A DNA stretch of 64,000 nucleotides. It comes from Thermodesulfobacteriota bacterium (lineage in GTDB: Bacteria > Desulfobacterota_D > UBA1144 > Nemesobacterales > Nemesobacteraceae). Positions within the stretch are counted from its first letter, which is position 1; each line of letters starts with the position of its first letter. A program made the translations under genes and the position numbers. The DNA is taken from the NCBI GenBank assembly GCA_965116725.1, contig OZ220700.1:881315-945314 (forward strand). The letters run 5' to 3'. The notes under the pieces are model-generated. The model made no database searches. It was not told the origin of the DNA and saw nothing but the letters and a program-made list of their open reading frames with translations. Shown in pieces: positions 1 through 64,000 of the stretch.

Positions 1-1329
1 GACAACATCAAAAATCCCGGGACTCTTCGTAGAACCGGTAAGCGCAACCCTGGTGGGCTGAGCTATTTTCCCGAGCCCGAGGCCCGTTCGCTGCATCACG
101 CGCTCGAAACCCCCATGAATATTATCATGGGAAAAATCCTCCACGTTGGAGAGTTCCTCCGCCAGAAGCGTGAAAACCTCACCGTTTCTCTCCACCAGAA
201 ACTTCTCCGCCGCCTTTTCGTCGTACTCGAAATCGTCGGTGAAAAAGTAAAGGGACTGATCCACTATTGCGTTAAGAGTCTCCGAGCGCTCCCGCATCTG
301 CGCGACTATTTTACAAAGCTGTTCGGAAGGCGGTTGGGGAAGTCCCTTTTGCGTGATAAGAGGAACTATTTTCTCTGATATGCTTTCCTCGGGCAGGTCC
401 CTCAAGTATTTTCCGTTAAGCCAGAGAAATTTCTGAGGGTCAAACACCGAGGGAGATTTTCCGATGCCTTTCAGGCTGAATTTTTCAATAAGCTCCTGCG
501 CTGTGAAGATCTCCTGGTCCCCGAAAGACCAACCCAGCCTCACAAGATAATTAAGCACCGCTTCTGGAAGATATCCGCGCAGTCGGTACTCCGTAACGGA
601 TTCCGCACCGTGGCGCTTTGAGAGTTTTTTCCCGTCCGCACCGAGTATCATCGGAACATGGGCAAGCTTCGGCTTTGAGAAGCCGAGCGCCTCGGCTATC
701 AGCATCTGTCTCGGGGCGTTTATTATGTGGTCATCGCCCCTTATGACGTGAGATATATCCATCTGCGCGTCATCAACCGCCGCGGCAAAGTTGTAGGTCG
801 GAAATCCGTCGGCTTTCAGTATCACGAAGTCCTCTATTTCAGAAGAGTCAAAAACTATCCCGCCGCGGACAAGGTCCTCAACGGAAATCTTTTCTCCGGG
901 GGGCACAGAGAGTCTTACGGCGTAGGGTTTTCCAGGAGCCGCGCCGAGTTGCGACCACTCTCTTCTGTACCTGAAGACCTCGCCTTTCTCCCTGGCCTCC
1001 TCCCTTCTCCTCCCGAGTTCCTCGGCAGTAACGTAACATCTGTACGCCTTGTCCTCGTCAATAAGCCGCTCGGCAAGCCGACCGTAAGTAGCGAGCCGCT
1101 CTGACTGACGGACAATTTCCCCCTGCCACTCAAGCCCGAGCCACTTAAGAGATTCGATAATCTGCCGTTCGAATTTCTCCTCGGAGCGCGCGCGGTCGGT
1201 ATCCTCGATTCTGAGCAGGAAATCTCCTCCGAGGCTCGCAGAAAAAAGCCAGTTGAAAATGGCGGTGCGGGCCGCTCCCACATGAAGAGCGCCGGTGGGG
1301 CTGGGAGCGAATCTTGTTACGATCTTCAC
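1..1329 (-). CDS. gltX: glutamate--tRNA ligase; N-terminal 443 codons, C-terminus runs off the left edge
   Basis: Absent from the ORF track because it has no stop in the window. My minus-strand translation from GTG at 1329 reads MKIVTRFAPSPTGALHVGAARTAIFNW (HIGH-type motif) and later GADGKKLSKRHG (KMSKS-type motif). The frame is open to position 1. Confidence 0.9.
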   Translation of the reverse strand, partial: MKIVTRFAPSPTGALHVGAARTAIFNWLFSASLGGDFLLRIEDTDRARSEEKFERQIIESLKWLGLEWQGEIVRQSERLATYGRLAERLIDEDKAYRCYVTAEELGRRREEAREKGEVFRYRREWSQLGAAPGKPYAVRLSVPPGEKISVEDLVRGGIVFDSSEIEDFVILKADGFPTYNFAAAVDDAQMDISHVIRGDDHIINAPRQMLIAEALGFSKPKLAHVPMILGADGKKLSKRHGAESVTEYRLRGYLPEAVLNYLVRLGWSFGDQEIFTAQELIEKFSLKGIGKSPSVFDPQKFLWLNGKYLRDLPEESISEKIVPLITQKGLPQPPSEQLCKIVAQMRERSETLNAIVDQSLYFFTDDFEYDEKAAEKFLVERNGEVFTLLAEELSNVEDFSHDNIHGGFERVMQRTGLGLGKIAQPTRVALTGSTKSPGIFDVV

Positions 1330-1418
1330 GGATACTATTTTACACGCCGAAGCGGTAAAAAAAGAAATGCCGGCTAAGGACTTGGGGGTCCTTGCCAGTG
1401 GATTGTATAATAACTGCC

Positions 1419-2369
1419 ATGAGAATATGTTCGCTTCTTCCCAGCTCAACTGAGATAGTATTTGCCCTCGGACTTGAGGAGGACCTGGTCGCAGTAACCC
1501 ACGAATGCGATTATCCGCCCCAAGCACGCAGCAAGCCCGTGGTCGTAAACAGCATCCTCAAAGAAAAGGGAAAGCTCTCAAGCGCGCACATAGACGAATT
1601 TGTAAGCAGAAGCCGCTTGGAGGGAAAAAGCGTCTATCTGATCGATTCAGAGCGCCTTAGAGAGATAAAGCCGGACCTTATCATAACCCAGGGACTTTGC
1701 GATGTCTGCGCCGTATCCGAAAACGAGGTAACGGAAGTCTGCGAGATTCTTGAGAACAGCCCCGAAATACTGTCTCTCGAGCCCTCCACCATCGGGGAAA
1801 TAATGGATTCCATACTGCTTCTGGGAGAAGTCACCGGAACCAGGGAAAAGGCCTCACAGATCGTGGATGGTCTTCGCAAAAGAATCGAGAGCGTCGAGAA
1901 AAAGCTCTCGGGAGAGAGGTACCAGCCGGGGGTTTTCTGCCTTGAGTGGCTTGACCCTCCTTACGCCGCCGGGCACTGGGTGCCGGAGATGGTAAAGACG
2001 GCGGGAGGAGAACCGCTAATCTCAAGGGCGGGAGAACCTTCGTTTAAAACAACCTGGGACGATATACTCGAGTCATCGCCTGACTACCTGATGCTGATGC
2101 CCTGCGGGTTTGACGTAGAGAAAACGCTTGACGGGATAGAGGATGTGACAAGCGGGGTAAGGCAATGGCATGCGCTGCGGGCGGTAAAAAAAGGTCACTG
2201 CTACATAGTGGACGCTAACTCCTATTTCAGCAGACCGTCCCCCCGGATCGTCGACGGAATTGAACTGCTGGCAGGAATAATCCACTCCGACATATTCACG
2301 CAACAGCCGAGGGCCGACTCGGTTCTAAACGTGAAAAATCATTTCTATCTGCAGACTTTTCTCGGTTAA
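1419..2369 (+). CDS. periplasmic-binding-protein-fold protein (BtuF/FhuD-like, ABC type); no signal peptide evident
   Basis: Track ORF 1392..2369. MRICSLLPSSTEIVFALGLEEDLVAVTHECDYP and DLIITQGLCDVC resemble cobalamin/siderophore-type binding proteins. The ATG at 1419 is preferred over the TTG at 1392. Confidence 0.6.
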   Translation: MRICSLLPSSTEIVFALGLEEDLVAVTHECDYPPQARSKPVVVNSILKEKGKLSSAHIDEFVSRSRLEGKSVYLIDSERLREIKPDLIITQGLCDVCAVSENEVTEVCEILENSPEILSLEPSTIGEIMDSILLLGEVTGTREKASQIVDGLRKRIESVEKKLSGERYQPGVFCLEWLDPPYAAGHWVPEMVKTAGGEPLISRAGEPSFKTTWDDILESSPDYLMLMPCGFDVEKTLDGIEDVTSGVRQWHALRAVKKGHCYIVDANSYFSRPSPRIVDGIELLAGIIHSDIFTQQPRADSVLNVKNHFYLQTFLG

Positions 2370-2575
2370 GACTTCGGAGCCTGAAAAGGATCCGCTTCTC
2401 CTGAGGCAACATCGGAATCTGAAGGAACTTCAGCGCTTGTGGGTGCTACCGCGGATTGGAAAGGATCTACGTCTCCTCCTCCATTTGACATAAGAAACAC
2501 TCCTATGATTAAAAATACTGAACTACTGGGGAGTGCAACCCACCCACATATATTCACGCAATGACCGAAGGCCAA
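2366..2575 (-). CDS. small single-pass membrane protein with DPFQ repeats (paralogue 1; N-terminus uncertain)
   Basis: The 69-aa track ORF has a hydrophobic stretch SSVFLIIGVFLM, a GGG run, then DVDPFQSA...EADPFQAPKS. Its N-terminal part is antisense to the duplicated relic. Confidence 0.35.
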   Translation of the reverse strand: MAFGHCVNICGWVALPSSSVFLIIGVFLMSNGGGDVDPFQSAVAPTSAEVPSDSDVASGEADPFQAPKS

Positions 2576-2623
2576 CTCGGTTCTAAGCGTGAAAAATCAT
2601 TTCCACCTGCAGACTTTTCTCGG

Positions 2624-2872
2624 TTATTGCGGGGCCTGAAAGGGATCCGCTTCTCCTGAGGGAGCTGCGGGAGCTGCAGCGCTCGCCTCCTGAGGCGCCC
2701 CCTGTGCGGACTGAAAAGGATCCGCATCGCTCTGGGGCTCTTGGGGTTCAGGCGGAGCGGGTGGTTCGGCAGCCTGCTGCCCACCTCCTCCTCCTTCGTT
2801 TAACATAAGGACTATCCCTATGATAAGAATTACGATAGCTAACAGCACTAACTCATTGCCTTGTATTGTCAT
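2624..2872 (-). CDS. small single-pass membrane protein with DPFQ repeats (paralogue 2)
   Basis: The 82-aa ORF has the helix LVLLAIVILIIGIVLML, GGGGG, a Pro/Ala/Glu-rich tail and DADPFQSA...EADPFQAPQ. AGGAGG lies about 12 nt upstream of the ATG. Confidence 0.5.
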   Translation of the reverse strand: MTIQGNELVLLAIVILIIGIVLMLNEGGGGGQQAAEPPAPPEPQEPQSDADPFQSAQGAPQEASAAAPAAPSGEADPFQAPQ

Positions 2873-2981
2873 GAGACTATCTATCCTCCTGATACTCTTT
2901 ATACTACTATGCCAGGCCCGCTAATCTAAAGCCCGCAAAAACCTTAAACCTACTTTTAATGATACTGATTCATGAAACGAT

Positions 2982-3440
2982 ATGTCAAGCATCTTTTCGA
3001 CGCCTCAAACAACATATGACACGCTTGAGCAGGATGTTGAACTGCAGATAGCGCTCTCCCAAATCCTCTACGGCTGCGTACCGCACGCAACGGAAGAGGA
3101 ATGTTTGATGATTTTCAAGGAAAGCCCGGAAAAAATCGCCACGCTTGCTGATATCCGGAAAATATCAACTCGGTTTTTCGCGGTCGAAAAAGAGGAATTT
3201 CCCTCGGTCGCCATGGAGATAAGAATAACGACGGGCAAAAATCTCAGGCTGAAGTACGAGTACTTTTTCCTCACCGAGTCTTCGGAGGAGACCTTTTTCC
3301 TCTCCACCTTGGCGAGACTCGGGGTGTTCTCCCTTATTTTTCTCTGCGATGATACGCACTGCGCGATTACGGCGGAGATGACCGAGACGGAGATAGAGCC
3401 GCTTAAAAAGATCGTTACCTCACACATACAGTCTGGTTGA
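2982..3440 (+). CDS. hypothetical protein
   Basis: 152-aa ORF filling an otherwise empty interval. I do not recognise a family. Confidence 0.45.
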   Translation: MSSIFSTPQTTYDTLEQDVELQIALSQILYGCVPHATEEECLMIFKESPEKIATLADIRKISTRFFAVEKEEFPSVAMEIRITTGKNLRLKYEYFFLTESSEETFFLSTLARLGVFSLIFLCDDTHCAITAEMTETEIEPLKKIVTSHIQSG

Positions 3441-3496
3441 CAAAATTAGGGCTTTAAACTATTATTGCGCTTACCGCTTCGGAGAGAACTTCCAAG

Positions 3497-4474
3497 TTGA
3501 AATACGCAAAGATCATAGGAACCGGTTCTTCGGTTCCCGAAACCGTACTTTCCAATTCAGACCTGGAAAAGATGGTCGATACTTCCGACGAATGGATTAC
3601 ATCCAGAACCGGGATAAAGGAACGCAGAATCGCGGATGAAAACACCGCCGCCTCCGATGTCGCCTATGGAGCCGCTGAAAAAGCACTGAGGGCCGCCGGC
3701 GTAAGCCCGCAGCAGCTCGATGTGATCATAGTCGGAACCATAACCCCGGATTTCATCTTCCCCTCAACCGGCTGCATTCTCCAGAGCCGCCTCGGGGCGA
3801 AGAAGGCCTACGCCTTCGATCTTATGGCCGGCTGCTCGGGATTTCTCTATACGCTTCACGTTGCAGAGGGAATAATAAAATCGGGCGGCGCGAAGAAAAT
3901 TCTCGCCATAGGCGTGGACGTTCTCTCGAAAGTCACTGACTTCGAGGACCGCTCAACCTGCATACTTTTCGGTGACGGGGCGGGCGCAGCGGTTCTCACC
4001 GCTTCTGACGAACCTGGAATTCTCTCATCCGTTCTCAGTTCGGACGGAAATGACTGGGACCTTCTCTACGTCCCGGCGGGAGGATCGAGAACTCCGATTG
4101 ACGAGGAAGTGCTTAAGACCAGAGAGCAGTACATAAAGATGAAGGGGAACGATGTTTTCAAAGTCGCGGTCAAGAGCATGGAGTCGGTAACCGTAGACGC
4201 CATCGCCAAGGCAGACATCTCTCCCAAGGACATCGATCTCTTCGTCCCGCACCAGGCAAACTACAGAATTTTGGAAGCCGTGAGGAAAAGGCTTGATTTC
4301 CCGGAGGAAAAAGTGTTCGCGAACCTCGACAAATACGGAAACACCTCAGGGGCATCCATTCCGCTGGCCCTTGACGAGGCGGTTCGCCAGGGAAGCGTAG
4401 GAGAAGGAAGCCTTGTGCTGTTCGCGGCTTTCGGAGCCGGTTTTACCTGGGGCGCTTCGGTGATAAAATTCTGA
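3497..4474 (+). CDS. fabH: beta-ketoacyl-ACP synthase III
   Basis: MKYAKIIGTGSSVPETVLSNSDLEKMVDTSDEWITSRTGIKERRIA, active-site context MAGCSGFLY, VPHQANYRI and GNTSGASIPLAL are classic FabH features. Confidence 0.92.
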   Translation: MKYAKIIGTGSSVPETVLSNSDLEKMVDTSDEWITSRTGIKERRIADENTAASDVAYGAAEKALRAAGVSPQQLDVIIVGTITPDFIFPSTGCILQSRLGAKKAYAFDLMAGCSGFLYTLHVAEGIIKSGGAKKILAIGVDVLSKVTDFEDRSTCILFGDGAGAAVLTASDEPGILSSVLSSDGNDWDLLYVPAGGSRTPIDEEVLKTREQYIKMKGNDVFKVAVKSMESVTVDAIAKADISPKDIDLFVPHQANYRILEAVRKRLDFPEEKVFANLDKYGNTSGASIPLALDEAVRQGSVGEGSLVLFAAFGAGFTWGASVIKF

Positions 4475-4488
4475 TCACCTTCCATGGC

Positions 4489-4516
4489 GCCGCATCAGGC
4501 TTATCAAGGATGCGGC
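4489..4516 (+). terminator. possible intrinsic terminator after fabH
   Basis: GCCGCATC (4489-4496) pairs with GATGCGGC (4509-4516) across a 12-nt loop, followed by ttgctttcttcg (only moderately T-rich). Confidence 0.35.
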
Positions 4517-4544
4517 TTGCTTTCTTCGCAGCAAAACGCAAAAC

Positions 4545-5438
4545 ATGACTCTTTCCTCAATCCCAGAGCTTGCAAACATCGTCCTGCCGGCGTTTCTTGT
4601 AATCGCCGCGGGCTTTCTCTTCAGCAGGACGAAAAAAATAGACATATCCTCAATCAACGATCTTGTGGTCTACGTGACCACGCCGTGTCTAATAATCTCG
4701 TCTCTCTCGGATTTCACGATGGACCCGTCTGTGACGGCGAAGCTGTTTCTCTCGATATCGGCGGTCATTTTCTCTACCATAATAATCGGCGGGGCACTTA
4801 CAAAAGCGCTTCGGGTTGACTCGAGGGTATATCTGCCTCCCGTGGTTTTCGCGAACACGGGAAACCTGGGACTTCCCCTTTGCCTTTTCGCGTTCGGACA
4901 GTATGGGTTCAACATCGCGATACTCTGTGTCGTTTCGACCATGCTGCTTCACTACACGGTGGGAATTATGATTCTCGGGTCCGGAAAGAATCATCTGCGC
5001 GAGATATTCAGGCTTCCCCTTATATACGCCACCGTAGCCGGAATAATCATAAACTCGGTCGGCTTTCAGATCCCGGTAGTTATCGAGAGGCCCGTAGCCC
5101 TCCTCGGGGATATCACCATACCCGCGATGCTCTTCTCGCTCGGGTACAAACTCTCCGAAATGAAGATCTCCAGACTTTGGCTTTCCTTTTTCTTCGGCTC
5201 CGCCAGAATATTTCTCGGCGTAATTCTCGGAGCGCTGTTCGTAAACGCATTCGGCCTGAAGGGAGTGGAGGCAAAAGTGGTCATCTTGGAGTGCGCAATG
5301 CCTCCCGCGGTTTTTAACTTCGTGCTCGCGGAGAAATACGGCAGGGACTCCGAGACGGTCGCATCAATAATAGTGGCCGGAACGGCAGTTTCCCTTCTGG
5401 TTCTTCCGTTCGTTATTTCGTATCTGGTAAATCAGTGA
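4545..5438 (+). CDS. AEC (auxin efflux carrier) family membrane transporter
   Basis: 297 aa and polytopic. The N-terminus IVLPAFLVIAAGFLFSR and overall layout are typical of the membrane-transport family PF03547. Confidence 0.75.
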   Translation: MTLSSIPELANIVLPAFLVIAAGFLFSRTKKIDISSINDLVVYVTTPCLIISSLSDFTMDPSVTAKLFLSISAVIFSTIIIGGALTKALRVDSRVYLPPVVFANTGNLGLPLCLFAFGQYGFNIAILCVVSTMLLHYTVGIMILGSGKNHLREIFRLPLIYATVAGIIINSVGFQIPVVIERPVALLGDITIPAMLFSLGYKLSEMKISRLWLSFFFGSARIFLGVILGALFVNAFGLKGVEAKVVILECAMPPAVFNFVLAEKYGRDSETVASIIVAGTAVSLLVLPFVISYLVNQ

Positions 5439-5442
5439 GAGG

Positions 5443-5685
5443 TCAGCGGGTTATGTCTCTGAGGGTAAGACCTTCGTCCCTAAGGTAAGGCATAAGGCCT
5501 TTTTTGGTGATCGTTCTCAGCGCACGGGCAGAAATCCTTATTCTCACGTACCTGTCTAGCTCGGGAACGTAGATTCTCTTCCAGTGCAGGTTCGGATTCT
5601 GGCGTCTTTTAACGTGGTTGTTCGCGTGGGAGACGTTGTTTCCGAAAAGGGGCTTTTTTCCTGTTATAGCGCAGCGACGTGCCAT
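5443..5685 (-). CDS. rpmB: 50S ribosomal protein L28
   Basis: MARRCAITGKKPLFGNNVSHANNHVKRRQNPNLHWKRIYVPE. Confidence 0.95.
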   Translation of the reverse strand: MARRCAITGKKPLFGNNVSHANNHVKRRQNPNLHWKRIYVPELDRYVRIRISARALRTITKKGLMPYLRDEGLTLRDITR

Positions 5686-5700
5686 GGGTATATCCTCTGA

Positions 5701-5862
5701 CTACTTGGTCTCCTTAAAGACGACGTGCTTTCTTATCACCGGGTCGTACTTTTTCAGTTCAAGCCGGTCCGGAGTATTCATCTTGTTTTTCTTCGTGTAG
5801 TAGATGTAAGGACTCTCGGTGCTTTTCATCTTGACAAGTACTCTGTTTAACGACTTTCCCAT
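5701..5862 (-). CDS. rpmG: 50S ribosomal protein L33
   Basis: Below the ORF-track size cut-off. My translation is [53 protein letters not shown], with a TAG stop. It lies directly upstream of rpmB on the same strand. Confidence 0.9.
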
Positions 5863-5942
5863 TGCAACCCCCGAAAAAGTGAATGGTTATTATCCACGAA
5901 AAAAAACTGTTTTCAAGAAAAAATTTTAAATTTCTTTGGGAA

Positions 5943-6329
5943 TCAGTGATCGCAGCAGTATTTCCTGCAAAGCCTGAAATTGCGCAGGTGGCCGGAAATC
6001 ATGATAAAAGCGCCGATAAGAGTAAGAATCGATTCTACGTAGCCCGTAGCGGCGAAAGCTCCGACTAGAAGAAAATAGAGTCCCGCGCCCCCCAGCATGA
6101 TCACGCTGAAATCCTTATGGCGTCTGCAGCCAAGAAACATGGCGATTACGCTTGCTGGAATGACCAGAAAAAGCATCAACTCGTGGAAAATCTCTTCAAA
6201 CACGAATGTCGAACCCACGACCGGGAACAGTATGAGCGCTACCGGCGTAAAAAAACAGTGGATGGCGCAGACACCCGCAAGGGATATCGAGGTATAATCG
6301 GTGAGCCTCTGAATTTTTACCTGGTTCAT
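5943..6329 (-). CDS. MerC-domain-like small membrane protein
   Basis: 128 aa, about 4 TM segments, GVCAIHCFFTPV near the N-terminus and a Cys-rich C-terminus (CRKYCCDH). It is co-directional with, and 8 nt downstream of, the Fur-family gene. Confidence 0.55.
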   Translation of the reverse strand: MNQVKIQRLTDYTSISLAGVCAIHCFFTPVALILFPVVGSTFVFEEIFHELMLFLVIPASVIAMFLGCRRHKDFSVIMLGGAGLYFLLVGAFAATGYVESILTLIGAFIMISGHLRNFRLCRKYCCDH

Positions 6330-6336
6330 TGTATTG

Positions 6337-6783
6337 TTAAGCCGCCTCCGCGCACTTTACGCACTGGCCGAAAAGCTGTATAAAATGATCCTTCACTCTG
6401 AATCCCTGCTTTTCAACCGAAGCGTAATCAAAGCTCTCCGCCGGACACTCGGAGAAATCGAAAACCCCCCTGCAGTCAACGCACACCATATAATGAACGT
6501 GCTCGCTTTGGGAGAACGCGTAGCCGTGACCGCCGTCGGGGAAATGAAGGCGCTTCACGATGCCCAAGTTCTCGAACATCTCAAGGGTTCTGTAGATGGT
6601 GGCAAGCCCCGTGTTACCCAGCATATCCTTCACCCCGTCGTGTATTTCGCCGACTGAAAGCGATTTCCCGCTCGTGTGAAGAACATGAACGACGGCGAGG
6701 CGCTGCGCTGTGGACTTGAGTCCCTTTTCCCGCAGAACTTCTCTGGCATACGATTCCTGAGTGCATTCAAAATCTTTCATCAT
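6337..6783 (-). CDS. Fur-family metalloregulator (Fur/Zur/PerR type not resolved)
   Basis: GLKSTAQRLAVVHVL...LSVGEIHD...ATIYRTLEMFENLGIVKRL, then HVHYMVCVDCRG...GQCVKC (winged helix plus CxxC pairs). Confidence 0.85.
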   Translation of the reverse strand: MMKDFECTQESYAREVLREKGLKSTAQRLAVVHVLHTSGKSLSVGEIHDGVKDMLGNTGLATIYRTLEMFENLGIVKRLHFPDGGHGYAFSQSEHVHYMVCVDCRGVFDFSECPAESFDYASVEKQGFRVKDHFIQLFGQCVKCAEAA

Positions 6784-6797
6784 GAGAATTATTAAAT

Positions 6798-6816
6798 GAG
6801 AATGATTTTCAATTAG
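6798..6816. promoter_or_regulatory. Fur-box-like sequence upstream of the Fur-family gene
   Basis: gagaatgattttcaattag matches about 12 of 19 positions of GATAATGATAATCATTATC. It lies 15-33 nt upstream of the start at 6783. A nearby direct repeat atgagaat occurs twice (6782-6805). Confidence 0.3.
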
Positions 6817-7067
6817 CTCTTATTCTAAATCGCTTATTACGAACCGTCAAGGGCAAAAACCTAAATTAAAAAGACGCAACCGCGGAAAACAAGGAGCCTA
6901 TTTGCGAGGTGATTACATACCGGAAAATCCATGTGAATAAGGGTCCCCGGCGTTTGTTCCCATAAGTATTCAGGGTTATACTCTCATCGGAATAAAGATG
7001 GATTCGGGTTTCCGTTTCCAGAAAAGTGACTTCAATTTGACATGCGCGGGAGGCAGTTAAGTTCATC

Positions 7068-8378
7068 ATGAGAATTCTGAGAGGAGCACTTTCGATTGCG
7101 TTTCTTGTCCTTGCCTGCCTTTTTCTGTCCCTGGGATGTGACGACGGAACCGACGAGCAAGTCGACGCTGGATGCGAAGATGCCTTCTGCATAGGAACGC
7201 TTTTCCGGACAAGCGATTCTCCTTCCTCGGTAATAAAGGCCGCGGAACTCGCAAGGGATGACATTAACGAAGCCGGTGGAAACATAAAGCTTATCGCCGG
7301 AGACGGTGCCACTCCTCTTGCCTCGGCCATGGAACTTCTGGAAATGGGCGTGAAGGCGATAATCGGACCTGGAACTTCACAAAGTTCCGTTGAAATTTTT
7401 GATTTCCTAGTTGAGAACGGCCTAGTCGCGGTTTCACCCTCCGCAACTTCCGTTACCCTGACCGAAAAAAACAGGGAAATTTCCCAAGCCGGGAAAGCGC
7501 ACTTTTTCTTCAGAACCGTTCCGACGGATTCGTTCCAAGCGAAAATTCTGGCAACCGAAGTCCGAAACGGGGACGAAGTGCTGATAGTGCATCGAAACGA
7601 CAATTACGGAGTGAAGCTCACGGAACTGATCAACAGGGAATTCCTTTCCCGAAACCGTCCCGTCGCCAAGGTCGTCCGGTACGAGCGATACTATTCTGAC
7701 GACCCAATGTTCGAGGAGAAAACCCAGGCCGTGCTTGACGATATCGAGGCGGTAGGCGGGATCGGCAACATAGGTTCCATAGTGCTAATCCTGTCGATAG
7801 ACGAAGGAGGGAAAATAATAAAGGGCATGCTTGACTCCACGGTCGTTTCGTCCGTCGCGAGATACTACATCTCCGACTCATTCGCAGTTGAAAACCTGTA
7901 TGAACGCGTGGACCCGGACAACCCGGCCGCGGTTGAGGGCTTCAAAAGCACGACTCCGTGCTCCCTGCCGGATCCTTCCGAGAGAAAAGACGAGTTTGAA
8001 AAACGATTTGACCGAGAGATGTTCCCTTCCCTTCGATTCGCCGTCCATGCCTATGACGCAGTGGTAGCAGTAGCACTCGCGGCCTTGAGCGCCGGAAGCA
8101 ACAACTCTTCCGAATACGTCTCCGAAATGGCAGAGGTTACCGCAGGGGAAAACCGTTGTTTAACCTATGCCGAATGTGCGGCGGCTCTCACGGATGAGAC
8201 CGCAGCCAACGACGACATCAATTACGAGGGAGTCTCAGGACCTATCGAGTTTGATGAAAACGGGGACATAGGAGCGGGGTGCTACTCCGTCTACACGTAC
8301 GACGCCGAGGGGGGCCGCACTAGACAGGTTTTCAGCGTTCCGGATTTAGAAGAGATAACAACTGATAGGATCCCGTGA
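7068..8378 (+). CDS. ABC-transporter substrate-binding lipoprotein (type-I periplasmic binding fold, LivK-like); orphan, no permease adjacent
   Basis: The signal peptide has the lipobox FLSLGC. AIIGPGTSQSSVEIFDFLVENGLVAVSPSATS is typical of Leu/Ile/Val-type binding proteins. Confidence 0.7.
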   Translation: MRILRGALSIAFLVLACLFLSLGCDDGTDEQVDAGCEDAFCIGTLFRTSDSPSSVIKAAELARDDINEAGGNIKLIAGDGATPLASAMELLEMGVKAIIGPGTSQSSVEIFDFLVENGLVAVSPSATSVTLTEKNREISQAGKAHFFFRTVPTDSFQAKILATEVRNGDEVLIVHRNDNYGVKLTELINREFLSRNRPVAKVVRYERYYSDDPMFEEKTQAVLDDIEAVGGIGNIGSIVLILSIDEGGKIIKGMLDSTVVSSVARYYISDSFAVENLYERVDPDNPAAVEGFKSTTPCSLPDPSERKDEFEKRFDREMFPSLRFAVHAYDAVVAVALAALSAGSNNSSEYVSEMAEVTAGENRCLTYAECAAALTDETAANDDINYEGVSGPIEFDENGDIGAGCYSVYTYDAEGGRTRQVFSVPDLEEITTDRIP

Positions 8379-8425
8379 ATTTCGGGTACCGCTGAAAGCT
8401 GTTTTTCAAGACCGTTCCCCTGCAA

Positions 8426-9187
8426 TCACTTGGCTATAATGCCGCCGTCGATTGAAAGCATTGAGCCCGTGTTGAACATGACCTTATCATCGCAGAGAAA
8501 CAGAACCGCTTCAGCTATTTCGTACGGGTCGGCCAGCCGTCCCATGGGGTGAAGCGACTCCATAAAAGCTTGGGCCGCTTCGGCATCTTCGGCTCTCTCA
8601 AGATAGGAATCGAACATCGGTGTCCAGACCCCTCCAGGACAGACAGCATTTATTCTGAGTCCCTTGTCCGCGTACTCAAGGGCCATGCTTCTTGTGAGCT
8701 GAACAAGGGCCCCCTTGGATGCCGAATAGGCCGAAAGTCCCGCAAAACCCTTTAACCCGATAACAGAAGAGTTGTTGACGATAAAACCTCTGCCCGCGGA
8801 AAGCATATGAGGAATGGCATATTTGCACATCATGAACGCTCCCTTCACGTTTATATCGAAGATCTCCTGGAACCTTGAGGTCTCGACTTCGTGAAGGGGG
8901 CCGGAAAAAATGATACCGGCGTTGTTAAAAAGAATGTCGATCTTTCCGTGCTCGTGAAGAGCGGTCTCCACGGTGGCCGCGCAGTCGCTCTCGACTGAAA
9001 CGTCACAGACTTTGTACTCTATAGAAAGTCCTTCTTCCTCTGCCCTGCCGCATAGCTCTTTTAGCTTCTCTTCCCTTCTTCCGACAATCAGAACCCTGGC
9101 TCCGTTTCGCGCCAGCAAAAGTGCCGTCGCTTCACCGATTCCCGTTCCTCCACCGGTAATGATCGCCGAGCGTCCTTTAAATCTCAT
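8426..9187 (-). CDS. short-chain dehydrogenase/reductase (SDR)
   Basis: AIITGGGTGIGEATA (TGxxxGxG), NNAG and YSASKGAL (YxxxK) motifs. Confidence 0.88.
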   Translation of the reverse strand: MRFKGRSAIITGGGTGIGEATALLLARNGARVLIVGRREEKLKELCGRAEEEGLSIEYKVCDVSVESDCAATVETALHEHGKIDILFNNAGIIFSGPLHEVETSRFQEIFDINVKGAFMMCKYAIPHMLSAGRGFIVNNSSVIGLKGFAGLSAYSASKGALVQLTRSMALEYADKGLRINAVCPGGVWTPMFDSYLERAEDAEAAQAFMESLHPMGRLADPYEIAEAVLFLCDDKVMFNTGSMLSIDGGIIAK

Positions 9188-9228
9188 AGAAGATTCCGTA
9201 AAAACATCCTTTGTAGCAGATCAGAAAC

Positions 9229-10527
9229 TTACGCGAAAACCGCAAGCAGCACTCCTGCCGCTACGGCCGAACCCACAACCCCGGCCACGTTCGGACCCAT
9301 AGCGTGCATCAAAAGCACATTCTGGGGATCTTCTCTGGCCCCCATATCCTGAGAGACGCGAGCGGCCATTGGAACCGCCGAAACCCCGGCCGAACCGATC
9401 AGGGGGTTGATCTTGGTTTCGGAGAAAACATTCATAAGCTTGGCCATCAACACCCCGGCGGCCGTGCCTATGCAGAAAGCCACAATTCCCAGAAGAAGTA
9501 TGCCAAGAGTCTCAAGGGAGAGAAATTCGGAAGCCAGAAGCTGCGAGCCGACTCCGAGGCCGAGGAATATCGTAACGATGTTGATAAGCGCGTTTCTCGT
9601 CGTATCCGAGAGCCGGTCGACCACTCCGCATTCCCTCATCAGGTTGCCGAAAGCGAAAAAGCCTATTAGAGGCGCCGCGGATGGAAGAAAAAGGAGGCAG
9701 AGGGTAAGAGCAATCAACGGAAACATTATTCTTTCTCTTTTCGCCACCGGACGAAGCTGGCTCATCCTTATTTTTCTCTCTTCAGGGGAAGTAAGAGCTC
9801 TCATTATCGGGGGCTGGATTATCGGCACGAGAGCCATGTAGGAATACGCGGCGACCGAGACCGCACCGAGAAGCCTCGGGGAGAGCTGCGAAGAAATGTA
9901 AATAGAGGTCGGTCCGTCCGCTGACCCTATTATTCCTATCGACGCCGCGTCTTTTAGGGAAAAATCGATCCCGGGCACGTACTGGGCAAGTACGAGCGCG
10001 CCGAGCAATGTCGAGAAAATCCCGAACTGCGCAGCGCCTCCCAGAAGGACCGTCTTGGGGTTGGCCAGAAGCGGACCGAAATCGGTAAGCGCCCCCACTC
10101 CCATGAATATCAGAAGGGGGAAAATCCCGGTCTTTATGCCGACCTCGTACACGTAGTAAAGTACCCCGCCGGGGTCGTTTATCCCCGCAAGCGGAATGTT
10201 GGCCAATATGCACCCGAAAGCTATCGTAACCAGGAGAAGAGGTTCGAATTTCTTCGCAATCCCCAAGTAGAGAAGAAGGAATCCTACCAGGATCATCAAA
10301 AACATCCCGAACCCGTTAACCCAGGAAATTGCGTTGCCCGCAATAAACCCGTAGATGCCGGTACTGGTAGCTACGTTTTCCAAAAGCTGGGAAAAAGATG
10401 CAAGCTCCTTGGTTTGCTCCGTGGCGGCTGCCACGTCGCTTACCGTCTCCCCGAGACAGTAGGGTGTGCCGGCGAACATTCCCAAGGAAAAGGCGAGAAC
10501 CGCCAAAATAAGTATGAATTTTTTCAT
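9229..10527 (-). CDS. oadB: Na+-translocating decarboxylase beta subunit
   Basis: 432 aa and polytopic. It sits immediately downstream of the alpha subunit gene. The sequence is typical of the OadB/GcdB/MmdB family. Confidence 0.85.
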
Positions 10528-10531
10528 GCGC

Positions 10532-12349
10532 TCAAGAGGGAAGAATGGTCAGGATAAGCTGACCCGTCTCTACTACCTGTCCCTGTTCAACCTCTATGGA
10601 CACCACTTCCCCGTCGCACGGAGAGGCAACCGGAGTTTCCATCTTCATGGCTTCAAGCATGATCAGCGTCTGATTTTCCTTTATCTTGTCACCCACGCCG
10701 ACCTGCACCCTGTACACGTTGCCGGGCACGCTCGCCGTAACGGCCACAACATCGGGAGAATCTTCATCCATCGCGGAGGATGTCTTAGGCGCGGGAGCTT
10801 CGGTTACCGAGGCAACTTCCGAAGTTCCTTCCTTTACGGTTACGTTGTAACTTTTCCCATCAACCGTAATAACGAAGTTCTCCCCGGTACCTGACACCTT
10901 CGACGCCACACTCGTGCCGAGACCTCGTCCCTGCTGAGGCTGCTCTTCAGGCTTGTCTTTTCTTACGTTGACGCTGAAATTCCCCTTGAGAAAGTCAAGT
11001 CCCTTGTTTCCGCCCTGGGTCTGAAGCGCCCCGACTATGAATATGTTTTCCTCGGTGACGGGAAGTCCTTCTTTTTCGAGAATCTCGGTCGCCTTCGGAA
11101 TGCCGGGCTCAAGTATATCGAGCGGGTCGCCTTCAAAGCGGGGCTTGCCCATCTGCTCTTCCGCTATCGCCACGACTTCTGGGTCGGGCTCGACGGGCGT
11201 GCGTCCGAAGTAGCCTAGCACCATGTTCCCGTAACCGTCGGTGATCTTCTTCCAGGTTCCCTGAGTGACGTTTGCGTAGGCCTGCTGGAAATAGAACTGG
11301 GAAACCGGGGTAACCGATGTCCCGAATCCTCCCTTTGCAACACATTCGCTCATCGCCTCGATTACCTGCGGGTAAAGATCGAGGGTGCCAGTGTCTCTCA
11401 TCATCATGGTGTTTGCGGTAAGCGCTCCGCCGGGCATCGGAGAGAGAAGAACTTCCGAGGAGACCCGAAGGGCTTCGGGCGGGAAATAATAGCCAGACAT
11501 GCATTCCTTGAACACGGAATTCGCCTCGAGAATCTTGGTTATGTCCACATCCAAGGTGTACTCCGTCCCCTTAAGGGCGTTCCACATGGATATAAGGTCG
11601 GGCTGAGAGGTTCCCCCGGAAACGGGTGCTCTCGCGACGCAGATTCCGTCGCACCCGCCGTTTATGCCGGCCATGTACTGATTGACTCCCTGGGCGGCCG
11701 TCTCGTGGGTGTGCACCCAGAGAATGACGTTTTCTCCGACGAGCTTTCTCGCGGCCTTCACGGTCTCGTAAATCTTTTGGGGATTCGAGGTTCCAGAAGC
11801 GTCCTTGAAGCATATGGAATCGTAGGGAAGCCCCGAATCAAGTATTTTCCTCAGCCTGTCTATATAGAAATCCACGTCGTGGGCTCCTTCGCAGCCCGGA
11901 GGAAGCTCCATGAGCGTTACCACGGCCTGGTGATGCAGGCCCGCATTTTTTATGCACTGACCCGAGTACTCGAGGTTTCTTACGTCATTTAAGGCGTCGA
12001 AGTTTCTTATGTGAGTTATGCCATGTTTCTTGAACATCCTGGCGTGGAGATCTATCATGTCCTTGGGCTGCTGGGACAAGGCAACAACATTGATCCCCCT
12101 TGCAAGCGTCTGCAGGTTAGCGTCCGGTCCCGCTGCCTCGCGGAAACGGTCCATCATATCAAAAGCGGACTCCCCGCAGTAAAGAAACAGACTCTGGAAC
12201 CTGGCTCCCCCGCCAGCCTCAAAGTGGGTTATCCCGGCTTCCCTAGCGGCTTCGACCGCCGGGATGAAGTCTTCTGTAAGCACCCTCGCGCCGAAAACGG
12301 ACTGAAACCCGTCGCGAAAGGATGTATCCTGAAATAAGATTTTTTTCAT
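10532..12349 (-). CDS. oadA: oxaloacetate decarboxylase alpha subunit (carboxyltransferase plus biotinyl domain)
   Basis: The N-terminus [10 protein letters not shown] (HMGL-like/pyruvate carboxyltransferase) and the C-terminal biotin attachment motif EAMKMET. Confidence 0.88.
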
Positions 12350-12374
12350 GACAAGACCCTGAGGTTTTCAAGAT

Positions 12375-12599
12375 CTAGCCGTCGCCGGCATGCTTCGCCC
12401 TGTAGGCCGCAACTGCCGCGGCTATAACCGGAATGACGTCCCTTCTGGATTTTTTGGACGCCCCGGGACCCGAGGGCGCACGCACGTCGCTGTCTTTAAA
12501 AAGCTTCGCAGACAGCATCACGCTTACCATCAATACAAGCAGGAAAATATATACTATGGCCATACCGATGACCATGAGTTTTACGCCTTCAAGGATCAT
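12375..12599 (-). CDS. oadG: oxaloacetate decarboxylase gamma subunit
   Basis: 74 aa with a single N-terminal TM (MVIGMAIVYIFLLVLMVSVML). It is the first gene of the oadGAB arrangement. Confidence 0.7.
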   Translation of the reverse strand: MILEGVKLMVIGMAIVYIFLLVLMVSVMLSAKLFKDSDVRAPSGPGASKKSRRDVIPVIAAAVAAYRAKHAGDG

Positions 12600-12734
12600 A
12601 GTGGACGAAGAATCTCAAAAACCGTTTGAATTTGATGGGTATCAATTATTTACAAGAACTTGTTTATTGTCAATCTGCGGCGAAGCTTCCAGCGTCGTGC
12701 GCACGCTGCGGATTTCTGAGTTCCTTGGTTTCCC

Positions 12735-12763
12735 TTGACCTTCAAATCCTTACGTGTTATTCT
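12735..12763 (+). promoter_or_regulatory. candidate sigma70-type promoter of rpmH
   Basis: TTGACC (12735-12740), a 17-nt spacer, then TATTCT (12758-12763), 12 nt before the rpmH ATG. Confidence 0.3.
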
Positions 12764-12774
12764 GACCCCCCACT

Positions 12775-12924
12775 ATGAAAAGGACTTATCAACCGCACGT
12801 AAAAAAGAGGCTCAGAACACACGGCTTCCGCGCCAGGCTGAGCACAAGGGGAGGCAGGAGCATACTCAGGAGAAGAACTGCCAAGGGAAGATACGTTCTC
12901 ACGGTTGGGAGATGGAAAAAGTAG
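12775..12924 (+). CDS. rpmH: 50S ribosomal protein L34
   Basis: Below the track cut-off. My translation is [49 protein letters not shown], with a TAG stop. Confidence 0.95.
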
Positions 12925-13271
12925 CGTTTGAGTCCGACAGCTCGTTTCCCGCAAAATTCAAGATAAAAACCCCTCGCGACTTTCGCAACACACTCTCAGA
13001 AGGCACTAAAACCCACTCGGAAAACTTCATACTCTACGCAAAGCCCAACTCTCTTGGGTTTCCCCGCCTAGGAGTGTCCGTGGGCAAAAAAGCGTCGGCA
13101 AGCGCAGTCAGGAGAAACAGGATGAAAAGGGTGCTGAGGGAAGTTTTCAGGAGAAACAAGCCTGCGTTTTCCTCAAACGACGTGGTGTTCGTAATAAAGA
13201 ACGACGTATCGGGTAAGAAATTCTCTGAACTTTACCTAGAGATAAAAAAACTCGCAGGCCGCATCAAATGA
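12912..13271 (+). CDS. rnpA: ribonuclease P protein component
   Basis: The inner ATG of track ORF 12735..13271 overlaps the rpmH end. [28 protein letters not shown] is the RnpA signature region. Confidence 0.85.
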
Positions 13272-13519
13272 AAGAAAACCCCGCAGTCAGATTCCTTGTT
13301 TTACTGGTAAGGGCCTACCAGAAAACCATTTCTCCCCTGCTTCCCCAAACCTGCAGGTTCCACCCCAGCTGCTCCGCGTATTCAATTGAGGCCTTGCGGG
13401 AACACGGAGCTTTCAGGGGAATCTGGATGACTCTCAGAAGAATACTGCGATGTCATCCGTTAAGCGCAGGAGGATATGACCCCGTAAAGAAAAAAAGCGA
13501 TAAACGGGCGAAGGGGTGA
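13268..13519 (+). CDS. yidD: membrane protein insertion efficiency factor YidD
   Basis: [31 protein letters not shown]...[16 protein letters not shown] overlap with rnpA. Confidence 0.9.
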
Positions 13520-13697
13520 ATAGCATTCCCCTATTCCTATTAAAACTTATCGTGTATCATTGCTTCCATGAATTCTTACTCTTTGGTTTCCTGCTACATG
13601 CTAGAACTACGCACAGAAAACGGGAGCAGTCTCACAGGTGTCTCGTAGAAATCACGATAGCACCCCACATCCTCAATAAAGCCCTAAGAAACAACAC

Positions 13698-15365
13698 ATG
13701 AACAGCGACCTCAAGAGAAACTACATTTTATTTCTGGTATTGTCGGTACTGGTAATCGTCGGTTACTCGGCGTTTTTTGCAGAAGCCCCCAAGGAAAAAC
13801 AGACCGCAAAAACAGACCGGCCCGCATCGGCGCCCGCCGCAGGGGATCTTTCCGAAGAACCAGGTTCCCCACAGGAACTTCCCACGGAATTTGAACCGAT
13901 AAAATCTTCCTACGCTTCCAAGATCATAAAAGTCAGATCCGACCTTTATGTTGCCGAGATAGACACCCTCGGAGGAAAAATTGTCGGCTGGAAACTCTCG
14001 GAATACAAAAAGACGATCGAGACGGACTCGGTGCCTGTGGCGGTGATAGGTGAAGAGAAAAAGTCGTTTGACACCATACTGAGAGTCAAAAATGAAAAAA
14101 TGCCGGGACTCATCCCGTTTTCCTACAAGGGAGGCACGAATCTGGTCGTGGGTTCCGAGGGGCTTGACGTCAATCTGGTCTGGAGAAAACCCGGTGGGCT
14201 TACGGTACGTAAAACCATCTCCTTTTACCCCGGAAAATACTTTATCAAGGAAAACCTGGAGGTTCTTAACGGAACGGGGAGACAGATAAACCAGAAGGTT
14301 TACGTCGGCTGGGAAAATACGGTATACGAGAGCGGTTCAAACAGTCTCTACGAGTTTATCTCAATGGTCGGCGGCGAAGTCAAGCGGACCAAGAAACCCC
14401 TTAAGGAAACCAAGGCGTACAATGGAGAGACAAACTGGTTCGGTTTCGGTGACAAGTACTTTCTCGGCGCATTTCTGCCGGAAATAGGGGGAGACCGGGG
14501 ACTCTACCTGCAGCCCCTTGATGAAAAAGGTCTTGCCGGGGCGAGTTTTTCCTATCCAGAGCAAAAAATAGCCGCGGGGAAAAGCTACAAAGTCGGATGG
14601 AAATCGTATTTCGGTCCGAAAAATGAACCGGACCTCAAGGAAGCCGGGTACAACCTTGAGAAATCTATTGACTACGGCTATGCGGGAATACTCACCAAGA
14701 TTGCCGTCGTGCTTCTTAAGTTCGTTAACGACTTTTTCAGCAATTACGGAATCTCCATAATAGTGCTTACGGTCGCTCTCAGGGTGATATTCTTCCCCCT
14801 TACCGTGAAAAGCATGAAGTCGATGAAAGCCATGCAGAACAAGATGAAGAGTCTGAAGCCTGAAATCGACGCTCTCAAGGAAAAATACAAGGACGACAAA
14901 TCGACTCAGCAGGCAGAGATGATGAAGCTTTACACAAGTAACGACATAAACCCGCTCAGCAGTCTCGGGGGATGTCTTCCCTTGCTCATACAGCTTCCCG
15001 TTTTCATAGCTCTTTATTTCGCGCTTCTGTATTCGATAGATCTAAGACACAGCTCGTTTCTCTGGGTAAACGACCTCTCCCAGCCCGAACACCTGTTTGA
15101 TGTGCTGGGAATACCGTTTCGGGTGCTGCCCCTTTTGATGGGCGTCTCGTGGTTTCTCTCGCAGAGACTTACCCCCATGACTGCTCCAGGAAGCGAGACG
15201 ATGGAACTGCAGATGAAGCTCATGCAGTTCATGCCTATAATTTTTACCGTAATGTTCTGGGGCCTGCCTTCCGGTCTTATACTTTACTGGACCGTAAGCA
15301 ACATTCTCTCCGTCGGTCAGCAGCTATACATCAATCGACAGGTCCCGGAGCCAGAAGGAGGATAA
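13698..15365 (+). CDS. yidC: membrane protein insertase YidC
   Basis: 555 aa with an N-terminal TM and a large periplasmic domain. The C-terminal 60-kDa-IMP core includes GISIIVLTVALRVIFFPLT and GLILYWTVSNILSVGQQ. Confidence 0.92.
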   Translation: MNSDLKRNYILFLVLSVLVIVGYSAFFAEAPKEKQTAKTDRPASAPAAGDLSEEPGSPQELPTEFEPIKSSYASKIIKVRSDLYVAEIDTLGGKIVGWKLSEYKKTIETDSVPVAVIGEEKKSFDTILRVKNEKMPGLIPFSYKGGTNLVVGSEGLDVNLVWRKPGGLTVRKTISFYPGKYFIKENLEVLNGTGRQINQKVYVGWENTVYESGSNSLYEFISMVGGEVKRTKKPLKETKAYNGETNWFGFGDKYFLGAFLPEIGGDRGLYLQPLDEKGLAGASFSYPEQKIAAGKSYKVGWKSYFGPKNEPDLKEAGYNLEKSIDYGYAGILTKIAVVLLKFVNDFFSNYGISIIVLTVALRVIFFPLTVKSMKSMKAMQNKMKSLKPEIDALKEKYKDDKSTQQAEMMKLYTSNDINPLSSLGGCLPLLIQLPVFIALYFALLYSIDLRHSSFLWVNDLSQPEHLFDVLGIPFRVLPLLMGVSWFLSQRLTPMTAPGSETMELQMKLMQFMPIIFTVMFWGLPSGLILYWTVSNILSVGQQLYINRQVPEPEGG

Positions 15366-15367
15366 CA

Positions 15368-16018
15368 ATGGCTACCGTAATAGAAAAGGAAGGAAAAACA
15401 ATTTCCGAAGCCGTAGTGAACGCCTGTGAAGAACTCGGAGTCTCAAAAGACGAAGTGGAAATCGAAGTTATAAGAGAAGACTCCAAGGGGGTTTTGGGCA
15501 TAGGAAGCAAAAACGCCATAGTGAAGGTGGAAATAAAAACCGGTGGATTGAGCGAAAAGGCGTTTCGGGCGAAAAAAACTCTTGAGACCCTCCTGGGTTT
15601 TCTGTTTCCATCCCCGCAGAGCGTAAAGGCCGAAGAGACTGAAAACAGGATAATACTTGAAGTTTGGCCTGTTAAAGACAAGAAATTCCTCATAGGGAGA
15701 AACGGGGAAGTAATAAAGTCCCTTGAGTACATGGTAGGGAAGATAGCTTCGAGAAACAGCAACGAGGGGAAAAACAAGAGGGTTGCCATAAACATCGGCG
15801 GGCACGACGGAAAGAAAAAAGACACTGATGTGCCGAGAAAAGTCGCGGAGACCGTACAGAAAGTAAAAGAGAGCGGAAATTCTCACTCAATCGAGCGGCT
15901 TTCGTCCTACGAAAGGAAAATGGCCTACATAGAACTCAAGAAGCAAGAGGACATAAAATACGAGACGGTTCCAAGCAAGGGTAACTCGAAAAAAATCGTC
16001 GTTAGCCCTCAGGCCTGA
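15368..16018 (+). CDS. jag: Jag/KhpB-type RNA-binding protein (Jag-N, KH, degenerate R3H)
   Basis: The start MATVIEKEGKTISEAVVNACEELGVSKDEVEIEVI lies 3 nt after the yidC stop. The longer track form (15149) overlaps yidC. Confidence 0.8.
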   Translation: MATVIEKEGKTISEAVVNACEELGVSKDEVEIEVIREDSKGVLGIGSKNAIVKVEIKTGGLSEKAFRAKKTLETLLGFLFPSPQSVKAEETENRIILEVWPVKDKKFLIGRNGEVIKSLEYMVGKIASRNSNEGKNKRVAINIGGHDGKKKDTDVPRKVAETVQKVKESGNSHSIERLSSYERKMAYIELKKQEDIKYETVPSKGNSKKIVVSPQA

Positions 16019-16020
16019 GT

Positions 16021-16485
16021 TCAGGAATCCCGAAGCGTCCTGAAAAAATCCTCAAGAATGCGTGCGCACCGCTCGCCGCAGACTCCCCCTGAGAATTCCA
16101 CACGGTGATTGAGTTCCCCTCCTGCACCGATTCCGAAGTTGCTTACAAGCGCCCCGCCCTTGGGATCGGGGACGCCGAACACAACCCTGTCTATTCTCGC
16201 GTTGATTATGGCTCCCATGCACATGGCGCAGGGCTCAAGGGTAACGTAGATAGAAGTGCCGGAAAGTCTCCAGTTTCCGATAACTTCGCACGCGCGGCGT
16301 ATAGCCAGAATTTCGGCGTGGGCGGTAGCGTCCGAAGCTGATTCCCTCAGGTTATGGGCGGCTGAAATTACGGTGCCTCCCCCATCAACTATGACCGCCC
16401 CTACCGGAACCTCACCTTCCGAAGCCGCCCGTTCGGCCTCCCTGATAGCCAAGGCCATAATGATTTCATCGGACTGCCCCGTCAC
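16021..16485 (-). CDS. tadA: tRNA adenosine(34) deaminase
   Basis: HAEILAIRRA...TLEPCAMCMGAI (the H(C)AE and PCxxC deaminase zinc motifs). Confidence 0.9.
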   Translation of the reverse strand: MTGQSDEIIMALAIREAERAASEGEVPVGAVIVDGGGTVISAAHNLRESASDATAHAEILAIRRACEVIGNWRLSGTSIYVTLEPCAMCMGAIINARIDRVVFGVPDPKGGALVSNFGIGAGGELNHRVEFSGGVCGERCARILEDFFRTLRDS

Positions 16486-16505
16486 GGATAAAAGGAAAAT
16501 CTAAT

Positions 16506-18227
16506 CTATTTTCTGGCGCTGAACTTGAGGCCCGTCTCGTTTCTGTCCCAGGTATTCTCGGTGATTTCCTTTATCTCGGCGACTTTGACCTTCTGGGTCG
16601 CAGTTACCGGGAATCCATCCTCGTAAACCTCTATGAACCTAGGCACCATGGCCACTATAACCCTTTCGGCCATCCATTTGGAGAACTCAATCGGATCAAA
16701 TTCCTCGCCCACCTTGAGCGTAACGCAGAGCTTGATCTCGTCATCCGAAACGTTCGGGAGCCTTATACCGACCGCAATGGCTTCCTGAATCGCGGGATAT
16801 TGCATCGCCTCGTCCCCGACGGCTACCGGATCCACGTTTTCGCCTGAAACCCTGATGCGGCTGAACCTTCCGACAAAATAGTATCTCCCATCGATACCTC
16901 TAGCGAAGAGATCGTCCGAATTGAAGAAGCCGTCATCGTCAAAGGCCTCTCTGGTTCTTCTTTCATCCTTGAAATATTCATTCAGGGTCGTATGCGGAAC
17001 AAGCGGCTTTACGAAAAGAAGCCCCTTGGCGTCGTCGGGAGGGGTAATATCGTCGGTAGAGTCCCAGAACGGTCTTACCACCGTATCGATGTCTTCGGGA
17101 TTTCTGAGCTCGACGTAATATCCCTCCATGGGGAAACCGGATGAACCCGGGCGGTGATCCTCGGGGTCTTTCCAGAGAACCATGCCCATCTCGGTCGAAC
17201 CGTATCCGTCTATTACCCTGACTCCGAACCTCTCCTGGAACTCCTTCAAGTTCCTAGGAGCCGGGGAGCCCAGCATTATCCTTATGTTGTGCTTCTGATC
17301 CCACTCGCTCTCAGGCGCGGCCCAGAGATACTCGGCTACCGCTCCCAGCATGTTAACGCATGTCGCGCCGCACCCGGCCGCCCACTTCCAGAAATTGGAA
17401 GCTGAGAATCTGGGGAAAAACACGGCAGTCCCACCGGACGCCATGGCGCTGAAAAGGCACATTACCTGCGCGTTGGCGTGACCGAGTGAAAGTATGCTCA
17501 TGAGCACGTCGTCGCTCCTTATTCCCTGCTGCTGCAGATAAGAACGGACCGTCATGATCACTCCTCCGTGGTCTCTGGCAACCCCTTTTGGCATCCCCGT
17601 GGTACCGGACGTGAACATGCACCTCTCCATGTCGGCAGTGGTAACGTCCACCCCGGGATTAGTATCGTCATAACTATCAAATTCTGAGAAAGGAAGCGCC
17701 TTTATGCCTCCGATCTTTTCAGGTGCATTGTCAACCGTCACGAAAACTGCTTCAAGATTCTCAAGACTGTCGCCGATTTCCTCTATGAAAGGAATGCTCC
17801 CCTCGTCAATAATGAGGGCTCTCATGTCCGAGTAGTTGATTACGTAAGCGAGTCTTTCGCCCTTTTCGTCCTTGTTTACCGGAACCTGCACACCACCGCA
17901 CTTGTGTATGGCGATAATAGATATCACGTGCTCGGAACAGTTGAGCATGTACATGCCGACCTTGTCCCCTTTATTTATTCCGAATCCTTGGGCAAGACCG
18001 TTTGCCACTCTGTTGGCCCACGCGTTGGTTTCCGCGTAAGTGTAGCTCTCGACGATGTTTCCGTCCCTGTCTCCGACCTTGAACATTGCCTTGTCGGGAA
18101 ACATCTCGGCACCCTTCTCAAGATTTGTGGTTATCGGCTCCCACTGCGAAGTGTCTTCAAATTTGCCGAAGGGAAGATCTCCGCTTCCTAGGTAGGCGGC
18201 ATCGCGCGGTTTGAATAATAATTGCAT
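16506..18227 (-). CDS. AMP-dependent synthetase/ligase (class I adenylate-forming, CaiC/acyl-CoA-ligase-like), paralogue A
   Basis: MFTSGTTGMPKGV, GYGSTE and the C-terminal lysine region. AGGAGG lies upstream of the ATG at 18227. Confidence 0.8.
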   Translation of the reverse strand: MQLLFKPRDAAYLGSGDLPFGKFEDTSQWEPITTNLEKGAEMFPDKAMFKVGDRDGNIVESYTYAETNAWANRVANGLAQGFGINKGDKVGMYMLNCSEHVISIIAIHKCGGVQVPVNKDEKGERLAYVINYSDMRALIIDEGSIPFIEEIGDSLENLEAVFVTVDNAPEKIGGIKALPFSEFDSYDDTNPGVDVTTADMERCMFTSGTTGMPKGVARDHGGVIMTVRSYLQQQGIRSDDVLMSILSLGHANAQVMCLFSAMASGGTAVFFPRFSASNFWKWAAGCGATCVNMLGAVAEYLWAAPESEWDQKHNIRIMLGSPAPRNLKEFQERFGVRVIDGYGSTEMGMVLWKDPEDHRPGSSGFPMEGYYVELRNPEDIDTVVRPFWDSTDDITPPDDAKGLLFVKPLVPHTTLNEYFKDERRTREAFDDDGFFNSDDLFARGIDGRYYFVGRFSRIRVSGENVDPVAVGDEAMQYPAIQEAIAVGIRLPNVSDDEIKLCVTLKVGEEFDPIEFSKWMAERVIVAMVPRFIEVYEDGFPVTATQKVKVAEIKEITENTWDRNETGLKFSARK

Positions 18228-18393
18228 TTACTGTAACCTCCTGAACTGTCTATAGCGCTTGGAAATGAAAAGGCGCTGTAAAAATCCACACTATTATAGT
18301 TAATCGGTGCTTCATTGCAAACCCTAGTATTTTCACGGTTCCTGAAAAACCCCCTGACCTGCCGTATGCGGCCTGAATCCCACTTCTAACCTT

Positions 18394-19359
18394 ATGGAAA
18401 TTTCAAATCTCCTGATTTTTGCCGCAAGTTTGGCGGTTCTCTGGAAAGGGGCCGACTTTCTCGTTAAAGGTGCCTCCAGAGTAGCAAAATTTACCGGCAT
18501 GGGTACTTTTTTCGCCGGGTTTATCGTGGTTGCGCTTGGAACTTCCCTCCCCGAATTCGTGGTCTGCCTAGTGGCGGTCGTGGAAGGTTCAAGCGATATA
18601 GCGATTGGAAACGTGGTCGGGAGCAATACCGCCAACATCGGGCTTATTTTCGGCCTGACAGCCCTTATAAGTCCCGTAATCATAGCCAAAGAGGCGTGGG
18701 AGGAGCAGAGGCTTCCGCTAATTTTCCTAGTGATTATAACCCTTGCCGCTTACGGTCTTAGCCGCGTGGGACTTTCCATCGGAAGAGGCGAAGGTGCACT
18801 GCTGTTTTTGCTACTCATCGTCTTTTTGGCCGTCCCCTACGAGAAATCAAAGCAAGAAAAAAACGAGGTTTCATCCACACCACAAGGCGACGGCGTGTGG
18901 AAACTTCTTTTCTATGTGGTCTCGGGTTCCGTACTTCTGGCGGGAAGCGCGCATTTTCTGGTCAATAGCGCAATAAAGATCGCCGTACAGATTGGAGTAA
19001 GTGAGCTATTCATAGGCGTAACGGCTGTTGCCATCGGGACTTCACTCCCGGAACTTGGCACTTCTCTCGTGGCGGCATGGAGAAGAGAACAGAACATAGT
19101 CGTTGGCAACATCATAGGCAGCAACTTCTTTAATCTCGGGTTTCTGGGCCTTGTGGCAGTCATCCGACCCATAGACGTAAACCGAGATATGTTCGGATAC
19201 ACATCCGAATTTACGTTTCTCATCCTGCTTACCGTTCTTTTCGCGTTATTAATCGGAAAAACCTGGATTAGCCAAAACAGGATCGGAAAGAAGAAAGGCG
19301 CTATTCTGCTTATCGTTTACGCGGCGTTTCTCTACTTTATCTCAGGCTCACTTTCTTGA
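18394..19359 (+). CDS. Ca2+/cation antiporter (CaCA, YrbG-like)
   Basis: Two alpha-repeats: GTSLPEFVVCL...GNVVGSNTANIGL and GTSLPELGTSL...GNIIGSNFFNLG. Confidence 0.82.
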   Translation: MEISNLLIFAASLAVLWKGADFLVKGASRVAKFTGMGTFFAGFIVVALGTSLPEFVVCLVAVVEGSSDIAIGNVVGSNTANIGLIFGLTALISPVIIAKEAWEEQRLPLIFLVIITLAAYGLSRVGLSIGRGEGALLFLLLIVFLAVPYEKSKQEKNEVSSTPQGDGVWKLLFYVVSGSVLLAGSAHFLVNSAIKIAVQIGVSELFIGVTAVAIGTSLPELGTSLVAAWRREQNIVVGNIIGSNFFNLGFLGLVAVIRPIDVNRDMFGYTSEFTFLILLTVLFALLIGKTWISQNRIGKKKGAILLIVYAAFLYFISGSLS

Positions 19360-21066
19360 TCTGAGCTTGAGCCCGCTTTCGTGCCTGTCCCATGTGGAAT
19401 CGGATATGTTCTTTAATTCCGAAACCGCAATCTTCTGGGTCGAGGTAAGTGGAAACTCCTCGTAAACTTCAATGAACCTTGGAACCATGGCCACCATAAC
19501 CTTCTCGGCCATCCATTCGCAGAATTCCACGGGATCGAAATCCGCCCCTTCCTTGAGTATCAAGTTGAGCTTGATCTCGTCATCCGATATGTCGGGCAGT
19601 CTAATACCTACGGCCACCGCCTCCCGAACTGAAGGATGTTCCTCGGAGACATCGGCCACCGCTACGGGATCAACGTTCTCTCCCGACACGCGTATCCTGC
19701 TGTAGCGGCCCATGAAGTAGTATCTCCCGTCGGTTCCCGCGGCAAACAGGTCATCCGAATTGAAAAAACCCTGGTCGTCAAAAGCGTTTTTCGTTCTTCT
19801 CTCGTCCTTGAAGTATTCATCGAGGGTCGTGTGCGGAACCAGGGGCTTTATGAAAAGAAGTCCTTTTTCCTCCTCGGCGGGAGCGGGGTTCTTATCCACA
19901 TCCCAGAGTCTGTCTATTATCTCGTCTGTGTTCAGGGGATCTCTTATCTCAAGATGGTATCCCTCGACGGGAAATCCGCATGAGCCCGGCTTTTCATCCT
20001 CGGGATCTTTCCAGAGCGGCATTCCCATCTCAGTAGATCCGTAGCCCTCAACTATCTTCGTGTTGAACCTTTCCTCGAACTCGCGAAGCTTTTTAGGCGC
20101 GGGCCCTGAAAGCATCATCCTTATCCCATGCTTTGAATCCCACTCCGACAGCGGAGAAGCCCATATGTATTCTGGCACCGCTCCCAGCATGTTCGCCCCG
20201 GTCGCGCCGCAGCCCGCCGCCCACTTCCAGAAATTGGAAGCGGAGAACCTCGGGAAGAAAACGGCCGAACCGCCAACGGCTATCGAGACAAAAAGGCACA
20301 TTACCTGGGCGTTTGCGTGCCCAAGGGAAAGAACCGTCATCAAGACGTCCTCGCTTCTTAGCCCTTGCTGCTGTATGAAGGAGCGTACCGTCATTATCAC
20401 TCCTCCGTGATCGCGGATAACCCCCTTGGGCATACCCGTGGTGCCGGAAGTGAACATGCACCTTTCCTTATCGGCAATCGTCACGTCGACTCCTGGATTT
20501 TCGGATGAGTACTGGTCAAAAGCGGAAAAAGGAAGTGCCCTTATGCCCCCTATATCCGTCGGAGCATCCTCCGATACAAGAAAGATTGCCTCGAGGTTCT
20601 CAAGCTTGTCCGCTATCTCGCTTATGTAGGGAAGGCTCTGGGTATCAACCACGAGCACCCGCATCTCGGAGTAGTTTATTACGTAAGCCAGCCTGTCGCC
20701 TTTTTCATCCTTGTTTATCGGGACCTGAACGGCGCCAGATTTGTGCGCGGCGATAATCGATATGACGTACTCTGAACAGTTGAGCATGTACATGCCTACC
20801 TTGTCCCCTTTTTTTATTCCGAACTCCCCGACAAGACCGTTTGCCACCCTGTTCGCCCAGGCGTTGGTTTCCCCGTAACTGTAGCTTTCAGCTACGTTGC
20901 CGTCCGAATCCCCAAGGCTGAACATCGTTTTTTCTGGGTATGACTCAGCCCCAGCTTCAAGGTATCTGGTTATTGGAAGCCACTTGTCGGTATCGTCTAA
21001 TGGGCCGTTTGGAAGAGTCCCCTTTCCTATATATTTTTCGTCTCTCGGACGCAAAGGCAGTTTCAT
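19348..21066 (-). CDS. AMP-dependent synthetase/ligase, paralogue B
   Basis: Roughly 70% identical by eye to 16506..18227 over the full length. The start at 21066 (MKLPLRPRD, AGAGGA upstream) aligns with MQLLFKPRD of paralogue A. The track start at 21102 is an alternative. Confidence 0.8.
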   Translation of the reverse strand: MKLPLRPRDEKYIGKGTLPNGPLDDTDKWLPITRYLEAGAESYPEKTMFSLGDSDGNVAESYSYGETNAWANRVANGLVGEFGIKKGDKVGMYMLNCSEYVISIIAAHKSGAVQVPINKDEKGDRLAYVINYSEMRVLVVDTQSLPYISEIADKLENLEAIFLVSEDAPTDIGGIRALPFSAFDQYSSENPGVDVTIADKERCMFTSGTTGMPKGVIRDHGGVIMTVRSFIQQQGLRSEDVLMTVLSLGHANAQVMCLFVSIAVGGSAVFFPRFSASNFWKWAAGCGATGANMLGAVPEYIWASPLSEWDSKHGIRMMLSGPAPKKLREFEERFNTKIVEGYGSTEMGMPLWKDPEDEKPGSCGFPVEGYHLEIRDPLNTDEIIDRLWDVDKNPAPAEEEKGLLFIKPLVPHTTLDEYFKDERRTKNAFDDQGFFNSDDLFAAGTDGRYYFMGRYSRIRVSGENVDPVAVADVSEEHPSVREAVAVGIRLPDISDDEIKLNLILKEGADFDPVEFCEWMAEKVMVAMVPRFIEVYEEFPLTSTQKIAVSELKNISDSTWDRHESGLKLRSRK

Positions 21067-21264
21067 TTTTTTCCTCTTGGGTATTTCAGTATCAGAATAC
21101 AAATCGGAACTTTTGACGGTTCTTAACCATTGTCTATTCTGAGCATCCTAGTTTACCTGAAAAACAATTGACCAGAACTTGATATCAACACGTTTGCGGC
21201 CTAACGGGTTATTGTGCGTTTTCTTTAAACTGACAAGAACGCTGTTCAAAGGACCTCCGCTTAA

Positions 21265-21305
21265 TTTTGTACAATTTGAAAATGCTACTTTCAAATTGTA
21301 CAAAA
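21265..21305. repeat. perfect 17-bp inverted repeat with a 7-nt spacer in the kef / ligase-B intergenic region
   Basis: TTTTGTACAATTTGAAA (21265-21281), atgctac, TTTCAAATTGTACAAAA (21289-21305). Confidence 0.9.
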
Positions 21306-21386
21306 GGCCCCAGTACCGCACATTAACTCTCCAATTAAAATAGCCTGAATCGGCTAAAGCATGACCGGGTTCAGGAAAAAGGCTTA

Positions 21387-23162
21387 TCAAGGTTTCTTTT
21401 CGACGCGGAGACTGGTTTTTTTGTCTTCTTTGAAAAGCTCCTTCAGTTCCTGCGTCGTATCAAACACATCTTCAGGAACCCCGGTTTTATCGTGGTAAAC
21501 CGCCATCTGATTATCCAGAGCTTGGGCATCGTGTTCCCGAAAAACTTGAATTATCTCCGCCGCATCGGTCGGGGATAACCCCAGATGCTCAAGCAGTTGA
21601 GTTGAAAGAGCAAGGCTTGAAAGCAGAGTCTCGCGAATCACGGAGGTCACTCCAAGCTCGCGGAGCTTTATTTCGTGAAAACGATTCCTAGCACGCGCCA
21701 TGATTTTAAGGTTCGGAAAGGAGCTAGATACCTGACTGACTATTTTCAGAGACGATTCGACATCGTCGATCGCCACGACGATCGCAGGAGCCCGGTCAAT
21801 ATGAGCGGACAGCAGAACCCGCAGGCTCGATGCGTTGCCATAGTATGTTTCGCTTGCAAACTGACGAACGAAGTCAACCCTCTTGGGATCAAGTTCAATC
21901 ACCGTGAATGGAATTTCAAGTATGGTCAGTATTCGGGCTACGGTCTGGCCGAACGGACCAAAACCTACGATGATAACGGAATTTTGCGATCCATGGGTTT
22001 CCTCTAACGGCGCAGGTGCTCTGTCCTTTTCGGCACCGAACCGGGAACCGAGAGCAACGAGAAAAGGTGTTGCCGCCATTGACAACGTTACCACCAAAAC
22101 GGCGATATCGACAACGAATTGATCTACAAGCTGCGCCGTAACGCCTATGGTAAACAGAATAAAGGCAAACTCCCCGCCCTGGGAAAGCACAAGTCCCGTC
22201 CGTACCGCTTCATCGTGCTTAAGACCCTGCAATCTGGCAAGCGGGTATATAACGAGCGATTTTACGACCATGAGAACCGCAGTCAGTCCGACGATCAAAA
22301 GCGGCTTGCTGATCAACAAACCCAGGTTGGCCGACATGCCAACCGCAATGAAGAAAAGACCCACAAGCAGCCCCTTAAAGGGCATTACGTCCGCTTCAAG
22401 CTGGTGACGATACTCAGAATCGGCAACCATAACGCCCGCCACGAAAGCCCCGAGCCCCATTGAAAAACCGATGCTGTGCATCGCCAAGGCGGCGCCTGTC
22501 ACGAGCGTAAGCGCGGCAGCCGTGAAAAGTTCATGGATCCCCGTGGAGGCAACAAAACGCAGGGCGGGGCGAAGCGTAAACCGAGCAACCACGAATCCAG
22601 CCACAACAGCGATAAGAAGCAGCAAGTTCAACGACACCGAATCCCCAGGCTTAGAAGACAAGATGCCTATTAAAGCTATTGCAGGGATAACGGCAACATC
22701 CTGCATAAGCAGCGTGCCGAAAGCCGCACGTCCATGGGGCCTGTTGAATTCCCTGTGCTCCCCGAGCCACTGCACGACAAACGCCGTGCTTGAAAGAGCA
22801 AGAGAGAACCCGATCAGCATTGACGCAGACGTTCCCATCCCCAACAACATAAAACAGAACACCGCAATGACGACTGAAGTGATAAGGATCTGGGTTATAC
22901 CCAGCCCGAAGAGAAATCTCCGCATGGTCCAGAGACGATGCGGACGAAGTTCGAGGCCGATGAGAAACATCAACAGAACGATTCCGAACTCAGCGAAGTG
23001 CAGAACTTCCGTTGCATTGCCCACAAGCCCGAACACGCCTGGACCGATCAGCAATCCAACAAGCAGATACCCAAGCACGCTGCTCAATCCGAACTTACGG
23101 CAGACAGGAACAACGACAATCGTTGCCAGCAGAAAAATGAAAGCTTCAACCAGGAGGTCCAT
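21387..23162 (-). CDS. monovalent cation:proton antiporter-2 (CPA2) protein with a C-terminal TrkA-N/RCK domain (KefB/KefC-like)
   Basis: 591 aa. A polytopic N-terminal Na+/H+-exchanger domain is followed by VIIVGFGPFGQTVARIL (Rossmann GxGxxG). Confidence 0.85.
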   Translation of the reverse strand: MDLLVEAFIFLLATIVVVPVCRKFGLSSVLGYLLVGLLIGPGVFGLVGNATEVLHFAEFGIVLLMFLIGLELRPHRLWTMRRFLFGLGITQILITSVVIAVFCFMLLGMGTSASMLIGFSLALSSTAFVVQWLGEHREFNRPHGRAAFGTLLMQDVAVIPAIALIGILSSKPGDSVSLNLLLLIAVVAGFVVARFTLRPALRFVASTGIHELFTAAALTLVTGAALAMHSIGFSMGLGAFVAGVMVADSEYRHQLEADVMPFKGLLVGLFFIAVGMSANLGLLISKPLLIVGLTAVLMVVKSLVIYPLARLQGLKHDEAVRTGLVLSQGGEFAFILFTIGVTAQLVDQFVVDIAVLVVTLSMAATPFLVALGSRFGAEKDRAPAPLEETHGSQNSVIIVGFGPFGQTVARILTILEIPFTVIELDPKRVDFVRQFASETYYGNASSLRVLLSAHIDRAPAIVVAIDDVESSLKIVSQVSSSFPNLKIMARARNRFHEIKLRELGVTSVIRETLLSSLALSTQLLEHLGLSPTDAAEIIQVFREHDAQALDNQMAVYHDKTGVPEDVFDTTQELKELFKEDKKTSLRVEKKP

Positions 23163-23405
23163 CTGACCTCCTGAGGAACGGACTTGAATCCTGCTCTCTT
23201 AAAACTTCTCTTTGTTTAACCAACTCAGACATGGCTTAACAGGCTTAACTCCTTCGGAACTTTGCGCTCACACTGAAATGTGGGCAAGTAAAAACAGGCC
23301 GTAAACCGCTTTTTCGGTTCAGGACCGCATTTGGGGAAAAATCCGGTCAAAATGCTGTCCTATGCTCTAAATATGTTAATAAGTCGAAAGGGGTTCTCAA
23401 GCAGG

Positions 23406-23434
23406 AAAAAAAACGGGAAAGCCGTATCGGCTTT
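23406..23434 (-). terminator. intrinsic terminator of trpEG
   Basis: The minus strand reads taAAGCCgatacGGCTTTcccgtttttttt, starting at the trpG stop codon. Confidence 0.55.
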
Positions 23435-24023
23435 ACCCATAGCAGTCGATAAAGTTTCTTAGAAGATCCTTCCCGCACTCCGTAAGGATGGACTCGGGGT
23501 GAAACTGAACGCCCTCAACGGGAAGTTCTCTGTGCCTTATCCCCATGATTTCACCCTCCTTGGTCCAAGCGGAAATTTCGAAGTCGGACGGAAGGGATGC
23601 CTCTTCCACCAGAAGTGAATGGTATCTCGTAGCTTCAAAGGGATTCGGAAGATCCTTATAGATGGTTTTTCCGTCGTGGAGGATCGGGGAAGTTTTTCCG
23701 TGCAGAAGCCTCTCTGCCTGGATTATGTTCGCCCCGTACGCATAGCCCACCGCCTGGTGACCCAGGCAGACGCCGAGAATGGGTTTTTTCCCGACATACC
23801 TTTTTATTATGTCGACCGAAAGCCCAGCCTCTTTGGGAGTGCAGGGCCCAGGAGAGATTACGATTATGTCGGGGTCAAGATCATCCACGAAACCGAAATC
23901 AAGACTGTCGTTTCTCCTCACCTCGATCTGCTGACCGAGTTCCCCCAAGTAGTGGACCAAGTTGTAGGTAAAGGAATCGTAATTATCAATCATCAGAATC
24001 ATTTTCCCCTTGCTCCCGGTCAT
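23433..24023 (-). CDS. trpG: anthranilate synthase component II (glutamine amidotransferase; TrpG/PabA type)
   Basis: ILMIDNYDSFTYNLVHYL, GVCLGHQ (catalytic Cys) and the HPES triad region. 1-nt overlap with trpE. Confidence 0.85.
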   Translation of the reverse strand: MTGSKGKMILMIDNYDSFTYNLVHYLGELGQQIEVRRNDSLDFGFVDDLDPDIIVISPGPCTPKEAGLSVDIIKRYVGKKPILGVCLGHQAVGYAYGANIIQAERLLHGKTSPILHDGKTIYKDLPNPFEATRYHSLLVEEASLPSDFEISAWTKEGEIMGIRHRELPVEGVQFHPESILTECGKDLLRNFIDCYG

Positions 24024-25510
24024 CAGAGTCCGTCCTCCGCGAGCTCAACCGATTTCACCAAGGCCTTTACCTTGTTAACCGTTTCCTGATACTCGGTTTC
24101 GGGATCCGAATCTGCCACTATGCCAGCCCCCGCCTGTATGTAGATTTTGCCGTCTTTTATCACAAACGTTCTTATGGTTATGCAACTGTCCATATTGCCC
24201 GAAAAACTGAAGTAGCAGACGCATCCCCCGTATGCCCCTCTCGTCGTCGGCTCGGTTTCCTCGATTATCTCCATTGCCCTTACCTTCGGCGCTCCGGAAA
24301 GAGTGCCTGCGGGAAAAGTCGCCTTTATGACGTCAAAGGCATCCGCTCCCTCGGCAATCAGGGCCGTCACGTTCGAAACTATATGCATCACGTGGGAATA
24401 TCTCTCCACGATCATGAAATCGTCCACTTTGACCGTGCCCGTGTTGGAAACTCTTCCCAGATCGTTTCTCGCGAGATCAACGAGCATTATGTGCTCGGCC
24501 CTCTCCTTGGGGTCCGCAATGAGTTCGGCCGCGAGGCCTTCGTCCTCGGAGGCGGTTTTTCCTCTCGGCCGCGTTCCGGCTATCGGACGGCTCGCGATTC
24601 TTTCCCCCTCGACCCTTACCATCACCTCCGGAGAAGATCCGGTGAGTATCTCATCACCCATCCTCAGAAAAAACATGTACGGAGAAGGGTTTAATATCCT
24701 GAGCGCCCTGTAGAGATCGAAAGGATCGACCCTCAGGTCCGTCTTCCATCTCTGGGAGATCACTGCCTGTATTATGTCCCCTGATTTTATGTACTCCTTG
24801 GTCCTGAGAACCGCATCTTTGAAGTGTGCGGGTTCGAAATTGGATTCGATCTTGAATTCTTCCTCGCCAACATCCTGGGGAATGCCGTTGGTAAACTTTT
24901 CGCTAAGCGAATTTCTAAGCTTGCTTTTAAGTTCGGCTATTTTCGCAAGGGACTTTTCGTACTCCTCCTTCGCATTTTTAACGTCGGGAACATAGGCATT
25001 TGAGATGATCTTTATCTTGCTCGTAACGTTATCAAATCCCAAAACGGTATCCATTACCATGTAAACGGAGTCCCAGACCTTTAGCTCATCAGGAGAGGTA
25101 TCGGGAATATCCTCTATAAATCTGATTATGTCGTAACCGAAGTAACCGACTGCCCCACCGTGAAATCTCGGAAGCTCCTCCGAAGAAACCGGCCTGTATC
25201 GTGAAAGCAGATCCCGCAACGCCAGAATCGGGTCGCCCGTGAACGTTTCGGTTTCCCCGCTCGAGTGCATTATCTCGATGCTTTGACCCTTCGAGCGGAA
25301 TACCACCGAGGGTTCCGTGCCCAGAAAGCTGTAGCGCGCCCACTTGTCTCCGCCCTCCACGCTTTCGAATAGAAAAGAGTAACCGGGCGAGTCTATCTTC
25401 CTGAAAACCGAAACCGGAGTGTCGTAATCGGCCAGAACTTCCTCCCACACGGGTACGAGATTCCCGTGTTTGAGGTTCTCTAGGAACTGTTCGTAGGAGG
25501 GTGAAACCAT
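24023..25510 (-). CDS. trpE: anthranilate synthase component I
   Basis: LFESVEGG, IAGTRPRG, HIMLVDLARNDLGRV and GAYGG chorismate-binding motifs. The ATG at 25510 is preferred over the TTG at 25546. Confidence 0.85.
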   Translation of the reverse strand: MVSPSYEQFLENLKHGNLVPVWEEVLADYDTPVSVFRKIDSPGYSFLFESVEGGDKWARYSFLGTEPSVVFRSKGQSIEIMHSSGETETFTGDPILALRDLLSRYRPVSSEELPRFHGGAVGYFGYDIIRFIEDIPDTSPDELKVWDSVYMVMDTVLGFDNVTSKIKIISNAYVPDVKNAKEEYEKSLAKIAELKSKLRNSLSEKFTNGIPQDVGEEEFKIESNFEPAHFKDAVLRTKEYIKSGDIIQAVISQRWKTDLRVDPFDLYRALRILNPSPYMFFLRMGDEILTGSSPEVMVRVEGERIASRPIAGTRPRGKTASEDEGLAAELIADPKERAEHIMLVDLARNDLGRVSNTGTVKVDDFMIVERYSHVMHIVSNVTALIAEGADAFDVIKATFPAGTLSGAPKVRAMEIIEETEPTTRGAYGGCVCYFSFSGNMDSCITIRTFVIKDGKIYIQAGAGIVADSDPETEYQETVNKVKALVKSVELAEDGL

Positions 25511-25618
25511 GGAAGGAAATGATAAGACTCGAAAAACTAAAGTCAAGAAGAACGCCTTTTATAAATCCCCGGGGACATTATAATTAAGGGCTTAAAAAAC
25601 AAAGGAGTTACGTTAACG

Positions 25619-26980
25619 TTGATTCCCGACAAAGCTATATTCAGAGAATACGACATAAGGGGCATAGCGGGGGAGAGTATCACAGAAGAGGTCGTAGAGA
25701 GAATCGGAAAAGCCTACGGAACCATGGTGGCCGAGGACGGGGGGTCGGAGGTTTCCGTTGGATACGACTGCAGGAAGTCTTCCCCGGCATTCCGGGACGC
25801 GCTCTGCGAAGGAATAACCTCAACCGGCGTTAGTGTGGTCGACATAGGAATGGTAACGACCCCGATGGTTTATTTCTCCACCTTCACCTCAGGCGTCGAC
25901 GGCGGGGTGATGGTGACCGCCAGCCACAATCCCTCCGAGTACAACGGGCTTAAATTGTGCGTCGGGCAGAACTCCCTTTTCGGCGAAGGCATACAGAAAA
26001 TAAGAGAATCGGTCGAAGAGGGAAAGTTCAAAACGGGGAAGGGCAGAAAGAAACAGGCGGATATAATTGAGAGCTACCTCGAGTTTTTCGAGCAGAATCT
26101 TCATATAGAACCGGGGATAAAAGTCGCGGCCGACGGCGGCAACGGAACCGCAGGAGTGGCCTGCCCGCAGATACTCAGGAGATTCGGCTGCGAGGTTCAT
26201 GAGCTATACATGGACCCCGACGGGGATTTTCCGAACCACCACCCCGACCCCACGGTCGAGGAGAACCTCTCCGACATAAAGAAAAAGATCGTGGAAGCCG
26301 GCCTTGACGTGGGCTTGGCGTTTGACGGGGACGCAGACAGGATAGGAGTTGTCGATGAGCGGGGAAATTCAATAAGCGGAGACATGCTGCTACTTGTCTA
26401 TTCGCTCGATCTTCTCGAAACGAACCCGGGAGCGACCATAATTGGGGACGTTAAGTGTTCGGGAAACCTTTTCTCCAAGATACGGGAAGCCGGCGGAAAT
26501 CCCATCATGTGGAAAACGGGTCATTCGGTAATCAAGGACAAGATGAAGAAGGAGGGCGCCGAGCTAGGTGGAGAGATGAGCGGCCACATCTTCTTTAAAA
26601 ACAGGTTTTTCGGATACGACGACGCTCTTTACGCTGGACTTCGGCTTCTTGAAATCCTCTCGAAAACGGGAAAGAAGACCTCGGAACTGCTTACAGGGCT
26701 ACCTAAGACCTTCGCAACCCCGGAGATAAGAGTAGATTGTCCCGATGAAATCAAGTTTCAGGTAACGGAGGCGGTAAAGAAAAAGCTCGGGGGGCAAAAC
26801 GAAGTGATCGACATAGATGGAGTCAGGGTTGAGTATCCGGACGGATGGGGCCTTCTCAGGGCATCCAATACCCAGCCGGCTCTGGTGCTTCGTTTTGAAG
26901 CTCAGACGGAATCAAGGCTCGCAGAAATAAGGGAAACCGTGGAAAAAACCCTTAGGGAAACGATCAATGAGATCGGCTGA
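25619..26980 (+). CDS. phosphomannomutase/phosphoglucomutase
   Basis: IFREYDIRG, the active-site loop TASHNPSEYNGLK, the Mg loop FDGDADR and GEMSGH. TTG start with aaaggag upstream. Confidence 0.87.
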   Translation: MIPDKAIFREYDIRGIAGESITEEVVERIGKAYGTMVAEDGGSEVSVGYDCRKSSPAFRDALCEGITSTGVSVVDIGMVTTPMVYFSTFTSGVDGGVMVTASHNPSEYNGLKLCVGQNSLFGEGIQKIRESVEEGKFKTGKGRKKQADIIESYLEFFEQNLHIEPGIKVAADGGNGTAGVACPQILRRFGCEVHELYMDPDGDFPNHHPDPTVEENLSDIKKKIVEAGLDVGLAFDGDADRIGVVDERGNSISGDMLLLVYSLDLLETNPGATIIGDVKCSGNLFSKIREAGGNPIMWKTGHSVIKDKMKKEGAELGGEMSGHIFFKNRFFGYDDALYAGLRLLEILSKTGKKTSELLTGLPKTFATPEIRVDCPDEIKFQVTEAVKKKLGGQNEVIDIDGVRVEYPDGWGLLRASNTQPALVLRFEAQTESRLAEIRETVEKTLRETINEIG

Positions 26981-27388
26981 TCAGGAGCTCTCCCTTGCCG
27001 GGATAAACTTGTAGGAACTGATATCCGTCCCGTCTGGCGCTTTCTTTATCACCCCGACCGTAAGGCCCATCTCCTCTCCGAACTCAAGAGAATCGGGATC
27101 CTCGGTTTCAACCTGCGCCATCACCCTCACGCCTTCCGGAAAATCAACAAGAGCTAGAACATAGGGCACAGTGAATTCCGGCATGCTTCTTCTCACGACT
27201 GTAAAGGAATGCAGAATGCCTGTTGGGCTGAGAAGTCTCTCTTCCACGTCATCTGAAAAACTCACTGGGTCCGCAAGGTACCTCGGGAAGGTCCAGTTGT
27301 CGGATTCCTTGCAGTAACCCGCAATCAGCCTCACTCTGCCCTCATCGTCGGTTGTAAACAAATCCGGTCTGAAAATATCTTCGCTCAT
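26981..27388 (-). CDS. DUF35-type OB-fold protein (Zn-ribbon/OB, thiolase-associated family)
   Basis: 135 aa. GILHSFTVVRRS...PYVLALVDFPEGVRVMAQV is typical of the DUF35 OB-fold core. Confidence 0.65.
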   Translation of the reverse strand: MSEDIFRPDLFTTDDEGRVRLIAGYCKESDNWTFPRYLADPVSFSDDVEERLLSPTGILHSFTVVRRSMPEFTVPYVLALVDFPEGVRVMAQVETEDPDSLEFGEEMGLTVGVIKKAPDGTDISSYKFIPARESS

Positions 27389-27531
27389 GACTCTCTCTCC
27401 TTAAACGATCGTTTAGCGTGAAGGGAAATTATATACAACTGAAACCAGTTTTCAATTCCTGTAAAGACCCCCCGGCGGAGAAGCCCTCGTCCGGGTTTGT
27501 AAAAAAACAGGTGAATCCGTAGAATCCTTAC

Positions 27532-28326
27532 GTGGCGGAAAAAATCCCAAGAGCGCTTACCGTTGCCGGGTCCGATTCAGGAGGAGGGGCAGGGATCCAG
27601 GCTGACCTCAAGACTTTTACAGCCCTGGGAGTGTACGGTCTTTCCGTGCTCACCTCCGTCACCGCCCAGAACACGCTGGAGGTAAGCGCGATTCACGACC
27701 TTCCCGAGCAGTTCGTGGGGCTGCAGTTTGACGCCGTGATGAGCGACATAGGCTGCGACGCGGCGAAGCTGGGAATGCTTTCCAATGAAAAAATCATTGA
27801 GACCGTGGCGGAAAAAATAGACTTCTATGGAATTGAAAAGCTCGTTGTCGATCCCGTGATGAGTTCAAAAGGCGGGACCGCTCTTTTAAAAGACTCAACG
27901 GGACTTCTAAAAAAAGAGATTCTCCCAAGAGCGCTCATAGTGACTCCGAACATACCCGAGGCAGAAATACTGAGTTCTGTTAGCATAAGCGGCATAAGCG
28001 ATATGAAGACCGCAGCCGAGAAGATCCTCTCGTTTGGAGCGAAGGCGGTTCTTGTAAAAGGGGGGCATCTCGCAAAAGATCACCCGGCGGTAGATCTTTT
28101 TTTCGACGGGGAGACGTTTGAAGAACTGGTTAGCGAGAGAATCGAAACGAAGAATACTCATGGAACCGGCTGCACCTTTTCGGCGGCCGTGTGCGCTTTT
28201 CTGGCAAAGGGAATGCCACTTCCGGTTTCCCTCGAGAATTCGAAAGCCTTTGTGACGGAGGCGATAAGAAATTCTCTTGAAATCGGGAAGGGCCACGGAC
28301 CCCTTAATCACCTCAGAAAAACCTGA
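27532..28326 (+). CDS. thiD: hydroxymethylpyrimidine/phosphomethylpyrimidine kinase
   Basis: [32 protein letters not shown] and the C-terminal GTGCTFSAA. Confidence 0.9.
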
Positions 28327-28351
28327 AAACCGCCGACTTCAAGCAATACTG

Positions 28352-28377
28352 TTTCTTGCGAGACAATTTCGACAAAA
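28352..28377 (+). repeat. left copy of a weak imperfect direct repeat bracketing the 28.5-29.3 kb gene
   Basis: tttcttgcgagacaatttcgacaaaa compared with tttctgccagacaaatttgtaacagc at 29434-29459: about 17 matches with 2 indels. This could be chance. Confidence 0.25.
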
Positions 28378-28482
28378 TTTTTATTTGGAAAAGGCCTGTA
28401 GTCGGTACTGGATGGACACTTTCAGCAGGGAAATCAAATTTTTTGACTATTGTATATAATTAGTGTCCGTCCGGAGCGCAGC

Positions 28483-29298
28483 ATGTTTGTCCAAGACATG
28501 GGACGCTCCGAAGGGTACAATGCGGCGAGCCGTAACGCCGGACTTTTTGCGAGGACAGAACACATGCCCGAAAACCGAACCGACCGAACGCATTCCGAAC
28601 CTGGAGCACGCCGGGTCAGGCTGGCAATTCCGGTGGCATTGTTCACGGTGCTGGTTATCGTGATTCTGACATTGGCGGGCATTGGGGCGCGTTACTGGGT
28701 CCGCGGGGATTTCAACGTTATTCATGCCCTGTTGATTCTGTTCCTTTCGATCAATCTGGTGATCTGCTATTGGGAAGTGTGCTTGTTCCTAAAACGCGAC
28801 TATATCGAGCGGCGTACCGAATATTGGCGCGAGCGCTGGCGGGAAACGGGCCGAAAACCGTCCACCGAATTCCTTACCACAAAGGTTCCGTTGACGAGGG
28901 TGTTGTCGCCGACGGTATGGGCGGATGTCTGGGCGACGTATTCCCAGTTCGACGGTTCCTACGCAGACCGGCGCACATACGGTTACACCGTGGATATTGC
29001 CAACGGCTTCGTGACCCCGATCCCGACATTGATTCTCTACGCCGCCTTCACCTTCGATATCTTGCCCGCTCCCGTCGCGGGAATCGTTGGAGTGATACTG
29101 TTCTGGCAGTTGACGTACATGACCTCAGTCTATTGGGTCAGTTTCTTCTCGGCCAATCGACAAACCCGAATCAGCCGAGCGGATATGTACATCTACATCT
29201 GGGGGATGAATTCTCCATGGGTGCTTTTCGCGCTACTGGGACTCTACGTCTCCATTCGTCTGATCGTAAACGGCGATTACAGCGTTTTGGGTTATTGA
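28483..29298 (+). CDS. polytopic membrane protein, possibly EXPERA/EBP (emopamil-binding-protein)-like; start uncertain (28483, 28498 or 28564)
   Basis: About 4-5 TM segments. WATYSQFDGSYADRRTYGYTVDIANGF resembles the W-x-(E/T)-Y...D-x-RY stretch of EBP-type proteins. Arg codons are mostly CGN, unlike the AGA/AGG-rich neighbours. Confidence 0.4.
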   Translation: MFVQDMGRSEGYNAASRNAGLFARTEHMPENRTDRTHSEPGARRVRLAIPVALFTVLVIVILTLAGIGARYWVRGDFNVIHALLILFLSINLVICYWEVCLFLKRDYIERRTEYWRERWRETGRKPSTEFLTTKVPLTRVLSPTVWADVWATYSQFDGSYADRRTYGYTVDIANGFVTPIPTLILYAAFTFDILPAPVAGIVGVILFWQLTYMTSVYWVSFFSANRQTRISRADMYIYIWGMNSPWVLFALLGLYVSIRLIVNGDYSVLGY

Positions 29299-29433
29299 TA
29301 ACGGTTCCCGGGGTTCGATGCTAATCGAGCTGACTGCCCCCGGGGCGTTATGCGGAATTCCTGTCAGAATGAATTGGAAGATGGGCAAGGCCGTTTAATT
29401 ACTTAGAAAAGAGCTGAAACTCCAAAACTTCTC

Positions 29434-29459
29434 TTTCTGCCAGACAAATTTGTAACAGC
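29434..29459 (+). repeat. right copy of the weak imperfect direct repeat
   Basis: See 28352-28377. Confidence 0.25.
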
Positions 29460-29501
29460 ATCCATAATCTGACAACTCTATGAGTTCCAAAACAGGTCGC
29501 T

Positions 29502-29849
29502 TTAATCAGACTTGGCAACTGATTCTAAGTAACCCTTAATCCTGCCAAGGTTTTCGTTTTCTTTCTTTCCCTTGTAATAGATTTCAATGAATTCAATCTT
29601 CTCTTCGTGTTCAACATATGCATAAATAATCCGAAGAGATCTATTACGAAGAGATCGACACGCCATACGCGCTTTTACTATTTTGATGATTTTAGTGGAA
29701 TGGATAACTGTAAAATTATTTCCGAAACCGATTGGAGAACTTGAAAGAACTTCTTTGAACAATTTTAAATCGTCGTTAAGGGTGCCGTATTTTCTAGAGA
29801 GCTTCTTCAATTCCCTCCTGAATTCAGGCAGGAAATTAAAGTTCCTCAT
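29502..29849 (-). CDS. RelE/ParE-superfamily-like toxin (putative partner of the Panacea antitoxin)
   Basis: 115 aa. FRRELKKLSRKY...LRIIYAYVEHEEKIEFIEIYYKGKKENEN follows the usual RelE/ParE/Gp49-like pattern. 14-nt overlap with the upstream antitoxin gene. Confidence 0.55.
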   Translation of the reverse strand: MRNFNFLPEFRRELKKLSRKYGTLNDDLKLFKEVLSSSPIGFGNNFTVIHSTKIIKIVKARMACRSLRNRSLRIIYAYVEHEEKIEFIEIYYKGKKENENLGRIKGYLESVAKSD

Positions 29850-30624
29850 ATTCTCTGACGGAGGTCAGTCTAGGACGGTAAAACACATGTTCATACTCAA
29901 GCTGTTTCCTGTCTTCGGCCACGACCCAAGGAGTATCAATATGTGACAATTCACTGATTTGCGCAGCAGTCATATAGCCCAGCCTGCGTATTTCCCAGTT
30001 GATATGTTCAAGTTCTTTGGATGAAAGAGATGATATATCTAGTTCTTTTGAATTGACTAAGTATTTCACTTGGTCATAGTTGTGAAACTTGGCTTTTACT
30101 TCTTTGATCTTGTTTTCTTCCTCAAGTTCTTCAACAATTTTTGCGAACATTACAGGGCTAGGTCCATAAGTATTTTTAATATATTTTGCGCCGACTAGTT
30201 GCTCCTCGTATTTTTCGTAGTAATCAAAATCAATAAAATAGAGAATCTTATAAAGCACTGTCTGACCTATATTTGGTTGTGCACCTATTTGGGCCAGAAC
30301 ATACAAAAGAACCTGTTTGAACTTCTCTACTTTTTCCTGAGGAACACTGATACGGATATCATGTTCTTTAACTGGTTGTTTCTTCCCTGACTTTTTAATC
30401 TCAATATCTGGAGATGGCTGTTCTTCCTCATTAAGAAAATCTTCAAGAGACATGCCGAAAATTCCTGCAAGTTTCCTAGCTTCACTTACCTTAAGCTCAC
30501 GCTTTCCAAGCTCAATCTGCACGTAAGTAGTGCGAGATACACCGAGTTCTGAAGCAAGCTCTCCCTGCCTAATAAGGCGCTTTTTTCGTTGTTCACGTAT
30601 GAAATTTCCAAGCATATTAGTCAC
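29836..30624 (-). CDS. XRE-family HTH fused to a Panacea (DUF4065/SocA-like) antitoxin domain
   Basis: The N-terminus IREQRKKRLIRQGELASELGVSRTTYVQIELGKRE is an HTH_3. The C-terminal part has TVLYKILYFIDFDYYEKYEEQLVGAKYIKNTYGPSP...LSHIDTPW, typical of DUF4065. Confidence 0.7.
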   Translation of the reverse strand: MTNMLGNFIREQRKKRLIRQGELASELGVSRTTYVQIELGKRELKVSEARKLAGIFGMSLEDFLNEEEQPSPDIEIKKSGKKQPVKEHDIRISVPQEKVEKFKQVLLYVLAQIGAQPNIGQTVLYKILYFIDFDYYEKYEEQLVGAKYIKNTYGPSPVMFAKIVEELEEENKIKEVKAKFHNYDQVKYLVNSKELDISSLSSKELEHINWEIRRLGYMTAAQISELSHIDTPWVVAEDRKQLEYEHVFYRPRLTSVREYEEL

Positions 30625-30702
30625 CCCACGATAAAACTAATTATTGCAACAAGAAATGAAAGCAATGCCAGCCTCTTAGCCAGCAACAATATATAAAACT
30701 AT

Positions 30703-30999
30703 CTACCAGACACAATTAACTTGATTAACTACTTCCTCAAAAATTCTTTCAGCAGCAATATACAAAAAAACTTGCTTGAATCCCCCGGTGTTTTTCCTTG
30801 GTTCTTCTCTTCCGTTAAGAAAGTCTTCAAGAGACATGCCGAAAATTTCTGCAAGCTTTATCGCTTCACTTTCTTTAATTTCCCGTTCTCCATACTCGAT
30901 TCGTCTGTAAGTACTGCAAGAAAAGCCTAATTTCGAAGCAAGGTACTTCTGCGTGATATAACGCTTTTCTCGCTGCTCGCGTATAAAATCTCCTAACAT
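30703..30999 (-). CDS. truncated paralogue of the XRE-Panacea gene (HTH domain only; stand-alone regulator or gene relic)
   Basis: MLGDFIREQREKRYITQKYLASKLGFSCSTYRRIEYGEREIKESEAIKLAEIFGMSLEDFLN parallels residues 4-65 of 29836..30624. Similarity ends just after FKQVFLY (compare FKQVLLY). Confidence 0.55.
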   Translation of the reverse strand: MLGDFIREQREKRYITQKYLASKLGFSCSTYRRIEYGEREIKESEAIKLAEIFGMSLEDFLNGREEPRKNTGGFKQVFLYIAAERIFEEVVNQVNCVW

Positions 31000-31204
31000 T
31001 TCAGTATAAATATAAAGATGTTTGTTTTTTTGTCAATAGAAATGTATGGAATTTGATACATTTCTATTGCTGCCTAAATACATAGTTGACCAACCTTGCC
31101 GAAACTGTCTAGATAAATACGGTCCAATGTGGATTAACCCGCCGGAGTCGATTATACTAACAATTTTCCAACCGGCCATCTTTCGAAAAAAAAGGGAACT
31201 GAAC

Positions 31205-32062
31205 ATGTCTAAAATCATGGATGGCAAAAAAGTCTCTCAAGACATTAAAAAATGGATCATCCAAAGGACCAAGGAACTTAAAGACCGCACGGGAGTAGTA
31301 CCCGGTCTTGCTTCCATTCTGGTCGGCGACGATCCCGCGTCCGAAATATACGTGAGGAACAAGAGAAGGGCGTGCGGAAGATGTGGAATGCTTTCAGAAG
31401 AATACAATCTTCCGGAGGAAACCTCAGAAGAGGAGCTTCTTTCGCTGATCGAGCGCCTCAACCTAGATGAAAAGATTCACGGCATACTGGTACAGCTTCC
31501 CCTTCCGATCCATATGAACCAGGCAAAAGTGATAAGAACGGTGTCTCCTGACAAAGATGTCGACGGATTTCATCCCGAGAACATCGGAAAACTGTTCCAG
31601 GAAAATCCCAGCGCCATCTCCTGCACCCCGTACGGAATAGAAAAAATTCTCGATTACTACGGCATAGAGATACTCGGCAAGCACGTAGTGGTCGTAGGAA
31701 AAAGCAACATAGTTGGAAAACCCGCGGCGGCCTTGATGCTCAACAGGGACGCCACCGTCACCATAGCCCATATCGAAACTCGAAACCTGTCGTCTATAAC
31801 CATCATGGCGGACATACTGATAGTCGCAATAGGGGATCCGCAATTCATAAAAAAGGAGATGATAAAGGACGGAGCCGTTTTAATCGATGTCGGAATCAAC
31901 AGGAGCGAGAGCGGAAAGCTCGTCGGCGACATTGACTTTGAGGATGTAAAGGGAAAGGCCTCTTACATAACCCCTGTTCCCGGCGGGGTGGGTCCGATGA
32001 CCATAACCATGCTTCTTTGGAACACGCTTGAGGCGGCGGAGATATTCGTGCTGGGCGAGTAA
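31205..32062 (+). CDS. folD: bifunctional methylenetetrahydrofolate dehydrogenase/cyclohydrolase
   Basis: MSKIMDGKKVSQDIK...LASILVGDDPASEIYVRNK...GILVQLPLP...VVVVGKSNIVGKP...TPVPGGVGPMT. The inner ATG at 31205 of the track ORF is used. Confidence 0.92.
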   Translation: MSKIMDGKKVSQDIKKWIIQRTKELKDRTGVVPGLASILVGDDPASEIYVRNKRRACGRCGMLSEEYNLPEETSEEELLSLIERLNLDEKIHGILVQLPLPIHMNQAKVIRTVSPDKDVDGFHPENIGKLFQENPSAISCTPYGIEKILDYYGIEILGKHVVVVGKSNIVGKPAAALMLNRDATVTIAHIETRNLSSITIMADILIVAIGDPQFIKKEMIKDGAVLIDVGINRSESGKLVGDIDFEDVKGKASYITPVPGGVGPMTITMLLWNTLEAAEIFVLGE

Positions 32063-32075
32063 CCCCAAACCCGGG

Positions 32076-32594
32076 TCAGAGAAGCACCTCGGGGCCATCG
32101 GTTTTCGAAATCGCCTGTGAGTCCCCGAGCCCGGAACATATATCCCTTACCGCCATGTTCTTTGCAGGATGCCAGGCGGCCGGGTCTATCTCAAGCAGAG
32201 GCTCCAGGACAAATCTTCTTTCGTGCGCCCTCGGGTGAGGAATTACCAAGGAATCCGTGCTTATTACGAGGTCTCCGTAGAAGATTATGTCAAGATCTAT
32301 CACTCTTGGTCCCCACCTCTTCGTCTTTTTTCTCCCGATCTCCCTTTCGATTGTCTTGAGGTGATCAAGAAGCTCAAGAGGGGAAAGCTCCGTTTCTATT
32401 TTAACAACTGCGTTTGTGAACTTCGGCTGATCCTGCGGTCCCACGGGATCCGATTCGTAAAGGGAGGATACCGCCACCACGCGCGCGCACTTTTCTATGC
32501 TCCTCAGCGCGCGGGTGAAATTCTCGCGCACGGGGCCGAGGTTGGCTCCGACCCCTATGAAAACTACGTTCGGCGAAGCTTCGGGTTCGTTCAA
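32076..32594 (-). CDS. folK: 2-amino-4-hydroxy-6-hydroxymethyldihydropteridine diphosphokinase
   Basis: VFIGVGANLG...SSLYESDPVGPQDQPKFTNAV...GPRVIDLDII...IPHPRAHERRFVLEPL. Confidence 0.88.
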   Translation of the reverse strand: MNEPEASPNVVFIGVGANLGPVRENFTRALRSIEKCARVVAVSSLYESDPVGPQDQPKFTNAVVKIETELSPLELLDHLKTIEREIGRKKTKRWGPRVIDLDIIFYGDLVISTDSLVIPHPRAHERRFVLEPLLEIDPAAWHPAKNMAVRDICSGLGDSQAISKTDGPEVLL

Positions 32595-32633
32595 TGGAAT
32601 ACTCCTCCCGGTTAATATATAATGAGAAAATAT

Positions 32634-32912
32634 ATGGCACTTTTAACCGAAAAAGAAATTTCTTCCGCGCTCGAGGGCCTTCAGGACTGGCAGAGGAAGG
32701 GAGAAGAAATAGAAAAGACGTTTGTTCTCAGAAATTTCGTCGATTCCATGGGTTTTGTGAACAAGGTTGCGCTTCTTTCCGAAAGGGCAGACCACCACCC
32801 CGACATCCTCATACGGTGGAACAAGGTTTCCATCACTCTTTCAACCCATAGCGAAGGCGGAATCACGGAAAAAGACCTGAGTCTGGCGGGGGAAATAGAA
32901 AAGGCACTCTGA
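32634..32912 (+). CDS. phhB: 4a-hydroxytetrahydrobiopterin dehydratase
   Basis: FVDSMGFVNKVALLSERADHHPDILIRWNKVSITLSTH is the PCD signature. The ATG at 32634 or 32622 could be the start. Confidence 0.82.
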   Translation: MALLTEKEISSALEGLQDWQRKGEEIEKTFVLRNFVDSMGFVNKVALLSERADHHPDILIRWNKVSITLSTHSEGGITEKDLSLAGEIEKAL

Positions 32913-32940
32913 CGCGAGTTCCACGCGCCGTCCGGGAAAG

Positions 32941-33207
32941 CTAGTCCGCATCCCTTATCTCGTAATCGTCCTCTCCGAGGGTAATGGTATCCCCTCCAGG
33001 TCCGCCCACGCGGGGATCGGCTTTTCTGCCCCTGCCCGGAAACAGCTTCCTCAGAAGCGAGGCTCCTGCTCCGAGCACTCCTAGCGCAACCAGGGCCAGA
33101 ACGCCGAAAAACGCGAAAAGGCAGACGGCCACGACCACGAAAAGAGCTATGAAGGGAAGAGAGAAAAACGGAACTCTTCCCCTGCGAATGTAGATTTTCC
33201 CAGCCAT
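32941..33207 (-). CDS. small membrane protein, hypothetical
   Basis: 88 aa, two hydrophobic segments and a basic/acidic tail. No family recognised. Confidence 0.4.
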   Translation of the reverse strand: MAGKIYIRRGRVPFFSLPFIALFVVVAVCLFAFFGVLALVALGVLGAGASLLRKLFPGRGRKADPRVGGPGGDTITLGEDDYEIRDAD

Positions 33208-33229
33208 TAAGACACCTTATCCAATATTA

Positions 33230-36085
33230 TCACCGACCGCAGCACCTTTTGTATTTCTTGCCGCTGCCACAGGGGCACGGGTCGTTCCGACCAACCTTCT
33301 TCTGCGTTCTCCTGACCGGGGTCTTGGCTTTTTCTTCAGCCCCTTCTCCCCGCCCGAGCACCATTTTCTTCTCCTCAAGCTCCCTTCTTCTCTCAAGTTC
33401 CTCGATCTGCTCTTCGGTCGCGGGCTGTATCCTGAAAAGATTCGAGCAGACGTCCATCCTGAACTTGTCCATCATGAGGGCAAACATGTCGAAGCCCTCT
33501 TTTGTGTATTCCCGAAGGGGGTCTTTCTGCGCGTATCCCCTGAGTCCCACCCCTTCCCTCAGGTGATCCATGTTAAGAAGATGATCCTTCCAGAGGTAGT
33601 CTATGTGCTGAAGCATGACGTAGCGTTCGACCTGCGAGAGGTTTTCAGAGCCTATCCTCTCCTCTTTTTCCCTGTACGCGGCGATCAGCTTTCCGGTGAC
33701 TTCTTCCGTTATGACTTCGCCGTCCGCCTTGCCGGAGGCCTCTATCTCGATCTCCGTTCCGAAAATCCTCCCGATAACTTCACTGAGTTCGGAGAAATCA
33801 GATTCCGGGCGGTCATCCCGCCCTGCCAGGTAACTGCCCACGGATTCCCGAACGATGTCTTCTGAAGACGAAAAAAGTATCTCTCTCAGGCTCTCGCCGC
33901 CCTCGAGAATCTCGCGGCGCTGCCTGTAGACGACGTCCCTTTGCGTGTTGAGAACATCGTCGTATCTCAGGAGATGCTTGCGGATGTCAAAATTCCTTCC
34001 CTCGACCTTTTTCTGGGCGTTCTCAATCGACTTGCTTATCATCGAGTGCTCAATCGGCTCTCCTTCCTCCCACCCGAGCTTGTCCATGACACCCGTTATC
34101 CTCTCCGAGGCGAAAATGCGCATCAGGTCGTCTTCAAGGGAAACATAGAATCTTGAAGATCCGTCATCTCCCTGCCTTCCTGCTCTCCCCCTGAACTGGT
34201 TGTCTATTCTCCTCGCCTCGTGTCTTTCGACCGAAAGGATATGAAGCCCGCCGAGTTCCTTAACTTTCTCCTTTTCCGAATCGCAGATCGATTTCGCCTC
34301 GAAAAGCGCTTCTTCGTACTGCTTTGGCTCCGCTTCCTCGGGCTGGACCCTGAACTCTTTCCTGAGAATATCCATTGCAAGGAACTCGGGGTTTCCGCCG
34401 AGCAGTATGTCAGTTCCCCTCCCCGCCATGTTGGTCGCTATGGTTATGGCCCCTATCCTGCCCGCCTGGGCGACGATCTCGGCCTCCTTTCCGTGCTGCT
34501 TGGCGTTAAGCACGTTGTGGCTAAGACCTATCTTCTCAAGGTAGCCGGCCAGTTTTTCCGACTGCTCGATCGATGAGGTGCCGACAAGCACCGGCCGGCC
34601 GGCGGAATTCATTTCCTTTATCTCAGCGCACGCGGCGTTGAACTTCTCGCGCTCGGTCCTGTAGACAACATCTTCGTAATCCTTCCTTATAAGCGGCTTG
34701 TGGGTCGGTATCACGGTGACGTCAAGATCGTATATGTGGCTGAACTCAAACGCTTCCGTGTCGGCGGTACCCGTCATACCGGCAAGCTTTCTGTACATTC
34801 TGAAATAGTTCTGGATCGTTATGGTGGCCATCGTCTGGTTCTCGCTTTCGATTTCCACCCCTTCCTTGGCCTCAACCGCCTGATGAAGCCCGTCGCTCCA
34901 TCTGCGCCCCGGCATTAGCCTTCCCGTGAACTCGTCGACTATCACCACCTTCCCGTCCTGCATCATGTAGTCGACGTCGAGGTTGAAAAGGGCATTGGCG
35001 CGAAGCGACTGATTAACGTGGTGGAGAACCTTGAGGTTGACGGGGTCGTAGAGGTTTGGGACGTCGAGCGCCCTCTCCACCTTGGAAACCCCCTCCTCGG
35101 TAAGATCCACCTGCCTTGTTTTCTCGTCCACCGTGAAATCGGTTTTCCCAGAGAGCGTCTTCACCACCTTGTCCACTTTGTAGTAAAGATCGGTCGAGTC
35201 CTCCGAAGGGCCCGAGATTATAAGCGGGGTTCTCGCCTCGTCTATGAGAATGCTGTCGACCTCGTCCACTATGGCGAAATTGTGGCCGCGCTGAACGTAG
35301 CTTTCAAGGGAGAACTTCATGTTGTCGCGCAAGTAGTCGAAACCGAACTCGTTGTTGGTGCCGTAGGTAACATCCGCCTGGTAGGAATCCTGCCTGGTTG
35401 AGGGCTCGAGGCAGGTCTTGAAGGAATTTATGATATCGAGGTTTTTTTCGGGAAGAACGTCGTTTGCCAGATATTCGTTTGGCCACGCAGTCAGGTTTTT
35501 CTCTACCGATTCTTCGGCCCGCTTGGGATCCTCCCAGGCAAGCACGTAGGAGGCATCGTGATTTATAACTCCCACTTTCATGTCCAGGACCATGAAAATC
35601 GGCGACATCCAGGTGGCATCCCTGGCGGCCAGGTAATCGTTTACGGTGATAAGGTGGGAGCCGAGCCCGGTGAGGCCGTTTAGGTAAAGGGGCAGGACGG
35701 CGACCAGTGTTTTTCCTTCCCCGGTTCTCATCTCGGCTATCCTGCCTCTGTGAAGAACCATCCCCCCTATCATCTGAACGTCGAAATGCCTCATGGCTAT
35801 CGTTCTCCTCGACGCTTCCCTCACGGCGGCGAACGCCTCCGGCAGGATATCCTCAAGAACCTTCTCCATCTCAGCGAAATACTTCTCGTCGGACGGGCTT
35901 CCGTTTGTACCGAGACGGGAGTGTATCAGTTCCCGGAATTGCGAGGTCTTTGCGCGAAGTTCCGCCGTGGGAACTTTAACCAGCGTTTCTTCAAGGGCGT
36001 TTATCCTCTCTGCCAGAACGCCGAGCTTCTTTACCTCTCTTTCGTTCTGCGAGCCGACTATCTTTTTCAGGACGTAAGAAATCAT
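33230..36085 (-). CDS. secA: preprotein translocase ATPase SecA
   Basis: 951 aa. MRTGEGKT (Walker A), the DEVDSILIDEARTPLIIS DEAD-like motor and the C-terminal zinc finger CPCGSGKKYKRCCG. Confidence 0.96.
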   Translation of the reverse strand: MISYVLKKIVGSQNEREVKKLGVLAERINALEETLVKVPTAELRAKTSQFRELIHSRLGTNGSPSDEKYFAEMEKVLEDILPEAFAAVREASRRTIAMRHFDVQMIGGMVLHRGRIAEMRTGEGKTLVAVLPLYLNGLTGLGSHLITVNDYLAARDATWMSPIFMVLDMKVGVINHDASYVLAWEDPKRAEESVEKNLTAWPNEYLANDVLPEKNLDIINSFKTCLEPSTRQDSYQADVTYGTNNEFGFDYLRDNMKFSLESYVQRGHNFAIVDEVDSILIDEARTPLIISGPSEDSTDLYYKVDKVVKTLSGKTDFTVDEKTRQVDLTEEGVSKVERALDVPNLYDPVNLKVLHHVNQSLRANALFNLDVDYMMQDGKVVIVDEFTGRLMPGRRWSDGLHQAVEAKEGVEIESENQTMATITIQNYFRMYRKLAGMTGTADTEAFEFSHIYDLDVTVIPTHKPLIRKDYEDVVYRTEREKFNAACAEIKEMNSAGRPVLVGTSSIEQSEKLAGYLEKIGLSHNVLNAKQHGKEAEIVAQAGRIGAITIATNMAGRGTDILLGGNPEFLAMDILRKEFRVQPEEAEPKQYEEALFEAKSICDSEKEKVKELGGLHILSVERHEARRIDNQFRGRAGRQGDDGSSRFYVSLEDDLMRIFASERITGVMDKLGWEEGEPIEHSMISKSIENAQKKVEGRNFDIRKHLLRYDDVLNTQRDVVYRQRREILEGGESLREILFSSSEDIVRESVGSYLAGRDDRPESDFSELSEVIGRIFGTEIEIEASGKADGEVITEEVTGKLIAAYREKEERIGSENLSQVERYVMLQHIDYLWKDHLLNMDHLREGVGLRGYAQKDPLREYTKEGFDMFALMMDKFRMDVCSNLFRIQPATEEQIEELERRRELEEKKMVLGRGEGAEEKAKTPVRRTQKKVGRNDPCPCGSGKKYKRCCGR

Positions 36086-36189
36086 GCGCCGAAGCGGTCT
36101 CCTTTAGCTAACGGTTCCCGGAACGTCTGGGAACAGCTCTCCTAAAACAGTCTAATAATCCGTGGGAAATAGACAAGGAAATTTTGGAT

Positions 36190-39100
36190 TCAGGCGTCAA
36201 GCTTCACGCTTACGACCCTAGAAGCGGCGGTACCGTCTGCGGTTATTCCTATAAGCGCGTCAGCCTCGTGCATGGTTTTTCTGTTATGCGTGATGACGGC
36301 CACCTGGGAATGGTCCGCTATCTCGCTCAGGATCTTGTTGAATCTCACCGTGTTCACTTCGTCAAGCGCGGCGTCTATTTCATCTAGGAACACAAAGGGA
36401 ACAGGCTTTACCAGGCATGCGGAGATTATGACCGCTATGGCCGAAAGTGCCTTTTCCCCTCCCGAGAGCAGGTTTATCGGCTGGAAGCGCTTTCCTCCGG
36501 GCCTGATCATGACCTCCACTCCGGTTTCAAGCAGGTTCCTGGGATCTGTAAGCTCAAGGCGAGCCTCTCCGTTTTCGAAAAGCTTGCAGAAGGTTTCGCT
36601 GAATTTCCCGTTCACGATCTCAAACGCCTCCCGGAACCTTGAAACTGACTCCCTGTCAAGCTTCCTTATAGCGCCTTCGAGGTAATCAAGCGCCCGGGCG
36701 AGGTCATCGGTCTGGCGCTGGAGAAACCCGTTTCTCTCTTCAAGCTGCTCGTATTCCTCGGGCGCAAGCAGGTTCACGGGACCGAAATTCTCTATGCGCC
36801 GCCGAAGCGTCTTAAGTTCCCTCTCCGCATCGGGTATCGAAACATGGGAGAGGTTCGGGCTTTGCGAGGCATCGGGCGCAGCATCGCCGAATGTCTCTGT
36901 ATACCGTTCGCTCAGATACTCAAACTCATCCTGCGCACGCTCAAGTTTCGCCTGGGCCGAGGCAAGCCGCTCTCTTCGCGAGGAAAGTTCCTGTGACGCG
37001 GCCTCGAATTCCTCTTCGCTTCTGCGGAGCTCCTCAGCGTAGTGCGACACCCTTTCCCTGAGTTCCCCGAAGGACTCTTCTCTTAAGCCTAGGTCGCTGC
37101 AGATCTTCTCAAACTCCTCTTCCGCCTGGCGTCTCGACAGGGCAAGTGCCTCGCTCTCCTGTTTTTTAAGTTCCCCATCCTTTGTTCTGAGGGAAAGCTT
37201 CTCGTTTATAACCGCCTTTATTCTCTCGGCTTCCGATATCTCGTGTTCAAGGGCCTTTTCCCTTTCAAGAACCCCGGCGTTTTCTATCCTGAGTTTCGTT
37301 ATTTTCTCCTGAAGAGCCTTTTCCTCCTCGGCAAACCCGAGAGCCCGTTTTTCGATTTCCCCGTATTTTGACTCAAGCGCGCTTCTTTGGCCGTCAAGCT
37401 GCTCTATAAGCGACTCCATCTCCTCGACGGTGCGGTTTTTGCTCCCCAGCTTGCGCTCAAGCTCGTCGCGCTGCACCTCAAGATTCCCGATTCTCGTCCC
37501 CAGCTCTTCTATCCTGGTCTCCGCGTTCGAGCGGTCCTTTGCGTTCTCAACCGAGCTTATCTCGCAGCGTCGAAGAAGTTCCTGCACCTGCGCCCGGCGG
37601 CCCTCAAGCGCTTCCATCTCTTCTTTAAGCGTCCTGCAGACAGACTCCAGTTTCTCTATGTCGGCCAAGAGGGTCTGTGTCTGCCCCTCAAGTTCCTCGA
37701 TTTCCCTTTTTCTCTCAAACACCCCTGCCAGGGATTTTCCGCCCGTCACGGCCCCGTGGGAATCGACGTAGTCCCCTTCGAGGGTGGCGAAGCACGCGCC
37801 GTTTCCCGTCCGGCTCTTAAGCCTGATGGCTTCCCGCAGATCGGAAGTGACGTAAACTTCCTGCAGCATCGAGTCAACAAGGCTTTTCTCTATCACTTTC
37901 ACGTCAAGGAGGCTGTTAAGGGATGTCGCATCCGGCTTGCCGTTTCCGCTGGCCCTGCCGTTTCCGTTGCCAGAGCCGTTTGCCACGAACCGGTCGGTTG
38001 CCGGTATGAAGGTTCCCCTTCCCGCGTCAAACTCCCTCAGAAGCTCAACCGCGGCGACCGCCTCCGTGCTCCCTTCGACCACTATCCAGTTGAGTTTTTC
38101 CCCGAAGGCCGCCTCAACCGCTCTTTCGTAGTTTCTCGGGACGGAAACGAAATCGGAAACAACCCCCAGCACGCCCCTCTGCTTGCGCTCTAACACGAAC
38201 TTGCGCGTGGCGTCAGGAAGCCATTCGTAGTTGCTCTGTATCTTGTTAAGGGCCTCCACTCTGGAGACGCAGTCTTTTTTCCTGCCTTCAAGACCCCTCA
38301 GTTCGCCGAGTTTCTTCTCGTGCTCAACCCTGAGGTCGTAAAGACGCGAATCGATTTCTTCTTTTTCTTTGGTGGCCGAGGTAAATTCGTCTTTTATTTC
38401 CCCTTCCCGGCGGCGGAGCGAAGCAAGCCTTTTCTCGCACTCGAGCTTTTCAAGTCCCAAGGCGGAAGCCTCCCCCTCAAGTGCCTCTTTTTTCTCCCCA
38501 AGCTCCTCAAGCTCCTTTGAGAAAGCGCCTATCGTGCTTCCAAGCGAGCTTCTTCTGGTCATCACGTCAGAGACCAGATCTGCAGTTTCCTCAAGTTCCT
38601 TTTTGTCCTGCTCCCATTCGCTTTTCAGGGTCACAAGGTTCTGTTCCTCGCGCGAAATCTCCTCGGAAACAGAAAGACGCGTGTTTTTGAGCTCCTCTGA
38701 CTGGAACCCGGCGCGGCTGCTTCTCTCCTCCATCTCCGAAACTTCGCGTCCGAGGCTCTCTATCTCGGCTTCAATGTTCGTTACGTAGCTTGAAATCCCG
38801 GCGGTCTCCCGTTCGATCGAGGCCCTGCGGTATTCGTTTTCCCTTTTCTGCGCCCGAAGCTCGTAGATCTCCTTCTCAAGGGAACCCAGATCCTGGCCTG
38901 AAACGGAGTTTTTCTCCTTCGCCTCTTGAAGCAGCCCGCGCTTTTGCTCAAGCTCGGCATCTGCCGAGCGGACGAACTGTTCCGCCCCGAGCTTTTTTTC
39001 AAGAAGCGCTTCTTTGCGCTGCTGCGATCCCGAGAGCTTGGCCGAGAGAACATCAAATTCAAGCGAGCGGGCCCGCCCGGTAAGCTCCTCGTACTCTCTG

Positions 39101-39726
39101 GCGCGTTTTGCCTGAAGCGCCACGGACTCAATGCGGTCCGAAACCTCGCGCTTCATATCAAGGACGCGGGAGAGGTTCTCCCTGGTCGACTCTATCCTGC
39201 TTCGGGTTTCCTTTCTTCTGAGCTTGTACTTCTCGATCCCCGCGACTTCCTCTATGAACTTTCTTTTCTCCTCGGGTTTCGACATTATGAAGGACTCGAC
39301 CTGGCCCTGTTCGACAATCGAATAGGCCCTCGCGCCCACTCCGGTGTCAAGAAGCATCTCGGTTATGTCCTTGAGGCGGCACTTGACCCCGTTTAGGCTG
39401 TATTCGCTCTCTCCCGAGCGGTAAAGTTTTCTCCGGATTCTGACTTCCTCGAAACCGAAGCCCTCGACCTCCTCGAGGACCAGGGACACGTCGGCCATGC
39501 CCAGGGGCTTGAGCTCGGCGCTCCCGTTGGAGATAACGTCTTCCATGCCTCCCGCGCGCAGCTGTCTCGGGTTGTGTTCGCCGATTACCCACCTGATGGC
39601 ATCGAGAATGTTGGATTTTCCGCAGCCGTTGGGACCGACTATCGCGGTTATACCCTCGGAGAAGTCTATTCTCGTCTTCAGGTAAAAAGATTTAAAACCT
39701 GCTATTTCAAGCGCTTTAATTCTCAT
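36190..39726 (-). CDS. smc: chromosome segregation protein SMC
   Basis: MRIKALEIAGFKSF...GPNGCGKSN, long coiled coils, a hinge, and C-terminal LSGGEKALSAIA...FVFLDEIDAALD. Alternative starts are at 39747 and 39759. Confidence 0.92.
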   Translation of the reverse strand: MRIKALEIAGFKSFYLKTRIDFSEGITAIVGPNGCGKSNILDAIRWVIGEHNPRQLRAGGMEDVISNGSAELKPLGMADVSLVLEEVEGFGFEEVRIRRKLYRSGESEYSLNGVKCRLKDITEMLLDTGVGARAYSIVEQGQVESFIMSKPEEKRKFIEEVAGIEKYKLRRKETRSRIESTRENLSRVLDMKREVSDRIESVALQAKRAREYEELTGRARSLEFDVLSAKLSGSQQRKEALLEKKLGAEQFVRSADAELEQKRGLLQEAKEKNSVSGQDLGSLEKEIYELRAQKRENEYRRASIERETAGISSYVTNIEAEIESLGREVSEMEERSSRAGFQSEELKNTRLSVSEEISREEQNLVTLKSEWEQDKKELEETADLVSDVMTRRSSLGSTIGAFSKELEELGEKKEALEGEASALGLEKLECEKRLASLRRREGEIKDEFTSATKEKEEIDSRLYDLRVEHEKKLGELRGLEGRKKDCVSRVEALNKIQSNYEWLPDATRKFVLERKQRGVLGVVSDFVSVPRNYERAVEAAFGEKLNWIVVEGSTEAVAAVELLREFDAGRGTFIPATDRFVANGSGNGNGRASGNGKPDATSLNSLLDVKVIEKSLVDSMLQEVYVTSDLREAIRLKSRTGNGACFATLEGDYVDSHGAVTGGKSLAGVFERKREIEELEGQTQTLLADIEKLESVCRTLKEEMEALEGRRAQVQELLRRCEISSVENAKDRSNAETRIEELGTRIGNLEVQRDELERKLGSKNRTVEEMESLIEQLDGQRSALESKYGEIEKRALGFAEEEKALQEKITKLRIENAGVLEREKALEHEISEAERIKAVINEKLSLRTKDGELKKQESEALALSRRQAEEEFEKICSDLGLREESFGELRERVSHYAEELRRSEEEFEAASQELSSRRERLASAQAKLERAQDEFEYLSERYTETFGDAAPDASQSPNLSHVSIPDAERELKTLRRRIENFGPVNLLAPEEYEQLEERNGFLQRQTDDLARALDYLEGAIRKLDRESVSRFREAFEIVNGKFSETFCKLFENGEARLELTDPRNLLETGVEVMIRPGGKRFQPINLLSGGEKALSAIAVIISACLVKPVPFVFLDEIDAALDEVNTVRFNKILSEIADHSQVAVITHNRKTMHEADALIGITADGTAASRVVSVKLDA

Positions 39727-39982
39727 GGGAGAATCGCGGTCCGGCATCGCTGCGTTCACGCGCGCCGCCGCCCGTTTTACGCAAAACCCTCGCCGTAACC
39801 GGGAAAGTTAAAGCTCCCGCATGCGTATTATAGAAGCCCTGAAGGGGCCAGAATCCTGAAGAAAGCTGCCGGGGTGATGCTTTCGGCAGTATGTGAAAAA
39901 GATTCCTTATCAATCAAGGCCTTCCGGTCAATACGAATTATACCACAATATCTAGAGGATTTACAACTTCCCGGTCGGGAAA

Positions 39983-41575
39983 TCACCCTCCCTGGGAAAG
40001 AAGGTTCTTGTTGGGTGAGATCTTGGAGCTTTCTCTGAGGTTCTCAAGCAGGCGCTCAACCACAAGCATCTTTCGCAACGAGACCTCCTGGCGCCTAAGA
40101 GAATCCTTCTCGATTCCGAAGTACCCGCTGTCGGCGGGCTTTGTCTTCGCAAGCGACACTATGTAGAAAGTCTCCCCCGACTTGTAAACACGATTGGGGG
40201 TAGGACGGTTGCTTCTCAGCCCGAAGACATCTGAAATGAAATCCCCCGATTCGACGTCCAGAGGATCATCGGACCTTGAGAAAAAACCGGTGCGCTCCAC
40301 CGAAAGACCCATGGACTTGGCCACTCCGGAGAAACCTTTGCCCGAGTCGGTTAATTTCGCGAGACTGTTCCTGGCGGATTCCCTGGCCCGATCGACGCCC
40401 TTTTCCCTTTTGAGGGCCTCGATAATCTCCCCGCGCGCGGACTCAATTCCCGACCGTTTCGAGGATTCGACCCGGGTTACCTCGAAAAACCAGGTGAAAT
40501 CCCGAAGCACCACGTTTGAAAGCCTTTTTTTCTTTACCGAAAAGGCCTCTCTTCTTATGGCGCCGGGGACGTCTCCGCCCGCGCCTCCGAGAGTAAACTC
40601 CGCGGTTTCTTTCACCTCAAGCGAGCTTTTTTCGGAAAGAAGGTCTGAGAATGAGCGTCTTTTCCGGAGAAAATCCTCAAGGAACTGGTTGTAGAGAAGC
40701 TTTGATTTGCCCTCTACAAGCTGCTTTTTTATCTCCCCCTTTACGTCGTCAAATGGTTTCGGGGTCCCTTTGGAAAGAAATTCCTCCGGGTAAGTGGTGT
40801 AGTAGGCCTCGATTTCCTCGTCGGAAACCTCGGCATCCTCGGTGAAATCCCCGGGAGTTAGTTTTACGTAGCGCGCCGCGCGTTTCTCCGGCTCCCAGAA
40901 AAGATCGGTGTTTTTTCTATAATACCGGGCGATTTCCTCTTCGCTCGGTTTCTGGCCCTCAAGGTAATCCCGGGCCGCAAACGAGACGTAGTGAAGATCG
41001 ATTTTCTCCTCGCGCGTCCTGTAGATGCTCAAAAGCTCCTCGTCGCTTGCCGTTACGGAGCTGTCAAGAACTGAAACGAGCTTCTCCACAAGGAGATCTT
41101 CCCTGTAGGAGTCCTCGAAATCCTTCACGGTGCGGTTAAGTCCCCTTGAAATAAAGTCCCGGTAGCGTTCAAACCCCACGAAAGCGCCGTCCACCTGGAA
41201 CCCCGGATCGTTTCTTATTGCGTCTGAAAGCTCCTCCTGGCTTACCCTGATCCCCAGTTCTTCAGCCTTCTGGGCGAGAAGCTTCTTGTTGACCAGCGAG
41301 TCGATCACGGAAAAATTCACGTATTCGAAAAGCTCGTCCGAGATCTCCTGGTCGCTGCGGCGCAGGCGGTCAAGCATCGAGTCCCTGAGATTATAGAACT
41401 CCGCAAGGGAAACCTTGTCCCCGTTTACCTCTACAGCAGCTCCGCCGCTTGGGCCTCTCCCTCCTATACTTATTCCCCCTACGTATCCGAAACCGATAAC
41501 GAAGGTAAGGGCGAGCAGCAGAAGCAGGGCCTTAGTGAGAAGGCCCTGCCTGTTTCTTATGATATCGAATGCCAA
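39983..41575 (-). CDS. SurA-N/PpiD-like periplasmic chaperone (membrane-anchored; no clear PPIase core seen)
   Basis: An N-terminal TM (ALLLLLALTFVIGFGYV) is followed by a long helical region of the PpiD/SurA N-terminal type. Confidence 0.6.
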   Translation of the reverse strand: MAFDIIRNRQGLLTKALLLLLALTFVIGFGYVGGISIGGRGPSGGAAVEVNGDKVSLAEFYNLRDSMLDRLRRSDQEISDELFEYVNFSVIDSLVNKKLLAQKAEELGIRVSQEELSDAIRNDPGFQVDGAFVGFERYRDFISRGLNRTVKDFEDSYREDLLVEKLVSVLDSSVTASDEELLSIYRTREEKIDLHYVSFAARDYLEGQKPSEEEIARYYRKNTDLFWEPEKRAARYVKLTPGDFTEDAEVSDEEIEAYYTTYPEEFLSKGTPKPFDDVKGEIKKQLVEGKSKLLYNQFLEDFLRKRRSFSDLLSEKSSLEVKETAEFTLGGAGGDVPGAIRREAFSVKKKRLSNVVLRDFTWFFEVTRVESSKRSGIESARGEIIEALKREKGVDRARESARNSLAKLTDSGKGFSGVAKSMGLSVERTGFFSRSDDPLDVESGDFISDVFGLRSNRPTPNRVYKSGETFYIVSLAKTKPADSGYFGIEKDSLRRQEVSLRKMLVVERLLENLRESSKISPNKNLLSQGG

Positions 41576-41727
41576 CGGGGTTTTCCTTGAAAAGACGAAC
41601 TAAACTCTATATGAGCCGGTATCAACTTTCAAGCCGTCGTAGGGGGGTCGCGCAGTCCCCGGCTTGACACGGATAAGGGGCTCAAATAGCTTACAGGTGA
41701 AATATCCGGGGGCACGGAGAAACTCAG

Positions 41728-42681
41728 ATGATAACGGCACTTGGCGGCGGAAGCGGAGCCGCGAAATTCCTTAAGGGACTCACGGGGATAATTTCCCCGT
41801 CGGAACTCACCGTAATAGTGAACACCGCAGATGACATGGACCTTTACGGAATGAGGGTCTCTCCGGACATAGACACCATAATCTACAGGCTCTCGGGAAG
41901 CATAGACGAAAAAAAAGGGTGGGGGCTCCGCGGCGACACGTTCGAGTTTCTGGGCGCCGCCGCGAGATTCGGTTTTCCGACGTGGTTCGGTCTCGGGGAC
42001 AGGGATCTCGCCACTCACCTGTTCAGAAAAGCCGTCATCGACGCGGGGGGGACCCTCAGCGAATCCACCTCGAAGATAGCGCAGCGCTTCGGCCTCGGGG
42101 AAATGCGCATACTGCCAATGAGCGACGACAGGGTCGAGACATGGATAGAGACGGACGCGGGCGAAATGCACTTCCAGGAATACTACATAAAGCACGCGAT
42201 GCGCCCCGAGGTTCGCGGAGTCAAGATAAAGGGCGCGCGCGAGGCCTCCGCAGCCCCGCTGGTTCTTGACTCGATAGACGGCGCCGATCTGGTGATCATA
42301 TGCCCGAGCAACCCCATAATCAGCATAGGCCCCATACTCGAGATAAAGGAAGTGAGAGAAAGGCTAGTCGGCGCGCCGGGCCTTAAGGTCGCCGTGAGCC
42401 CCCTTATGCGCGGAAAACCCCTTAAAGGTCCTGCGGACAAGCTCATGAGGGGACTTGGAATGGAGGCTTCTTCGACCCAGGTGGCCAGACTTTACGCCGA
42501 TTTTCTGGACGTGCTCGTAATCGACCGCTCGGATGCGGGAGAGGAGGCCGCCATAGAAGCCCTGGGAGTAAGTGTTTTCGTCACGGACACTCTGATCCCC
42601 GACGAACAAAGCTCGATACGCCTTTCGCGGGACGTACTTGATTTTACAGAATCTCTGGGACAGAGACGCGCCTCTCCCTAG
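41728..42681 (+). CDS. cofD: 2-phospho-L-lactate transferase (CofD family)
   Basis: MITALGGGSGAAKFLKGL...IVNTADDMDLYGMRVSPDIDTIIYRLSG...GWGLRGDTF match the CofD signature regions. Confidence 0.72.
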   Translation: MITALGGGSGAAKFLKGLTGIISPSELTVIVNTADDMDLYGMRVSPDIDTIIYRLSGSIDEKKGWGLRGDTFEFLGAAARFGFPTWFGLGDRDLATHLFRKAVIDAGGTLSESTSKIAQRFGLGEMRILPMSDDRVETWIETDAGEMHFQEYYIKHAMRPEVRGVKIKGAREASAAPLVLDSIDGADLVIICPSNPIISIGPILEIKEVRERLVGAPGLKVAVSPLMRGKPLKGPADKLMRGLGMEASSTQVARLYADFLDVLVIDRSDAGEEAAIEALGVSVFVTDTLIPDEQSSIRLSRDVLDFTESLGQRRASP

Positions 42682-42690
42682 GCAGGGCGA

Positions 42691-43626
42691 TCAGGAGTCT
42701 TCTTCTTCCTTTTTTCTCGGCTCGTAGGGTACGATGCTGTAGAAAAAGAACTGGGGTATGCCCTTTACTTCCGATGAATCGCAACTCGTCCGGATCTTTA
42801 CGATATGGTTCATGACCACCGTTCCTATGGCGTAAACCGTGGTTTCCCCCTCCACTCCGAACTCAACCGCAGTATAATCCTCGTTGTCTTTCTCGAATTC
42901 CCACCTTATGTCGAAAATGCCGAGTTTTTCTATCTCCCTTCTCAGAAAATAGTCGGAAACCTGCGAAGTCTGGGAATAACACGACCTTCCCCTGAAGCAG
43001 TCAAGAAATATCTCGCCGCGAAGGTGAGAGGAAACCACATCATCGAGATTTCCGCCGTTCACCCTCCCGTAATATATCCCCTCGGGAAGCATGATCATGT
43101 TGGCGGCGAAGCGGTGGCCCCCCACATGGCTGGTTCTCCATGCGGAAATCCCCTCTTTTTTTAGAAGTTCCCTGTAAACTTCAGCCCCTGCGACCGCACA
43201 GCATCCGTCGTGGGCTCCGTGAGTGCAAACCAGAACGAGTGTTTCTTCGCAGGAAAATTTCTCTATCTCCCCGGTGCGGACAAGCTCGGGGAGATCTATC
43301 GAGAGGAGGTCTTCGTATGTTTCTATTTCGAATCTGTAGAGTTTCGGGGAGACTTCAGAAGAATGGGCGTAGTAAAAAGCGAGATTCCCCTTGCTTGGTC
43401 CCGGCCCTCCTATGAGCTGAATCCTGGATTCCTCAAAAGACGAAAGAAAACTTCCAAGATGCTCCTTTACCTCCTCCGGCAATGCGCTTTCCGGAAAAGC
43501 ATCCCTTTTCCATACCCTGGAGTACTCAAGCAAAAACCAGTTCTTCACCTCAAGAGCGGTTCCGTAGAGATGTTCTCCGCTTTGGGAAGACCCCTGGGAA
43601 CATGTAAGTGTTTTTTCGTCGGTCAT
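42691..43626 (-). CDS. sucrase/ferredoxin-like (thioredoxin-like [2Fe-2S]) family protein
   Basis: LVCTHGAHDGCCAVAGAEVYRELL...SHVGGHRFAANMIMLPEGIYYGRV. Confidence 0.62.
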   Translation of the reverse strand: MTDEKTLTCSQGSSQSGEHLYGTALEVKNWFLLEYSRVWKRDAFPESALPEEVKEHLGSFLSSFEESRIQLIGGPGPSKGNLAFYYAHSSEVSPKLYRFEIETYEDLLSIDLPELVRTGEIEKFSCEETLVLVCTHGAHDGCCAVAGAEVYRELLKKEGISAWRTSHVGGHRFAANMIMLPEGIYYGRVNGGNLDDVVSSHLRGEIFLDCFRGRSCYSQTSQVSDYFLRREIEKLGIFDIRWEFEKDNEDYTAVEFGVEGETTVYAIGTVVMNHIVKIRTSCDSSEVKGIPQFFFYSIVPYEPRKKEEEDS

Positions 43627-43627
43627 C

Positions 43628-44920
43628 TCATCCTCCTTGGCTCTGCCCGCCGTTTTTTTCCCTAAGCACCGTCAGGAATTCCCCCTTCGGCACCAGATAG
43701 AAGAACTTTCCCCAGTTTCTCATCACGCCCGCGTGCCGGGAGGCGTCTTTTCCCTCCCCCCAGAAAAGGTCGACGCGCCGGGCCCCTTTTATAGCTCCCC
43801 CGCTGTCATGGTTAACGACAAAGCGGGAAACCGGCTCCCACTGCGACGGCTCGACCGAAGAGGGGGTTTCGAAGACCGGTCTATCAAACTCCATGAACGC
43901 CAGGGCTCCCTTGGGGAAAAAAGCTTTGTCGGTCGCTATGGTCCTGCCGTCAACGACTTCCGTTCCGAAAGAGGTCTCGGGTTTGCCCGGAAGTCCGCGG
44001 AAGAAAATGTAACTCGGGTTTTTGTAAAGGATATTCATCCTCTCTGCGTAGGAGAGGGATCTCAGGTGGCTTTCTATGGCCCAAAGACTCATTTTTTCCT
44101 TCGGAATCCACTCGAAGAGAAATTTCCCTATCGCCACGTAATCGTGTCCGTTCTGGGCGGCGTAGCCCACGACCCGCTCCTCTCCGTCCGCGAATCTTAT
44201 CTTACCCGAGCCCTGAATCTGAAGAAAAAACGCGTCAACAGGGTCTACCCACGCGATCTCGAGCCTTTTCCCCCTGAGCCTTCCCCCGGAGTCTATTTCG
44301 CTTCGTGAATAATAGGGAACCAGTTCCAACGTCCTGCCGGGGCCTCCGGAGGCGACCCTGCCGTAAAGGGACTGAAGCTTTCCTTGGGCGATTTTGTCCT
44401 CCTCAAGAAATGAAAATCTCTCGAACCGCTCGACGAACCTGTCTATCCTCAAGCGCACCAGGTCGTCGGGAACCCCGTATAGCGGCTGGGTGTGCTGAGG
44501 TGTCCTGGTTCGGGAAGCGGAGAGCACCGGAGAGAAGTAAGAGGTTATAAAAACCTTGCCCCAGGGTTTTCCCGGAAAACCGTAGAAATCGAAATTTTCC
44601 CTTACGTCCTTTATGAAATCATCCTTGGTAACGCCCGCTTCAAGCTTGGCGAGAAGATAACCGAGTGCAAGGGCGTAGTCTTCTGCGGAGACGGTTTTTT
44701 GTCCGAAAACGAGCTGGGAGTCCTTTTTCTGCGAAAGTTTCTCGACGCTTGCGCCGATGGATTCCTTCAGTCCCTCGGGGAAAAGGTCGTCGTCCATCTC
44801 GGGGAACGCGGGAACCGCCCGCATGGACTCGGGGCCCGGAATATCCGGGGGTCTTTCACAGGAAAGGTAGAGAAAGAGCAGGAAAACGGCTGACAGGACA
44901 GCTGCGGTTCTTTGGTTCAT
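43628..44920 (-). CDS. mltA: membrane-bound lytic murein transglycosylase A
   Basis: Signal peptide with lipobox (YLSC). The MltA-specific domain is followed by a C-terminal 3D domain (DSGGAIKGARRVDLFWG). Confidence 0.75.
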   Translation of the reverse strand: MNQRTAAVLSAVFLLFLYLSCERPPDIPGPESMRAVPAFPEMDDDLFPEGLKESIGASVEKLSQKKDSQLVFGQKTVSAEDYALALGYLLAKLEAGVTKDDFIKDVRENFDFYGFPGKPWGKVFITSYFSPVLSASRTRTPQHTQPLYGVPDDLVRLRIDRFVERFERFSFLEEDKIAQGKLQSLYGRVASGGPGRTLELVPYYSRSEIDSGGRLRGKRLEIAWVDPVDAFFLQIQGSGKIRFADGEERVVGYAAQNGHDYVAIGKFLFEWIPKEKMSLWAIESHLRSLSYAERMNILYKNPSYIFFRGLPGKPETSFGTEVVDGRTIATDKAFFPKGALAFMEFDRPVFETPSSVEPSQWEPVSRFVVNHDSGGAIKGARRVDLFWGEGKDASRHAGVMRNWGKFFYLVPKGEFLTVLREKNGGQSQGG

Positions 44921-45135
44921 CTAAACCTGTTGGTTCCCTAAAGGAAAAATATACGACGCGAAATGCCCGCTAATCAGGATAAATTTATACCTTGTTACAT
45001 GCGGCTTGCGCAAAAATTCTGCGTCTCCGGTCTCCGCCGGGACGGATATTTTTCTGAAAAGACAGGGTAAAATAAAAATTTCAGGGCAGTTTGGCCGCAG
45101 TGGCCCGCAGTTTTTTGCAGTCAAGAAACGGAAAA

Positions 45136-46080
45136 ATGAAGCGGAAATTCCTTGGCATAGATATAGGGGGAACCAACATCAGGGGAAAAATCATCTCCGA
45201 GGAGGGAAGCACGCTTGGCGAGAGAAAAACCCTCTCGGACGCCCACATGGGCATCTCCCGGCTCATGGAGAACCTGGCCGGCTTAATAGAAGGATTTGCC
45301 GGGGAAGGGGTATCCGCGATCGGGATAGGAGTACCGGGGACCGTTGACCGCGCAAGCGGCACTCTCGTCCAGGCCCCGAACATAGCAAACACCAGGGATT
45401 TCCCGTTTACAGAAGTCCTTTCGGAGAAAATCGGAACCGCAACCCCCGTTTTTATACAAAACGACGCTTCCTGCGCGGCCCTCGGAGAATACCGGGCGGG
45501 GGCGGGCAGAGGATCAGACTCGATGGTAATGATAACCCTGGGAACAGGGTTCGGGGGCGGTATAATCCTCGACGGCAAGCTCTGGCCGGGGGAAGACGGC
45601 TTCGCCGGAGAGGTGGGGCACATGACGATTAACCCGTCGGGACCCATTTGTGGCTGCGGCGCTAGGGGCTGCATTGAAACCTACGTTTCGCAGGTAGCGA
45701 TAAAGAGAATCGTCCGCGAGCACCCGGAACTCCGTGAAAGGCTCGCCGGTACCGAAGAATCGGCCCTCCCCGAGCGCCTGGCGGAGCTTGCGCGCGAAAA
45801 AAACCAAGCGGCCATCTCGGTATGGAACGACTTCGGGGCAAACCTAGGGGTGGGAATATCAATTCTCGTAAACATCCTCGACGTAAAGACGGTGGTAGTG
45901 GGCGGGGGGCTTTCGGGGGCCTGGGAACTTTTTATCGGGAAAGCCCTTGAGGAAGCCGAAAGAAGGTGTCTTGGGGGAGCGCAAAGGGGAGTTCAGATAA
46001 AAAGAGCGGCCTTGGGAGACGATGCGGGGGTGCTGGGAGCGTGTTACGTGGCAGAAACCGGGCTCGGGGAGAGATCCTAG
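45136..46080 (+). CDS. ROK-family sugar kinase (glucokinase-like)
   Basis: LGIDIGGTNIRG, ENDASCAALGE and the zinc motif GHMTINPSGPICGCGARGCIE. Confidence 0.82.
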   Translation: MKRKFLGIDIGGTNIRGKIISEEGSTLGERKTLSDAHMGISRLMENLAGLIEGFAGEGVSAIGIGVPGTVDRASGTLVQAPNIANTRDFPFTEVLSEKIGTATPVFIQNDASCAALGEYRAGAGRGSDSMVMITLGTGFGGGIILDGKLWPGEDGFAGEVGHMTINPSGPICGCGARGCIETYVSQVAIKRIVREHPELRERLAGTEESALPERLAELAREKNQAAISVWNDFGANLGVGISILVNILDVKTVVVGGGLSGAWELFIGKALEEAERRCLGGAQRGVQIKRAALGDDAGVLGACYVAETGLGERS

Positions 46081-47489
46081 GAGGCCTGGGGGCTTTTCGC
46101 AAGGTCAAGCAGCTTCTGCGAAGAACCGCGAACCCTTATCCTGAGCCACGGACCCTTCTCCTCATCCGCTTTGAACCTGTTATCCATTCTTAAACCGCCC
46201 ACCCAGATTATTCCATCGCGGGTTTCGAAAACCGGCACTTTTTTTCTAAGAAATCTAGGTATTTTCTCGTCAATGAAAAAATCCTTGAGCTTCTTGGCCC
46301 CCTTCATTCCGAGCGGAACGAACCTGTCTCCCTCGGAAAAGCTCCTGAGCGTTAAAGGAAAACCGACTTTCTCGGGCGTGAAGTACCCGACGTCGGCCGC
46401 GCCCCAGAGGGATGCGTCATCCGTAAGCTCAACAGTGACCTCAAGATCCCGGGAGATCCTGTGGGTACCGTGGGTTTTTATCTCGGTTTGCGGGAACTCG
46501 CGGAATTTCTCCTCGCGCACAAAAAAGAAAACCCCGTGCCCCGCGTGAAAAACGACTCCGCCGGGAAGGTTTATCTCCGAAGAGGGCTCTCCGGAGCGCA
46601 GTACCTCGTCAATCGAGAAAAGATGCCTGGCGGAAACCGAGTTCAGGTCCCCCTTTACGGCCAGAATCGATTTTCTCATTACCGAGAACCTGATCGCCGG
46701 AGGCTCGCGAAGAAGTTTTTCCGTGTCTCCGAGCACGCCTCCTGCCACAACGCGGGCAACTTTCCGGAATCTTTTCTCGCCTTCGGCCGAAATGAAGTCC
46801 GCCTCCGCGGCGCAGACCGCCGCCACTCGGGAGAGAACCTGCTCGACGGCCGGATTATAGCTCTCAAGCAGTGGGATAAGTTCGTTTCTTACCCTGTTTC
46901 TTAGAAATTCGTCAGAGCTGTTGGTCGAATCCTCCCTCCAGGGCTCTCCTTTTGATCGGAGGTACTCCATGGCTTCATGCTTTGTGACGTTTATGAGCGG
47001 ACGTATTATGTTGCCGGTCAAGGGCCTTATCCCGGCAAGCCCCTGGGAACCGCTTCCCCTTATGAGCCTCATTATCACCGTCTCCGCCTGATCGTTAAGC
47101 GTGTGCGCCGTGGCGATCCTCTGGGCAGAATGCTTCGTCAGAACATCGTTGAAAAAGCCGTAGCGAAGCTCCCTGGCGGCGTCCTCGATTGAAAGTTTAC
47201 GTTTTTTTCTGAATCCCTCTGTGTCTACCCGCACGCATTCAAACGGAAAGCCAAGCCGTTGGGCCGTGTCCCTGACGAACTCGGCGTCTTCATCCGACTC
47301 TACGCCCCTTAACCCGTGATTGACATGGGAAACGATCACACTTGTGCCCGGATAAAATTCCCGCAGGTCCCAAAGGGCAAAGAGAAGCGCCATGGAATCT
47401 GGTCCCCCGGACACTCCCGCAACGATCACATCCCCGGGAGCGATCATCCCGAAGGAATCAACCGTTTTTCTTATCTTGGCCAGAAACAT
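46077..47489 (-). CDS. tilS: tRNA(Ile)-lysidine synthase
   Basis: The PP-loop VAGVSGGPDSMAL, followed by the TilS substrate-binding and C-terminal domains. Confidence 0.87.
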   Translation of the reverse strand: MFLAKIRKTVDSFGMIAPGDVIVAGVSGGPDSMALLFALWDLREFYPGTSVIVSHVNHGLRGVESDEDAEFVRDTAQRLGFPFECVRVDTEGFRKKRKLSIEDAARELRYGFFNDVLTKHSAQRIATAHTLNDQAETVIMRLIRGSGSQGLAGIRPLTGNIIRPLINVTKHEAMEYLRSKGEPWREDSTNSSDEFLRNRVRNELIPLLESYNPAVEQVLSRVAAVCAAEADFISAEGEKRFRKVARVVAGGVLGDTEKLLREPPAIRFSVMRKSILAVKGDLNSVSARHLFSIDEVLRSGEPSSEINLPGGVVFHAGHGVFFFVREEKFREFPQTEIKTHGTHRISRDLEVTVELTDDASLWGAADVGYFTPEKVGFPLTLRSFSEGDRFVPLGMKGAKKLKDFFIDEKIPRFLRKKVPVFETRDGIIWVGGLRMDNRFKADEEKGPWLRIRVRGSSQKLLDLAKSPQAS

Positions 47490-48159
47490 CGGAGTCGCTT
47501 TGAGAGATCCCGGCGGAAACTATGAGCCGAAACGCGTCCTCTACGGAAATATCCAGTTCCTGCAGGTCCTCTTCCGGAACCATAATGTAAATGCCGCTTG
47601 TCGGATTCGGCGTCGTGGGGACAAACAGGCTGACAAGTTTATGGTCCGTCACGTTATGGCTCTTCCTCGGCTCAGTAGCTCCCGTTACGAAAGCTATGGC
47701 GTGAATCCCTTTTCTCGGGTACTCGACCAGCACGACCCTACTCATGCTCTGCATCTGGGAGGTGAAAAAAAGCGTCTGCACGACCTGCTTCACGCTCACG
47801 TAGAAAGTTCTCGCAAGCGGAATCTTCGATATAAGAGACTCGCCGAACTGAAGCATCCTCCTGCCGACGAAGTTCCTAGTAATGGCTCCCAGAAAAATAA
47901 TCAGCAGCAGCGTGGCCACGATTCCTATGACGAAAGAGAGCCCCTGAAACACGTAAGGCGGGACATCTATGAAGTGGCGGAGTATACCGGCTGGGCCAGT
48001 GCTGAAAAAGAAAAGCATCCACTTTATCAGCTTGTAGAGGACAAAAATGGTCACCCCGAAAGGGACGATAATCAGGATGCCGGCAATGAAGCTCTGCTTG
48101 AAAAAAGAAGATTGGGGCGTTTTTGAGTCCGGTATTTTAATCCCCCCGTTTCTGGTCAA
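47458..48159 (-). CDS. DUF502-family membrane protein
   Basis: 233 aa, two N-terminal TMs, then ...IPLARTFYVSVKQV...VLVEYPRKG...FVPTTPNPTSG, typical of DUF502. Confidence 0.62.
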   Translation of the reverse strand: MTRNGGIKIPDSKTPQSSFFKQSFIAGILIIVPFGVTIFVLYKLIKWMLFFFSTGPAGILRHFIDVPPYVFQGLSFVIGIVATLLLIIFLGAITRNFVGRRMLQFGESLISKIPLARTFYVSVKQVVQTLFFTSQMQSMSRVVLVEYPRKGIHAIAFVTGATEPRKSHNVTDHKLVSLFVPTTPNPTSGIYIMVPEEDLQELDISVEDAFRLIVSAGISQSDSDVSGQDKKNG

Positions 48160-48424
48160 TCTTTTTCCTGAGAAACCTGCTCGGCTTGAAAACGACCGTG
48201 AGGCGGGAGGGTATGTCTACTTCCTCTCCAGTGGAAGGGTTTCTTCCTATCCGGGATTTCCTTCTCGTGACCCTGAAGGTTCCGAACCTAGGGAGTTTCA
48301 CCTCTTCACCGGCTATAAGCTTCTCTCTCATCAAGTCGAAAAAAAAGTTTACTATCTCAGCGGATTCCCTTCTCGAAAACCCTATTTCCTCGTATAAAAC
48401 GCCTGCCAGATCCTTCTTTGTCAT
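48137..48424 (-). CDS. ihfA: integration host factor alpha / HU-family DNA-bending protein
   Basis: MTKKDLAGVLYEEIGFSRRESAEIVNFFFDLM...LPRFGTFRV...GRNPSTGEEVDIPSRLTVVFKPS. It lies downstream of pheT, as in the classical pheST-ihfA arrangement. Confidence 0.8.
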   Translation of the reverse strand: MTKKDLAGVLYEEIGFSRRESAEIVNFFFDLMREKLIAGEEVKLPRFGTFRVTRRKSRIGRNPSTGEEVDIPSRLTVVFKPSRFLRKKIDQKRGD

Positions 48425-48439
48425 GAAAAACCCCCCTTT

Positions 48440-50854
48440 TTAGATCGAACGCAATTCGGCCCCTATCGTTTTTTCCAAACTCTTAAGAACATCCTGCTGA
48501 ACCCTGTTAGCATCCTCGTCGGTAAGGGTCCTTTCCCTGTTTCGAAGAATCAAGGAAAGCGCAACACTCTTTTTTCCTTGCTCAAGGGAATCTCCCTTGT
48601 AAACGTCAAACACCCAAGCGTTTTCTATTATACCGGAATCCGCCTTTTTTATAACCGAAAGAATTTCCCGTACCGGAACCGTATCATCGACCACAAGCGC
48701 TATGTCGCGACGAAGAGAGGGGAATTTGGGAAGGGGGGAGAATTTCCTCTCGAAACTCGTATAGACGACCGAGAGAAGTGACAGGTCGAGTTCAAGCACG
48801 TACACGCTTTCGCTTATCTCGAGTTTTTCCAGAAGATGGGGATGAAGCTCCCCTACCATCCCCAGAATGTTTCCGTCAACCAGCACCGCGGAGGATTTTC
48901 CGGGCCAAAGGAATCCATGATCGGGAGAAACGGACTCAAATTCTATCCTTGAATCCACCGAAAGGACCTCCAGGCTCCTTTCAAGCACGCTTTTTATGTC
49001 AAAGAAGTCGAATTTCTCCCCGTCCCATATCTCGGGTGCCCTTTTTCCGGTGGCAATCGCCGCGAATTTCTTCACTTCGTTCGGCAGCTGGTCCATGTCC
49101 TTGGGGTAAAACACCTTGCCGGACTCGAAAAGTCTTACGTCCTGATTCTGCCTTGAGAGGTTAAGTCTCACGTTTTTCACCAAGGAGGGAAGAAGGCTCA
49201 TCCTCATCTCCGAAAGCTCCCGCGATATCGGATTCATAATGCGGATCGACTCCTCAAAGCCGAACGTCCTGAGAAGTTCGGGAGACTCGAAACTGTAGTT
49301 TATAGCCTCAAGAAAGCCGTAGGAGACGAAAATGTCCCTGAGCCTTTTCTCCATTACGGTTATCACGCTGGGTTTTCTGGCTACCATGGGAACCTCCGGC
49401 AGGACGGAGGGAATGTTGTCATAACCCAGAAGACGGGCGACTTCCTCGACTATGTCCACCTCGCGCTCTATATCCACCCTGAAAGTCGGAACCCGAAGCA
49501 AAAGCTCCCCTGCAGAGATGCTCAGAACTTCAAACCCGAGACTCTCGAGAAGTTCCGCTATCTCCTGGGAATCGGTGGATATGCCGACTAGACTGCAGAC
49601 CTTGTCAACCGACATGGATATCTCTCTTGGGCTAACCGGTTCGGGGTACACGTCGATAATCCCCTTGGCAACCGTTCCCCCGGATAAGCGGCTTATAAGC
49701 TCGGCGGCGCGGTCAAGCGCAAACGAAACGTTGTTTATGTCTATGCCTTTTTCAAACCTGCTCGAAGATTCGCTCTTGAGACCGGTTCGCTTGGACGTTT
49801 TCCTTATCCCTACGGGAGAAAAGTAAGCGGCTTCAAGCAGAACATTGCTCGTCGCATCCTCTATTTCGGTGCCGGATCCGCCCATGACTCCGGCAAGCGC
49901 GACGGGATGGTCCCCGCTGCAGATAACCAGATCCTCGGCGAGCAGCTTTCTTTCGACCTCGTCTAGCGTTTCTATCGTTTCCCCGTCACTAGCTTTTCTG
50001 ACGGAGATCTGACCCTTATCAAGCTTGTCGTAATCAAAAGCGTGAAGCGGCTGCCCCTGCTCAAGCAAAACGAAGTTCGTAACGTCAACGACATTGTTAA
50101 CAGAGCGGATTCCGCAGTACTCAAGCCTCTCCTGAAGCCACACGGGAGAAGGACCGATTCTGACTCCTTCAATGAGCCGGCAACAGTATCTGGGGCATGC
50201 CTCTGCGTCCTCAACAACTACGGCGGCCTTTTCCGAAATACTCTCCCCCCGCTCTTTTAAGGAGAAAACCGGTTTCTGAAGGTTCTCACCCAGTATTGCC
50301 GAGACTTCTCTCGCGATCCCGAAAATACTCATGCAGTCAGGACGGTTAGGGGTAATTCCCACCTCGAAGATAACGCCGTCGTAACCGATCTGCTCGTTCA
50401 TGCTGGTTCCAAGCTCGGCCTTGGGTGAAAGAATCATTATCCCGTCTTCGTCGCCCGAGAGGCCCATTTCATCCGCAGAACACAGCATTCCCTCGGAATT
50501 TTCCCCGCGGATCTTGGAGCGTTTTATCTTGAGGCCTTCCGGAAACTTCAAGGTAGGGGGGAGAAGGGTTCCAGCCTTGGCAAAAGCGACCTTGTCCCCT
50601 TTTTTCATGTTGTCCGCACCGCAGACAACCGTGTAGGGAGTTTCTCCGTCCGTAACCTCGCAGACGCTAAGCCTGTCGGCGTTGGGATGCTTCTCGATGC
50701 TGCTTATCTGGGCGACGCAGACATCAGCAAGAGCCTTGCCCTTGTCTTCAAGCGCTTCAAGCTCCAGGCCCGCCATGGTAAGCATTTCTCCCAGTTCTTC
50801 CGGAGAAACGTCGATTTTGAGGTAGTCGGTAAGCCATCCAAGAGGAAAAATCAT
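48440..50854 (-). CDS. pheT: phenylalanine--tRNA ligase beta subunit
   Basis: 804 aa. MIFPLGWLTDYL, a tRNA-binding OB domain (HPNADRLSVCEV), then B3/4, B5 and FDX-ACB domains. Confidence 0.95.
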   Translation of the reverse strand: MIFPLGWLTDYLKIDVSPEELGEMLTMAGLELEALEDKGKALADVCVAQISSIEKHPNADRLSVCEVTDGETPYTVVCGADNMKKGDKVAFAKAGTLLPPTLKFPEGLKIKRSKIRGENSEGMLCSADEMGLSGDEDGIMILSPKAELGTSMNEQIGYDGVIFEVGITPNRPDCMSIFGIAREVSAILGENLQKPVFSLKERGESISEKAAVVVEDAEACPRYCCRLIEGVRIGPSPVWLQERLEYCGIRSVNNVVDVTNFVLLEQGQPLHAFDYDKLDKGQISVRKASDGETIETLDEVERKLLAEDLVICSGDHPVALAGVMGGSGTEIEDATSNVLLEAAYFSPVGIRKTSKRTGLKSESSSRFEKGIDINNVSFALDRAAELISRLSGGTVAKGIIDVYPEPVSPREISMSVDKVCSLVGISTDSQEIAELLESLGFEVLSISAGELLLRVPTFRVDIEREVDIVEEVARLLGYDNIPSVLPEVPMVARKPSVITVMEKRLRDIFVSYGFLEAINYSFESPELLRTFGFEESIRIMNPISRELSEMRMSLLPSLVKNVRLNLSRQNQDVRLFESGKVFYPKDMDQLPNEVKKFAAIATGKRAPEIWDGEKFDFFDIKSVLERSLEVLSVDSRIEFESVSPDHGFLWPGKSSAVLVDGNILGMVGELHPHLLEKLEISESVYVLELDLSLLSVVYTSFERKFSPLPKFPSLRRDIALVVDDTVPVREILSVIKKADSGIIENAWVFDVYKGDSLEQGKKSVALSLILRNRERTLTDEDANRVQQDVLKSLEKTIGAELRSI

Positions 50855-51286
50855 AAATTCACCCGGCGAGTTAGATTACACGGTATAAAAAACTGGTCAA
50901 CAGTTAACCTGCTGAAAACAAAAGATTATTTAAGAAATTAAAAATGACCCCCAAACAATCATGACCAAACCAGGGGGGCCGCGCAACAGGCCCCGCAAAC
51001 AGGCGAACATTTTAACCAACTGAAGAGAAAAAACGCGGTTCCCGAGACGGGCAAAGAAACGCGCCCGCGCGTAAAATTCTCAGTGAACTTCTTAACTGTT
51101 AACAAATTATTAAAATTTCGTTTGGAGTTTCTTAATTCACTGATATGAAACACTTTTTCTTGTCGATAGATTGTGAATGAAATTCCCCGAACTCCGCGGG
51201 CTGTACTCTAACTCCCTTAAATAATTAAATAATTCTCCAGGTGGGCCGATTCCTTTTACTCATTCCGCCAAGTGCCCTGTGAAATG

Positions 51287-51313
51287 TTTGGAACTTATAG
51301 ACCTAGATTGACA
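51287..51313 (+). repeat. island repeat family, copy a (degenerate), directly upstream of the transposase relic
   Basis: tttggaacttatagacctagattgaca compared with the consensus tttgggaattacatacttgggttgaca. Confidence 0.55.
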
Positions 51314-51338
51314 AGTCTTTAAGGATAAGGAGGTAACA

Positions 51339-51450
51339 ATGCCTAAGACCAAAACTTTCCCTGTACGGACTGCTTGAATACTTCAATATGGAAGAGAAGG
51401 CAATGAAGCACATGAAAGTGATACGGTGGAAAGAAACAAGCACAAAAACT
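51339..51450 (+). pseudogene. frameshifted, truncated 5' relic of an IS1595-family transposase gene
   Basis: ATG..MPKTKTFPVRTA stop. The +1 frame reads KLSLYGLLEYFNMEEKAMKHMKVIRWKE, which parallels KLSIYKFMERFDTEEKAMLHIESVRWPRG of the intact transposase at 58264..59190. Confidence 0.6.
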
Positions 51451-51461
51451 TCCTTAAATGG

Positions 51462-51490
51462 TTGTAATTCTCACAGCGATTTGATTTAAT
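51462..51490 (+). promoter_or_regulatory. candidate promoter of the metzincin-like gene
   Basis: TTGTAA-N17-TTTAAT. The 12-mer ggttgtaattct (51460-51471) is identical to 59506-59517, upstream of the 164-aa ORF. Confidence 0.4.
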
Positions 51491-51590
51491 GCCTTGTGGA
51501 GGGAGCAAGGGCTTCAACCATCCTTGGAACCCAGAGCTTAGTAAGCAGCTCTGGGTTTCGGCGCTCTCCGCATCTAACCTAGTGACTTAT

Positions 51591-52454
51591 ATGATGAAAT
51601 TTGCTGTTCTGCTTCTTGCGCTCTTCCTTCTGTCCTGCGTGGGGTCCGAGGGAGAATCGCCTTCGGAGCATACACTGGACGGAGTTCTGCGCACAGACGC
51701 TCTCGGCAACCCGATTGAAGACGGAGTCACCTATTACGGCTGCCCTCGCGGCGGATGGGTCAAGGATCTCAGAGACTGCCCGAAGGCTCCCTACCTTGAG
51801 ACCTGCAGGCCCGAGGAAATAGAGCAAGTGACGGACGAACAGATAGAGGAATTTCTGCTGTGGTTCAGCCGAGACGTCGTGCGATGGGCTTCGGCTCCGA
51901 CGGTGCGGCTCTCCCGCGACCTCCCGGGCCACGTGCGCAGAGCGATCATGGAGGCAATCTCCAGACTTAACACTGTGCTCCCCGACCCTTACGACATGAG
52001 GATCGGACGGGATGCCACAGATCCCGCAGAGCGCGTTCCCCAGGGGGAGATTCACGTCCACTTCGGATACACTCCCCAGTGGACCTGGCCTGACGGCTCG
52101 TTCATAGACCCCGAGCGTACGGGACTGTTCGGCATCGCGGGATACAACTCGGATGAGGACGGTCTCATTCACTCCCGCATATGGATAGGTGCGAACGCGG
52201 AGCAAAGCCCCTGTCCCGGACGTCAGGACGACGAGCTCCTGCGAAAGGTGGCCCTCCACGAACTTCTCCACGCCCTGGGTTTTCCGGGACACGTGCCTTG
52301 GCCCCGATACGATACCATCATGGACTCGCAGATTAGCTGCAATCTCATGGACTCATTTGAAGAGGCGACCCTGCCCATGCCTCTTGACTGTGCGGCGCTT
52401 CGGAAGATCTATTCGCTTGAAATAGGAACTCCGATTGAAGACATTGCCGACTGA
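51591..52454 (+). CDS. lipoprotein with a metzincin-type zinc-protease motif
   Basis: The start MMKFAVLLLALFLLSCVG carries a lipobox. HELLHALGFPGH equals HExxHxxGxxH. The gene is visibly GC-richer than its flanks. Confidence 0.65.
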   Translation: MMKFAVLLLALFLLSCVGSEGESPSEHTLDGVLRTDALGNPIEDGVTYYGCPRGGWVKDLRDCPKAPYLETCRPEEIEQVTDEQIEEFLLWFSRDVVRWASAPTVRLSRDLPGHVRRAIMEAISRLNTVLPDPYDMRIGRDATDPAERVPQGEIHVHFGYTPQWTWPDGSFIDPERTGLFGIAGYNSDEDGLIHSRIWIGANAEQSPCPGRQDDELLRKVALHELLHALGFPGHVPWPRYDTIMDSQISCNLMDSFEEATLPMPLDCAALRKIYSLEIGTPIEDIAD

Positions 52455-52523
52455 AAAACCCGAGCACAATAGGCCTGGCCGAAAAAAAGATTTGCAATAT
52501 TCCTGAACGTTGTTAAATAACCC

Positions 52524-52551
52524 TTGTTAACTTAAGTATATAGTTCCCAAA
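52524..52551 (-). repeat. island repeat family, copy g (inverted, about 5 mismatches)
   Basis: The reverse complement reads tttgggaactatatacttaagttaacaa. Confidence 0.55.
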
Positions 52552-52553
52552 TG

Positions 52554-52580
52554 TTTGGGAATTACATACTTGGGTTGACA
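52554..52580 (+). repeat. island repeat family, copy b (27 nt, identical to copy d in inverse orientation)
   Basis: tttgggaattacatacttgggttgaca. Confidence 0.9.
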
Positions 52581-52777
52581 AGCATGATTTTGAATAAAGA
52601 TTCGGATCGAGAATCTGGGGAGAGCATATTATGGCAAGCTGTTCCTTTCTCCTGTGTTTGCTCAAAACGCTTGGCTACGTCGGCTAAACATCCTAAAAGC
52701 AAATACACTTGGCCTTCTTCGGAGAGCTTAGAAGAGGTAGAGAACAACAGGTCTCTTACTACGAATTCATGGTCCAT
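52562..52777 (-). CDS. hypothetical 71-aa protein
   Basis: A strong RBS (aaaggaggcccttcaATG on the minus strand) and an operator-bearing promoter upstream. The C-terminus runs into repeat b. Confidence 0.45.
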   Translation of the reverse strand: MDHEFVVRDLLFSTSSKLSEEGQVYLLLGCLADVAKRFEQTQEKGTACHNMLSPDSRSESLFKIMLVNPSM

Positions 52778-52846
52778 TGAAGGGCCTCCTTTAATGGGCT
52801 TTCTCAGGGGGTGGGGCTACACCCCCTGGGATTAATTTTTACTTGT

Positions 52847-52886
52847 AATTACGGACAGTTATACTCGATTATGGACAGACAGTCAA
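52847..52886 (-). promoter_or_regulatory. promoter with two operator-like motifs (drives 52562..52777)
   Basis: The minus strand reads TTGACT-gtctgtccataatcgag-TATAAC-tgtccgtaatt. The -35 is at 52881-52886 and the -10 at 52858-52863. Confidence 0.5.
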
Positions 52887-52898
52887 GAACAACAAACA

Positions 52899-52924
52899 TT
52901 TGGGAATTAATACTTGGGTTGACA
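52899..52924 (+). repeat. island repeat family, copy c (one 1-nt deletion)
   Basis: tttgggaattaatacttgggttgaca. Confidence 0.8.
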
Positions 52925-52982
52925 AACCGCTTGTCTTTCTGTCCACTTCCGCAGACACCTAGGTATACTAGTTCCTTAAATT

Positions 52983-53240
52983 ATGGACAAAATAAAGAAT
53001 TTATTGGAGGGGCTTGAAGTGTTTTGGCACCTCGTAACAATGCCGGTCCTATTGGTTGGGATAGGTGCGCGTATACTCAAACCCGATCTTGAGTGGTGGG
53101 GACTTCCTGCTGATATGCTTCTTTCTTGCTTTTGTTTCTTCTGCTTGTTGTGCGGACTTACACCTTATTTAAAAATGGATATCACGCTCAAGAGGAAAGT
53201 TTTGAGGCAAGGCCTATTGAAAGCAGATAAAGAGCTATAG
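52983..53240 (+). CDS. hypothetical small membrane protein (a GTG start at 53019 with GGAGGGG upstream is possible)
   Basis: 85-aa ORF with two hydrophobic segments (VTMPVLLVGIGARIL; LLSCFCFFCLLCGL). Confidence 0.3.
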   Translation: MDKIKNLLEGLEVFWHLVTMPVLLVGIGARILKPDLEWWGLPADMLLSCFCFFCLLCGLTPYLKMDITLKRKVLRQGLLKADKEL

Positions 53241-53438
53241 TAAAACTTGCAGGCTACGCAATTCTAAGTGCCCACATCTGGCGCAAACAATACCTGCAAG
53301 GCGATGCGCCTTATCTTCGTCTTCTACTTTTAGAGAGAGCACCTCTGTAGTAAAGAATTCAGTGGCGTTACATCTCGGGCACGTCTTCCTGTTCTTTTGC
53401 ACCTGATCTAAAACTGCTTGGAGTTCTTCCTCAGTCAT
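53235..53438 (-). CDS. small zinc-ribbon protein
   Basis: 67 aa with CPRC...CARC pairs. The ATG lies 15 nt downstream of the preceding gene's stop. Confidence 0.45.
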   Translation of the reverse strand: MTEEELQAVLDQVQKNRKTCPRCNATEFFTTEVLSLKVEDEDKAHRLAGIVCARCGHLELRSLQVLL

Positions 53439-53452
53439 GGGCAGAAAACTCC

Positions 53453-54094
53453 CTAATCATGCCTTAGGTAACAAATCTCTTCCTCATAATCAACATCTAT
53501 AGGTACTCCTTGAAACAACACCACGCTGGTAGAGGCGTAGTAGGCATCTTGCCCCCTGCTGTCAATAAAGTGTTCGATATTCCGACACTGAACAATTCCG
53601 GGCATTAAATCGAGTCGCGCACATATAGCAACTCCACCCGAGTGAGGAAGCAGCCCAAACCTGCCTCCGTAATAAGGTGGCTCCGTACCAATCTCACATA
53701 TGCTCCAGAATTCGTACACATCTCTGGCGTATTCATAGTCGGTAATCACCCCTATAAATACGCCGTTGGTATAGTAGCGTTCCAAGCTGTCGGCACACTC
53801 TATATAAGGGTTGCCTGTTGCCTCTTGCAATACTCCTAGCACAGGATCAAGAGCTCGAAATGATGTTATTGAGCCAGGAGGAAGGGGCTCGACATGAGTA
53901 AAGAGAGGGTCGTTGCAGTTTATTTCTTGGGTGTCCTCCTGCTGGTTGAAGTCAGCATATAACTCAGGCTGGAATGATTGAGATGATGTAGAAGAATCAG
54001 CAGGGACCGAAACATTTATGTTTGTTGTGTCTCCGCCTCCGCAACCCGTTGCGAGGAAAACTGTCAATATAAGTGGGATTAATAATCTGGCCAT
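53453..54094 (-). CDS. lipoprotein, unknown function
   Basis: The inner start MARLLIPLILTVFLATGCGG (lipobox) has GGAGG upstream. The stop codon is TAG. Confidence 0.6.
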   Translation of the reverse strand: MARLLIPLILTVFLATGCGGGDTTNINVSVPADSSTSSQSFQPELYADFNQQEDTQEINCNDPLFTHVEPLPPGSITSFRALDPVLGVLQEATGNPYIECADSLERYYTNGVFIGVITDYEYARDVYEFWSICEIGTEPPYYGGRFGLLPHSGGVAICARLDLMPGIVQCRNIEHFIDSRGQDAYYASTSVVLFQGVPIDVDYEEEICYLRHD

Positions 54095-54122
54095 ACCTAA
54101 CCTCCGATTTAGTATGGGCAGT

Positions 54123-54151
54123 ATTCTAATGGATTGTGGACAGAACATCAA
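54123..54151 (-). promoter_or_regulatory. promoter with an operator motif in the spacer (drives 53453..54094)
   Basis: The minus strand reads TTGATG-ttctgtccacaatccat-TAGAAT. Confidence 0.5.
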
Positions 54152-54260
54152 GGAGGAAGGTGGGCGTGATCTCTGTGCCGTCATTATTGGACCACATCAC
54201 GAAAGATAAGCTTATGTTCCTATATGCAGACTCGCGCCCACCTGAAACAAAGGATATCAG

Positions 54261-54273
54261 ATTGTGGACAGAA
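54261..54273 (+). promoter_or_regulatory. second identical operator copy (gATTGTGGACAGAAc)
   Basis: The 15-mer gattgtggacagaac occurs at 54132-54146 and again at 54260-54274. Confidence 0.5.
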
Positions 54274-54295
54274 CCGCAACAAAAAACCCCGCTCT

Positions 54296-54323
54296 TTGAG
54301 TTAACAAAGCAACGGGGTATAAT
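54296..54323 (+). promoter_or_regulatory. candidate promoter of tRNA-like gene 1
   Basis: TTGAGT-N16-TATAAT. The -10 ends 10 nt before the first base of the 9-bp acceptor helix. Confidence 0.45.
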
Positions 54324-54333
54324 TTGATTTCAC

Positions 54334-54426
54334 GGAGAGTGTCCGCTAGCAAGTGCTAAAAGCCAGCTTAGACCTGGCTGGGGTGCTTTGACCAAGCACC
54401 GGGGGCAGTACCCACACTCTCCGCCA
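54334..54426 (+). tRNA. non-canonical tRNA-like gene: 9-bp acceptor / 3-bp T stem, long variable arm, anticodon UAG, discriminator G, encoded CCA
   Basis: Folded by hand. GGAGAGTGT (54334-42) pairs with ACACTCTCC (54414-22). D-like hairpin TAGC-AAGT-GCTA. Anticodon arm AGCCAG-CTTAGAC-CTGGCT. Variable arm GGTGCTT-TGACC-AAGCACC. GGG-GGCAGTA-CCC. Then G and CCA. Confidence 0.55.
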
Positions 54427-54499
54427 AACCGGACGTCAAGAGAAGTGTATGCTATACAGATAATTCAGTCAAGAACTTTCTGTCCGTAATCGCGATTAG

Positions 54500-54694
54500 T
54501 CAACTTGTAAGCGGCCGCAGGTATACCCAGTAGACCTTTTCTCCGCAATGGGGGCATACCGGGAGTTTCTCGCCACGTATAAACTTCCTTTCGGTTAGAC
54601 ACCTGCACGATGTCCTGTAAATGCCCCCCGGAAAAGCCCTGCGCCCGGTATAATTGCCCAGACCGAGCTTTCGGGATCTTCTCTTCTTGTTCAT
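54500..54694 (-). CDS. small basic zinc-ribbon protein (weak RBS)
   Basis: 64 aa. SCRC...CPHC. Lys/Arg-rich N-terminus. Confidence 0.35.
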   Translation of the reverse strand: MNKKRRSRKLGLGNYTGRRAFPGGIYRTSCRCLTERKFIRGEKLPVCPHCGEKVYWVYLRPLTS

Positions 54695-54868
54695 TTCTCT
54701 ATTTTAAGGCGGGCGCAAACCTCCTTATCTTGTATTCGGAAGGAGCCAAGACGATGACCAGGTATTGACCCGGCCGGACGTGCGCCCGCACATAAAAAGG
54801 AAAGCGGCATCTTGTCCACCATGAGGAAAGTGGTTTATGTCGCAGACTACCGCTTCCCATTATTCTAA

Positions 54869-56158
54869 TTATGGTGAAGTCACAAAATACCCCACCAGTC
54901 CGTTCTCCCCGTCTGAAGATCCGAAGGTGCCGTTAGCGCTGGTCGGATAGGAGGCATCTTCGAAGAACCTTAATCCATAGAACGCTACTTTTCCTCCGCC
55001 TTTCCACTCCCCGTCAACTATGCTTCCGGCCCCTCCGGCGTGCGTCGCTCCCAGGGGATCCGCGAACTCTGAGATAGGGGATTGGAACTGCACTTCCGTG
55101 GGCAAGCTGACATCTGCCTTGAAGTTATACGCCCGCACGCTGACAGTTCCCTCGGCGAAGTTGATGGTAGTGGTTACGTCAGCGGTGAAGGTTCCCGTCT
55201 TCGGGTCGGAAGACCTGTCAGTGAAGTAATGCCCGCTTGCTGTTCCCGTGTAGGTAACGGTTCCTTTGGGGTGTACCTCGGGTAACCCGTAGGGATATCC
55301 ACCCGCGGCATAGACACCAAAGTCGTAATCCATTGAAGCGGGGTCCTCGGGGATATAGAACCAACTGCCAGCGACAAGATAGTCGATTGCCGGCTGGTAC
55401 TCGTGTGGGGCTACAGTGGTGGCGGACGGCAGTGTCACTTCGGGGAGGCTTGAATCGTCCGGAGTGAACACCACCGCGCCAATTCCTGGGTGATACCCTT
55501 TTGCTTCAGTGTTGCGGTTGAATTCAAGATAGCAGAACGTGGCACACCTGAAGCTTCCCCGTACGCCATCCAGTGCTCCCGCCAGGGAAACATTGATAAA
55601 GAATATCTGCCAGTCGCGCCCCGGGGGGAGCTCAGGGAACTCGTCTATTTCAATTAGTCGGCTGAAAGGAGCATAGTTTACCCACGGCTGCCGTACCGGA
55701 TGGGCAGGAGTCACATTGCTGGTGACGCTGACCCTCCATTTACCGGCTCCGGGAAAAAGCCTCTCCGCTTCAAATGCCCTCCACCCTTCTCCAAACGCGT
55801 GCTCCGTTTCCTGGAAGGTGGTATCCGGAGTTTCCGAACGGATCATAAGACGCCCCCTCCATTGGGTAGGAGCGAAATAATTGGACTCCTGGTCGAACAT
55901 CGAGAGATTGAAGCCAAGCCCTTCTTCATCAAACCATGGCAGTACGATTGAATAACGAGGGCCAGAGACCGTTTGCGATACGTTCTTGTAAGGAGTGATG
56001 TCGGGACCGATAGTGGAGAAGGATGGCTCATGGTCGATTGCCATGTACATCAGGTCGGCCATGCTTATGGTTTTTGAATCATCCTTTGAATCATCCGACG
56101 AACTGCCGCATCCAAGCAGCGCAAGCGCAAGAAACAGGGGAAGCAAGGTTTTAGTCAT
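54869..56158 (-). CDS. surface-lipoprotein-like protein with a TbpB/fHbp-type C-terminal beta-barrel
   Basis: Lipobox LALALLGCGSSS. The C-terminal pattern YTGTASGHYF...GTFTADVTTTINFAEGTVS...GEWKGGGKVAFYG...ANGTFG...GLVGYF is the usual 8-strand barrel of TbpB-like lipoproteins. Confidence 0.55.
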   Translation of the reverse strand: MTKTLLPLFLALALLGCGSSSDDSKDDSKTISMADLMYMAIDHEPSFSTIGPDITPYKNVSQTVSGPRYSIVLPWFDEEGLGFNLSMFDQESNYFAPTQWRGRLMIRSETPDTTFQETEHAFGEGWRAFEAERLFPGAGKWRVSVTSNVTPAHPVRQPWVNYAPFSRLIEIDEFPELPPGRDWQIFFINVSLAGALDGVRGSFRCATFCYLEFNRNTEAKGYHPGIGAVVFTPDDSSLPEVTLPSATTVAPHEYQPAIDYLVAGSWFYIPEDPASMDYDFGVYAAGGYPYGLPEVHPKGTVTYTGTASGHYFTDRSSDPKTGTFTADVTTTINFAEGTVSVRAYNFKADVSLPTEVQFQSPISEFADPLGATHAGGAGSIVDGEWKGGGKVAFYGLRFFEDASYPTSANGTFGSSDGENGLVGYFVTSP

Positions 56159-56186
56159 TATTCTCTCCTTAATCGTGGTAGAAGCG

Positions 56187-56230
56187 ATAATATCACGATT
56201 GTGGACAGAATGTCAAAAGAATGTTATTAT
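56187..56230. promoter_or_regulatory. overlapping divergent promoters sharing one operator motif
   Basis: Leftward: TTGACA (rc of 56211-16), an 18-nt spacer containing ttctgtccacaatc, then TATTAT (rc of 56187-92). Rightward: TGGACA (56202-07)-N17-TATTAT (56225-30). Confidence 0.5.
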
Positions 56231-56237
56231 CACAATC

Positions 56238-56329
56238 GTTGTTTGTCTAACGACCCTGTGCCGGGTCTCCGTGGAATACAAGACCCAACGGGAAATAAAC
56301 GGCACGTCCATTATCGTTAGACAAACAAC
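56238..56329 (+). ncRNA. structured leader/sRNA candidate: 16-bp perfect closing helix with nested helices
   Basis: GTTGTTTGTCTAACGA (56238-53) pairs with TCGTTAGACAAACAAC (56314-29). Inner helices are GTGCCG/CGGCAC and GGTCT/AGACC. Loop CCGT can pair with ACGG (56288-91). Confidence 0.4.
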
Positions 56330-56377
56330 AAGGCCCGGCGCCCTTGGGCGTTCGGACACCATATAAGGAGAAAGACT

Positions 56378-56623
56378 ATGGCTGAAGAGGAAGGAATAGA
56401 ATTTCTAAAAGGAGAGCTAGCTTTAGCGGCTGCGGCCATTAACGTTCTGCTCGACCTTGTTTGCATCTTATCAGAAGGCAAAAGAGTGACTAAAGGAGAC
56501 TTGCGCGAAGACCTAATGATTAGGCTAGGTACCGCTCGACCAGAGGGAATGAAGTCCGAAGAGTATATGAGAGGAATCGGGGCGTTTAAGGCGTTGATAC
56601 TCGACGGACTTTTGGATGAGTAA
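56378..56623 (+). CDS. hypothetical 81-aa protein
   Basis: AAGGAG lies 7 nt upstream of the ATG. The protein looks helical and acidic. No family recognised. Confidence 0.5.
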   Translation: MAEEEGIEFLKGELALAAAAINVLLDLVCILSEGKRVTKGDLREDLMIRLGTARPEGMKSEEYMRGIGAFKALILDGLLDE

Positions 56624-56756
56624 CCTCTGTTCCTTTTTGTTTTTAGCTTTCTTACGCTTTTCAGCTAAAGAATCTGTGACTTCTAGGTTGTCTTTCATGC
56701 TTAATAAGCATACCCTATTGTTTTGCTTTGGTAAAAATAAAAACTTTTAATAAATC

Positions 56757-56808
56757 TTGACATGACGTTTAAATTGTGATGATAATATGAGTGTCCGATT
56801 GCGGACAG
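56757..56808 (+). promoter_or_regulatory. promoter plus downstream operator of the collagen-repeat lipoprotein gene
   Basis: TTGACA (56757-62)-N18-GATAAT, then the dyad TGTCCG-attg-CGGACA (56792-56807). Confidence 0.5.
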
Positions 56809-56859
56809 GTTTTTAAGGTATGGAAAACAAAAAATCTCTTTATAAGGAGGATTTACATT

Positions 56860-57942
56860 ATGAGATTACGTAATCTTTTTATGATCCTGCTGTTGTGCAT
56901 GACGGTGGGAATGTTTGGCGTTTCGTGCGTCGATGACGGCGAGGATGGAGCGCAAGGGCCTCCGGGACCTCCGGGGCCTGCTGGACCTGCGGGTGAAGAT
57001 GGTGATGCTGGTGATGGTGGGATGGCTACTTACGATTTCTTGAAAGCGTGGGGAAGCGAGACAGGTACGATTGGCTGTGACGACCCGATACTGACGGGCG
57101 AGGGGGTTTTCCCTGGAGAAGGGTTAAAACCTATTCTTAATGCCAATGGTGTGCCGACACCAGCGTCGGGCATAGTGGCTAGGTGTAACGACGATGTATT
57201 CACCACACTTGCCGAAAACGCAGCTGCCACGCTTGGTGAAATGACGGGGTTAACACACGCCACTGGGGAGCTTGTCTTTATCAAGTCTGAACAATTAGTA
57301 GGCACCGACGCGATAAAAAGTGAGGTGGAGAACGATAAAACGCCAACCAAAAACGCGACTCGGGTAAATAAAACAACACGGCTTGTTGGGGGTTCCTTCT
57401 TTGCGGAGATGAGTACTACCGGTGGCAATGACGAGTCTGGAGAAAGGGCAATACTTTACAGTAATTGTAGTACGGGAACGGCACCTTCTGACCTCAGAGG
57501 ACATTGGCGTGCTGTAGAGATTACCGAAGTTTCGCAAGAATACTCCGCACCCGGAACTGCTGTTGCTGACGCAGTTACCACAACAACTACCACTAAAGTT
57601 TGTCTAAGGCTTGACTCAGTGCCAGGAACAGTCAAGTGCTTTATCGAGATTGAGGTGGATGCTCCGGCTGATGCAGATGGCGCACAATCCGGAGACTTTA
57701 CAACCGAGCAGATAGCGCTTTATGACGGTACGGCGGCTGAAGGCATGATGATTACGCCTGTTGCTCCGAAGGCTGCTGCTGCAACTGGATTGCTTGCAGT
57801 GCCGGCAGGTACTGACGGTGGGACAGCAAATGCTTCAGCGGCAGCAGTCGCTCTTTTTGGAGCCGATCAAGATTTAGACGCCGATAATGTGAGCAAGCTA
57901 TGTGCTCTCTTTGAAGAGGCGGGCGCCGCAGGAGGCAGTTAA
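56860..57942 (+). CDS. lipoprotein with a short collagen-like (G-X-Y)8 repeat
   Basis: AGGAGG lies 7 nt upstream. MRLRNLFMILLLCMTVGMFGVSC carries a lipobox, followed by GAQGPPGPPGPAGPAGEDGDAGDGG. Confidence 0.65.
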   Translation: MRLRNLFMILLLCMTVGMFGVSCVDDGEDGAQGPPGPPGPAGPAGEDGDAGDGGMATYDFLKAWGSETGTIGCDDPILTGEGVFPGEGLKPILNANGVPTPASGIVARCNDDVFTTLAENAAATLGEMTGLTHATGELVFIKSEQLVGTDAIKSEVENDKTPTKNATRVNKTTRLVGGSFFAEMSTTGGNDESGERAILYSNCSTGTAPSDLRGHWRAVEITEVSQEYSAPGTAVADAVTTTTTTKVCLRLDSVPGTVKCFIEIEVDAPADADGAQSGDFTTEQIALYDGTAAEGMMITPVAPKAAAATGLLAVPAGTDGGTANASAAAVALFGADQDLDADNVSKLCALFEEAGAAGGS

Positions 57943-58052
57943 TAAAGGACAAAACCCAAGGGAGAGTATAATGAAAGCCTCTGGTGAATTGTTTCCGAAC
58001 AAGACGTCCATCATCGTTAACTAGACACCTTCTAAAAGCTTTCCTTTGACAG

Positions 58053-58085
58053 CCCGGGCTTGAGAGATCGAGCCCGGGTTTTTTT
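58053..58085 (+). terminator. intrinsic terminator
   Basis: CCCGGGCT-tgagagatcg-AGCCCGGG followed by TTTTTTT. Confidence 0.75.
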
Positions 58086-58093
58086 GTATCAGA

Positions 58094-58122
58094 TTGACTT
58101 CTTGTCCACAATCAGTAATTAT
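58094..58122 (+). promoter_or_regulatory. operator-bearing promoter facing the 3' end of the transposase gene
   Basis: TTGACT-tcttgtccacaatcag(t)-(T)AATTAT. Downstream there is only a weak 51-codon ORF (58137-) or antisense RNA to the transposase 3' end. Confidence 0.35.
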
Positions 58123-58263
58123 GATTGACAAGAGAAATGTGCAGAAAACCAGAAGAACAAATTCCCGATATGTCCGAGGTAGATTTTGACACTCGGTTAC
58201 GTATTCTCCTAGGGGAACCTCCTGATCAAGAGGGGGCGGACGATAGTGCCGCCCCTTCCGATT

Positions 58264-59190
58264 CTACTGAATCAGATCCCGATAACTAAGCTTCTTCCCT
58301 ACCATCCCGTTCAGCGTAAGGTCTATCATGTCAATCGTATCCTCTCTCCGCATGTTATGGCGGGTCGCGTATTCATCCGCGTACCGCTGAAGGTGCTTAT
58401 GGGACATCTTGTGATAGGTTCCCTTGTATCCACGCTTTATTACCGCCCAGAAAGACTCAACGCCGTTTGTTGAGGATTCCCCCCTGACATACTCGCCTTT
58501 CTTGTGGTCCACGGCCATGTGCTCGAAGCCGAGCATCCCGACAATGGTATAAGCTCCGTGCTCATCCGAGTACACATGGGATCCTCTCTCCACGTTCTCA
58601 ATCAGGGTCCGGGCAATAGTGCCGCTATCAACCTTGTCGACGACAAAAGCCTTCACTCTCCTTGTATCCCGTTCCCGGATACCCACGATTGGCTTCTTGC
58701 CAACCTGACCGCGGCCTTCCCGAAGCTTCTTGTTGCTGTGCTTGTTTTTCTCAAGCCCGCCCACGTAAGTTTCGTCAATCTCGACCGCTCCCCTGAACTT
58801 GGGGCTCTTTACCTTCCACGCTGTCCGAATCCTGTGACACAGGTACCATGCGGTTTTCTGCGTAACGCCCAGGTCGCTTGCCAGCTTGTTGCTCGACGCT
58901 CCTTTAGGGGCAGTTCCCATAAGATAGATAGCGGCCAACCACTTGCGGTAAGACAAGTGCGACCCTTCCATCATGGTTCCAGTGCGGACGCTGAAGTAAC
59001 TGCGACAGCTGGAACACCAATAATTCATCTTAGGGTGATTGGACTCGCAGGTCTCTTCGGATTTGCAACGAGGGCAATTTCTTCCTCGCGGCCAACGGAC
59101 GGACTCTATATGGAGCATTGCCTTTTCTTCGGTATCGAATCGCTCCATGAACTTGTAAATAGAAAGCTTCTTTCTTTTTTCCCTAGCCAT
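58264..59190 (-). CDS. IS1595-family (ISXO2-like) DDE transposase; IS ends not resolved
   Basis: An N-terminal zinc ribbon (CPRCKSEE...CSSC), then EIDETYVGG, YSDEHGAY and TNGVESFW catalytic regions. The stop codon is TAG. Confidence 0.88.
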   Translation of the reverse strand: MAREKRKKLSIYKFMERFDTEEKAMLHIESVRWPRGRNCPRCKSEETCESNHPKMNYWCSSCRSYFSVRTGTMMEGSHLSYRKWLAAIYLMGTAPKGASSNKLASDLGVTQKTAWYLCHRIRTAWKVKSPKFRGAVEIDETYVGGLEKNKHSNKKLREGRGQVGKKPIVGIRERDTRRVKAFVVDKVDSGTIARTLIENVERGSHVYSDEHGAYTIVGMLGFEHMAVDHKKGEYVRGESSTNGVESFWAVIKRGYKGTYHKMSHKHLQRYADEYATRHNMRREDTIDMIDLTLNGMVGKKLSYRDLIQ

Positions 59191-59272
59191 AATTACAACC
59201 TCCCCTGATAATTGACTGCGAGAGGCATATATTGTATGTTGGATAAGGGGTAAGCGGATGATATGGTGTCTC

Positions 59273-59357
59273 GGAGGGCACCAGAATTGGCCTTAAAAAC
59301 TGTCTCTAAAACAGTGGCATGCCTGTCAGCATGGGGGTTCGATTCCCCTGCCCTCCG
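59273..59357 (+). tRNA. non-canonical tRNA-like gene: 8-bp acceptor / 4-bp T stem, long variable arm, anticodon CUA (amber), discriminator G, no encoded CCA, poor D arm
   Basis: Folded by hand. GGAGGGCA (59273-80) pairs with TGCCCTCC (59349-56). Anticodon arm ACTGT-CTCTAAA-ACAGT (59299-59315). Variable arm CATGC-CTGTCA-GCATG. T arm GGGG-TTCGATT-CCCC. The D region allows only CCA-GAAT-TGG. Confidence 0.5.
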
Positions 59358-59372
59358 CAGAACACAGAAAAC

Positions 59373-59394
59373 GACAGGAAGAATATTTCCTGTC
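59373..59394 (-). terminator. hairpin that would act as a terminator for leftward transcription
   Basis: GACAGGAA-gaatat-TTCCTGTC. The minus strand continues gttttctgtgttctg. Confidence 0.3.
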
Positions 59395-59470
59395 CTGAAC
59401 TGCTTTGTCAAATTTCCCTTAGCCAAATTAACAACCTCCCACACTATAAATATAATCATTTCAGGGAGTT

Positions 59471-59500
59471 TGTCAACCCATCTACTTAAATTATTTTGGA
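59471..59500 (-). repeat. island repeat family, copy f (degenerate; only gggttgacaa is well conserved)
   Basis: The reverse complement reads ccaaaataatttaagtagatgggttgaca. Confidence 0.35.
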
Positions 59501-59507
59501 TGCCGGG

Positions 59508-59537
59508 TTGTAATTCTGTCCAGTATCGGTGTAAACT
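59508..59537 (+). promoter_or_regulatory. operator-bearing promoter of the 164-aa ORF
   Basis: TTGTAA-ttctgtccagtatcggtg-TAAACT. Confidence 0.45.
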
Positions 59538-59612
59538 AAAGTTTACTTTCGATCAATGAGGCGGAGGGGCCTCTGTTTGAATGCTCATGGTTTGTACTTA
59601 TAGTAATAAAGT

Positions 59613-60107
59613 ATGGACTTTGTAAATCAGAATTGGCCAATAATTTCTCTCGTTATTCTTGTTGCCGGGGTTGCTTGGAGAGCTAGAGGATGGGTTTCGT
59701 CTGTTGATACAAAAATCGAAAATGTTGAAAAAGGTATAAAAGAGATTTCCGATTTTCTCGGAACAGTTTTTCGTTCCACTATTGTACCTAACAGCCCTAT
59801 TAGTTTAACTGATTTAGGTCTTGAAATTTCAAAAACACTTAATGCATCACAATGGGCTAAATCTGAAGCAATTAAGCTGGTTCGTGAAGAGAACTTAAGA
59901 TCTAAAAAACCATCACATTACATAATCGAAAGACACTGCTTTGATATTATAGAAGGAAGAGTAGAAGCAACACCAATGCAAGAAAGTGTTGAAAAATGTG
60001 CATACAAAAAAGGGCTGAAAAAACAACAAGTCCTAGATGTTTTAGCCGTTGAACTAAGGGACGCTCTCTTTGAACAACTCGGAATGGACAAAGACGCAAA
60101 CTACTGA
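59613..60107 (+). CDS. hypothetical protein with an N-terminal TM helix
   Basis: 164 aa and AT-rich. WPIISLVILVAGVAW forms a membrane anchor. No family recognised. Confidence 0.5.
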   Translation: MDFVNQNWPIISLVILVAGVAWRARGWVSSVDTKIENVEKGIKEISDFLGTVFRSTIVPNSPISLTDLGLEISKTLNASQWAKSEAIKLVREENLRSKKPSHYIIERHCFDIIEGRVEATPMQESVEKCAYKKGLKKQQVLDVLAVELRDALFEQLGMDKDANY

Positions 60108-60117
60108 AACCGACTAA

Positions 60118-60144
60118 TGTCAACCCAAGTATGTAATTCCCAAA
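60118..60144 (-). repeat. island repeat family, copy d (perfect inverted partner of copy b), abutting parS-1
   Basis: The plus strand tgtcaacccaagtatgtaattcccaaa is the reverse complement of 52554-52580. Confidence 0.9.
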
Positions 60145-60160
60145 TGTTTCACGTGAAACA
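60145..60160. other. parS: parS (ParB-binding centromere-like site), perfect consensus
   Basis: TGTTTCACGTGAAACA. Confidence 0.85.
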
Positions 60161-60173
60161 TTCAGTCCCGCTT

Positions 60174-61568
60174 TTACTTTCCAATGCAGAATCTGGAAAA
60201 AATTCTGCCCAGAAGATCTTCCGTGGTCACTTCTCCCGTAATCTCGCCGAGAGAATTCATTGAGTTTCGCAATTCTATGGAGAGGATCTCCGGATACTCA
60301 TTCTGCCCAAGAAGTTCAAGAAACACGCGCAACTGGTCGCGGGCCTTCTCCATGGATTTTTTGTGGCGAAGGTTTGTAAGCACCAGTTCCGAGGCATCCG
60401 CGGCACGAGGCGAGCCCGCAAGGGTCTCAAACATGGCCTGCCTGAGCCGCCCTATCCCCTCTTTTGCAAGTGCCGAAGTTTCAACTGGCTTTTTTCGCCC
60501 AAGAATCCGTCGCAGCTTTGATCTTTCTAGCTTTTCCTCAAGATCCATCTTGTTGATCACGACAAGATGCTTCTTTTTGGCGGCGGTCTTGAGGATTTTC
60601 CTGTCCAGGGCATCAAGTTCCGTGCTCTGGTCCAAAACGACGAGCACGAACTCGGATTCCTCGGCTTTTTTCAAGGAAAGCTCCACCCCGAGCCTTTCTA
60701 TCCGGTCTTCCGTGTCCCTTATGCCGGCCGTATCAGTTATAACGAGGGGAATTCCCCCGATATTTATTCTCTCTTCGATAAAATCCCTCGTGGTTCCAGC
60801 TATAGGGCTCACTATAGCCCTCTGAGTCTCAAGCAGGCAGTTAAGTATGCTCGATTTCCCGACGTTAGGCTTGCCCAGTATTACCATCGTCACCCCATCT
60901 CTGAACATTCTGCCCGTGTCGTAGCTGTCAATCAGCGCCGAAAGTTCCTTTTCTACTGACCCAGACGCTTCCTTGAGGCGGTTTTTCGCAATGGGATCTA
61001 TATCTTCCTCGGGAAAATCGAGGTTCGCCTCTATTTCGGCCAGAACGTCAAGAATTTGATCCTTAAGTTCGTTAACCTTGCCTGAAAGGGTCCCTTCAAG
61101 CTGAGCCTCGGCGTATCGGAGGCTCTGTTCGGTCTGGGCGCTTATAATGTCAGAAACCGCCTCGGCCTGCGCCAAGTCCATTTTCCCGTTAAGAAACGCC
61201 CTCTGGGTAAACTCGCCCGGGGCAGCAAGGGTCGCCCCGAGGCCGATCAGAATTTCAAGTATCTTCCGGGGAACTATATGTCCCCCGTGAGAATGTATCT
61301 CGGCTACGTCCTCCCCCGTATAGGTATCAGGGGAACTCATAACAACGCACAGGGCTTCATCCACCGTCCCGCCTGTTTCGGGGTCGATTATCTTCCCGAA
61401 ACAGAGTTTTCTCTCGGAAAAACCCGAGTTTCCCGCGGGAACGAAGATTTTCCTTGCGATCGAGTGAGATTCACCGCCGCTTATACGGATTACGGCCACT
61501 CCTCCCTCTCCAGGCGGGGTGGAAATGGCAGCTATGGTGCTTTCGCGCTCGGGCACAAGTGACGACAT
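60174..61568 (-). CDS. mnmE: tRNA modification GTPase MnmE
   Basis: IAAISTPPGEGGVAVIRISG, the G-domain GKPNVGKSSILN...DTAGIR, and the C-terminal CIGK. Confidence 0.95.
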   Translation of the reverse strand: MSSLVPERESTIAAISTPPGEGGVAVIRISGGESHSIARKIFVPAGNSGFSERKLCFGKIIDPETGGTVDEALCVVMSSPDTYTGEDVAEIHSHGGHIVPRKILEILIGLGATLAAPGEFTQRAFLNGKMDLAQAEAVSDIISAQTEQSLRYAEAQLEGTLSGKVNELKDQILDVLAEIEANLDFPEEDIDPIAKNRLKEASGSVEKELSALIDSYDTGRMFRDGVTMVILGKPNVGKSSILNCLLETQRAIVSPIAGTTRDFIEERINIGGIPLVITDTAGIRDTEDRIERLGVELSLKKAEESEFVLVVLDQSTELDALDRKILKTAAKKKHLVVINKMDLEEKLERSKLRRILGRKKPVETSALAKEGIGRLRQAMFETLAGSPRAADASELVLTNLRHKKSMEKARDQLRVFLELLGQNEYPEILSIELRNSMNSLGEITGEVTTEDLLGRIFSRFCIGK

Positions 61569-61631
61569 GAAAGAGAATCTACCATATAAAGCCGCATTCA
61601 GTCAGAGGAAAAAAGCTAAAAAAACCCTGAA

Positions 61632-61647
61632 TGTTTCACGTGAAACA
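61632..61647. other. parS: parS, perfect consensus inside a 30-bp perfect palindrome (61625-61654)
   Basis: ccctgaaTGTTTCACGTGAAACAttcaggg. Confidence 0.85.
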
Positions 61648-61691
61648 TTCAGGGCAAATTGAGGAGGATTTTCAAAAAAACCGTTAAAACT

Positions 61692-62375
61692 CTATTTCTC
61701 GAGACTCTTAAGCGTGTCCATGGCAATGCTGGTGTGCGCATAACAGGAACCTGCGGTCATGACCATGGCAACGTTTATGGCCTCGGCCATCTGCTCCGCG
61801 GTTACTCCGTCTGTATGCGCGTCCTTCACGGTTCCCCTTATACAATAAGGACATTTAGTCGCATGAGCACATGCAAGGCCTATTATTCCCCTCTTCATTT
61901 TTTTACTGAGGGCTCCATCGGCAAAGATTTTCTTGTGAAGCTCCATGAAGTGGGGAGAAATATCGCCGCTGCATTCCCTGAAACTGGCAATTTCCTTCGC
62001 TATATCCTTTTTGAAGAAATGCCCCTCGGTAAGCGGGATGCCGCTTTCGAGGGTGTCCCAAGCTTCAAAAGCCAGGCTTGAAAACGCGAAAGGGCCCCCC
62101 ATGTTGAGCCTAAGTCCCACGTATATCGATTCGACTATCTCCTGGTCGCTCGCTCCCTCTTTTTTACTGGCGCGAACCCTTGACCTTATGCAGTAAGGAC
62201 AAGCCGTAATATGCGCTACGGCTACCGCGATGAGCTGTTTTTCCTTTGCGGTGAGAGCTCCGTCGGTAAACACCGAATCATGATAAGCCATCCAAGAGTC
62301 GTAAAGATCCGGGTTCAGTTTCCTGAGATGAGCTATATCCCCACCGATCTGGGCCTTCATTATAGTATCAGACAT
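61692..62375 (-). CDS. carboxymuconolactone decarboxylase / AhpD-like family protein with two tandem domains
   Basis: Two CxxC cores (HITACPYCIRSRV and HATKCPYCIRGTV). The inner start MSDTIMK has AAGGAGAGG upstream. Confidence 0.8.
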   Translation of the reverse strand: MSDTIMKAQIGGDIAHLRKLNPDLYDSWMAYHDSVFTDGALTAKEKQLIAVAVAHITACPYCIRSRVRASKKEGASDQEIVESIYVGLRLNMGGPFAFSSLAFEAWDTLESGIPLTEGHFFKKDIAKEIASFRECSGDISPHFMELHKKIFADGALSKKMKRGIIGLACAHATKCPYCIRGTVKDAHTDGVTAEQMAEAINVAMVMTAGSCYAHTSIAMDTLKSLEK

Positions 62376-62543
62376 ACCCTTATACCTCTCCTTGGTTATT
62401 ATTTCCCCGTCTTTTAAAGAACTGCGCTTGACAAAAGCACAGAAACTCCAAATCCTTGGGCGTAGGGTAACTGCTTCAGGCCGGAGAATCAACAGGCCGG
62501 GCACCTGTGGAGACAGGTTTTGCCCAGACGGCGGAGATGCAGG

Positions 62544-63173
62544 CTATATTTCGTCCATTAAGCTCATCCACTCGTCGGCTAAGTGGGACCACTCGTCTTT
62601 AAGAAGGAGCTTTTTCCCCTGTATGATTACATCTTTTATAGGAGAAAGGGATTTCTTGGCTTTAGTCATAAGTATAGCTCCTTCGAACTGAGAAACTAAG
62701 TATCCGGCCAACTGCTTCGGTTCAAGATCTTCGTAAAAAAACCCCTGTTCCATCCCTCTTCTTAAACATTTCTCAACCAGAGCTTCGCATTCCTGGTAAT
62801 ACTCATCCAGAACGGAACGGAATTTCTCGTTGATGGAACTCTGTTCCAAGGTAATGTTTCCGAAAAAAGAGCCCGGGTATATGGGCTGCTCGAAAAGATG
62901 ATAATAAGAATAAAATGTCTCCTTGTAACAGGTCAGAAACTGCTCAACAGGGTTGAGATCGGCTTGCATAATTTCCGACATTTCATGGATGTGCTTCTCG
63001 GCAAGTTTCGTGAGAACACTCAATCCCAGCTCTTCTTTGCCTTCGAAGTAGTAGTAGAAATTGCTCTTTGAAACGCCTGCTTTCTTTATGAGCATATCTA
63101 TAGAAGTCCCGTCATACCCATAGGAATGGAAAAGCTCGGTGGCGGCCTCCATAATTTTATCTTTATTGCTCAT
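62544..63173 (-). CDS. TetR/AcrR-family transcriptional regulator
   Basis: IMEAATELFHSYGYDGTSIDMLIKKAGVSKSNFYYYF is the TetR N-terminal HTH. Confidence 0.87.
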   Translation of the reverse strand: MSNKDKIMEAATELFHSYGYDGTSIDMLIKKAGVSKSNFYYYFEGKEELGLSVLTKLAEKHIHEMSEIMQADLNPVEQFLTCYKETFYSYYHLFEQPIYPGSFFGNITLEQSSINEKFRSVLDEYYQECEALVEKCLRRGMEQGFFYEDLEPKQLAGYLVSQFEGAILMTKAKKSLSPIKDVIIQGKKLLLKDEWSHLADEWMSLMDEI

Positions 63174-63258
63174 AACGCTTGGTTGCTCCTAGTACTAAAG
63201 GTACTAAACCTTTAAAAGAATCCGTTGTCAAGCGCTCTTTGAATAAATTAAGAAGTAA

Positions 63259-64000
63259 TTACAATATGATACGGAACGGTCGGTCCTTATCGAGTTCGGC
63301 CAGTTCTTCGGGTGAAAGATCCTTTGACTGGAGCAGAACCTTGAATTTTCTCCCCATGAATTCAGGCATGAAAAGCGTCTTGGCCGCAAGACGGTCTCCC
63401 TGGTTCTGGGGCTTGTCGTATGTCTTGAAAATTTCGAGAATTCCCCAGTCAACAAGAAACTGCCCCTGGGTTGTATACTTGACGGTGCCAAGACCCAAGG
63501 TATCCCCGACCCTCATAAGTTCGGAAAAATTAACGTCAGCTGTTATATCCTGCTCTCCAACCCTCGTGTAGGGATCGGAACTCAATTCATGGCGATAAAA
63601 GCACCTGAAGGTGCCTTTTCGTCTTCCGGGGGAGTAAAGCTCGGGGGCGAGAGACCCATAGTCAATGCATAGAACAAACCCTTTTTGAAGTGCATCTCCA
63701 ACCTCGGCAAGCCATTTCCCCGCCAGCAGACAAGCTTCCGCCTCTTCGCCTCGGGCGTATCCTTCCAGATATCGTTTTGAAAAGTCATAAATTCCTTCCG
63801 CTTCGGGATCCCGCAGAACTTCCTCGATTTCCCCGTTGCGAAGGGAGAGAAAAATCTCCCGGATTTCCTCTCCGTCCGACCTAAGTCTGTGAAAGGGCAG
63901 GGAATCCAGGAATTCGTTGGCGATCACCACTCCACGGAATCCGCCTTTCCCGATCTCCTGAAGATCGTCTATCCACCGAACCTTTCCGCGGTGCCTCTCG
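63259..64000 (-). CDS. SAM-dependent methyltransferase of the MidA/NDUFAF7 (DUF185) family; N-terminus beyond the right edge
   Basis: The frame stays open upstream of the track start to position 64000 (..HRGKVRWIDDLQEIGKGGFRGVVIANEFLDSLPFHRL). Confidence 0.65.
   Translation of the reverse strand, partial: ERHRGKVRWIDDLQEIGKGGFRGVVIANEFLDSLPFHRLRSDGEEIREIFLSLRNGEIEEVLRDPEAEGIYDFSKRYLEGYARGEEAEACLLAGKWLAEVGDALQKGFVLCIDYGSLAPELYSPGRRKGTFRCFYRHELSSDPYTRVGEQDITADVNFSELMRVGDTLGLGTVKYTTQGQFLVDWGILEIFKTYDKPQNQGDRLAAKTLFMPEFMGRKFKVLLQSKDLSPEELAELDKDRPFRIIL

Follow-up and report, generated by a model that had tools for sequence, protein, structure and literature searches.

The 64,000-nucleotide stretch of DNA analysed here (the window) carries a 93-nt element of the 9/3 allo-tRNA type at 54334–54426 on the plus strand, very probably a genuine gene, which we call E1. 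The account that we favour, with a probability of roughly 0.45, is that E1 is a 9/3 allo-tRNA of a mobile island that would be charged with serine and read CUA and CUG codons, using an alternative elbow. Here we describe the fold of E1, its alignment to published allo-tRNAs, its sister copies and surroundings, and the explanations that compete with the favoured one. Coordinates are collected in Table 1.

Gene Structure

The acceptor branch of E1 comprises 12 bp, with 9/9 acceptor and 3/3 T-stem pairs Watson-Crick, and begins with G1:C72, G2:C71 and A3:U70. In the 9/3 class the D arm resembles that of tRNA-Sec, a tetraloop on a stem of 5–6 bp; the D arm of E1 has this tetraloop and the 6+4+6 spacing of the published references, with pairing at the inner four positions only; the same C.A and G.A mismatches stand at the two outer positions in E1 and in its sister copy E1b. 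The anticodon loop has seven nucleotides (C-U-UAG-A-C), including U33 and A37, and its stem abuts the D stem. The variable arm passes into the T stem without a spacer, as in published 9/3 allo-tRNAs, and 29 of the 31 helix positions are paired.

A sequence-only reading of this DNA had proposed this fold by hand, and every element that it described lies where it was placed. The same multi-branched structure is both the minimum-energy and the centroid structure in RNAfold (-43.4 kcal/mol); dinucleotide shuffles of E1 (n = 200) average -32.4 +/- 3.3 kcal/mol, giving a z-score of -3.33, and none of the 200 folds as well. The reading was also right that a canonical 7/5 fold is impossible—the 5' strand CCGGG would face CCCAC, and there is no GUGGG to pair with it. 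Two registers can be drawn for the anticodon stem, and RNAfold takes CCAGCU/GGCUGG with the loop UAGACCU; the register AGCCAG/CUGGCU is settled because the homologue E1b folds in that register only.

Table 1. Features of the E1 cassette and of the surrounding island (positions in the window).
Feature	Position	Strand	Basis or details
7.6-kb segment: E1, E2, transposase gene, ORFan/lipoprotein genes	52564–60134		99.7% identical to part of contig L002
15-mer GATTGTGGACAGAAC, upstream cassette edge	54260–54274	+	Self-BLAST; repeats at 54132–54146 and 56197–56210
G+C-rich hairpin CCCCG...CGGGG around -35 box and spacer	54287–54317		Sequence; preceded by A6
Sigma-70-type promoter	54296–54323	+	Promoter scan, 10/12 matches; TTGAGT 54296–54301, 16 nt, TATAAT 54318–54323
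E1 acceptor stem	54334–54342 / 54414–54422	+	GGAGAGUGU / ACACUCUCC, perfect pairing
E1 linker CC	54343–54344	+	Sequence
E1 D arm	54345–54360	+	4 Watson-Crick pairs, 2 outer mismatches, tetraloop AAGU 54351–54354
E1 D hairpin UAGC-AAGU-GCUA	54347–54358	+	Sequence
E1 anticodon arm	54361–54379	+	AGCCAG 54361–54366, loop CUUAGAC 54367–54373, CUGGCU 54374–54379
E1 anticodon UAG	54369–54371	+	Sequence
E1 GG between anticodon and variable arms	54380–54381	+	Sequence
E1 variable arm GGUGCUU-UGACC-AAGCACC	54382–54400	+	7-bp stem, 5-nt loop
E1 T arm GGG-GGCAGUA-CCC	54401–54413	+	Loop GGCAGUA 54404–54410
E1 G73	54423	+	Sequence
E1 encoded CCA	54424–54426	+	Sequence
Downstream cassette part ...AGAAGT.TAT...AGTCAAGA...TCCG	54427–54495	+	Three-way alignment; partly conserved with E1b and L018e
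IS1595-family transposase gene	58264–59190	-	Pfam DDE_Tnp_IS1595 3.8e-38, and Zn_ribbon_IS1595
E2, 8/4 allo-tRNA-like gene	59273–59360	+	GGAGGGCA/UGCCCUCC and GGGG/CCCC; R1 46.4 bits, E 3e-8

Relationship to Published tRNA Types

General tRNA finders pass over E1. ARAGORN reports no tRNA gene in the window, and E1 is matched neither by the Rfam tRNA model (RF00005), at its gathering score or at E<=10, nor by the tRNA-Sec model (RF01852) at E<=10. The covariance model R1, trained on five published 9/3 chassis and nothing else (E1 was not among them), matches E1 end to end (model positions 1–90 of 90) on the plus strand with 43.6 bits (E 1.4e-7; search space 128 kb, both strands), a score to be read with the model's weak discrimination in mind, as canonical tRNA-Ser genes reach 25–39 bits. 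On the minus strand of E1 the score is 16.1 bits, so the signal is strand-specific.

E1 aligns column for column with the published 9/3 allo-tRNAs. When E1, the third family member L018e and five published sequences are aligned, 95.7% of cells pair and 18 of the 23 pairs show double changes; none of 500 shuffles reaches these values, and slid versions pair at 48–57%. The columns of the 9-bp acceptor and 3-bp T stems pair in every cell of E1 and the five published sequences, and the variable-arm junction has the geometry of UTu1, which SerRS charges efficiently. The original call—a 9/3 allo-tRNA-like gene with serine-type features and a leucine (UAG) anticodon—is upheld by this alignment, the full-length R1 match, its strand specificity, and the conservation of promoter and body described below.

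The (9/3) allo-tRNAs were described by Mukai et al. (2017; NAR 45:2776, PMC5389517) and include UTu1/S012; chassis are listed in PMC7590224. E1 resembles them in its 9-bp acceptor and 3-bp GGG/CCC T stem, 2-nt linker, G73 and GGAG... acceptor start; in a tetraloop-closed D stem, an abutting anticodon stem and a CU-NNN-A loop; in a long variable arm with two unpaired bases on its 5' side and no 3' spacer; and in its non-serine anticodon and neighbouring transposase genes. It differs in its D tetraloop (AAGU, theirs YGGU) and T loop (GGCAGUA, theirs UUCRAYU), in pairing at four of six D-stem positions, and in escaping the Rfam tRNA-Sec model, through which allo-tRNAs had been discovered.

Canonical bacterial or phage tRNA-Ser genes (for example, L003 6187–6278 and L021 3745–3832) have the same ends as E1, GGAGAGUGU... 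and ...CCCACACUCUCC-G-CCA, along with a class II variable arm and G73. These common traits point to a putative descent of E1 from tRNA-Ser identity, or convergence on it. In contrast to E1, the tRNA-Ser genes are 7/5 with GUGGG/CCCAC, and have a 3-bp D stem, a large GG-containing D loop and a serine anticodon; E1 lacks GUGGG, pairs positions 8-9 with 64-65 and has the anticodon UAG. We rejected E1 as a canonical elongator tRNA, since it has no 7/5 fold, no D-loop GG, no UUCRANY loop and no ARAGORN or RF00005 match. Bacterial tRNA-Sec (selC, RF01852) is also similar in its long acceptor stem, D tetraloop, extended anticodon stem and long variable arm; however, its branch is 13 bp (8/5) and its anticodon UCA, and the 12-bp 9/3 branch and UAG anticodon of E1, with the absence of an RF01852 match at E<=10, led us to reject this assignment.

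Pattern searches were extended to other collections. In viral contigs, the acceptor-stem pattern found only one canonical phage tRNA-Ser and one chance match, the exact D arm plus anticodon loop of E1 found nothing, and allo-type spacing combined with the T arm of E1 found nothing; the last combination gave three non-tRNA chance matches in JGI metagenomes. In GTDB genomes, the one result for promoter plus acceptor was an unrelated pair of canonical tRNA-Ser genes from a Gottesmanbacteria MAG.

Promoter and Sister Cassettes

E1 belongs to a family of three cassettes, E1 (anticodon UAG), E1b (GCG) and L018e (CUG), all of which have the promoter module. In E1 the TATAAT box ends 10 nt upstream of the RNA start. 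The promoter TTGAGT-N16-TATAAT, already noted in the sequence-only reading, was recovered by the promoter scan; both sisters retain TATAAT and the 16-nt spacing, with a TTGNNN -35 box (E1b TTGCCG; L018e TTGCCT). The G+C-rich hairpin around the -35 box has a conserved base and a different interior in E1b and L018e; read on the minus strand it is a hairpin followed by UUUUUUGUU, which is the shape of an intrinsic terminator for transcripts running antisense through E1. Weak Rfam matches to rdlD and anti-hemB merely reflect this minus-strand shape. The cassette as a whole is antisense to the neighbouring genes, and the hairpins on both sides of it read as terminators on the opposite strand.

E1b was found on contigs L029 and L030, with an R1 score of 46.3 bits. 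It differs from E1 at 8 of 93 nt (91% identity), and five of the eight differences fall in the nine nucleotides at the top of the anticodon hairpin; elsewhere in the tRNA body there are three differences in 84 nt (96% identity), compared with flank identities of 78.7% upstream and 60.7% downstream. The AAGU D loop and GGCAGUA T loop are identical in the two copies. The search for homologues thus yielded related copies on other contigs, and in E1b the closing pair of the anticodon stem is changed on both sides (G:C to U:A), although covariation within the family rests on three sequences only. The GCG anticodon of E1b corresponds to arginine, on the same body as E1.

The third copy is less regular. 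In L018e, A8 is bulged, the T loop has 11 nt and the minimum-energy fold is not a cloverleaf; these defects show that at least some members of the family are degenerating. In L029 the cassette is oriented differently relative to the homologous neighbour gene, so E1 is not a fixed 3' UTR. The 15-mer at the upstream cassette edge is also present ahead of E1b, ahead of the transposase gene of L018, and in phage-like flanking DNA on contig L002. A BLAST search with 54100–54700 against E. coli genomes, phages and plasmids gave no match; the 429-aa neighbour protein has no relative in JGI metagenomes, and a word search found no homologue of the 64-aa zinc-ribbon ORF, which is conserved in L018 at 68% amino acid identity.

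A Proposed Alternative Elbow

An unusual part of E1 is its pair of loops. With the D loop AAGU and the T loop GGCAGUA, only G19 and C56 of the canonical elbow contacts are retained; E1 thus lacks the canonical elbow (G18:U55, G19:C56), unlike the nine published 9/3 chassis, all of which have YGGU D loops and UUCRAYU T loops, and unlike the solved structure of a functional allo-tRNA, which retains both contacts (PMC9561287). The D and T loops of allo-tRNAs are not discussed in Mukai 2017 (PMC5389517).

The same loop combination occurs in phage tRNAs. The exact T arm of E1, GGGGGCAGUACCC, is present in nine sequences of tRNA shape on viral contigs, of which eight are distinct; of the ten matches to this T arm in viral contigs, nine are tRNAs in which all seven acceptor pairs (7/7) and all five T-stem pairs (5/5) form. 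An alignment of seven of these tRNAs shows 95% pairing, and 15 of 20 pairs covary. A script found further examples, all with a ..A-G-Y.. D loop and a GGCRG.. T loop; the combination recurs in at least 13 covarying phage tRNAs. These tRNAs (L005–L014) have Asp, Gln, Trp, Ile, Gly and His identities and sit in phage tRNA arrays, where they occupy isoacceptor slots that are otherwise empty; the majority escape ARAGORN and the Rfam tRNA model. A partial match to a Vibrio phage tRNA-Asp was rejected as a case, being a canonical tRNA.

For the purposes of this analysis, we define the alternative-elbow group by a D loop A18-G19-Y with a T loop G54-G55-C56-R57-G58, a combination found in E1 and E1b; as an elbow it is documented, by comparison alone, only in 7/5 phage tRNAs. 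E1 shares these residues and the exact T arm with the phage group; the phage tRNAs, in contrast, are 7/5 and mostly class I, with 7–10-nt D loops and a place in phage arrays, whereas E1 belongs to class II, has 9/3 geometry and a D tetraloop, and lies in a bacterial island. In the literature searched, nothing relevant turned up on phage tRNAs with this T loop or with a G54/G55 elbow, nor any description of such a group, and the L014 region, with its array of alternative-elbow tRNAs, has no match among deposited phage genomes. The sequence-only reading had taken the non-canonical loops as a sign of a non-translational role: the loops are indeed non-canonical, but as evidence against translation they are weakened, because the same combination recurs in covarying phage tRNAs inside arrays.

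The Mobile Island and a Second Gene

E1 lies within a 7.6-kb segment that is nearly identical to part of L002, a phage-like contig in which the flanks of the common segment encode the phage recombination proteins ERF and YqaJ. The segment also holds E2, an 8/4 allo-tRNA-like gene with the amber suppressor anticodon in its loop (CU-CUA-AA), a canonical T loop (UUCGAUU) and G73. E2 has no encoded CCA and a poorly paired D arm, and its minimum-energy fold is not a clean cloverleaf; against the Rfam tRNA-Sec model (RF01852) it scores 40.6 bits (E 6.6e-7), below the gathering score of 47. The start codon of the IS1595-family transposase gene is 83 nt from E2; another transposase gene, 48% identical to this one, is found 140 nt upstream of L018e. 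The IS1595 gene of the segment has no clear IS inverted repeats around it, and seven loci in relatives that have the syntenic transposase gene lack an allo-tRNA. Searches of the island ORFs against Pfam, PHROGs, NCBIfam and PADLOC were otherwise uninformative, with no toxin-antitoxin or defence match.

The codon usage of the segment is foreign: CTA makes up 10.3% of its leucine codons, compared with 3.5% in host genes, and TTA 16% compared with 2.3%. In the host, CUA is rare (0.34% of codons), and CUG accounts for 20% of leucine codons. A serine-inserting tRNA that also read CUG should be toxic, which counts against a role in decoding. Recoding of TAG in the host was considered and rejected, as TAG is the stop of 8/50 long ORFs. 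A comparison of PheT and MnmE with PDB sequences did not single out a phylum for the host.

Proposed Decoding and Competing Explanations

In the favoured account, transcription would start a few nucleotides upstream of G1, and the transcript would be trimmed to about 93 nt with the encoded CCA end. SerRS would then charge E1 with serine, disregarding the anticodon and reading G73, G1:C72, G2:C71, A3:U70 and the long variable arm. E1 would decode CUA, and by wobble CUG, as serine rather than leucine—a natural missense suppressor. Its elbow would be an alternative and not a sign of decay, with A18/G55 and G54/G58 replacing G18/U55 and U54/A58 and G19:C56 retained. Expression is probably restrained, because E1 is antisense to neighbouring units and bracketed by hairpins that would terminate antisense transcripts. 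That E1 is charged with serine and active in decoding is, judged from its sequence, a tentative proposal that we place a little short of even odds.

Published work bears on this proposal from both sides. Nine-three allo-tRNAs with leucine anticodons have serine identity and are competent in translation in E. coli (Mukai 2017, PMC5389517), and UTu1 is reported to be as active as native tRNA-Ser (supplement to PMC7590224). The same 2017 paper, whose content the sequence-only reading gave correctly, lists 9/3 species with anticodons for CUA/CUG. It also reports that many natural allo-tRNAs (the UAU group) are inactive in E. coli, and proposes non-translational roles.

The last point leads to a rival that we consider somewhat unlikely: that E1 is a stable, expressed tRNA-shaped RNA with no decoding role. 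It would instead benefit the mobile element, for instance by acting as substrate or decoy of an enzyme that targets tRNAs, by regulation, or as the toxic/antitoxic RNA of an antisense pair, with the anticodon loop as specificity determinant. The anticodon loop is where changes cluster, the D and T loops depart from those of all published functional 9/3 chassis, and the cassette runs antisense to its neighbours between opposite-strand terminator hairpins. Its association with IS1595 transposase genes and a phage-like contig also fits, given that inactive allo-tRNAs have been noted near transposons and toxin-antitoxin systems, with regulatory roles proposed (Mukai 2017, PMC5389517). However, features needed for translation only are intact in E1 (the 12-bp acceptor branch, U33, purine 37, 7-nt loop, G73 and encoded CCA); the odd elbow is also that of phage tRNAs filling empty isoacceptor slots; and no toxin-antitoxin or defence protein is recognised in the 7.6-kb segment.

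Could E1 instead be a pseudogene of an allo-tRNA or tRNA-Ser, in decay and without function today? The blank results of ARAGORN and Rfam, the odd loops, the defects of L018e and E2 (bulge, 11-nt T loop, unpaired D arm) and the absence of an allo-tRNA in relatives with the same pheT-mnmE locus would suit such a view, which nevertheless seems quite improbable to us. The helices are paired at all but two positions behind a strong, conserved promoter; the E1 and E1b bodies differ at 3/84 positions, while the flanks have diverged by 21–39%; the closing pair of the anticodon stem was altered on both sides; and the odd loops are the same in both copies and obey the rule of the covarying phage tRNAs.

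Many phage tRNAs supply codons for phage genes, and E1 might similarly be a tRNA(UAG) that accepts leucine and serves the rare CUA codon of island genes. Its anticodon fits CUA, the enrichment of CUA in the segment agrees, and bacterial tRNA-Leu likewise belongs to class II and has a long variable arm. This explanation is very improbable, however: bacterial LeuRS depends on A73 and canonical D-loop/T-loop tertiary elements (E. coli LeuRS identity), whereas position 73 of E1 is G and its D arm ends in a tetraloop; the acceptor GGAGAG... is of serine type, identical to that of canonical tRNA-Ser genes; and E1b has the same body with an arginine anticodon, so that the body cannot match the anticodon's amino acid in both. 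Finally, a minus-strand element (the 3'-UTR/terminator region of the convergent 429-aa and 64-aa genes) or a chance fold merits hardly any credence, for although the reverse complement folds nearly as well (-42.7 kcal/mol) and a minus-strand terminator follows the structure, R1 favours the plus strand (43.5 versus 16.1 bits), the CCA end, G73, U33/A37 and promoter are all on that strand, and the orientation relative to the neighbour gene differs in L029.

The serine-charged missense suppressor that we favour can be taken further. The island may carry a set of promoter-equipped serine-chassis cassettes with actively diversified anticodons (UAG, GCG and CUG) plus an 8/4 amber suppressor, the elbow being a second functional solution; we hold this extension to be improbable. 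Since SerRS ignores the anticodon, the same conserved scaffold could serve for any codon once its anticodon is changed. If the extension is true, mobile elements or phages might impose conditional, codon-specific serine mistranslation or stop readthrough on their host, or such cassettes might keep ribosomes moving after an anticodon nuclease has destroyed the cognate host tRNA. The G54-G55/A18 elbow, missed by standard finders, would carry neither m5U54 nor pseudouridine-55 and might escape elbow-directed host factors.

Implications

Allo-tRNAs have so far been known mostly from short metagenomic reads, and their natural role is debated—missense and nonsense suppressors or regulatory RNAs. E1, in contrast, comes with full context in a Gram-negative chromosome: the locus provides a complete genomic setting, with a 9/3 gene and its promoter in a defined cassette, a sister with another anticodon, a diverged third copy, an 8/4 amber-suppressor-like neighbour, IS1595 genes and a phage-like contig on which the island recurs. 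Several questions become testable here, namely charging, the rewriting of CUA/CUG, CGC/CGU, CAG and UAG to serine, and how a dangerous gene is restrained. If the odd-elbow phage tRNAs do function, current counts underestimate the tRNA repertoires of phages, and the 'universal' G18-U55/U54-A58 elbow has a natural alternative, which would be relevant to tRNA structure, to the modification enzymes TrmA and TruB, and to chassis for genetic-code expansion.

Structure and Identity of E1

The gene that we call E1 lies on the plus strand at window 54334–54426 and carries the anticodon UAG; it is a genuine gene of the 9/3 allo-tRNA type, specific to that strand and equipped with its own promoter. Inspection of the sequence bore out every element that the sequence-only reading had described at 54296–54426, and a promoter scan recovered the promoter it had proposed, TTGAGT-16 nt-TATAAT at 54296–54323. 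The multi-branched fold is both the minimum-energy and the centroid structure in RNAfold, at −43.4 kcal/mol; dinucleotide shuffles come to −32.4 ± 3.3 (z −3.33), and none of the 200 folds as well. RNAfold places the anticodon stem two bases off the register first proposed; the homologue E1b, found on another contig, folds in the proposed register only.

For comparison we used the nine natural 9/3 allo-tRNA chassis in the supplement of Mukai 2020 (PMC7590224). These have a 9-bp acceptor stem starting with GGAG or GGGA, a linker of 1–2 nt, a D stem of 5–6 bp with a YGGK tetraloop (UGGU, CGGU, or UGGG), an anticodon stem without a preceding linker and with a CU-NNN-AA loop, a long variable arm that in most is joined directly to the T stem, a T arm of the form RGG-UUCRAYU-CCY (GGG/CCC in seven, AGG/CCU in two), and G73 with CCA (PMC7590224). 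A covariance model, R1, was made from the five chassis that aligned without 5' gaps, with the cloverleaf set by hand and the window sequence excluded. It matched E1 over its full length (43.6 bits, E 1.4e-7, all 90 model positions covered); with filters off, the minus strand of E1 scored 16.1 bits and the rest of the window at most 12 bits, except for a second gene, E2. Canonical class II tRNAs reach 25–39 bits in calibration, so the R1 score alone shows only a Ser-like class II tRNA—the 9/3 geometry follows from alignment and from the failure of the canonical tRNA model. In a MAFFT alignment E1 matches the 9/3 references column for column, and standard pairs fill 95.7% of the acceptor, D, anticodon, and T helix cells (slid controls, 48–57%), with double changes in 18 of 23 pairs, a level that 0 of 500 shuffles reach. 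Together with the R1 match, this alignment upholds the allo-tRNA-like identity suggested from sequence alone.

Unlike the chassis, E1 has C·A and G·A at the outer two D-stem positions, AAGU in place of YGGK in the D loop, and GGCAGUA in place of UUCRAYU in the T loop. On the ribosome, the functional allo-tRNA UTu1 retains both G18:U55 and G19:C56 (PMC9561287). Standard tools passed E1 over: ARAGORN called no tRNA in the whole window, Rfam at gathering thresholds gave no match there, and a permissive Rfam scan of 54000–54700 found nothing to tRNA or tRNA-Sec, its weak hits being the minus-strand terminator hairpin just 5' of E1. BLAST of the E1 region against E. coli genomes, phages, and plasmids found no match.

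Coordinates and elements of E1, E2, their relatives, and neighbouring features
Feature	Location	Strand	Description
E1 closing stem	window 54334–54342 with 54414–54422	+	perfect 9 bp
E1 3' end	window 54423–54426	+	G then CCA
E1 D hairpin		+	UAGC-AAGU-GCUA
E1 anticodon arm		+	6-bp stem, 7-nt loop CUUAGAC
E1 variable arm		+	7 bp, 5-nt loop
E1 T arm		+	GGG-GGCAGUA-CCC
55-aa ORF	window 54160–54327	+	strong AAGGAGG ribosome-binding site; ends inside E1 promoter
64-aa ORF	window 54500–54694	−	CxC...CPxC, zinc-ribbon-like; 68% aa conserved in L018
E2	window 59273–59360	+	8/4 type: 8-bp acceptor stem, 4-bp T stem
Direct repeats	window 59176–59205 and 59411–59440		TTTCCCTAGCCATAATTACAACCTCCC and TTTCCCTTAGCCAAATTAACAACCTCCC; imperfect, about 27 nt
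14–15-mer GATTGTGGACAGAA(C)	window 54132–54146, 54260–54274, 56197–56210; L002 1286–1299; L018 941–954; L029 11919–11932		upstream repeat
E1b	L029 11765–11857 (1.63-Mb contig), identical in L030		R1 46.3 bits
L018e	L018 2080–2178		R1 35.8 bits; 140 nt 3' of IS1595 transposase gene 48% identical to the window's
Alternative-elbow phage tRNA	L005 2840–2916	−	
Alternative-elbow phage tRNA	L006 9363–9438	+	
Alternative-elbow phage tRNAs	L007 4333–4408 (+) and 4843–4916		
Alternative-elbow phage tRNAs	L008, L010, L011 (several), L012, L013 (two)		
Alternative-elbow phage tRNA	L014 447–522	+	
Irregular phage tRNA-like gene	L005 2583–2670	−	55.5 bits with the allo-tRNA model

A Possible Alternative Elbow in Phage tRNAs

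As a test for decay of the E1 T arm, IMG/VR was scanned with the pattern GGGGGCAGTACCC-N9-GCCA. Nine of the ten hits are tRNA-shaped, eight of them distinct (L006 = L011); all nine have 7/7 acceptor and 5/5 T-stem pairing at positions that were free in the pattern, most lie within phage tRNA arrays, and none is called by ARAGORN. In several of these arrays tRNA-Asp is absent from the calls, yet the uncalled gene has the anticodon GUC. Across seven alternative-elbow sequences pairing reached 95%, and 15 of 20 pairs carried double changes, which none of 500 shuffles matched. A script search of the same loci added genes for Ile (UAU), Gln (CUG, two), Gly (GCC), and His (GUG), with T loops GGCAGUA, GGCGGUA, or GGCAGAG; added to the Asp, Gln (UUG), and Trp genes, these bring the total to 13 distinct sequences. 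A tRNA-His in L014 is called by both ARAGORN and Rfam, and has the T loop GGCGGAA and the D loop AACAGCA.

Nearly all of these phage tRNAs have A-G-Y at the usual G18-G19 site of the D loop (AAUAGYA, ACAAGU..., AAAAGC...). Because such D loops recur with GGCRG T loops in covarying phage tRNAs, the combination of A18-G19 with G54-G55-C56-R57-G58 is a recurrent, selected alternative, and the E1 loops, AAGU and GGCAGUA, are exactly this pair. We infer that G19:C56 would be retained, with A18/G55 and G54/G58 substituting for G18/U55 and U54/A58. The phage group may represent an undescribed tRNA elbow: we found no description in the searchable literature, which is absence of evidence rather than proof of novelty, and no counterpart in deposited phage genomes.

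As a group, the phage genes (Asp, Gln, Trp, Ile, Gly, His) have GGCRGNN T loops, perfect helices, and strong covariation; ARAGORN misses most of them, the L014 tRNA-Asp has no Rfam tRNA match, and several are the only carrier of their isoacceptor in the array. The irregular gene in L005 has a 6-bp D stem with a UGGU tetraloop, an anticodon loop CU-UUU-AA, and a long variable arm; its discriminator is C and its acceptor branch pairs only about 7+3.

Homologues and Cassette Organisation

Two relatives of E1 were reached through neighbouring genes—L018e through the 429-aa neighbour protein and E1b through the transposase. E1b has the E1 scaffold, AAGU and GGCAGUA included, with the anticodon loop CU-GCG-AA; GCG, which corresponds to Arg CGC/CGU, is among the predominant allo-tRNA anticodons (Mukai et al., PMC5389517). 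Of 93 positions, 8 differ between the two genes, and five of these 8 cluster in the uppermost 9 nt of the anticodon hairpin: the closing pair, changed from G:C to U:A, and three loop bases. Outside those 9 nt only 3 of 84 differ (96% identity), against flank identities of 78.7% upstream and 60.7% downstream. These comparisons indicate purifying selection on the body of E1, with an anticodon unlike that of its closest relative.

L018e is identical to E1 at the start and end of the acceptor and at the start of the variable arm; its anticodon loop is CU-CUG-AA, its D loop contains GG, and its T loop is UUCGAU with a 4-nt insertion. It may be degenerating, since A8 is bulged and the cloverleaf is not reached by minimum energy. 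Among the three sequences the anticodon stem closes with G:C, U:A, or A:U and begins with A:U or G:C; the variable stem shows changes by way of G:U, and U:A becomes U:G at acceptor pair 7. With n = 3, such changes are suggestive but not statistically strong. The deposited IS1595 transposase call at L018 996–2426 (476 aa) extends through L018e, and its homology to the window transposase stops near 1940; Mukai et al. describe a comparable allo-tRNA pseudogene overlapping a transposon-related ORF (PMC5389517).

The cassettes share an upstream order of A-run, G+C hairpin, 16-nt spacer, TATAAT, 10–13 nt, and G1 of the tRNA. The hairpin has a constant base (CCCCG...CGGGG), a variable interior, and the −35 box in its loop (TTGAGT, TTGCCG, or TTGCCT); TATAAT is invariant. 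In L029 the position and orientation of the cassette relative to the homologous gene differ from those in the window, so the conserved unit is the cassette and not the neighbourhood. Read on the other strand, the hairpin precedes a U-run, and antisense transcripts would thus end after crossing the tRNA gene; in the window, their source would be the convergent 429-aa and 64-aa genes. Farther upstream, E1 and E1b share the 15-mer GATTGTGGACAGAA(C/T). Besides the copies ahead of E1 and E1b, the repeat occurs 5' of the L018 transposase gene, in L002 within its phage-like flank, and inside a promoter-like site of the 56378/56791 genes; it could act as an operator or promoter element common to these sites. 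The 64-aa and 55-aa ORFs beside E1 match no known family.

A Mobile Island with a Second Allo-tRNA-Like Gene

The window belongs to a Gram-negative bacterial chromosome (SecA, SMC, YidC with a periplasmic domain, a SurA-like protein, PheT, MnmE), and E1 evidently sits there on mobile DNA. The segment 52564–60134, in the pheT–mnmE interval, holds E1, E2, a transposase gene, two lipoprotein-like ORFans, and a collagen-repeat protein; no toxin–antitoxin or defence protein was recognised in it. It is 99.7% identical over 7.6 kb to positions 2025–9607 of another metagenome contig, L002, where the flanks differ and encode the phage recombination proteins ERF and YqaJ; this suggests that the segment moved recently between a chromosome and a phage-like element. 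Its codon usage is foreign: CTA makes up 10.3% of Leu codons against 3.5% in host genes, and TTA 16% against 2.3%. Relatives, among them TARA marine samples and one NCBI assembly, have a syntenic transposase gene (61–63% aa identity) in the pheT–mnmE interval, with Fic, an EcoRI-like restriction–modification pair, or IS110 as cargo and no allo-tRNA. The interval (window 50854–60174; L023–L028, L031–L033) is a variable hot spot in the lineage, with a constant IS1595-family transposase and changing cargo, of which the lipoprotein and allo-tRNA set is one version. In L029 a related island lies between a CMD-domain gene and mnmE.

E2 scores 46.4 bits with R1, a value to which the CTA engineered into the references contributes. 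It has a canonical T loop (UUCGAUU), G73, no encoded CCA, and the anticodon loop CU-CUA-AA, which carries an amber-suppressor anticodon. Neither ARAGORN nor Rfam at gathering score calls it; its tRNA-Sec score of 40.6 bits is under the gathering score of 47, and allo-tRNAs were first discovered through near-misses of this kind (Mukai et al. 2017, PMC5389517). Pairing in the D arm is poor, and minimum-energy folding does not yield a clean cloverleaf. A gap of 83 nt separates E2 from the start of the IS1595-family transposase gene. The direct repeats flank E2 together with some 200 bp of surrounding sequence, and the first of them overlaps the transposase start codon; this bracketing suggests that E2 was inserted or duplicated together with the 5' region of that gene. 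TAG is an ordinary stop in the host, terminating 8 of 50 long ORFs, the transposase gene among them. If the transposase stop (58264–58266) were read through, as an amber suppressor like E2 might do, 80 residues would be appended ahead of the following stop; at the lipoprotein gene TAG (53453) readthrough would append only 5.

Charging, Decoding, and Significance

The 9/3 allo-tRNA kind is already known, Leu-anticodon species included, and 9/3 species with CUA/CUG anticodons are on record (Mukai et al. 2017, PMC5389517). New here are the alternative elbow within an allo-tRNA, a full genomic context that takes in the promoter cassette, the association with IS1595 and with phage-like DNA, and the island hot spot, a near-identical scaffold with differing anticodons, and the co-resident amber-suppressor-like 8/4 gene.

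E1 would probably be charged with serine, judging from G73, G1:C72, G2:C71, A3:U70, and a UTu1-like variable-arm geometry. Support comes from published work on 9/3 allo-tRNAs: in E. coli, both 9/3 and 8/4 species bearing Leu anticodons insert Ser, and they are toxic (Mukai et al. 2017, PMC5389517). The chief competing reading is that E1 might be a stable RNA of tRNA shape with a role other than decoding, which is what Mukai et al. suggested for allo-tRNAs that were inactive (PMC5389517). A Leu-charged tRNA for codon supply is unlikely, because E1 has G73 and the same body bears an Arg anticodon in E1b; a dead relic is unlikely too, because the body is conserved far above its flanks.

As a Ser-charged tRNA, E1 would decode CUA, and CUG by wobble, as serine. 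Host genes seldom use CUA (39 of 11,406 codons) but often use CUG, so free expression of E1 should be harmful and restrained expression is to be expected—the antisense arrangement is, speculatively, a candidate for that restraint.

Follow-up and report, generated by a model that had tools for sequence, protein, structure and literature searches.

An allo-tRNA-like RNA gene with an amber anticodon, carried as a cassette by an IS1595-family transposon of Candidatus Dadabacteria

Is the tRNA-like gene with anticodon CUA that lies beside an IS1595-family transposase gene a mobile amber suppressor, or an RNA that travels with the transposon and decodes poorly or not at all? We addressed this question in a window of 64,000 nucleotides, the whole stretch of DNA analysed here. 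The host is assigned to Candidatus Dadabacteria, the NCBI name borne by the proteins that cluster at ≥90% identity with its rpmH, IHF-alpha and PheT products. The point of comparison is the allo-tRNAs, which first came to notice because they score just short of the tRNA-Sec model. According to Mukai et al. (2017, NAR, PMC5389517), their acceptor and T stems add up to a branch of 12 bp, divided 8/4 or 9/3; the D stem is long and capped by a tetraloop, the anticodon stem is extended to 6 bp, the variable arm is long, position 73 is G or U, and the anticodons are highly diverse. They are reported from Clostridia, Proteobacteria and Acidobacteria. In the same account, regular allo-tRNAs are efficient in E. 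coli, where they deliver Ser (or Ala), and 8/4 as well as 9/3 forms decode. Six irregular allo-tRNA(UAU) species switched to CUA gave no suppression in E. coli, in the only published test of irregular forms (PMC5389517).

The gene, which we call the 8/4 RNA, occupies 59273-59357 of the plus strand, and its assignment draws on sequence, the Rfam tRNA-Sec model, folding and alignment to active allo-tRNAs. The acceptor is formed by GGAGGGCA (59273-59280) and TGCCCTCC (59349-59356), which pair as GGAGGGCA/UGCCCUCC through 8 bp, all Watson-Crick and without mismatch. An 18-nt D region (59281-59298) leads to the anticodon arm ACTGT-CTCTAAA-ACAGT (59299-59315), with the anticodon CUA at 59306-59308 and a stem of 5 bp, the would-be sixth pair being A59298 opposite G59316. 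The variable arm CATGC-CTGTCA-GCATG (59318-59333) has a 5-bp stem and a 6-nt loop, and is followed by the T arm GGGG-TTCGATT-CCCC (59334-59348), with a 4-bp stem and the loop UUCGAUU. The discriminator G73 is G59357; the 8/4 RNA has no encoded CCA, since CAG comes next. Outside the D region, 22/22 stem pairs are Watson-Crick, the T loop is canonical, and U33 and A37 are in place.

With the other four arms forced, folding gives the D region a 3-bp hairpin, CCA-GAAU-UGG, and nothing more. The cloverleaf reaches -34.0 kcal/mol and the minimum-energy fold -35.2, which is 1.2 kcal/mol lower. There, the 5' T stem and the T loop are engaged by the D region, a D/T complementarity that modestly exceeds that of composition-matched shuffles (p ~0.03). 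A 7/5 reading is also possible, at the cost of a terminal G-U in the T stem and the loss of one variable-arm pair. Every arm of a fold drawn by hand in a preliminary description of this DNA was recovered at its coordinates, the CCA-GAAU-UGG hairpin included, and the G-U pair that it required of a 7/5 reading was confirmed.

ARAGORN reported 0 tRNA genes in the whole window, and no family passed the Rfam gathering thresholds there, the Rfam tRNA model RF00005 included. Standard detectors do not recognise the 8/4 RNA as a canonical bacterial tRNA. Across 15 loci, ARAGORN also missed the 8/4 RNA, a second (9/3) RNA and short tRNA-like genes wherever these are present. Below threshold, the 8/4 RNA does match Rfam tRNA-Sec, over the full model length and at 40.6 bits where the gathering score is 47 (E = 5.7e-7 locally, 1.2e-4 for the whole window against all 4227 Rfam families). 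The strand that carries the 8/4 RNA folds with z = -3.4, and 0/200 dinucleotide shuffles fold as well. The 8/4 RNA is a real tRNA-like gene, far beyond chance, and the tRNA-Sec match, the fold and the alignment described below uphold the earlier claim of a genuine tRNA-like gene with 8/4 geometry and anticodon CUA. Pattern scans that fixed the acceptor and T loop, one of GTDB genomes and one of JGI metagenomes, found no close homolog; they returned other allo-like RNAs with the shared acceptor and ordinary tRNA-Ser genes, and nothing else. Scans of viral contigs for the 8/4 RNA and for the 9/3 T arm gave no match. The 8/4 RNA is identical on three contigs in two contexts, with zero sequence variation among the three copies.

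We compared the 8/4 RNA to nine experimentally active amber-suppressor allo-tRNAs from the supplement of Mukai 2020 (PMC7590224) by alignment. Common to all are GGAGGG at the start of the acceptor, GG in the D loop, CUCUAAA as anticodon loop, UUCGAUU as T loop, and the 3' side of the acceptor. The variable arm follows the design xAUGC-CUxxCx-GCAUx, as in S012 (AAUGC-CUCGCC-GCAUU) and S047, and the 18 nt between acceptor and anticodon stem equal the length in S012. In the family register (AGAAU/CUUAA), the D stem of the 8/4 RNA forms 2/5 pairs, both A-U, whereas the D stem is 5-6 bp in 9/9 references and their minimum-energy structure is the full cloverleaf. Set against allo-tRNAs such as the Silvibacterium bohemicum (8/4) allo-tRNA-GAG and the nine 9/3 chassis (PMC7590224), the 8/4 RNA is alike in its 12-bp 8/4 branch, long variable arm, G73, non-serine anticodon, near-miss to tRNA-Sec, very similar T arm, variable arm and acceptor, and retained D-loop GG. 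It differs in having no 5-6-bp D stem, an anticodon stem of 5 bp rather than 6, a natural amber anticodon and a host phylum, Candidatus Dadabacteria, other than those reported. The texts of the 2017 and 2020 papers speak of natural ochre anticodons and engineered amber anticodons (PMC5389517, PMC7590224). Because two defining features fail, the long D stem with a tetraloop and the 6-bp anticodon stem, we class the 8/4 RNA as an allo-tRNA variant rather than a member; it is evidently related to the allo-tRNAs.

The irregular or inactive allo-tRNA(UAU) species, which in the published text include an Edaphobacter C40 pseudogene overlapping a transposon-related ORF (PMC5389517), resemble the 8/4 RNA in a destabilised stem, a tie to a transposable element and doubtful translation. 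In the 8/4 RNA, however, the damage lies in one arm and the other stems are perfect, the anticodon is CUA, and the transposon ends, the target duplication and the insertion point of the cassette are all defined. In an unrelated metagenomic 8/4 RNA with anticodon CAA (L017), a short hairpin abuts the acceptor and a linker of 6 nt comes next. This layout is like that of the D region described here, and therefore it may recur or be a functional variant.

The 8/4 RNA lies within an IS1595-family transposon of 7,585 bp (52557-60141), bounded by perfect terminal inverted repeats of 24 bp (GGGAATTACATACTTGGGTTGACA, 52557-52580 and 60118-60141) and an 8-bp target duplication (AAATGTTT, 52549-52556 and 60142-60149), and inserted between pheT and mnmE. 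The transposase (58264-59190, minus strand, 308 aa, stop TAG) matches Pfam PF12762 (DDE_Tnp_IS1595, E 3.8e-38) and the PF12760 zinc ribbon, in agreement with the earlier family call, and has ~6900 homologs. IS1595 elements with passenger genes are termed "transporter IS" (Siguier, Gagnevin and Chandler 2009, as cited in PMC3129680). The element has every feature of that group as given there, namely DDE_Tnp_IS1595 with an N-terminal zinc ribbon, terminal inverted repeats, an 8-bp duplication and passengers; it differs in that the passengers include tRNA-like RNA genes, and our literature search found no report of RNA-gene passengers in the IS1595 family. The logic of inverted repeats and an 8-bp duplication recurs in two related elements, L036 (duplication AAATGTTT) and L031 (duplication AAACATTC). 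A 49-kb contig (L004) carries a 99.7% identical copy of window positions 52564-60134 in another context, flanked by ERF, YqaJ and LPD38, and this copy is without the outer 7 bp of the inverted repeats and without the target duplication. The presence of the same element in a second context indicates that it moved recently. Thus, the description of the RNA as mobile-element-borne stands, with the 8/4 RNA inside a bounded transposon that occurs in two genomic contexts.

The cargo comprises ORFs of 243 aa (53453-54184, minus strand) and 429 aa (54869-56158, minus strand), both with lipoprotein-type signal sequences, one of 360-383 aa with a short collagen-like repeat (56791-57942, plus strand), and one of 164 aa in the stretch from the tRNA cassette to the right inverted repeat (59613-60107, plus strand), which has no family match and forms a 90% cluster of one member. 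Small ORFs and the second tRNA-like gene complete it. No family tied to translation, toxin-antitoxin systems or defence was matched by the cargo proteins, for which Pfam, NCBIfam, PADLOC and PDB sequence searches returned nothing informative, and an AlphaFold model of the 429-aa protein, built on a 4-sequence alignment, was unusable (pLDDT 29.6). A search of viral contigs with the 17-mer core of the repeat gave five matches, which we estimate to be about the chance number, and the element is otherwise not shared there.

The region upstream of the transposase reveals how the 8/4 RNA is placed. Within a cassette of ~210 bp lie, in plus-strand order, a predicted promoter, the 8/4 RNA and a hairpin. 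The preliminary description had named two candidate promoters. TTGACT-N17-TATGTT (59212-59240, plus strand), a sigma-70-like consensus match, was retained with a scan score of 9/12 and predicts a leader of ~25 nt for the 8/4 RNA; TTGGAT-N17-TATGGT fails the scan. Just 3' of the 8/4 RNA, an 8-bp hairpin (GACAGGAA-N6-TTCCTGTC, 59373-59394) is terminator-like by consensus on the minus strand, where it is followed by GTTTTCTGTG. The cassette is edged by a 27-bp direct repeat, for which 0/2000 shuffles equal the alignment score. The proximal copy, DR2 (GGGAGGTTGTAATTATGGCTAGGGAAA, 59178-59204, minus strand), is the functional transposase RBS and ATG, and the distal copy, DR1 (GGGAGGTTGTTAATTTGGCTAAGGGAAA, 59413-59440, minus strand), is a degenerate version of that RBS/start region. 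Beyond DR1 is the predicted ancestral transposase promoter, TTGACA-N16-TATATT (59476-59449, minus strand), whose -35 box is held in a degenerate inner inverted repeat (59471-59487). The cassette parts this promoter from the transposase ATG at 59190, and the hairpin falls between the two.

The closest sibling elements, L031 and L032 (transposases 88% and 82% identical), have TTGACA-N16-TATATT ~35 nt upstream of the ATG, with its -35 box likewise within the inner inverted repeat, and no 8/4 RNA. The absence of the cassette from these siblings therefore implies a gain in the window lineage or a loss in the sibling's, and not a relic of a chromosomal tRNA. The cassette was acquired by the IS1595 transposon, sits between the end-embedded promoter and the start codon, and travels with the transposon. 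From its position, with a hairpin and a convergent promoter ahead of the ORF, lower transposase expression is predicted.

The second tRNA-like gene, of 9/3 type, was found at 54334-54426 (plus strand), in line with the earlier mention of a 9/3 RNA 4.9 kb away, and has a predicted promoter of its own by scan and consensus match (TTGAGT-N16-TATAAT, 54296-54323, plus strand). By sequence and folding, its acceptor is a perfect 9 bp, its D stem 4 bp, its anticodon stem 6 bp with the loop CU-UAG-AC (anticodon UAG), its variable arm 7 bp and its T stem 3 bp, capped by the non-canonical T loop GGCAGUA; G73 is present and CCA is encoded. In L031, L032 and L036 the homologs have the anticodon GCG and a compensatory change of the closing stem pair from G-C to U-A, while a degenerate relative in L037 has the anticodon CUG and more compensatory pairs. 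The 9/3 gene lies at the start of a 427-aa gene in L031 and beyond its end in the window, and thus it too behaves as if movable. L036 and L038 harbour a third kind of tRNA-like gene, short, of 7/5 geometry and equipped with a promoter; the L036 copy lies between duplicated inverted repeats. Other siblings have no RNA at all (L033-35) or a restriction-modification pair instead (L047-49). The anticodons among element copies are CUA, UAG, GCG, CUG and GCA.

We examined TAG usage for signs of recoding. TAG terminates ~10 of 55 long ORFs in the window (~18%), rpmH and tilS among them, and is thus an ordinary stop, as expected from the earlier statement that the host does not reassign UAG globally. 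Of the two genes cited for that statement, rpmH does end in TAG; a simple motif search did not locate rpmG. In two phage-like contigs with related elements, TAG ends 11/38 and 4/20 called genes, which rules out its reassignment there. Reading TAG as sense across the element gave no credible gene merges, and no element gene is split by TAG. Mobile stop-codon recoding would show as own genes interrupted by the suppressed stop, and the element has none. Beyond its TAG, the transposase has an 81-codon in-frame extension of low complexity that runs through the terminator hairpin; we rejected programmed read-through of the transposase, as the extension is junk crossing that hairpin and unrelated to the long transposase ORF of L037. 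The proposal that the island carries a small recoding toolkit is not borne out, since no in-frame TAG needs to be read, the cargo proteins resemble secreted lipoproteins and a collagen-like protein, and the closest sibling is without the 8/4 RNA and has a 9/3 RNA with a different anticodon.

Several explanations of the 8/4 RNA can be weighed on this evidence. It could be the remnant of an ordinary chromosomal tRNA-Ser, tRNA-Leu or selC disrupted by the IS, given that GGAGGGC is a common tRNA-Ser acceptor start, that many ordinary tRNA-Ser genes matched our search pattern, that a 7/5 reading with one G-U is possible, and that tRNA-Sec is the best Rfam match. This is extremely improbable. Both acceptor strands are there and perfectly paired, and the RNA is unlike selC in having an 8/4 rather than an 8/5 branch, no D stem and CUA rather than UCA, with no Sec genes nearby. 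A disrupted ordinary tRNA is essentially excluded as the source by the move to a second context with the transposon, by the cassette being an insertion relative to the sibling element, and by the transposon-internal site, 780 bp from the transposon end and internal to the degenerate inner repeat. Somewhat unlikely, judged from sequence features, is an active Ser-inserting amber suppressor that matures, gains a CCA end, is recognised and charged by the SerRS of the host through the variable arm, G73 and the G1-G2-A3 acceptor, and reads UAG; were it true, the transposon would spread low-level stop-codon read-through. The 12-bp acceptor/T branch, the CU-CUA-AA loop, the 5-bp variable arm and G73 are all intact, the 3' half is close to active allo-tRNA suppressors, and the gene has a predicted promoter of its own. 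Damage in the D stem only suggests selection on the remaining arms, L017 has the same odd D layout, and 8/4 and 9/3 allo-tRNAs are reported to decode efficiently in E. coli (PMC5389517). However, the D stem present in 9/9 active chassis is missing, the irregular allo-tRNAs were inactive in the published account (PMC5389517), and the competing fold disrupts the T arm. Moreover, genes of the host and of the element-bearing contigs commonly end in TAG, the closest sibling element manages without the 8/4 RNA, and suppression is needed by 0 element genes.

It is unlikely that the tRNA-like RNA serves the element without decoding, whether by regulating the transposase (as antisense or roadblock), by mimicking tRNAs or acting as their decoy, or by partnering an addiction-type module. 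Such a function would account for the placement of the cassette, which is antisense, exactly between the transposase promoter and the ATG, with the hairpin facing the promoter, so that the 8/4 RNA is fully complementary to the 5' UTR from the end-embedded promoter. The tRNA-like genes of the siblings likewise lie near the transposase or inside duplicated inverted repeats, and their unrelated anticodons point to a role independent of any particular codon; the D/T complementarity above chance is a further point in its favour. Yet tRNAs fold tightly and as such make poor antisense RNAs, the neighbours gave no match to a toxin-antitoxin or defence family, the tRNA-like genes of L031 and L036 lie outside the transposase leader, the 9/3 RNA varies in position relative to the same neighbouring gene, and perfect anticodon and T loops are not required for such a role. 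Broader still is the idea that Dadabacteria IS1595 transposons are shuttles for interchangeable tRNA-like cassettes, with a working, D-stem-less 8/4 RNA and mobile reinterpretation of codons (Ser at UAG, Leu or Arg codons), perhaps as an addiction or host-manipulation device or for tuning of the transposase; this we consider quite unlikely.

Our best explanation, held tentatively and resting on sequence and folding, is that the 8/4 RNA is a poor decoder or none. It would be transcribed from the predicted promoter and trimmed to ~85 nt, with the acceptor/T helix, the anticodon arm and the variable arm intact and the D stem of working allo-tRNAs lost. We propose that the translation machinery uses such an RNA poorly or not at all, because the core-organising D stem is missing and irregular allo-tRNAs were inactive when tested. 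It would then belong with the irregular, inactive, transposon-associated allo-tRNAs rather than with the efficient suppressors. Charging, if any, would be by SerRS and would give low-level Ser at UAG. The most tangible prediction concerns the element, in that the hairpin and the convergent promoter of the cassette should damp transposase expression. Strong suppressor activity is unlikely. The earlier reading as a probably Ser-inserting amber suppressor is thereby weakened: the SerRS features (long variable arm, G73 and a G1-G2-A3 acceptor start) are present, but the D stem is absent. Its alternative, a decaying or regulatory derivative, fits at least as well.

We estimate a chance of ~0.002 that about four disruptive changes, placed at random among the stem nucleotides, would all fall in the D stem. 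This confinement argues against simple decay, and for a recent origin or selection on a D-stem-less design. Two observations also sit against the reading as a poor decoder, namely that every SerRS/EF-Tu determinant readable from the sequence is present in the 8/4 RNA, and that L017 has a similar D layout.

The E. coli supD product is a tRNA-Ser with the anticodon CUA and the classical Ser-inserting amber suppressor. It shares the CU-CUA-AA loop on a class II body of Ser type and G73, and supD-type insertion of Ser at amber codons would be the mechanism of the 8/4 RNA if active. However, supD arose by point mutation from a canonical chromosomal tRNA of 7/5 geometry whose D arm is normal, whereas the 8/4 RNA is non-canonical and transposon-borne. 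Stop-codon-recoded phages also encode suppressor tRNAs, reassigning TAG or TGA in late genes, and have many in-frame stops of their own. A stop anticodon on a tRNA encoded by a mobile element is common to both; in contrast, no in-frame stops were found in the element or its phage-like contigs, where TAG is a frequent terminator.

Allo-tRNAs as a kind are already known, including their loose association with transposons. In our literature search we did not find descriptions of a natural amber anticodon on a D-stem-less 8/4 body, of allo-tRNAs in Candidatus Dadabacteria, or of allo-type RNAs as cassettes in an end-defined IS1595 transposon with presence/absence and anticodon differences among siblings. 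The natural role of allo-tRNAs has been open since 2017, and they have mostly been used as engineering chassis. This locus provides a concrete and tractable natural setting, with defined transposon ends, signs of recent movement and two such RNAs in one element, and with sibling copies in which the 8/4 RNA is absent or the 9/3 RNA has another anticodon and compensatory stem changes. Should the 8/4 RNA decode, it would interest genetic-code engineers as a Ser amber suppressor that is mobile in nature and gets by on a minimal D region. Should it not, it would be a clean case of insertion sequences that have recruited tRNA-like RNAs or carry them as hitch-hikers. The locus thus offers a way to ask whether such cassettes regulate transposition.

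The transposon carries, at 54334-54426 (+) of the window, a 9/3 tRNA-like gene with anticodon UAG, G73, an encoded CCA and a non-canonical T loop, GGCAGUA, which had no Rfam match at E<1. Homologs were identified in related IS1595-type elements, among them those of L031 (13765-13857, -), L036 (9793-9885, -) and L037 (2082-2180, +). The homologs have anticodons GCG or CUG, with compensatory changes in the anticodon stem. The position of the gene varies among the elements, lying on either side of the same 427/429-aa neighbour gene.

A third, short type of tRNA-like gene is found in the elements of L036 (6049-6120, +) and L038 (4969-5039, -). Comparison of the two genes reveals a T-stem covariation, C-G to U-A, which backs a 7/5 reading, and both have U73 as the discriminator and the promoter TGTGTATAAT. 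In L036, the inverted repeat of the element is present twice in direct orientation, with the gene between the copies. The L038 gene has anticodon GCA in the loop UUGCAAC, and scored 39 bits against the Rfam tRNA-Sec model. Neither short-type gene was called by ARAGORN. This was also the case for an interrupted tRNA in L032 (5974-6070, -; Rfam tRNA, 53 bits), which is otherwise canonical but whose anticodon loop is enlarged by an insertion of approximately 25 nt. This tRNA is located within an element segment that is absent from the sibling L031. Adjoining the element on the phage-like L038 contig is a sub-threshold match to sRNA-Xcc1 (8162-8258, +; 46.5 bits against an Rfam gathering score of 53).

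The pheT-mnmE spacer, GTGAAATGTTTCAC, is palindromic and is a recurrent insertion site. Distinct IS1595-type elements in a number of Dadabacteria genomes, including those occupying the spacer in L036, L033 and L047, use the same 8-bp target, copies of which lie at 52549-52556 and 60142-60149 in the window. A remnant end (52525-52541) adjoins the element in the window. The sibling IS1595 element at this site in L047 (~5930-8740), L048 and L049, with a 61% identical transposase, is without a tRNA-like gene, and has as cargo a restriction-modification pair comprised of an N6_N4 methyltransferase and an EcoRI-like endonuclease.

A second copy of the transposon, corresponding to window 52564-60134, is situated at 9057-16639 of the contig L004, where its neighbours are ERF, YqaJ and LPD38 genes. 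In this copy the outermost 7 bp are missing from each inverted repeat and no target duplication is present, for which non-standard movement, a sub-family with different tips, or joining of contigs at the repeat during assembly are possible explanations. The same chromosomal insertion was found in another sample (L003, ~9220) with a 156-bp deletion (window 59971-60126), which truncates the 164-aa ORF at its 3' end, eliminates most of the right inverted repeat, and would immobilise this copy.

Outside the element, large ORFs of 957, 1205, 538, 326, 430 and 480 aa lie in series at window 33230-47519 (-), the 1205-aa ORF being an SbcC-like ATPase. A weak SAM-III riboswitch-like match at window 7505-7583 (+; 23 bits, E 0.8) is probably due to chance.

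Pattern scans with the acceptor and T loop of the 8/4 RNA fixed identified allo-like RNAs in other bacteria. The acceptor is common to those in L008, from Pyrinomonadaceae (7601-7686, -), and in L005, L006 and L019, from Acidobacteria. In one of these RNAs the ochre-type loop AUUUACA is combined with a UGGC loop and a D stem of 5 bp. Others have anticodon GCC and U73; L019 contains two tandem copies, the second with anticodon GCG. A conserved class II tRNA-like gene is found in Solirubrobacterales (L007, L009, L010, L011, L018 and L028). It starts with GGAGGGCA, its T stem has 4 bp, its anticodon is UUU and its discriminator is G73, and it is flanked by the inverted repeat GCAACTGC...GCAGTTGC. 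When ARAGORN was run on four of the genome loci, it called this gene as tRNA-Lys in three. The gene is a possible allo-type tRNA of actinobacteria.
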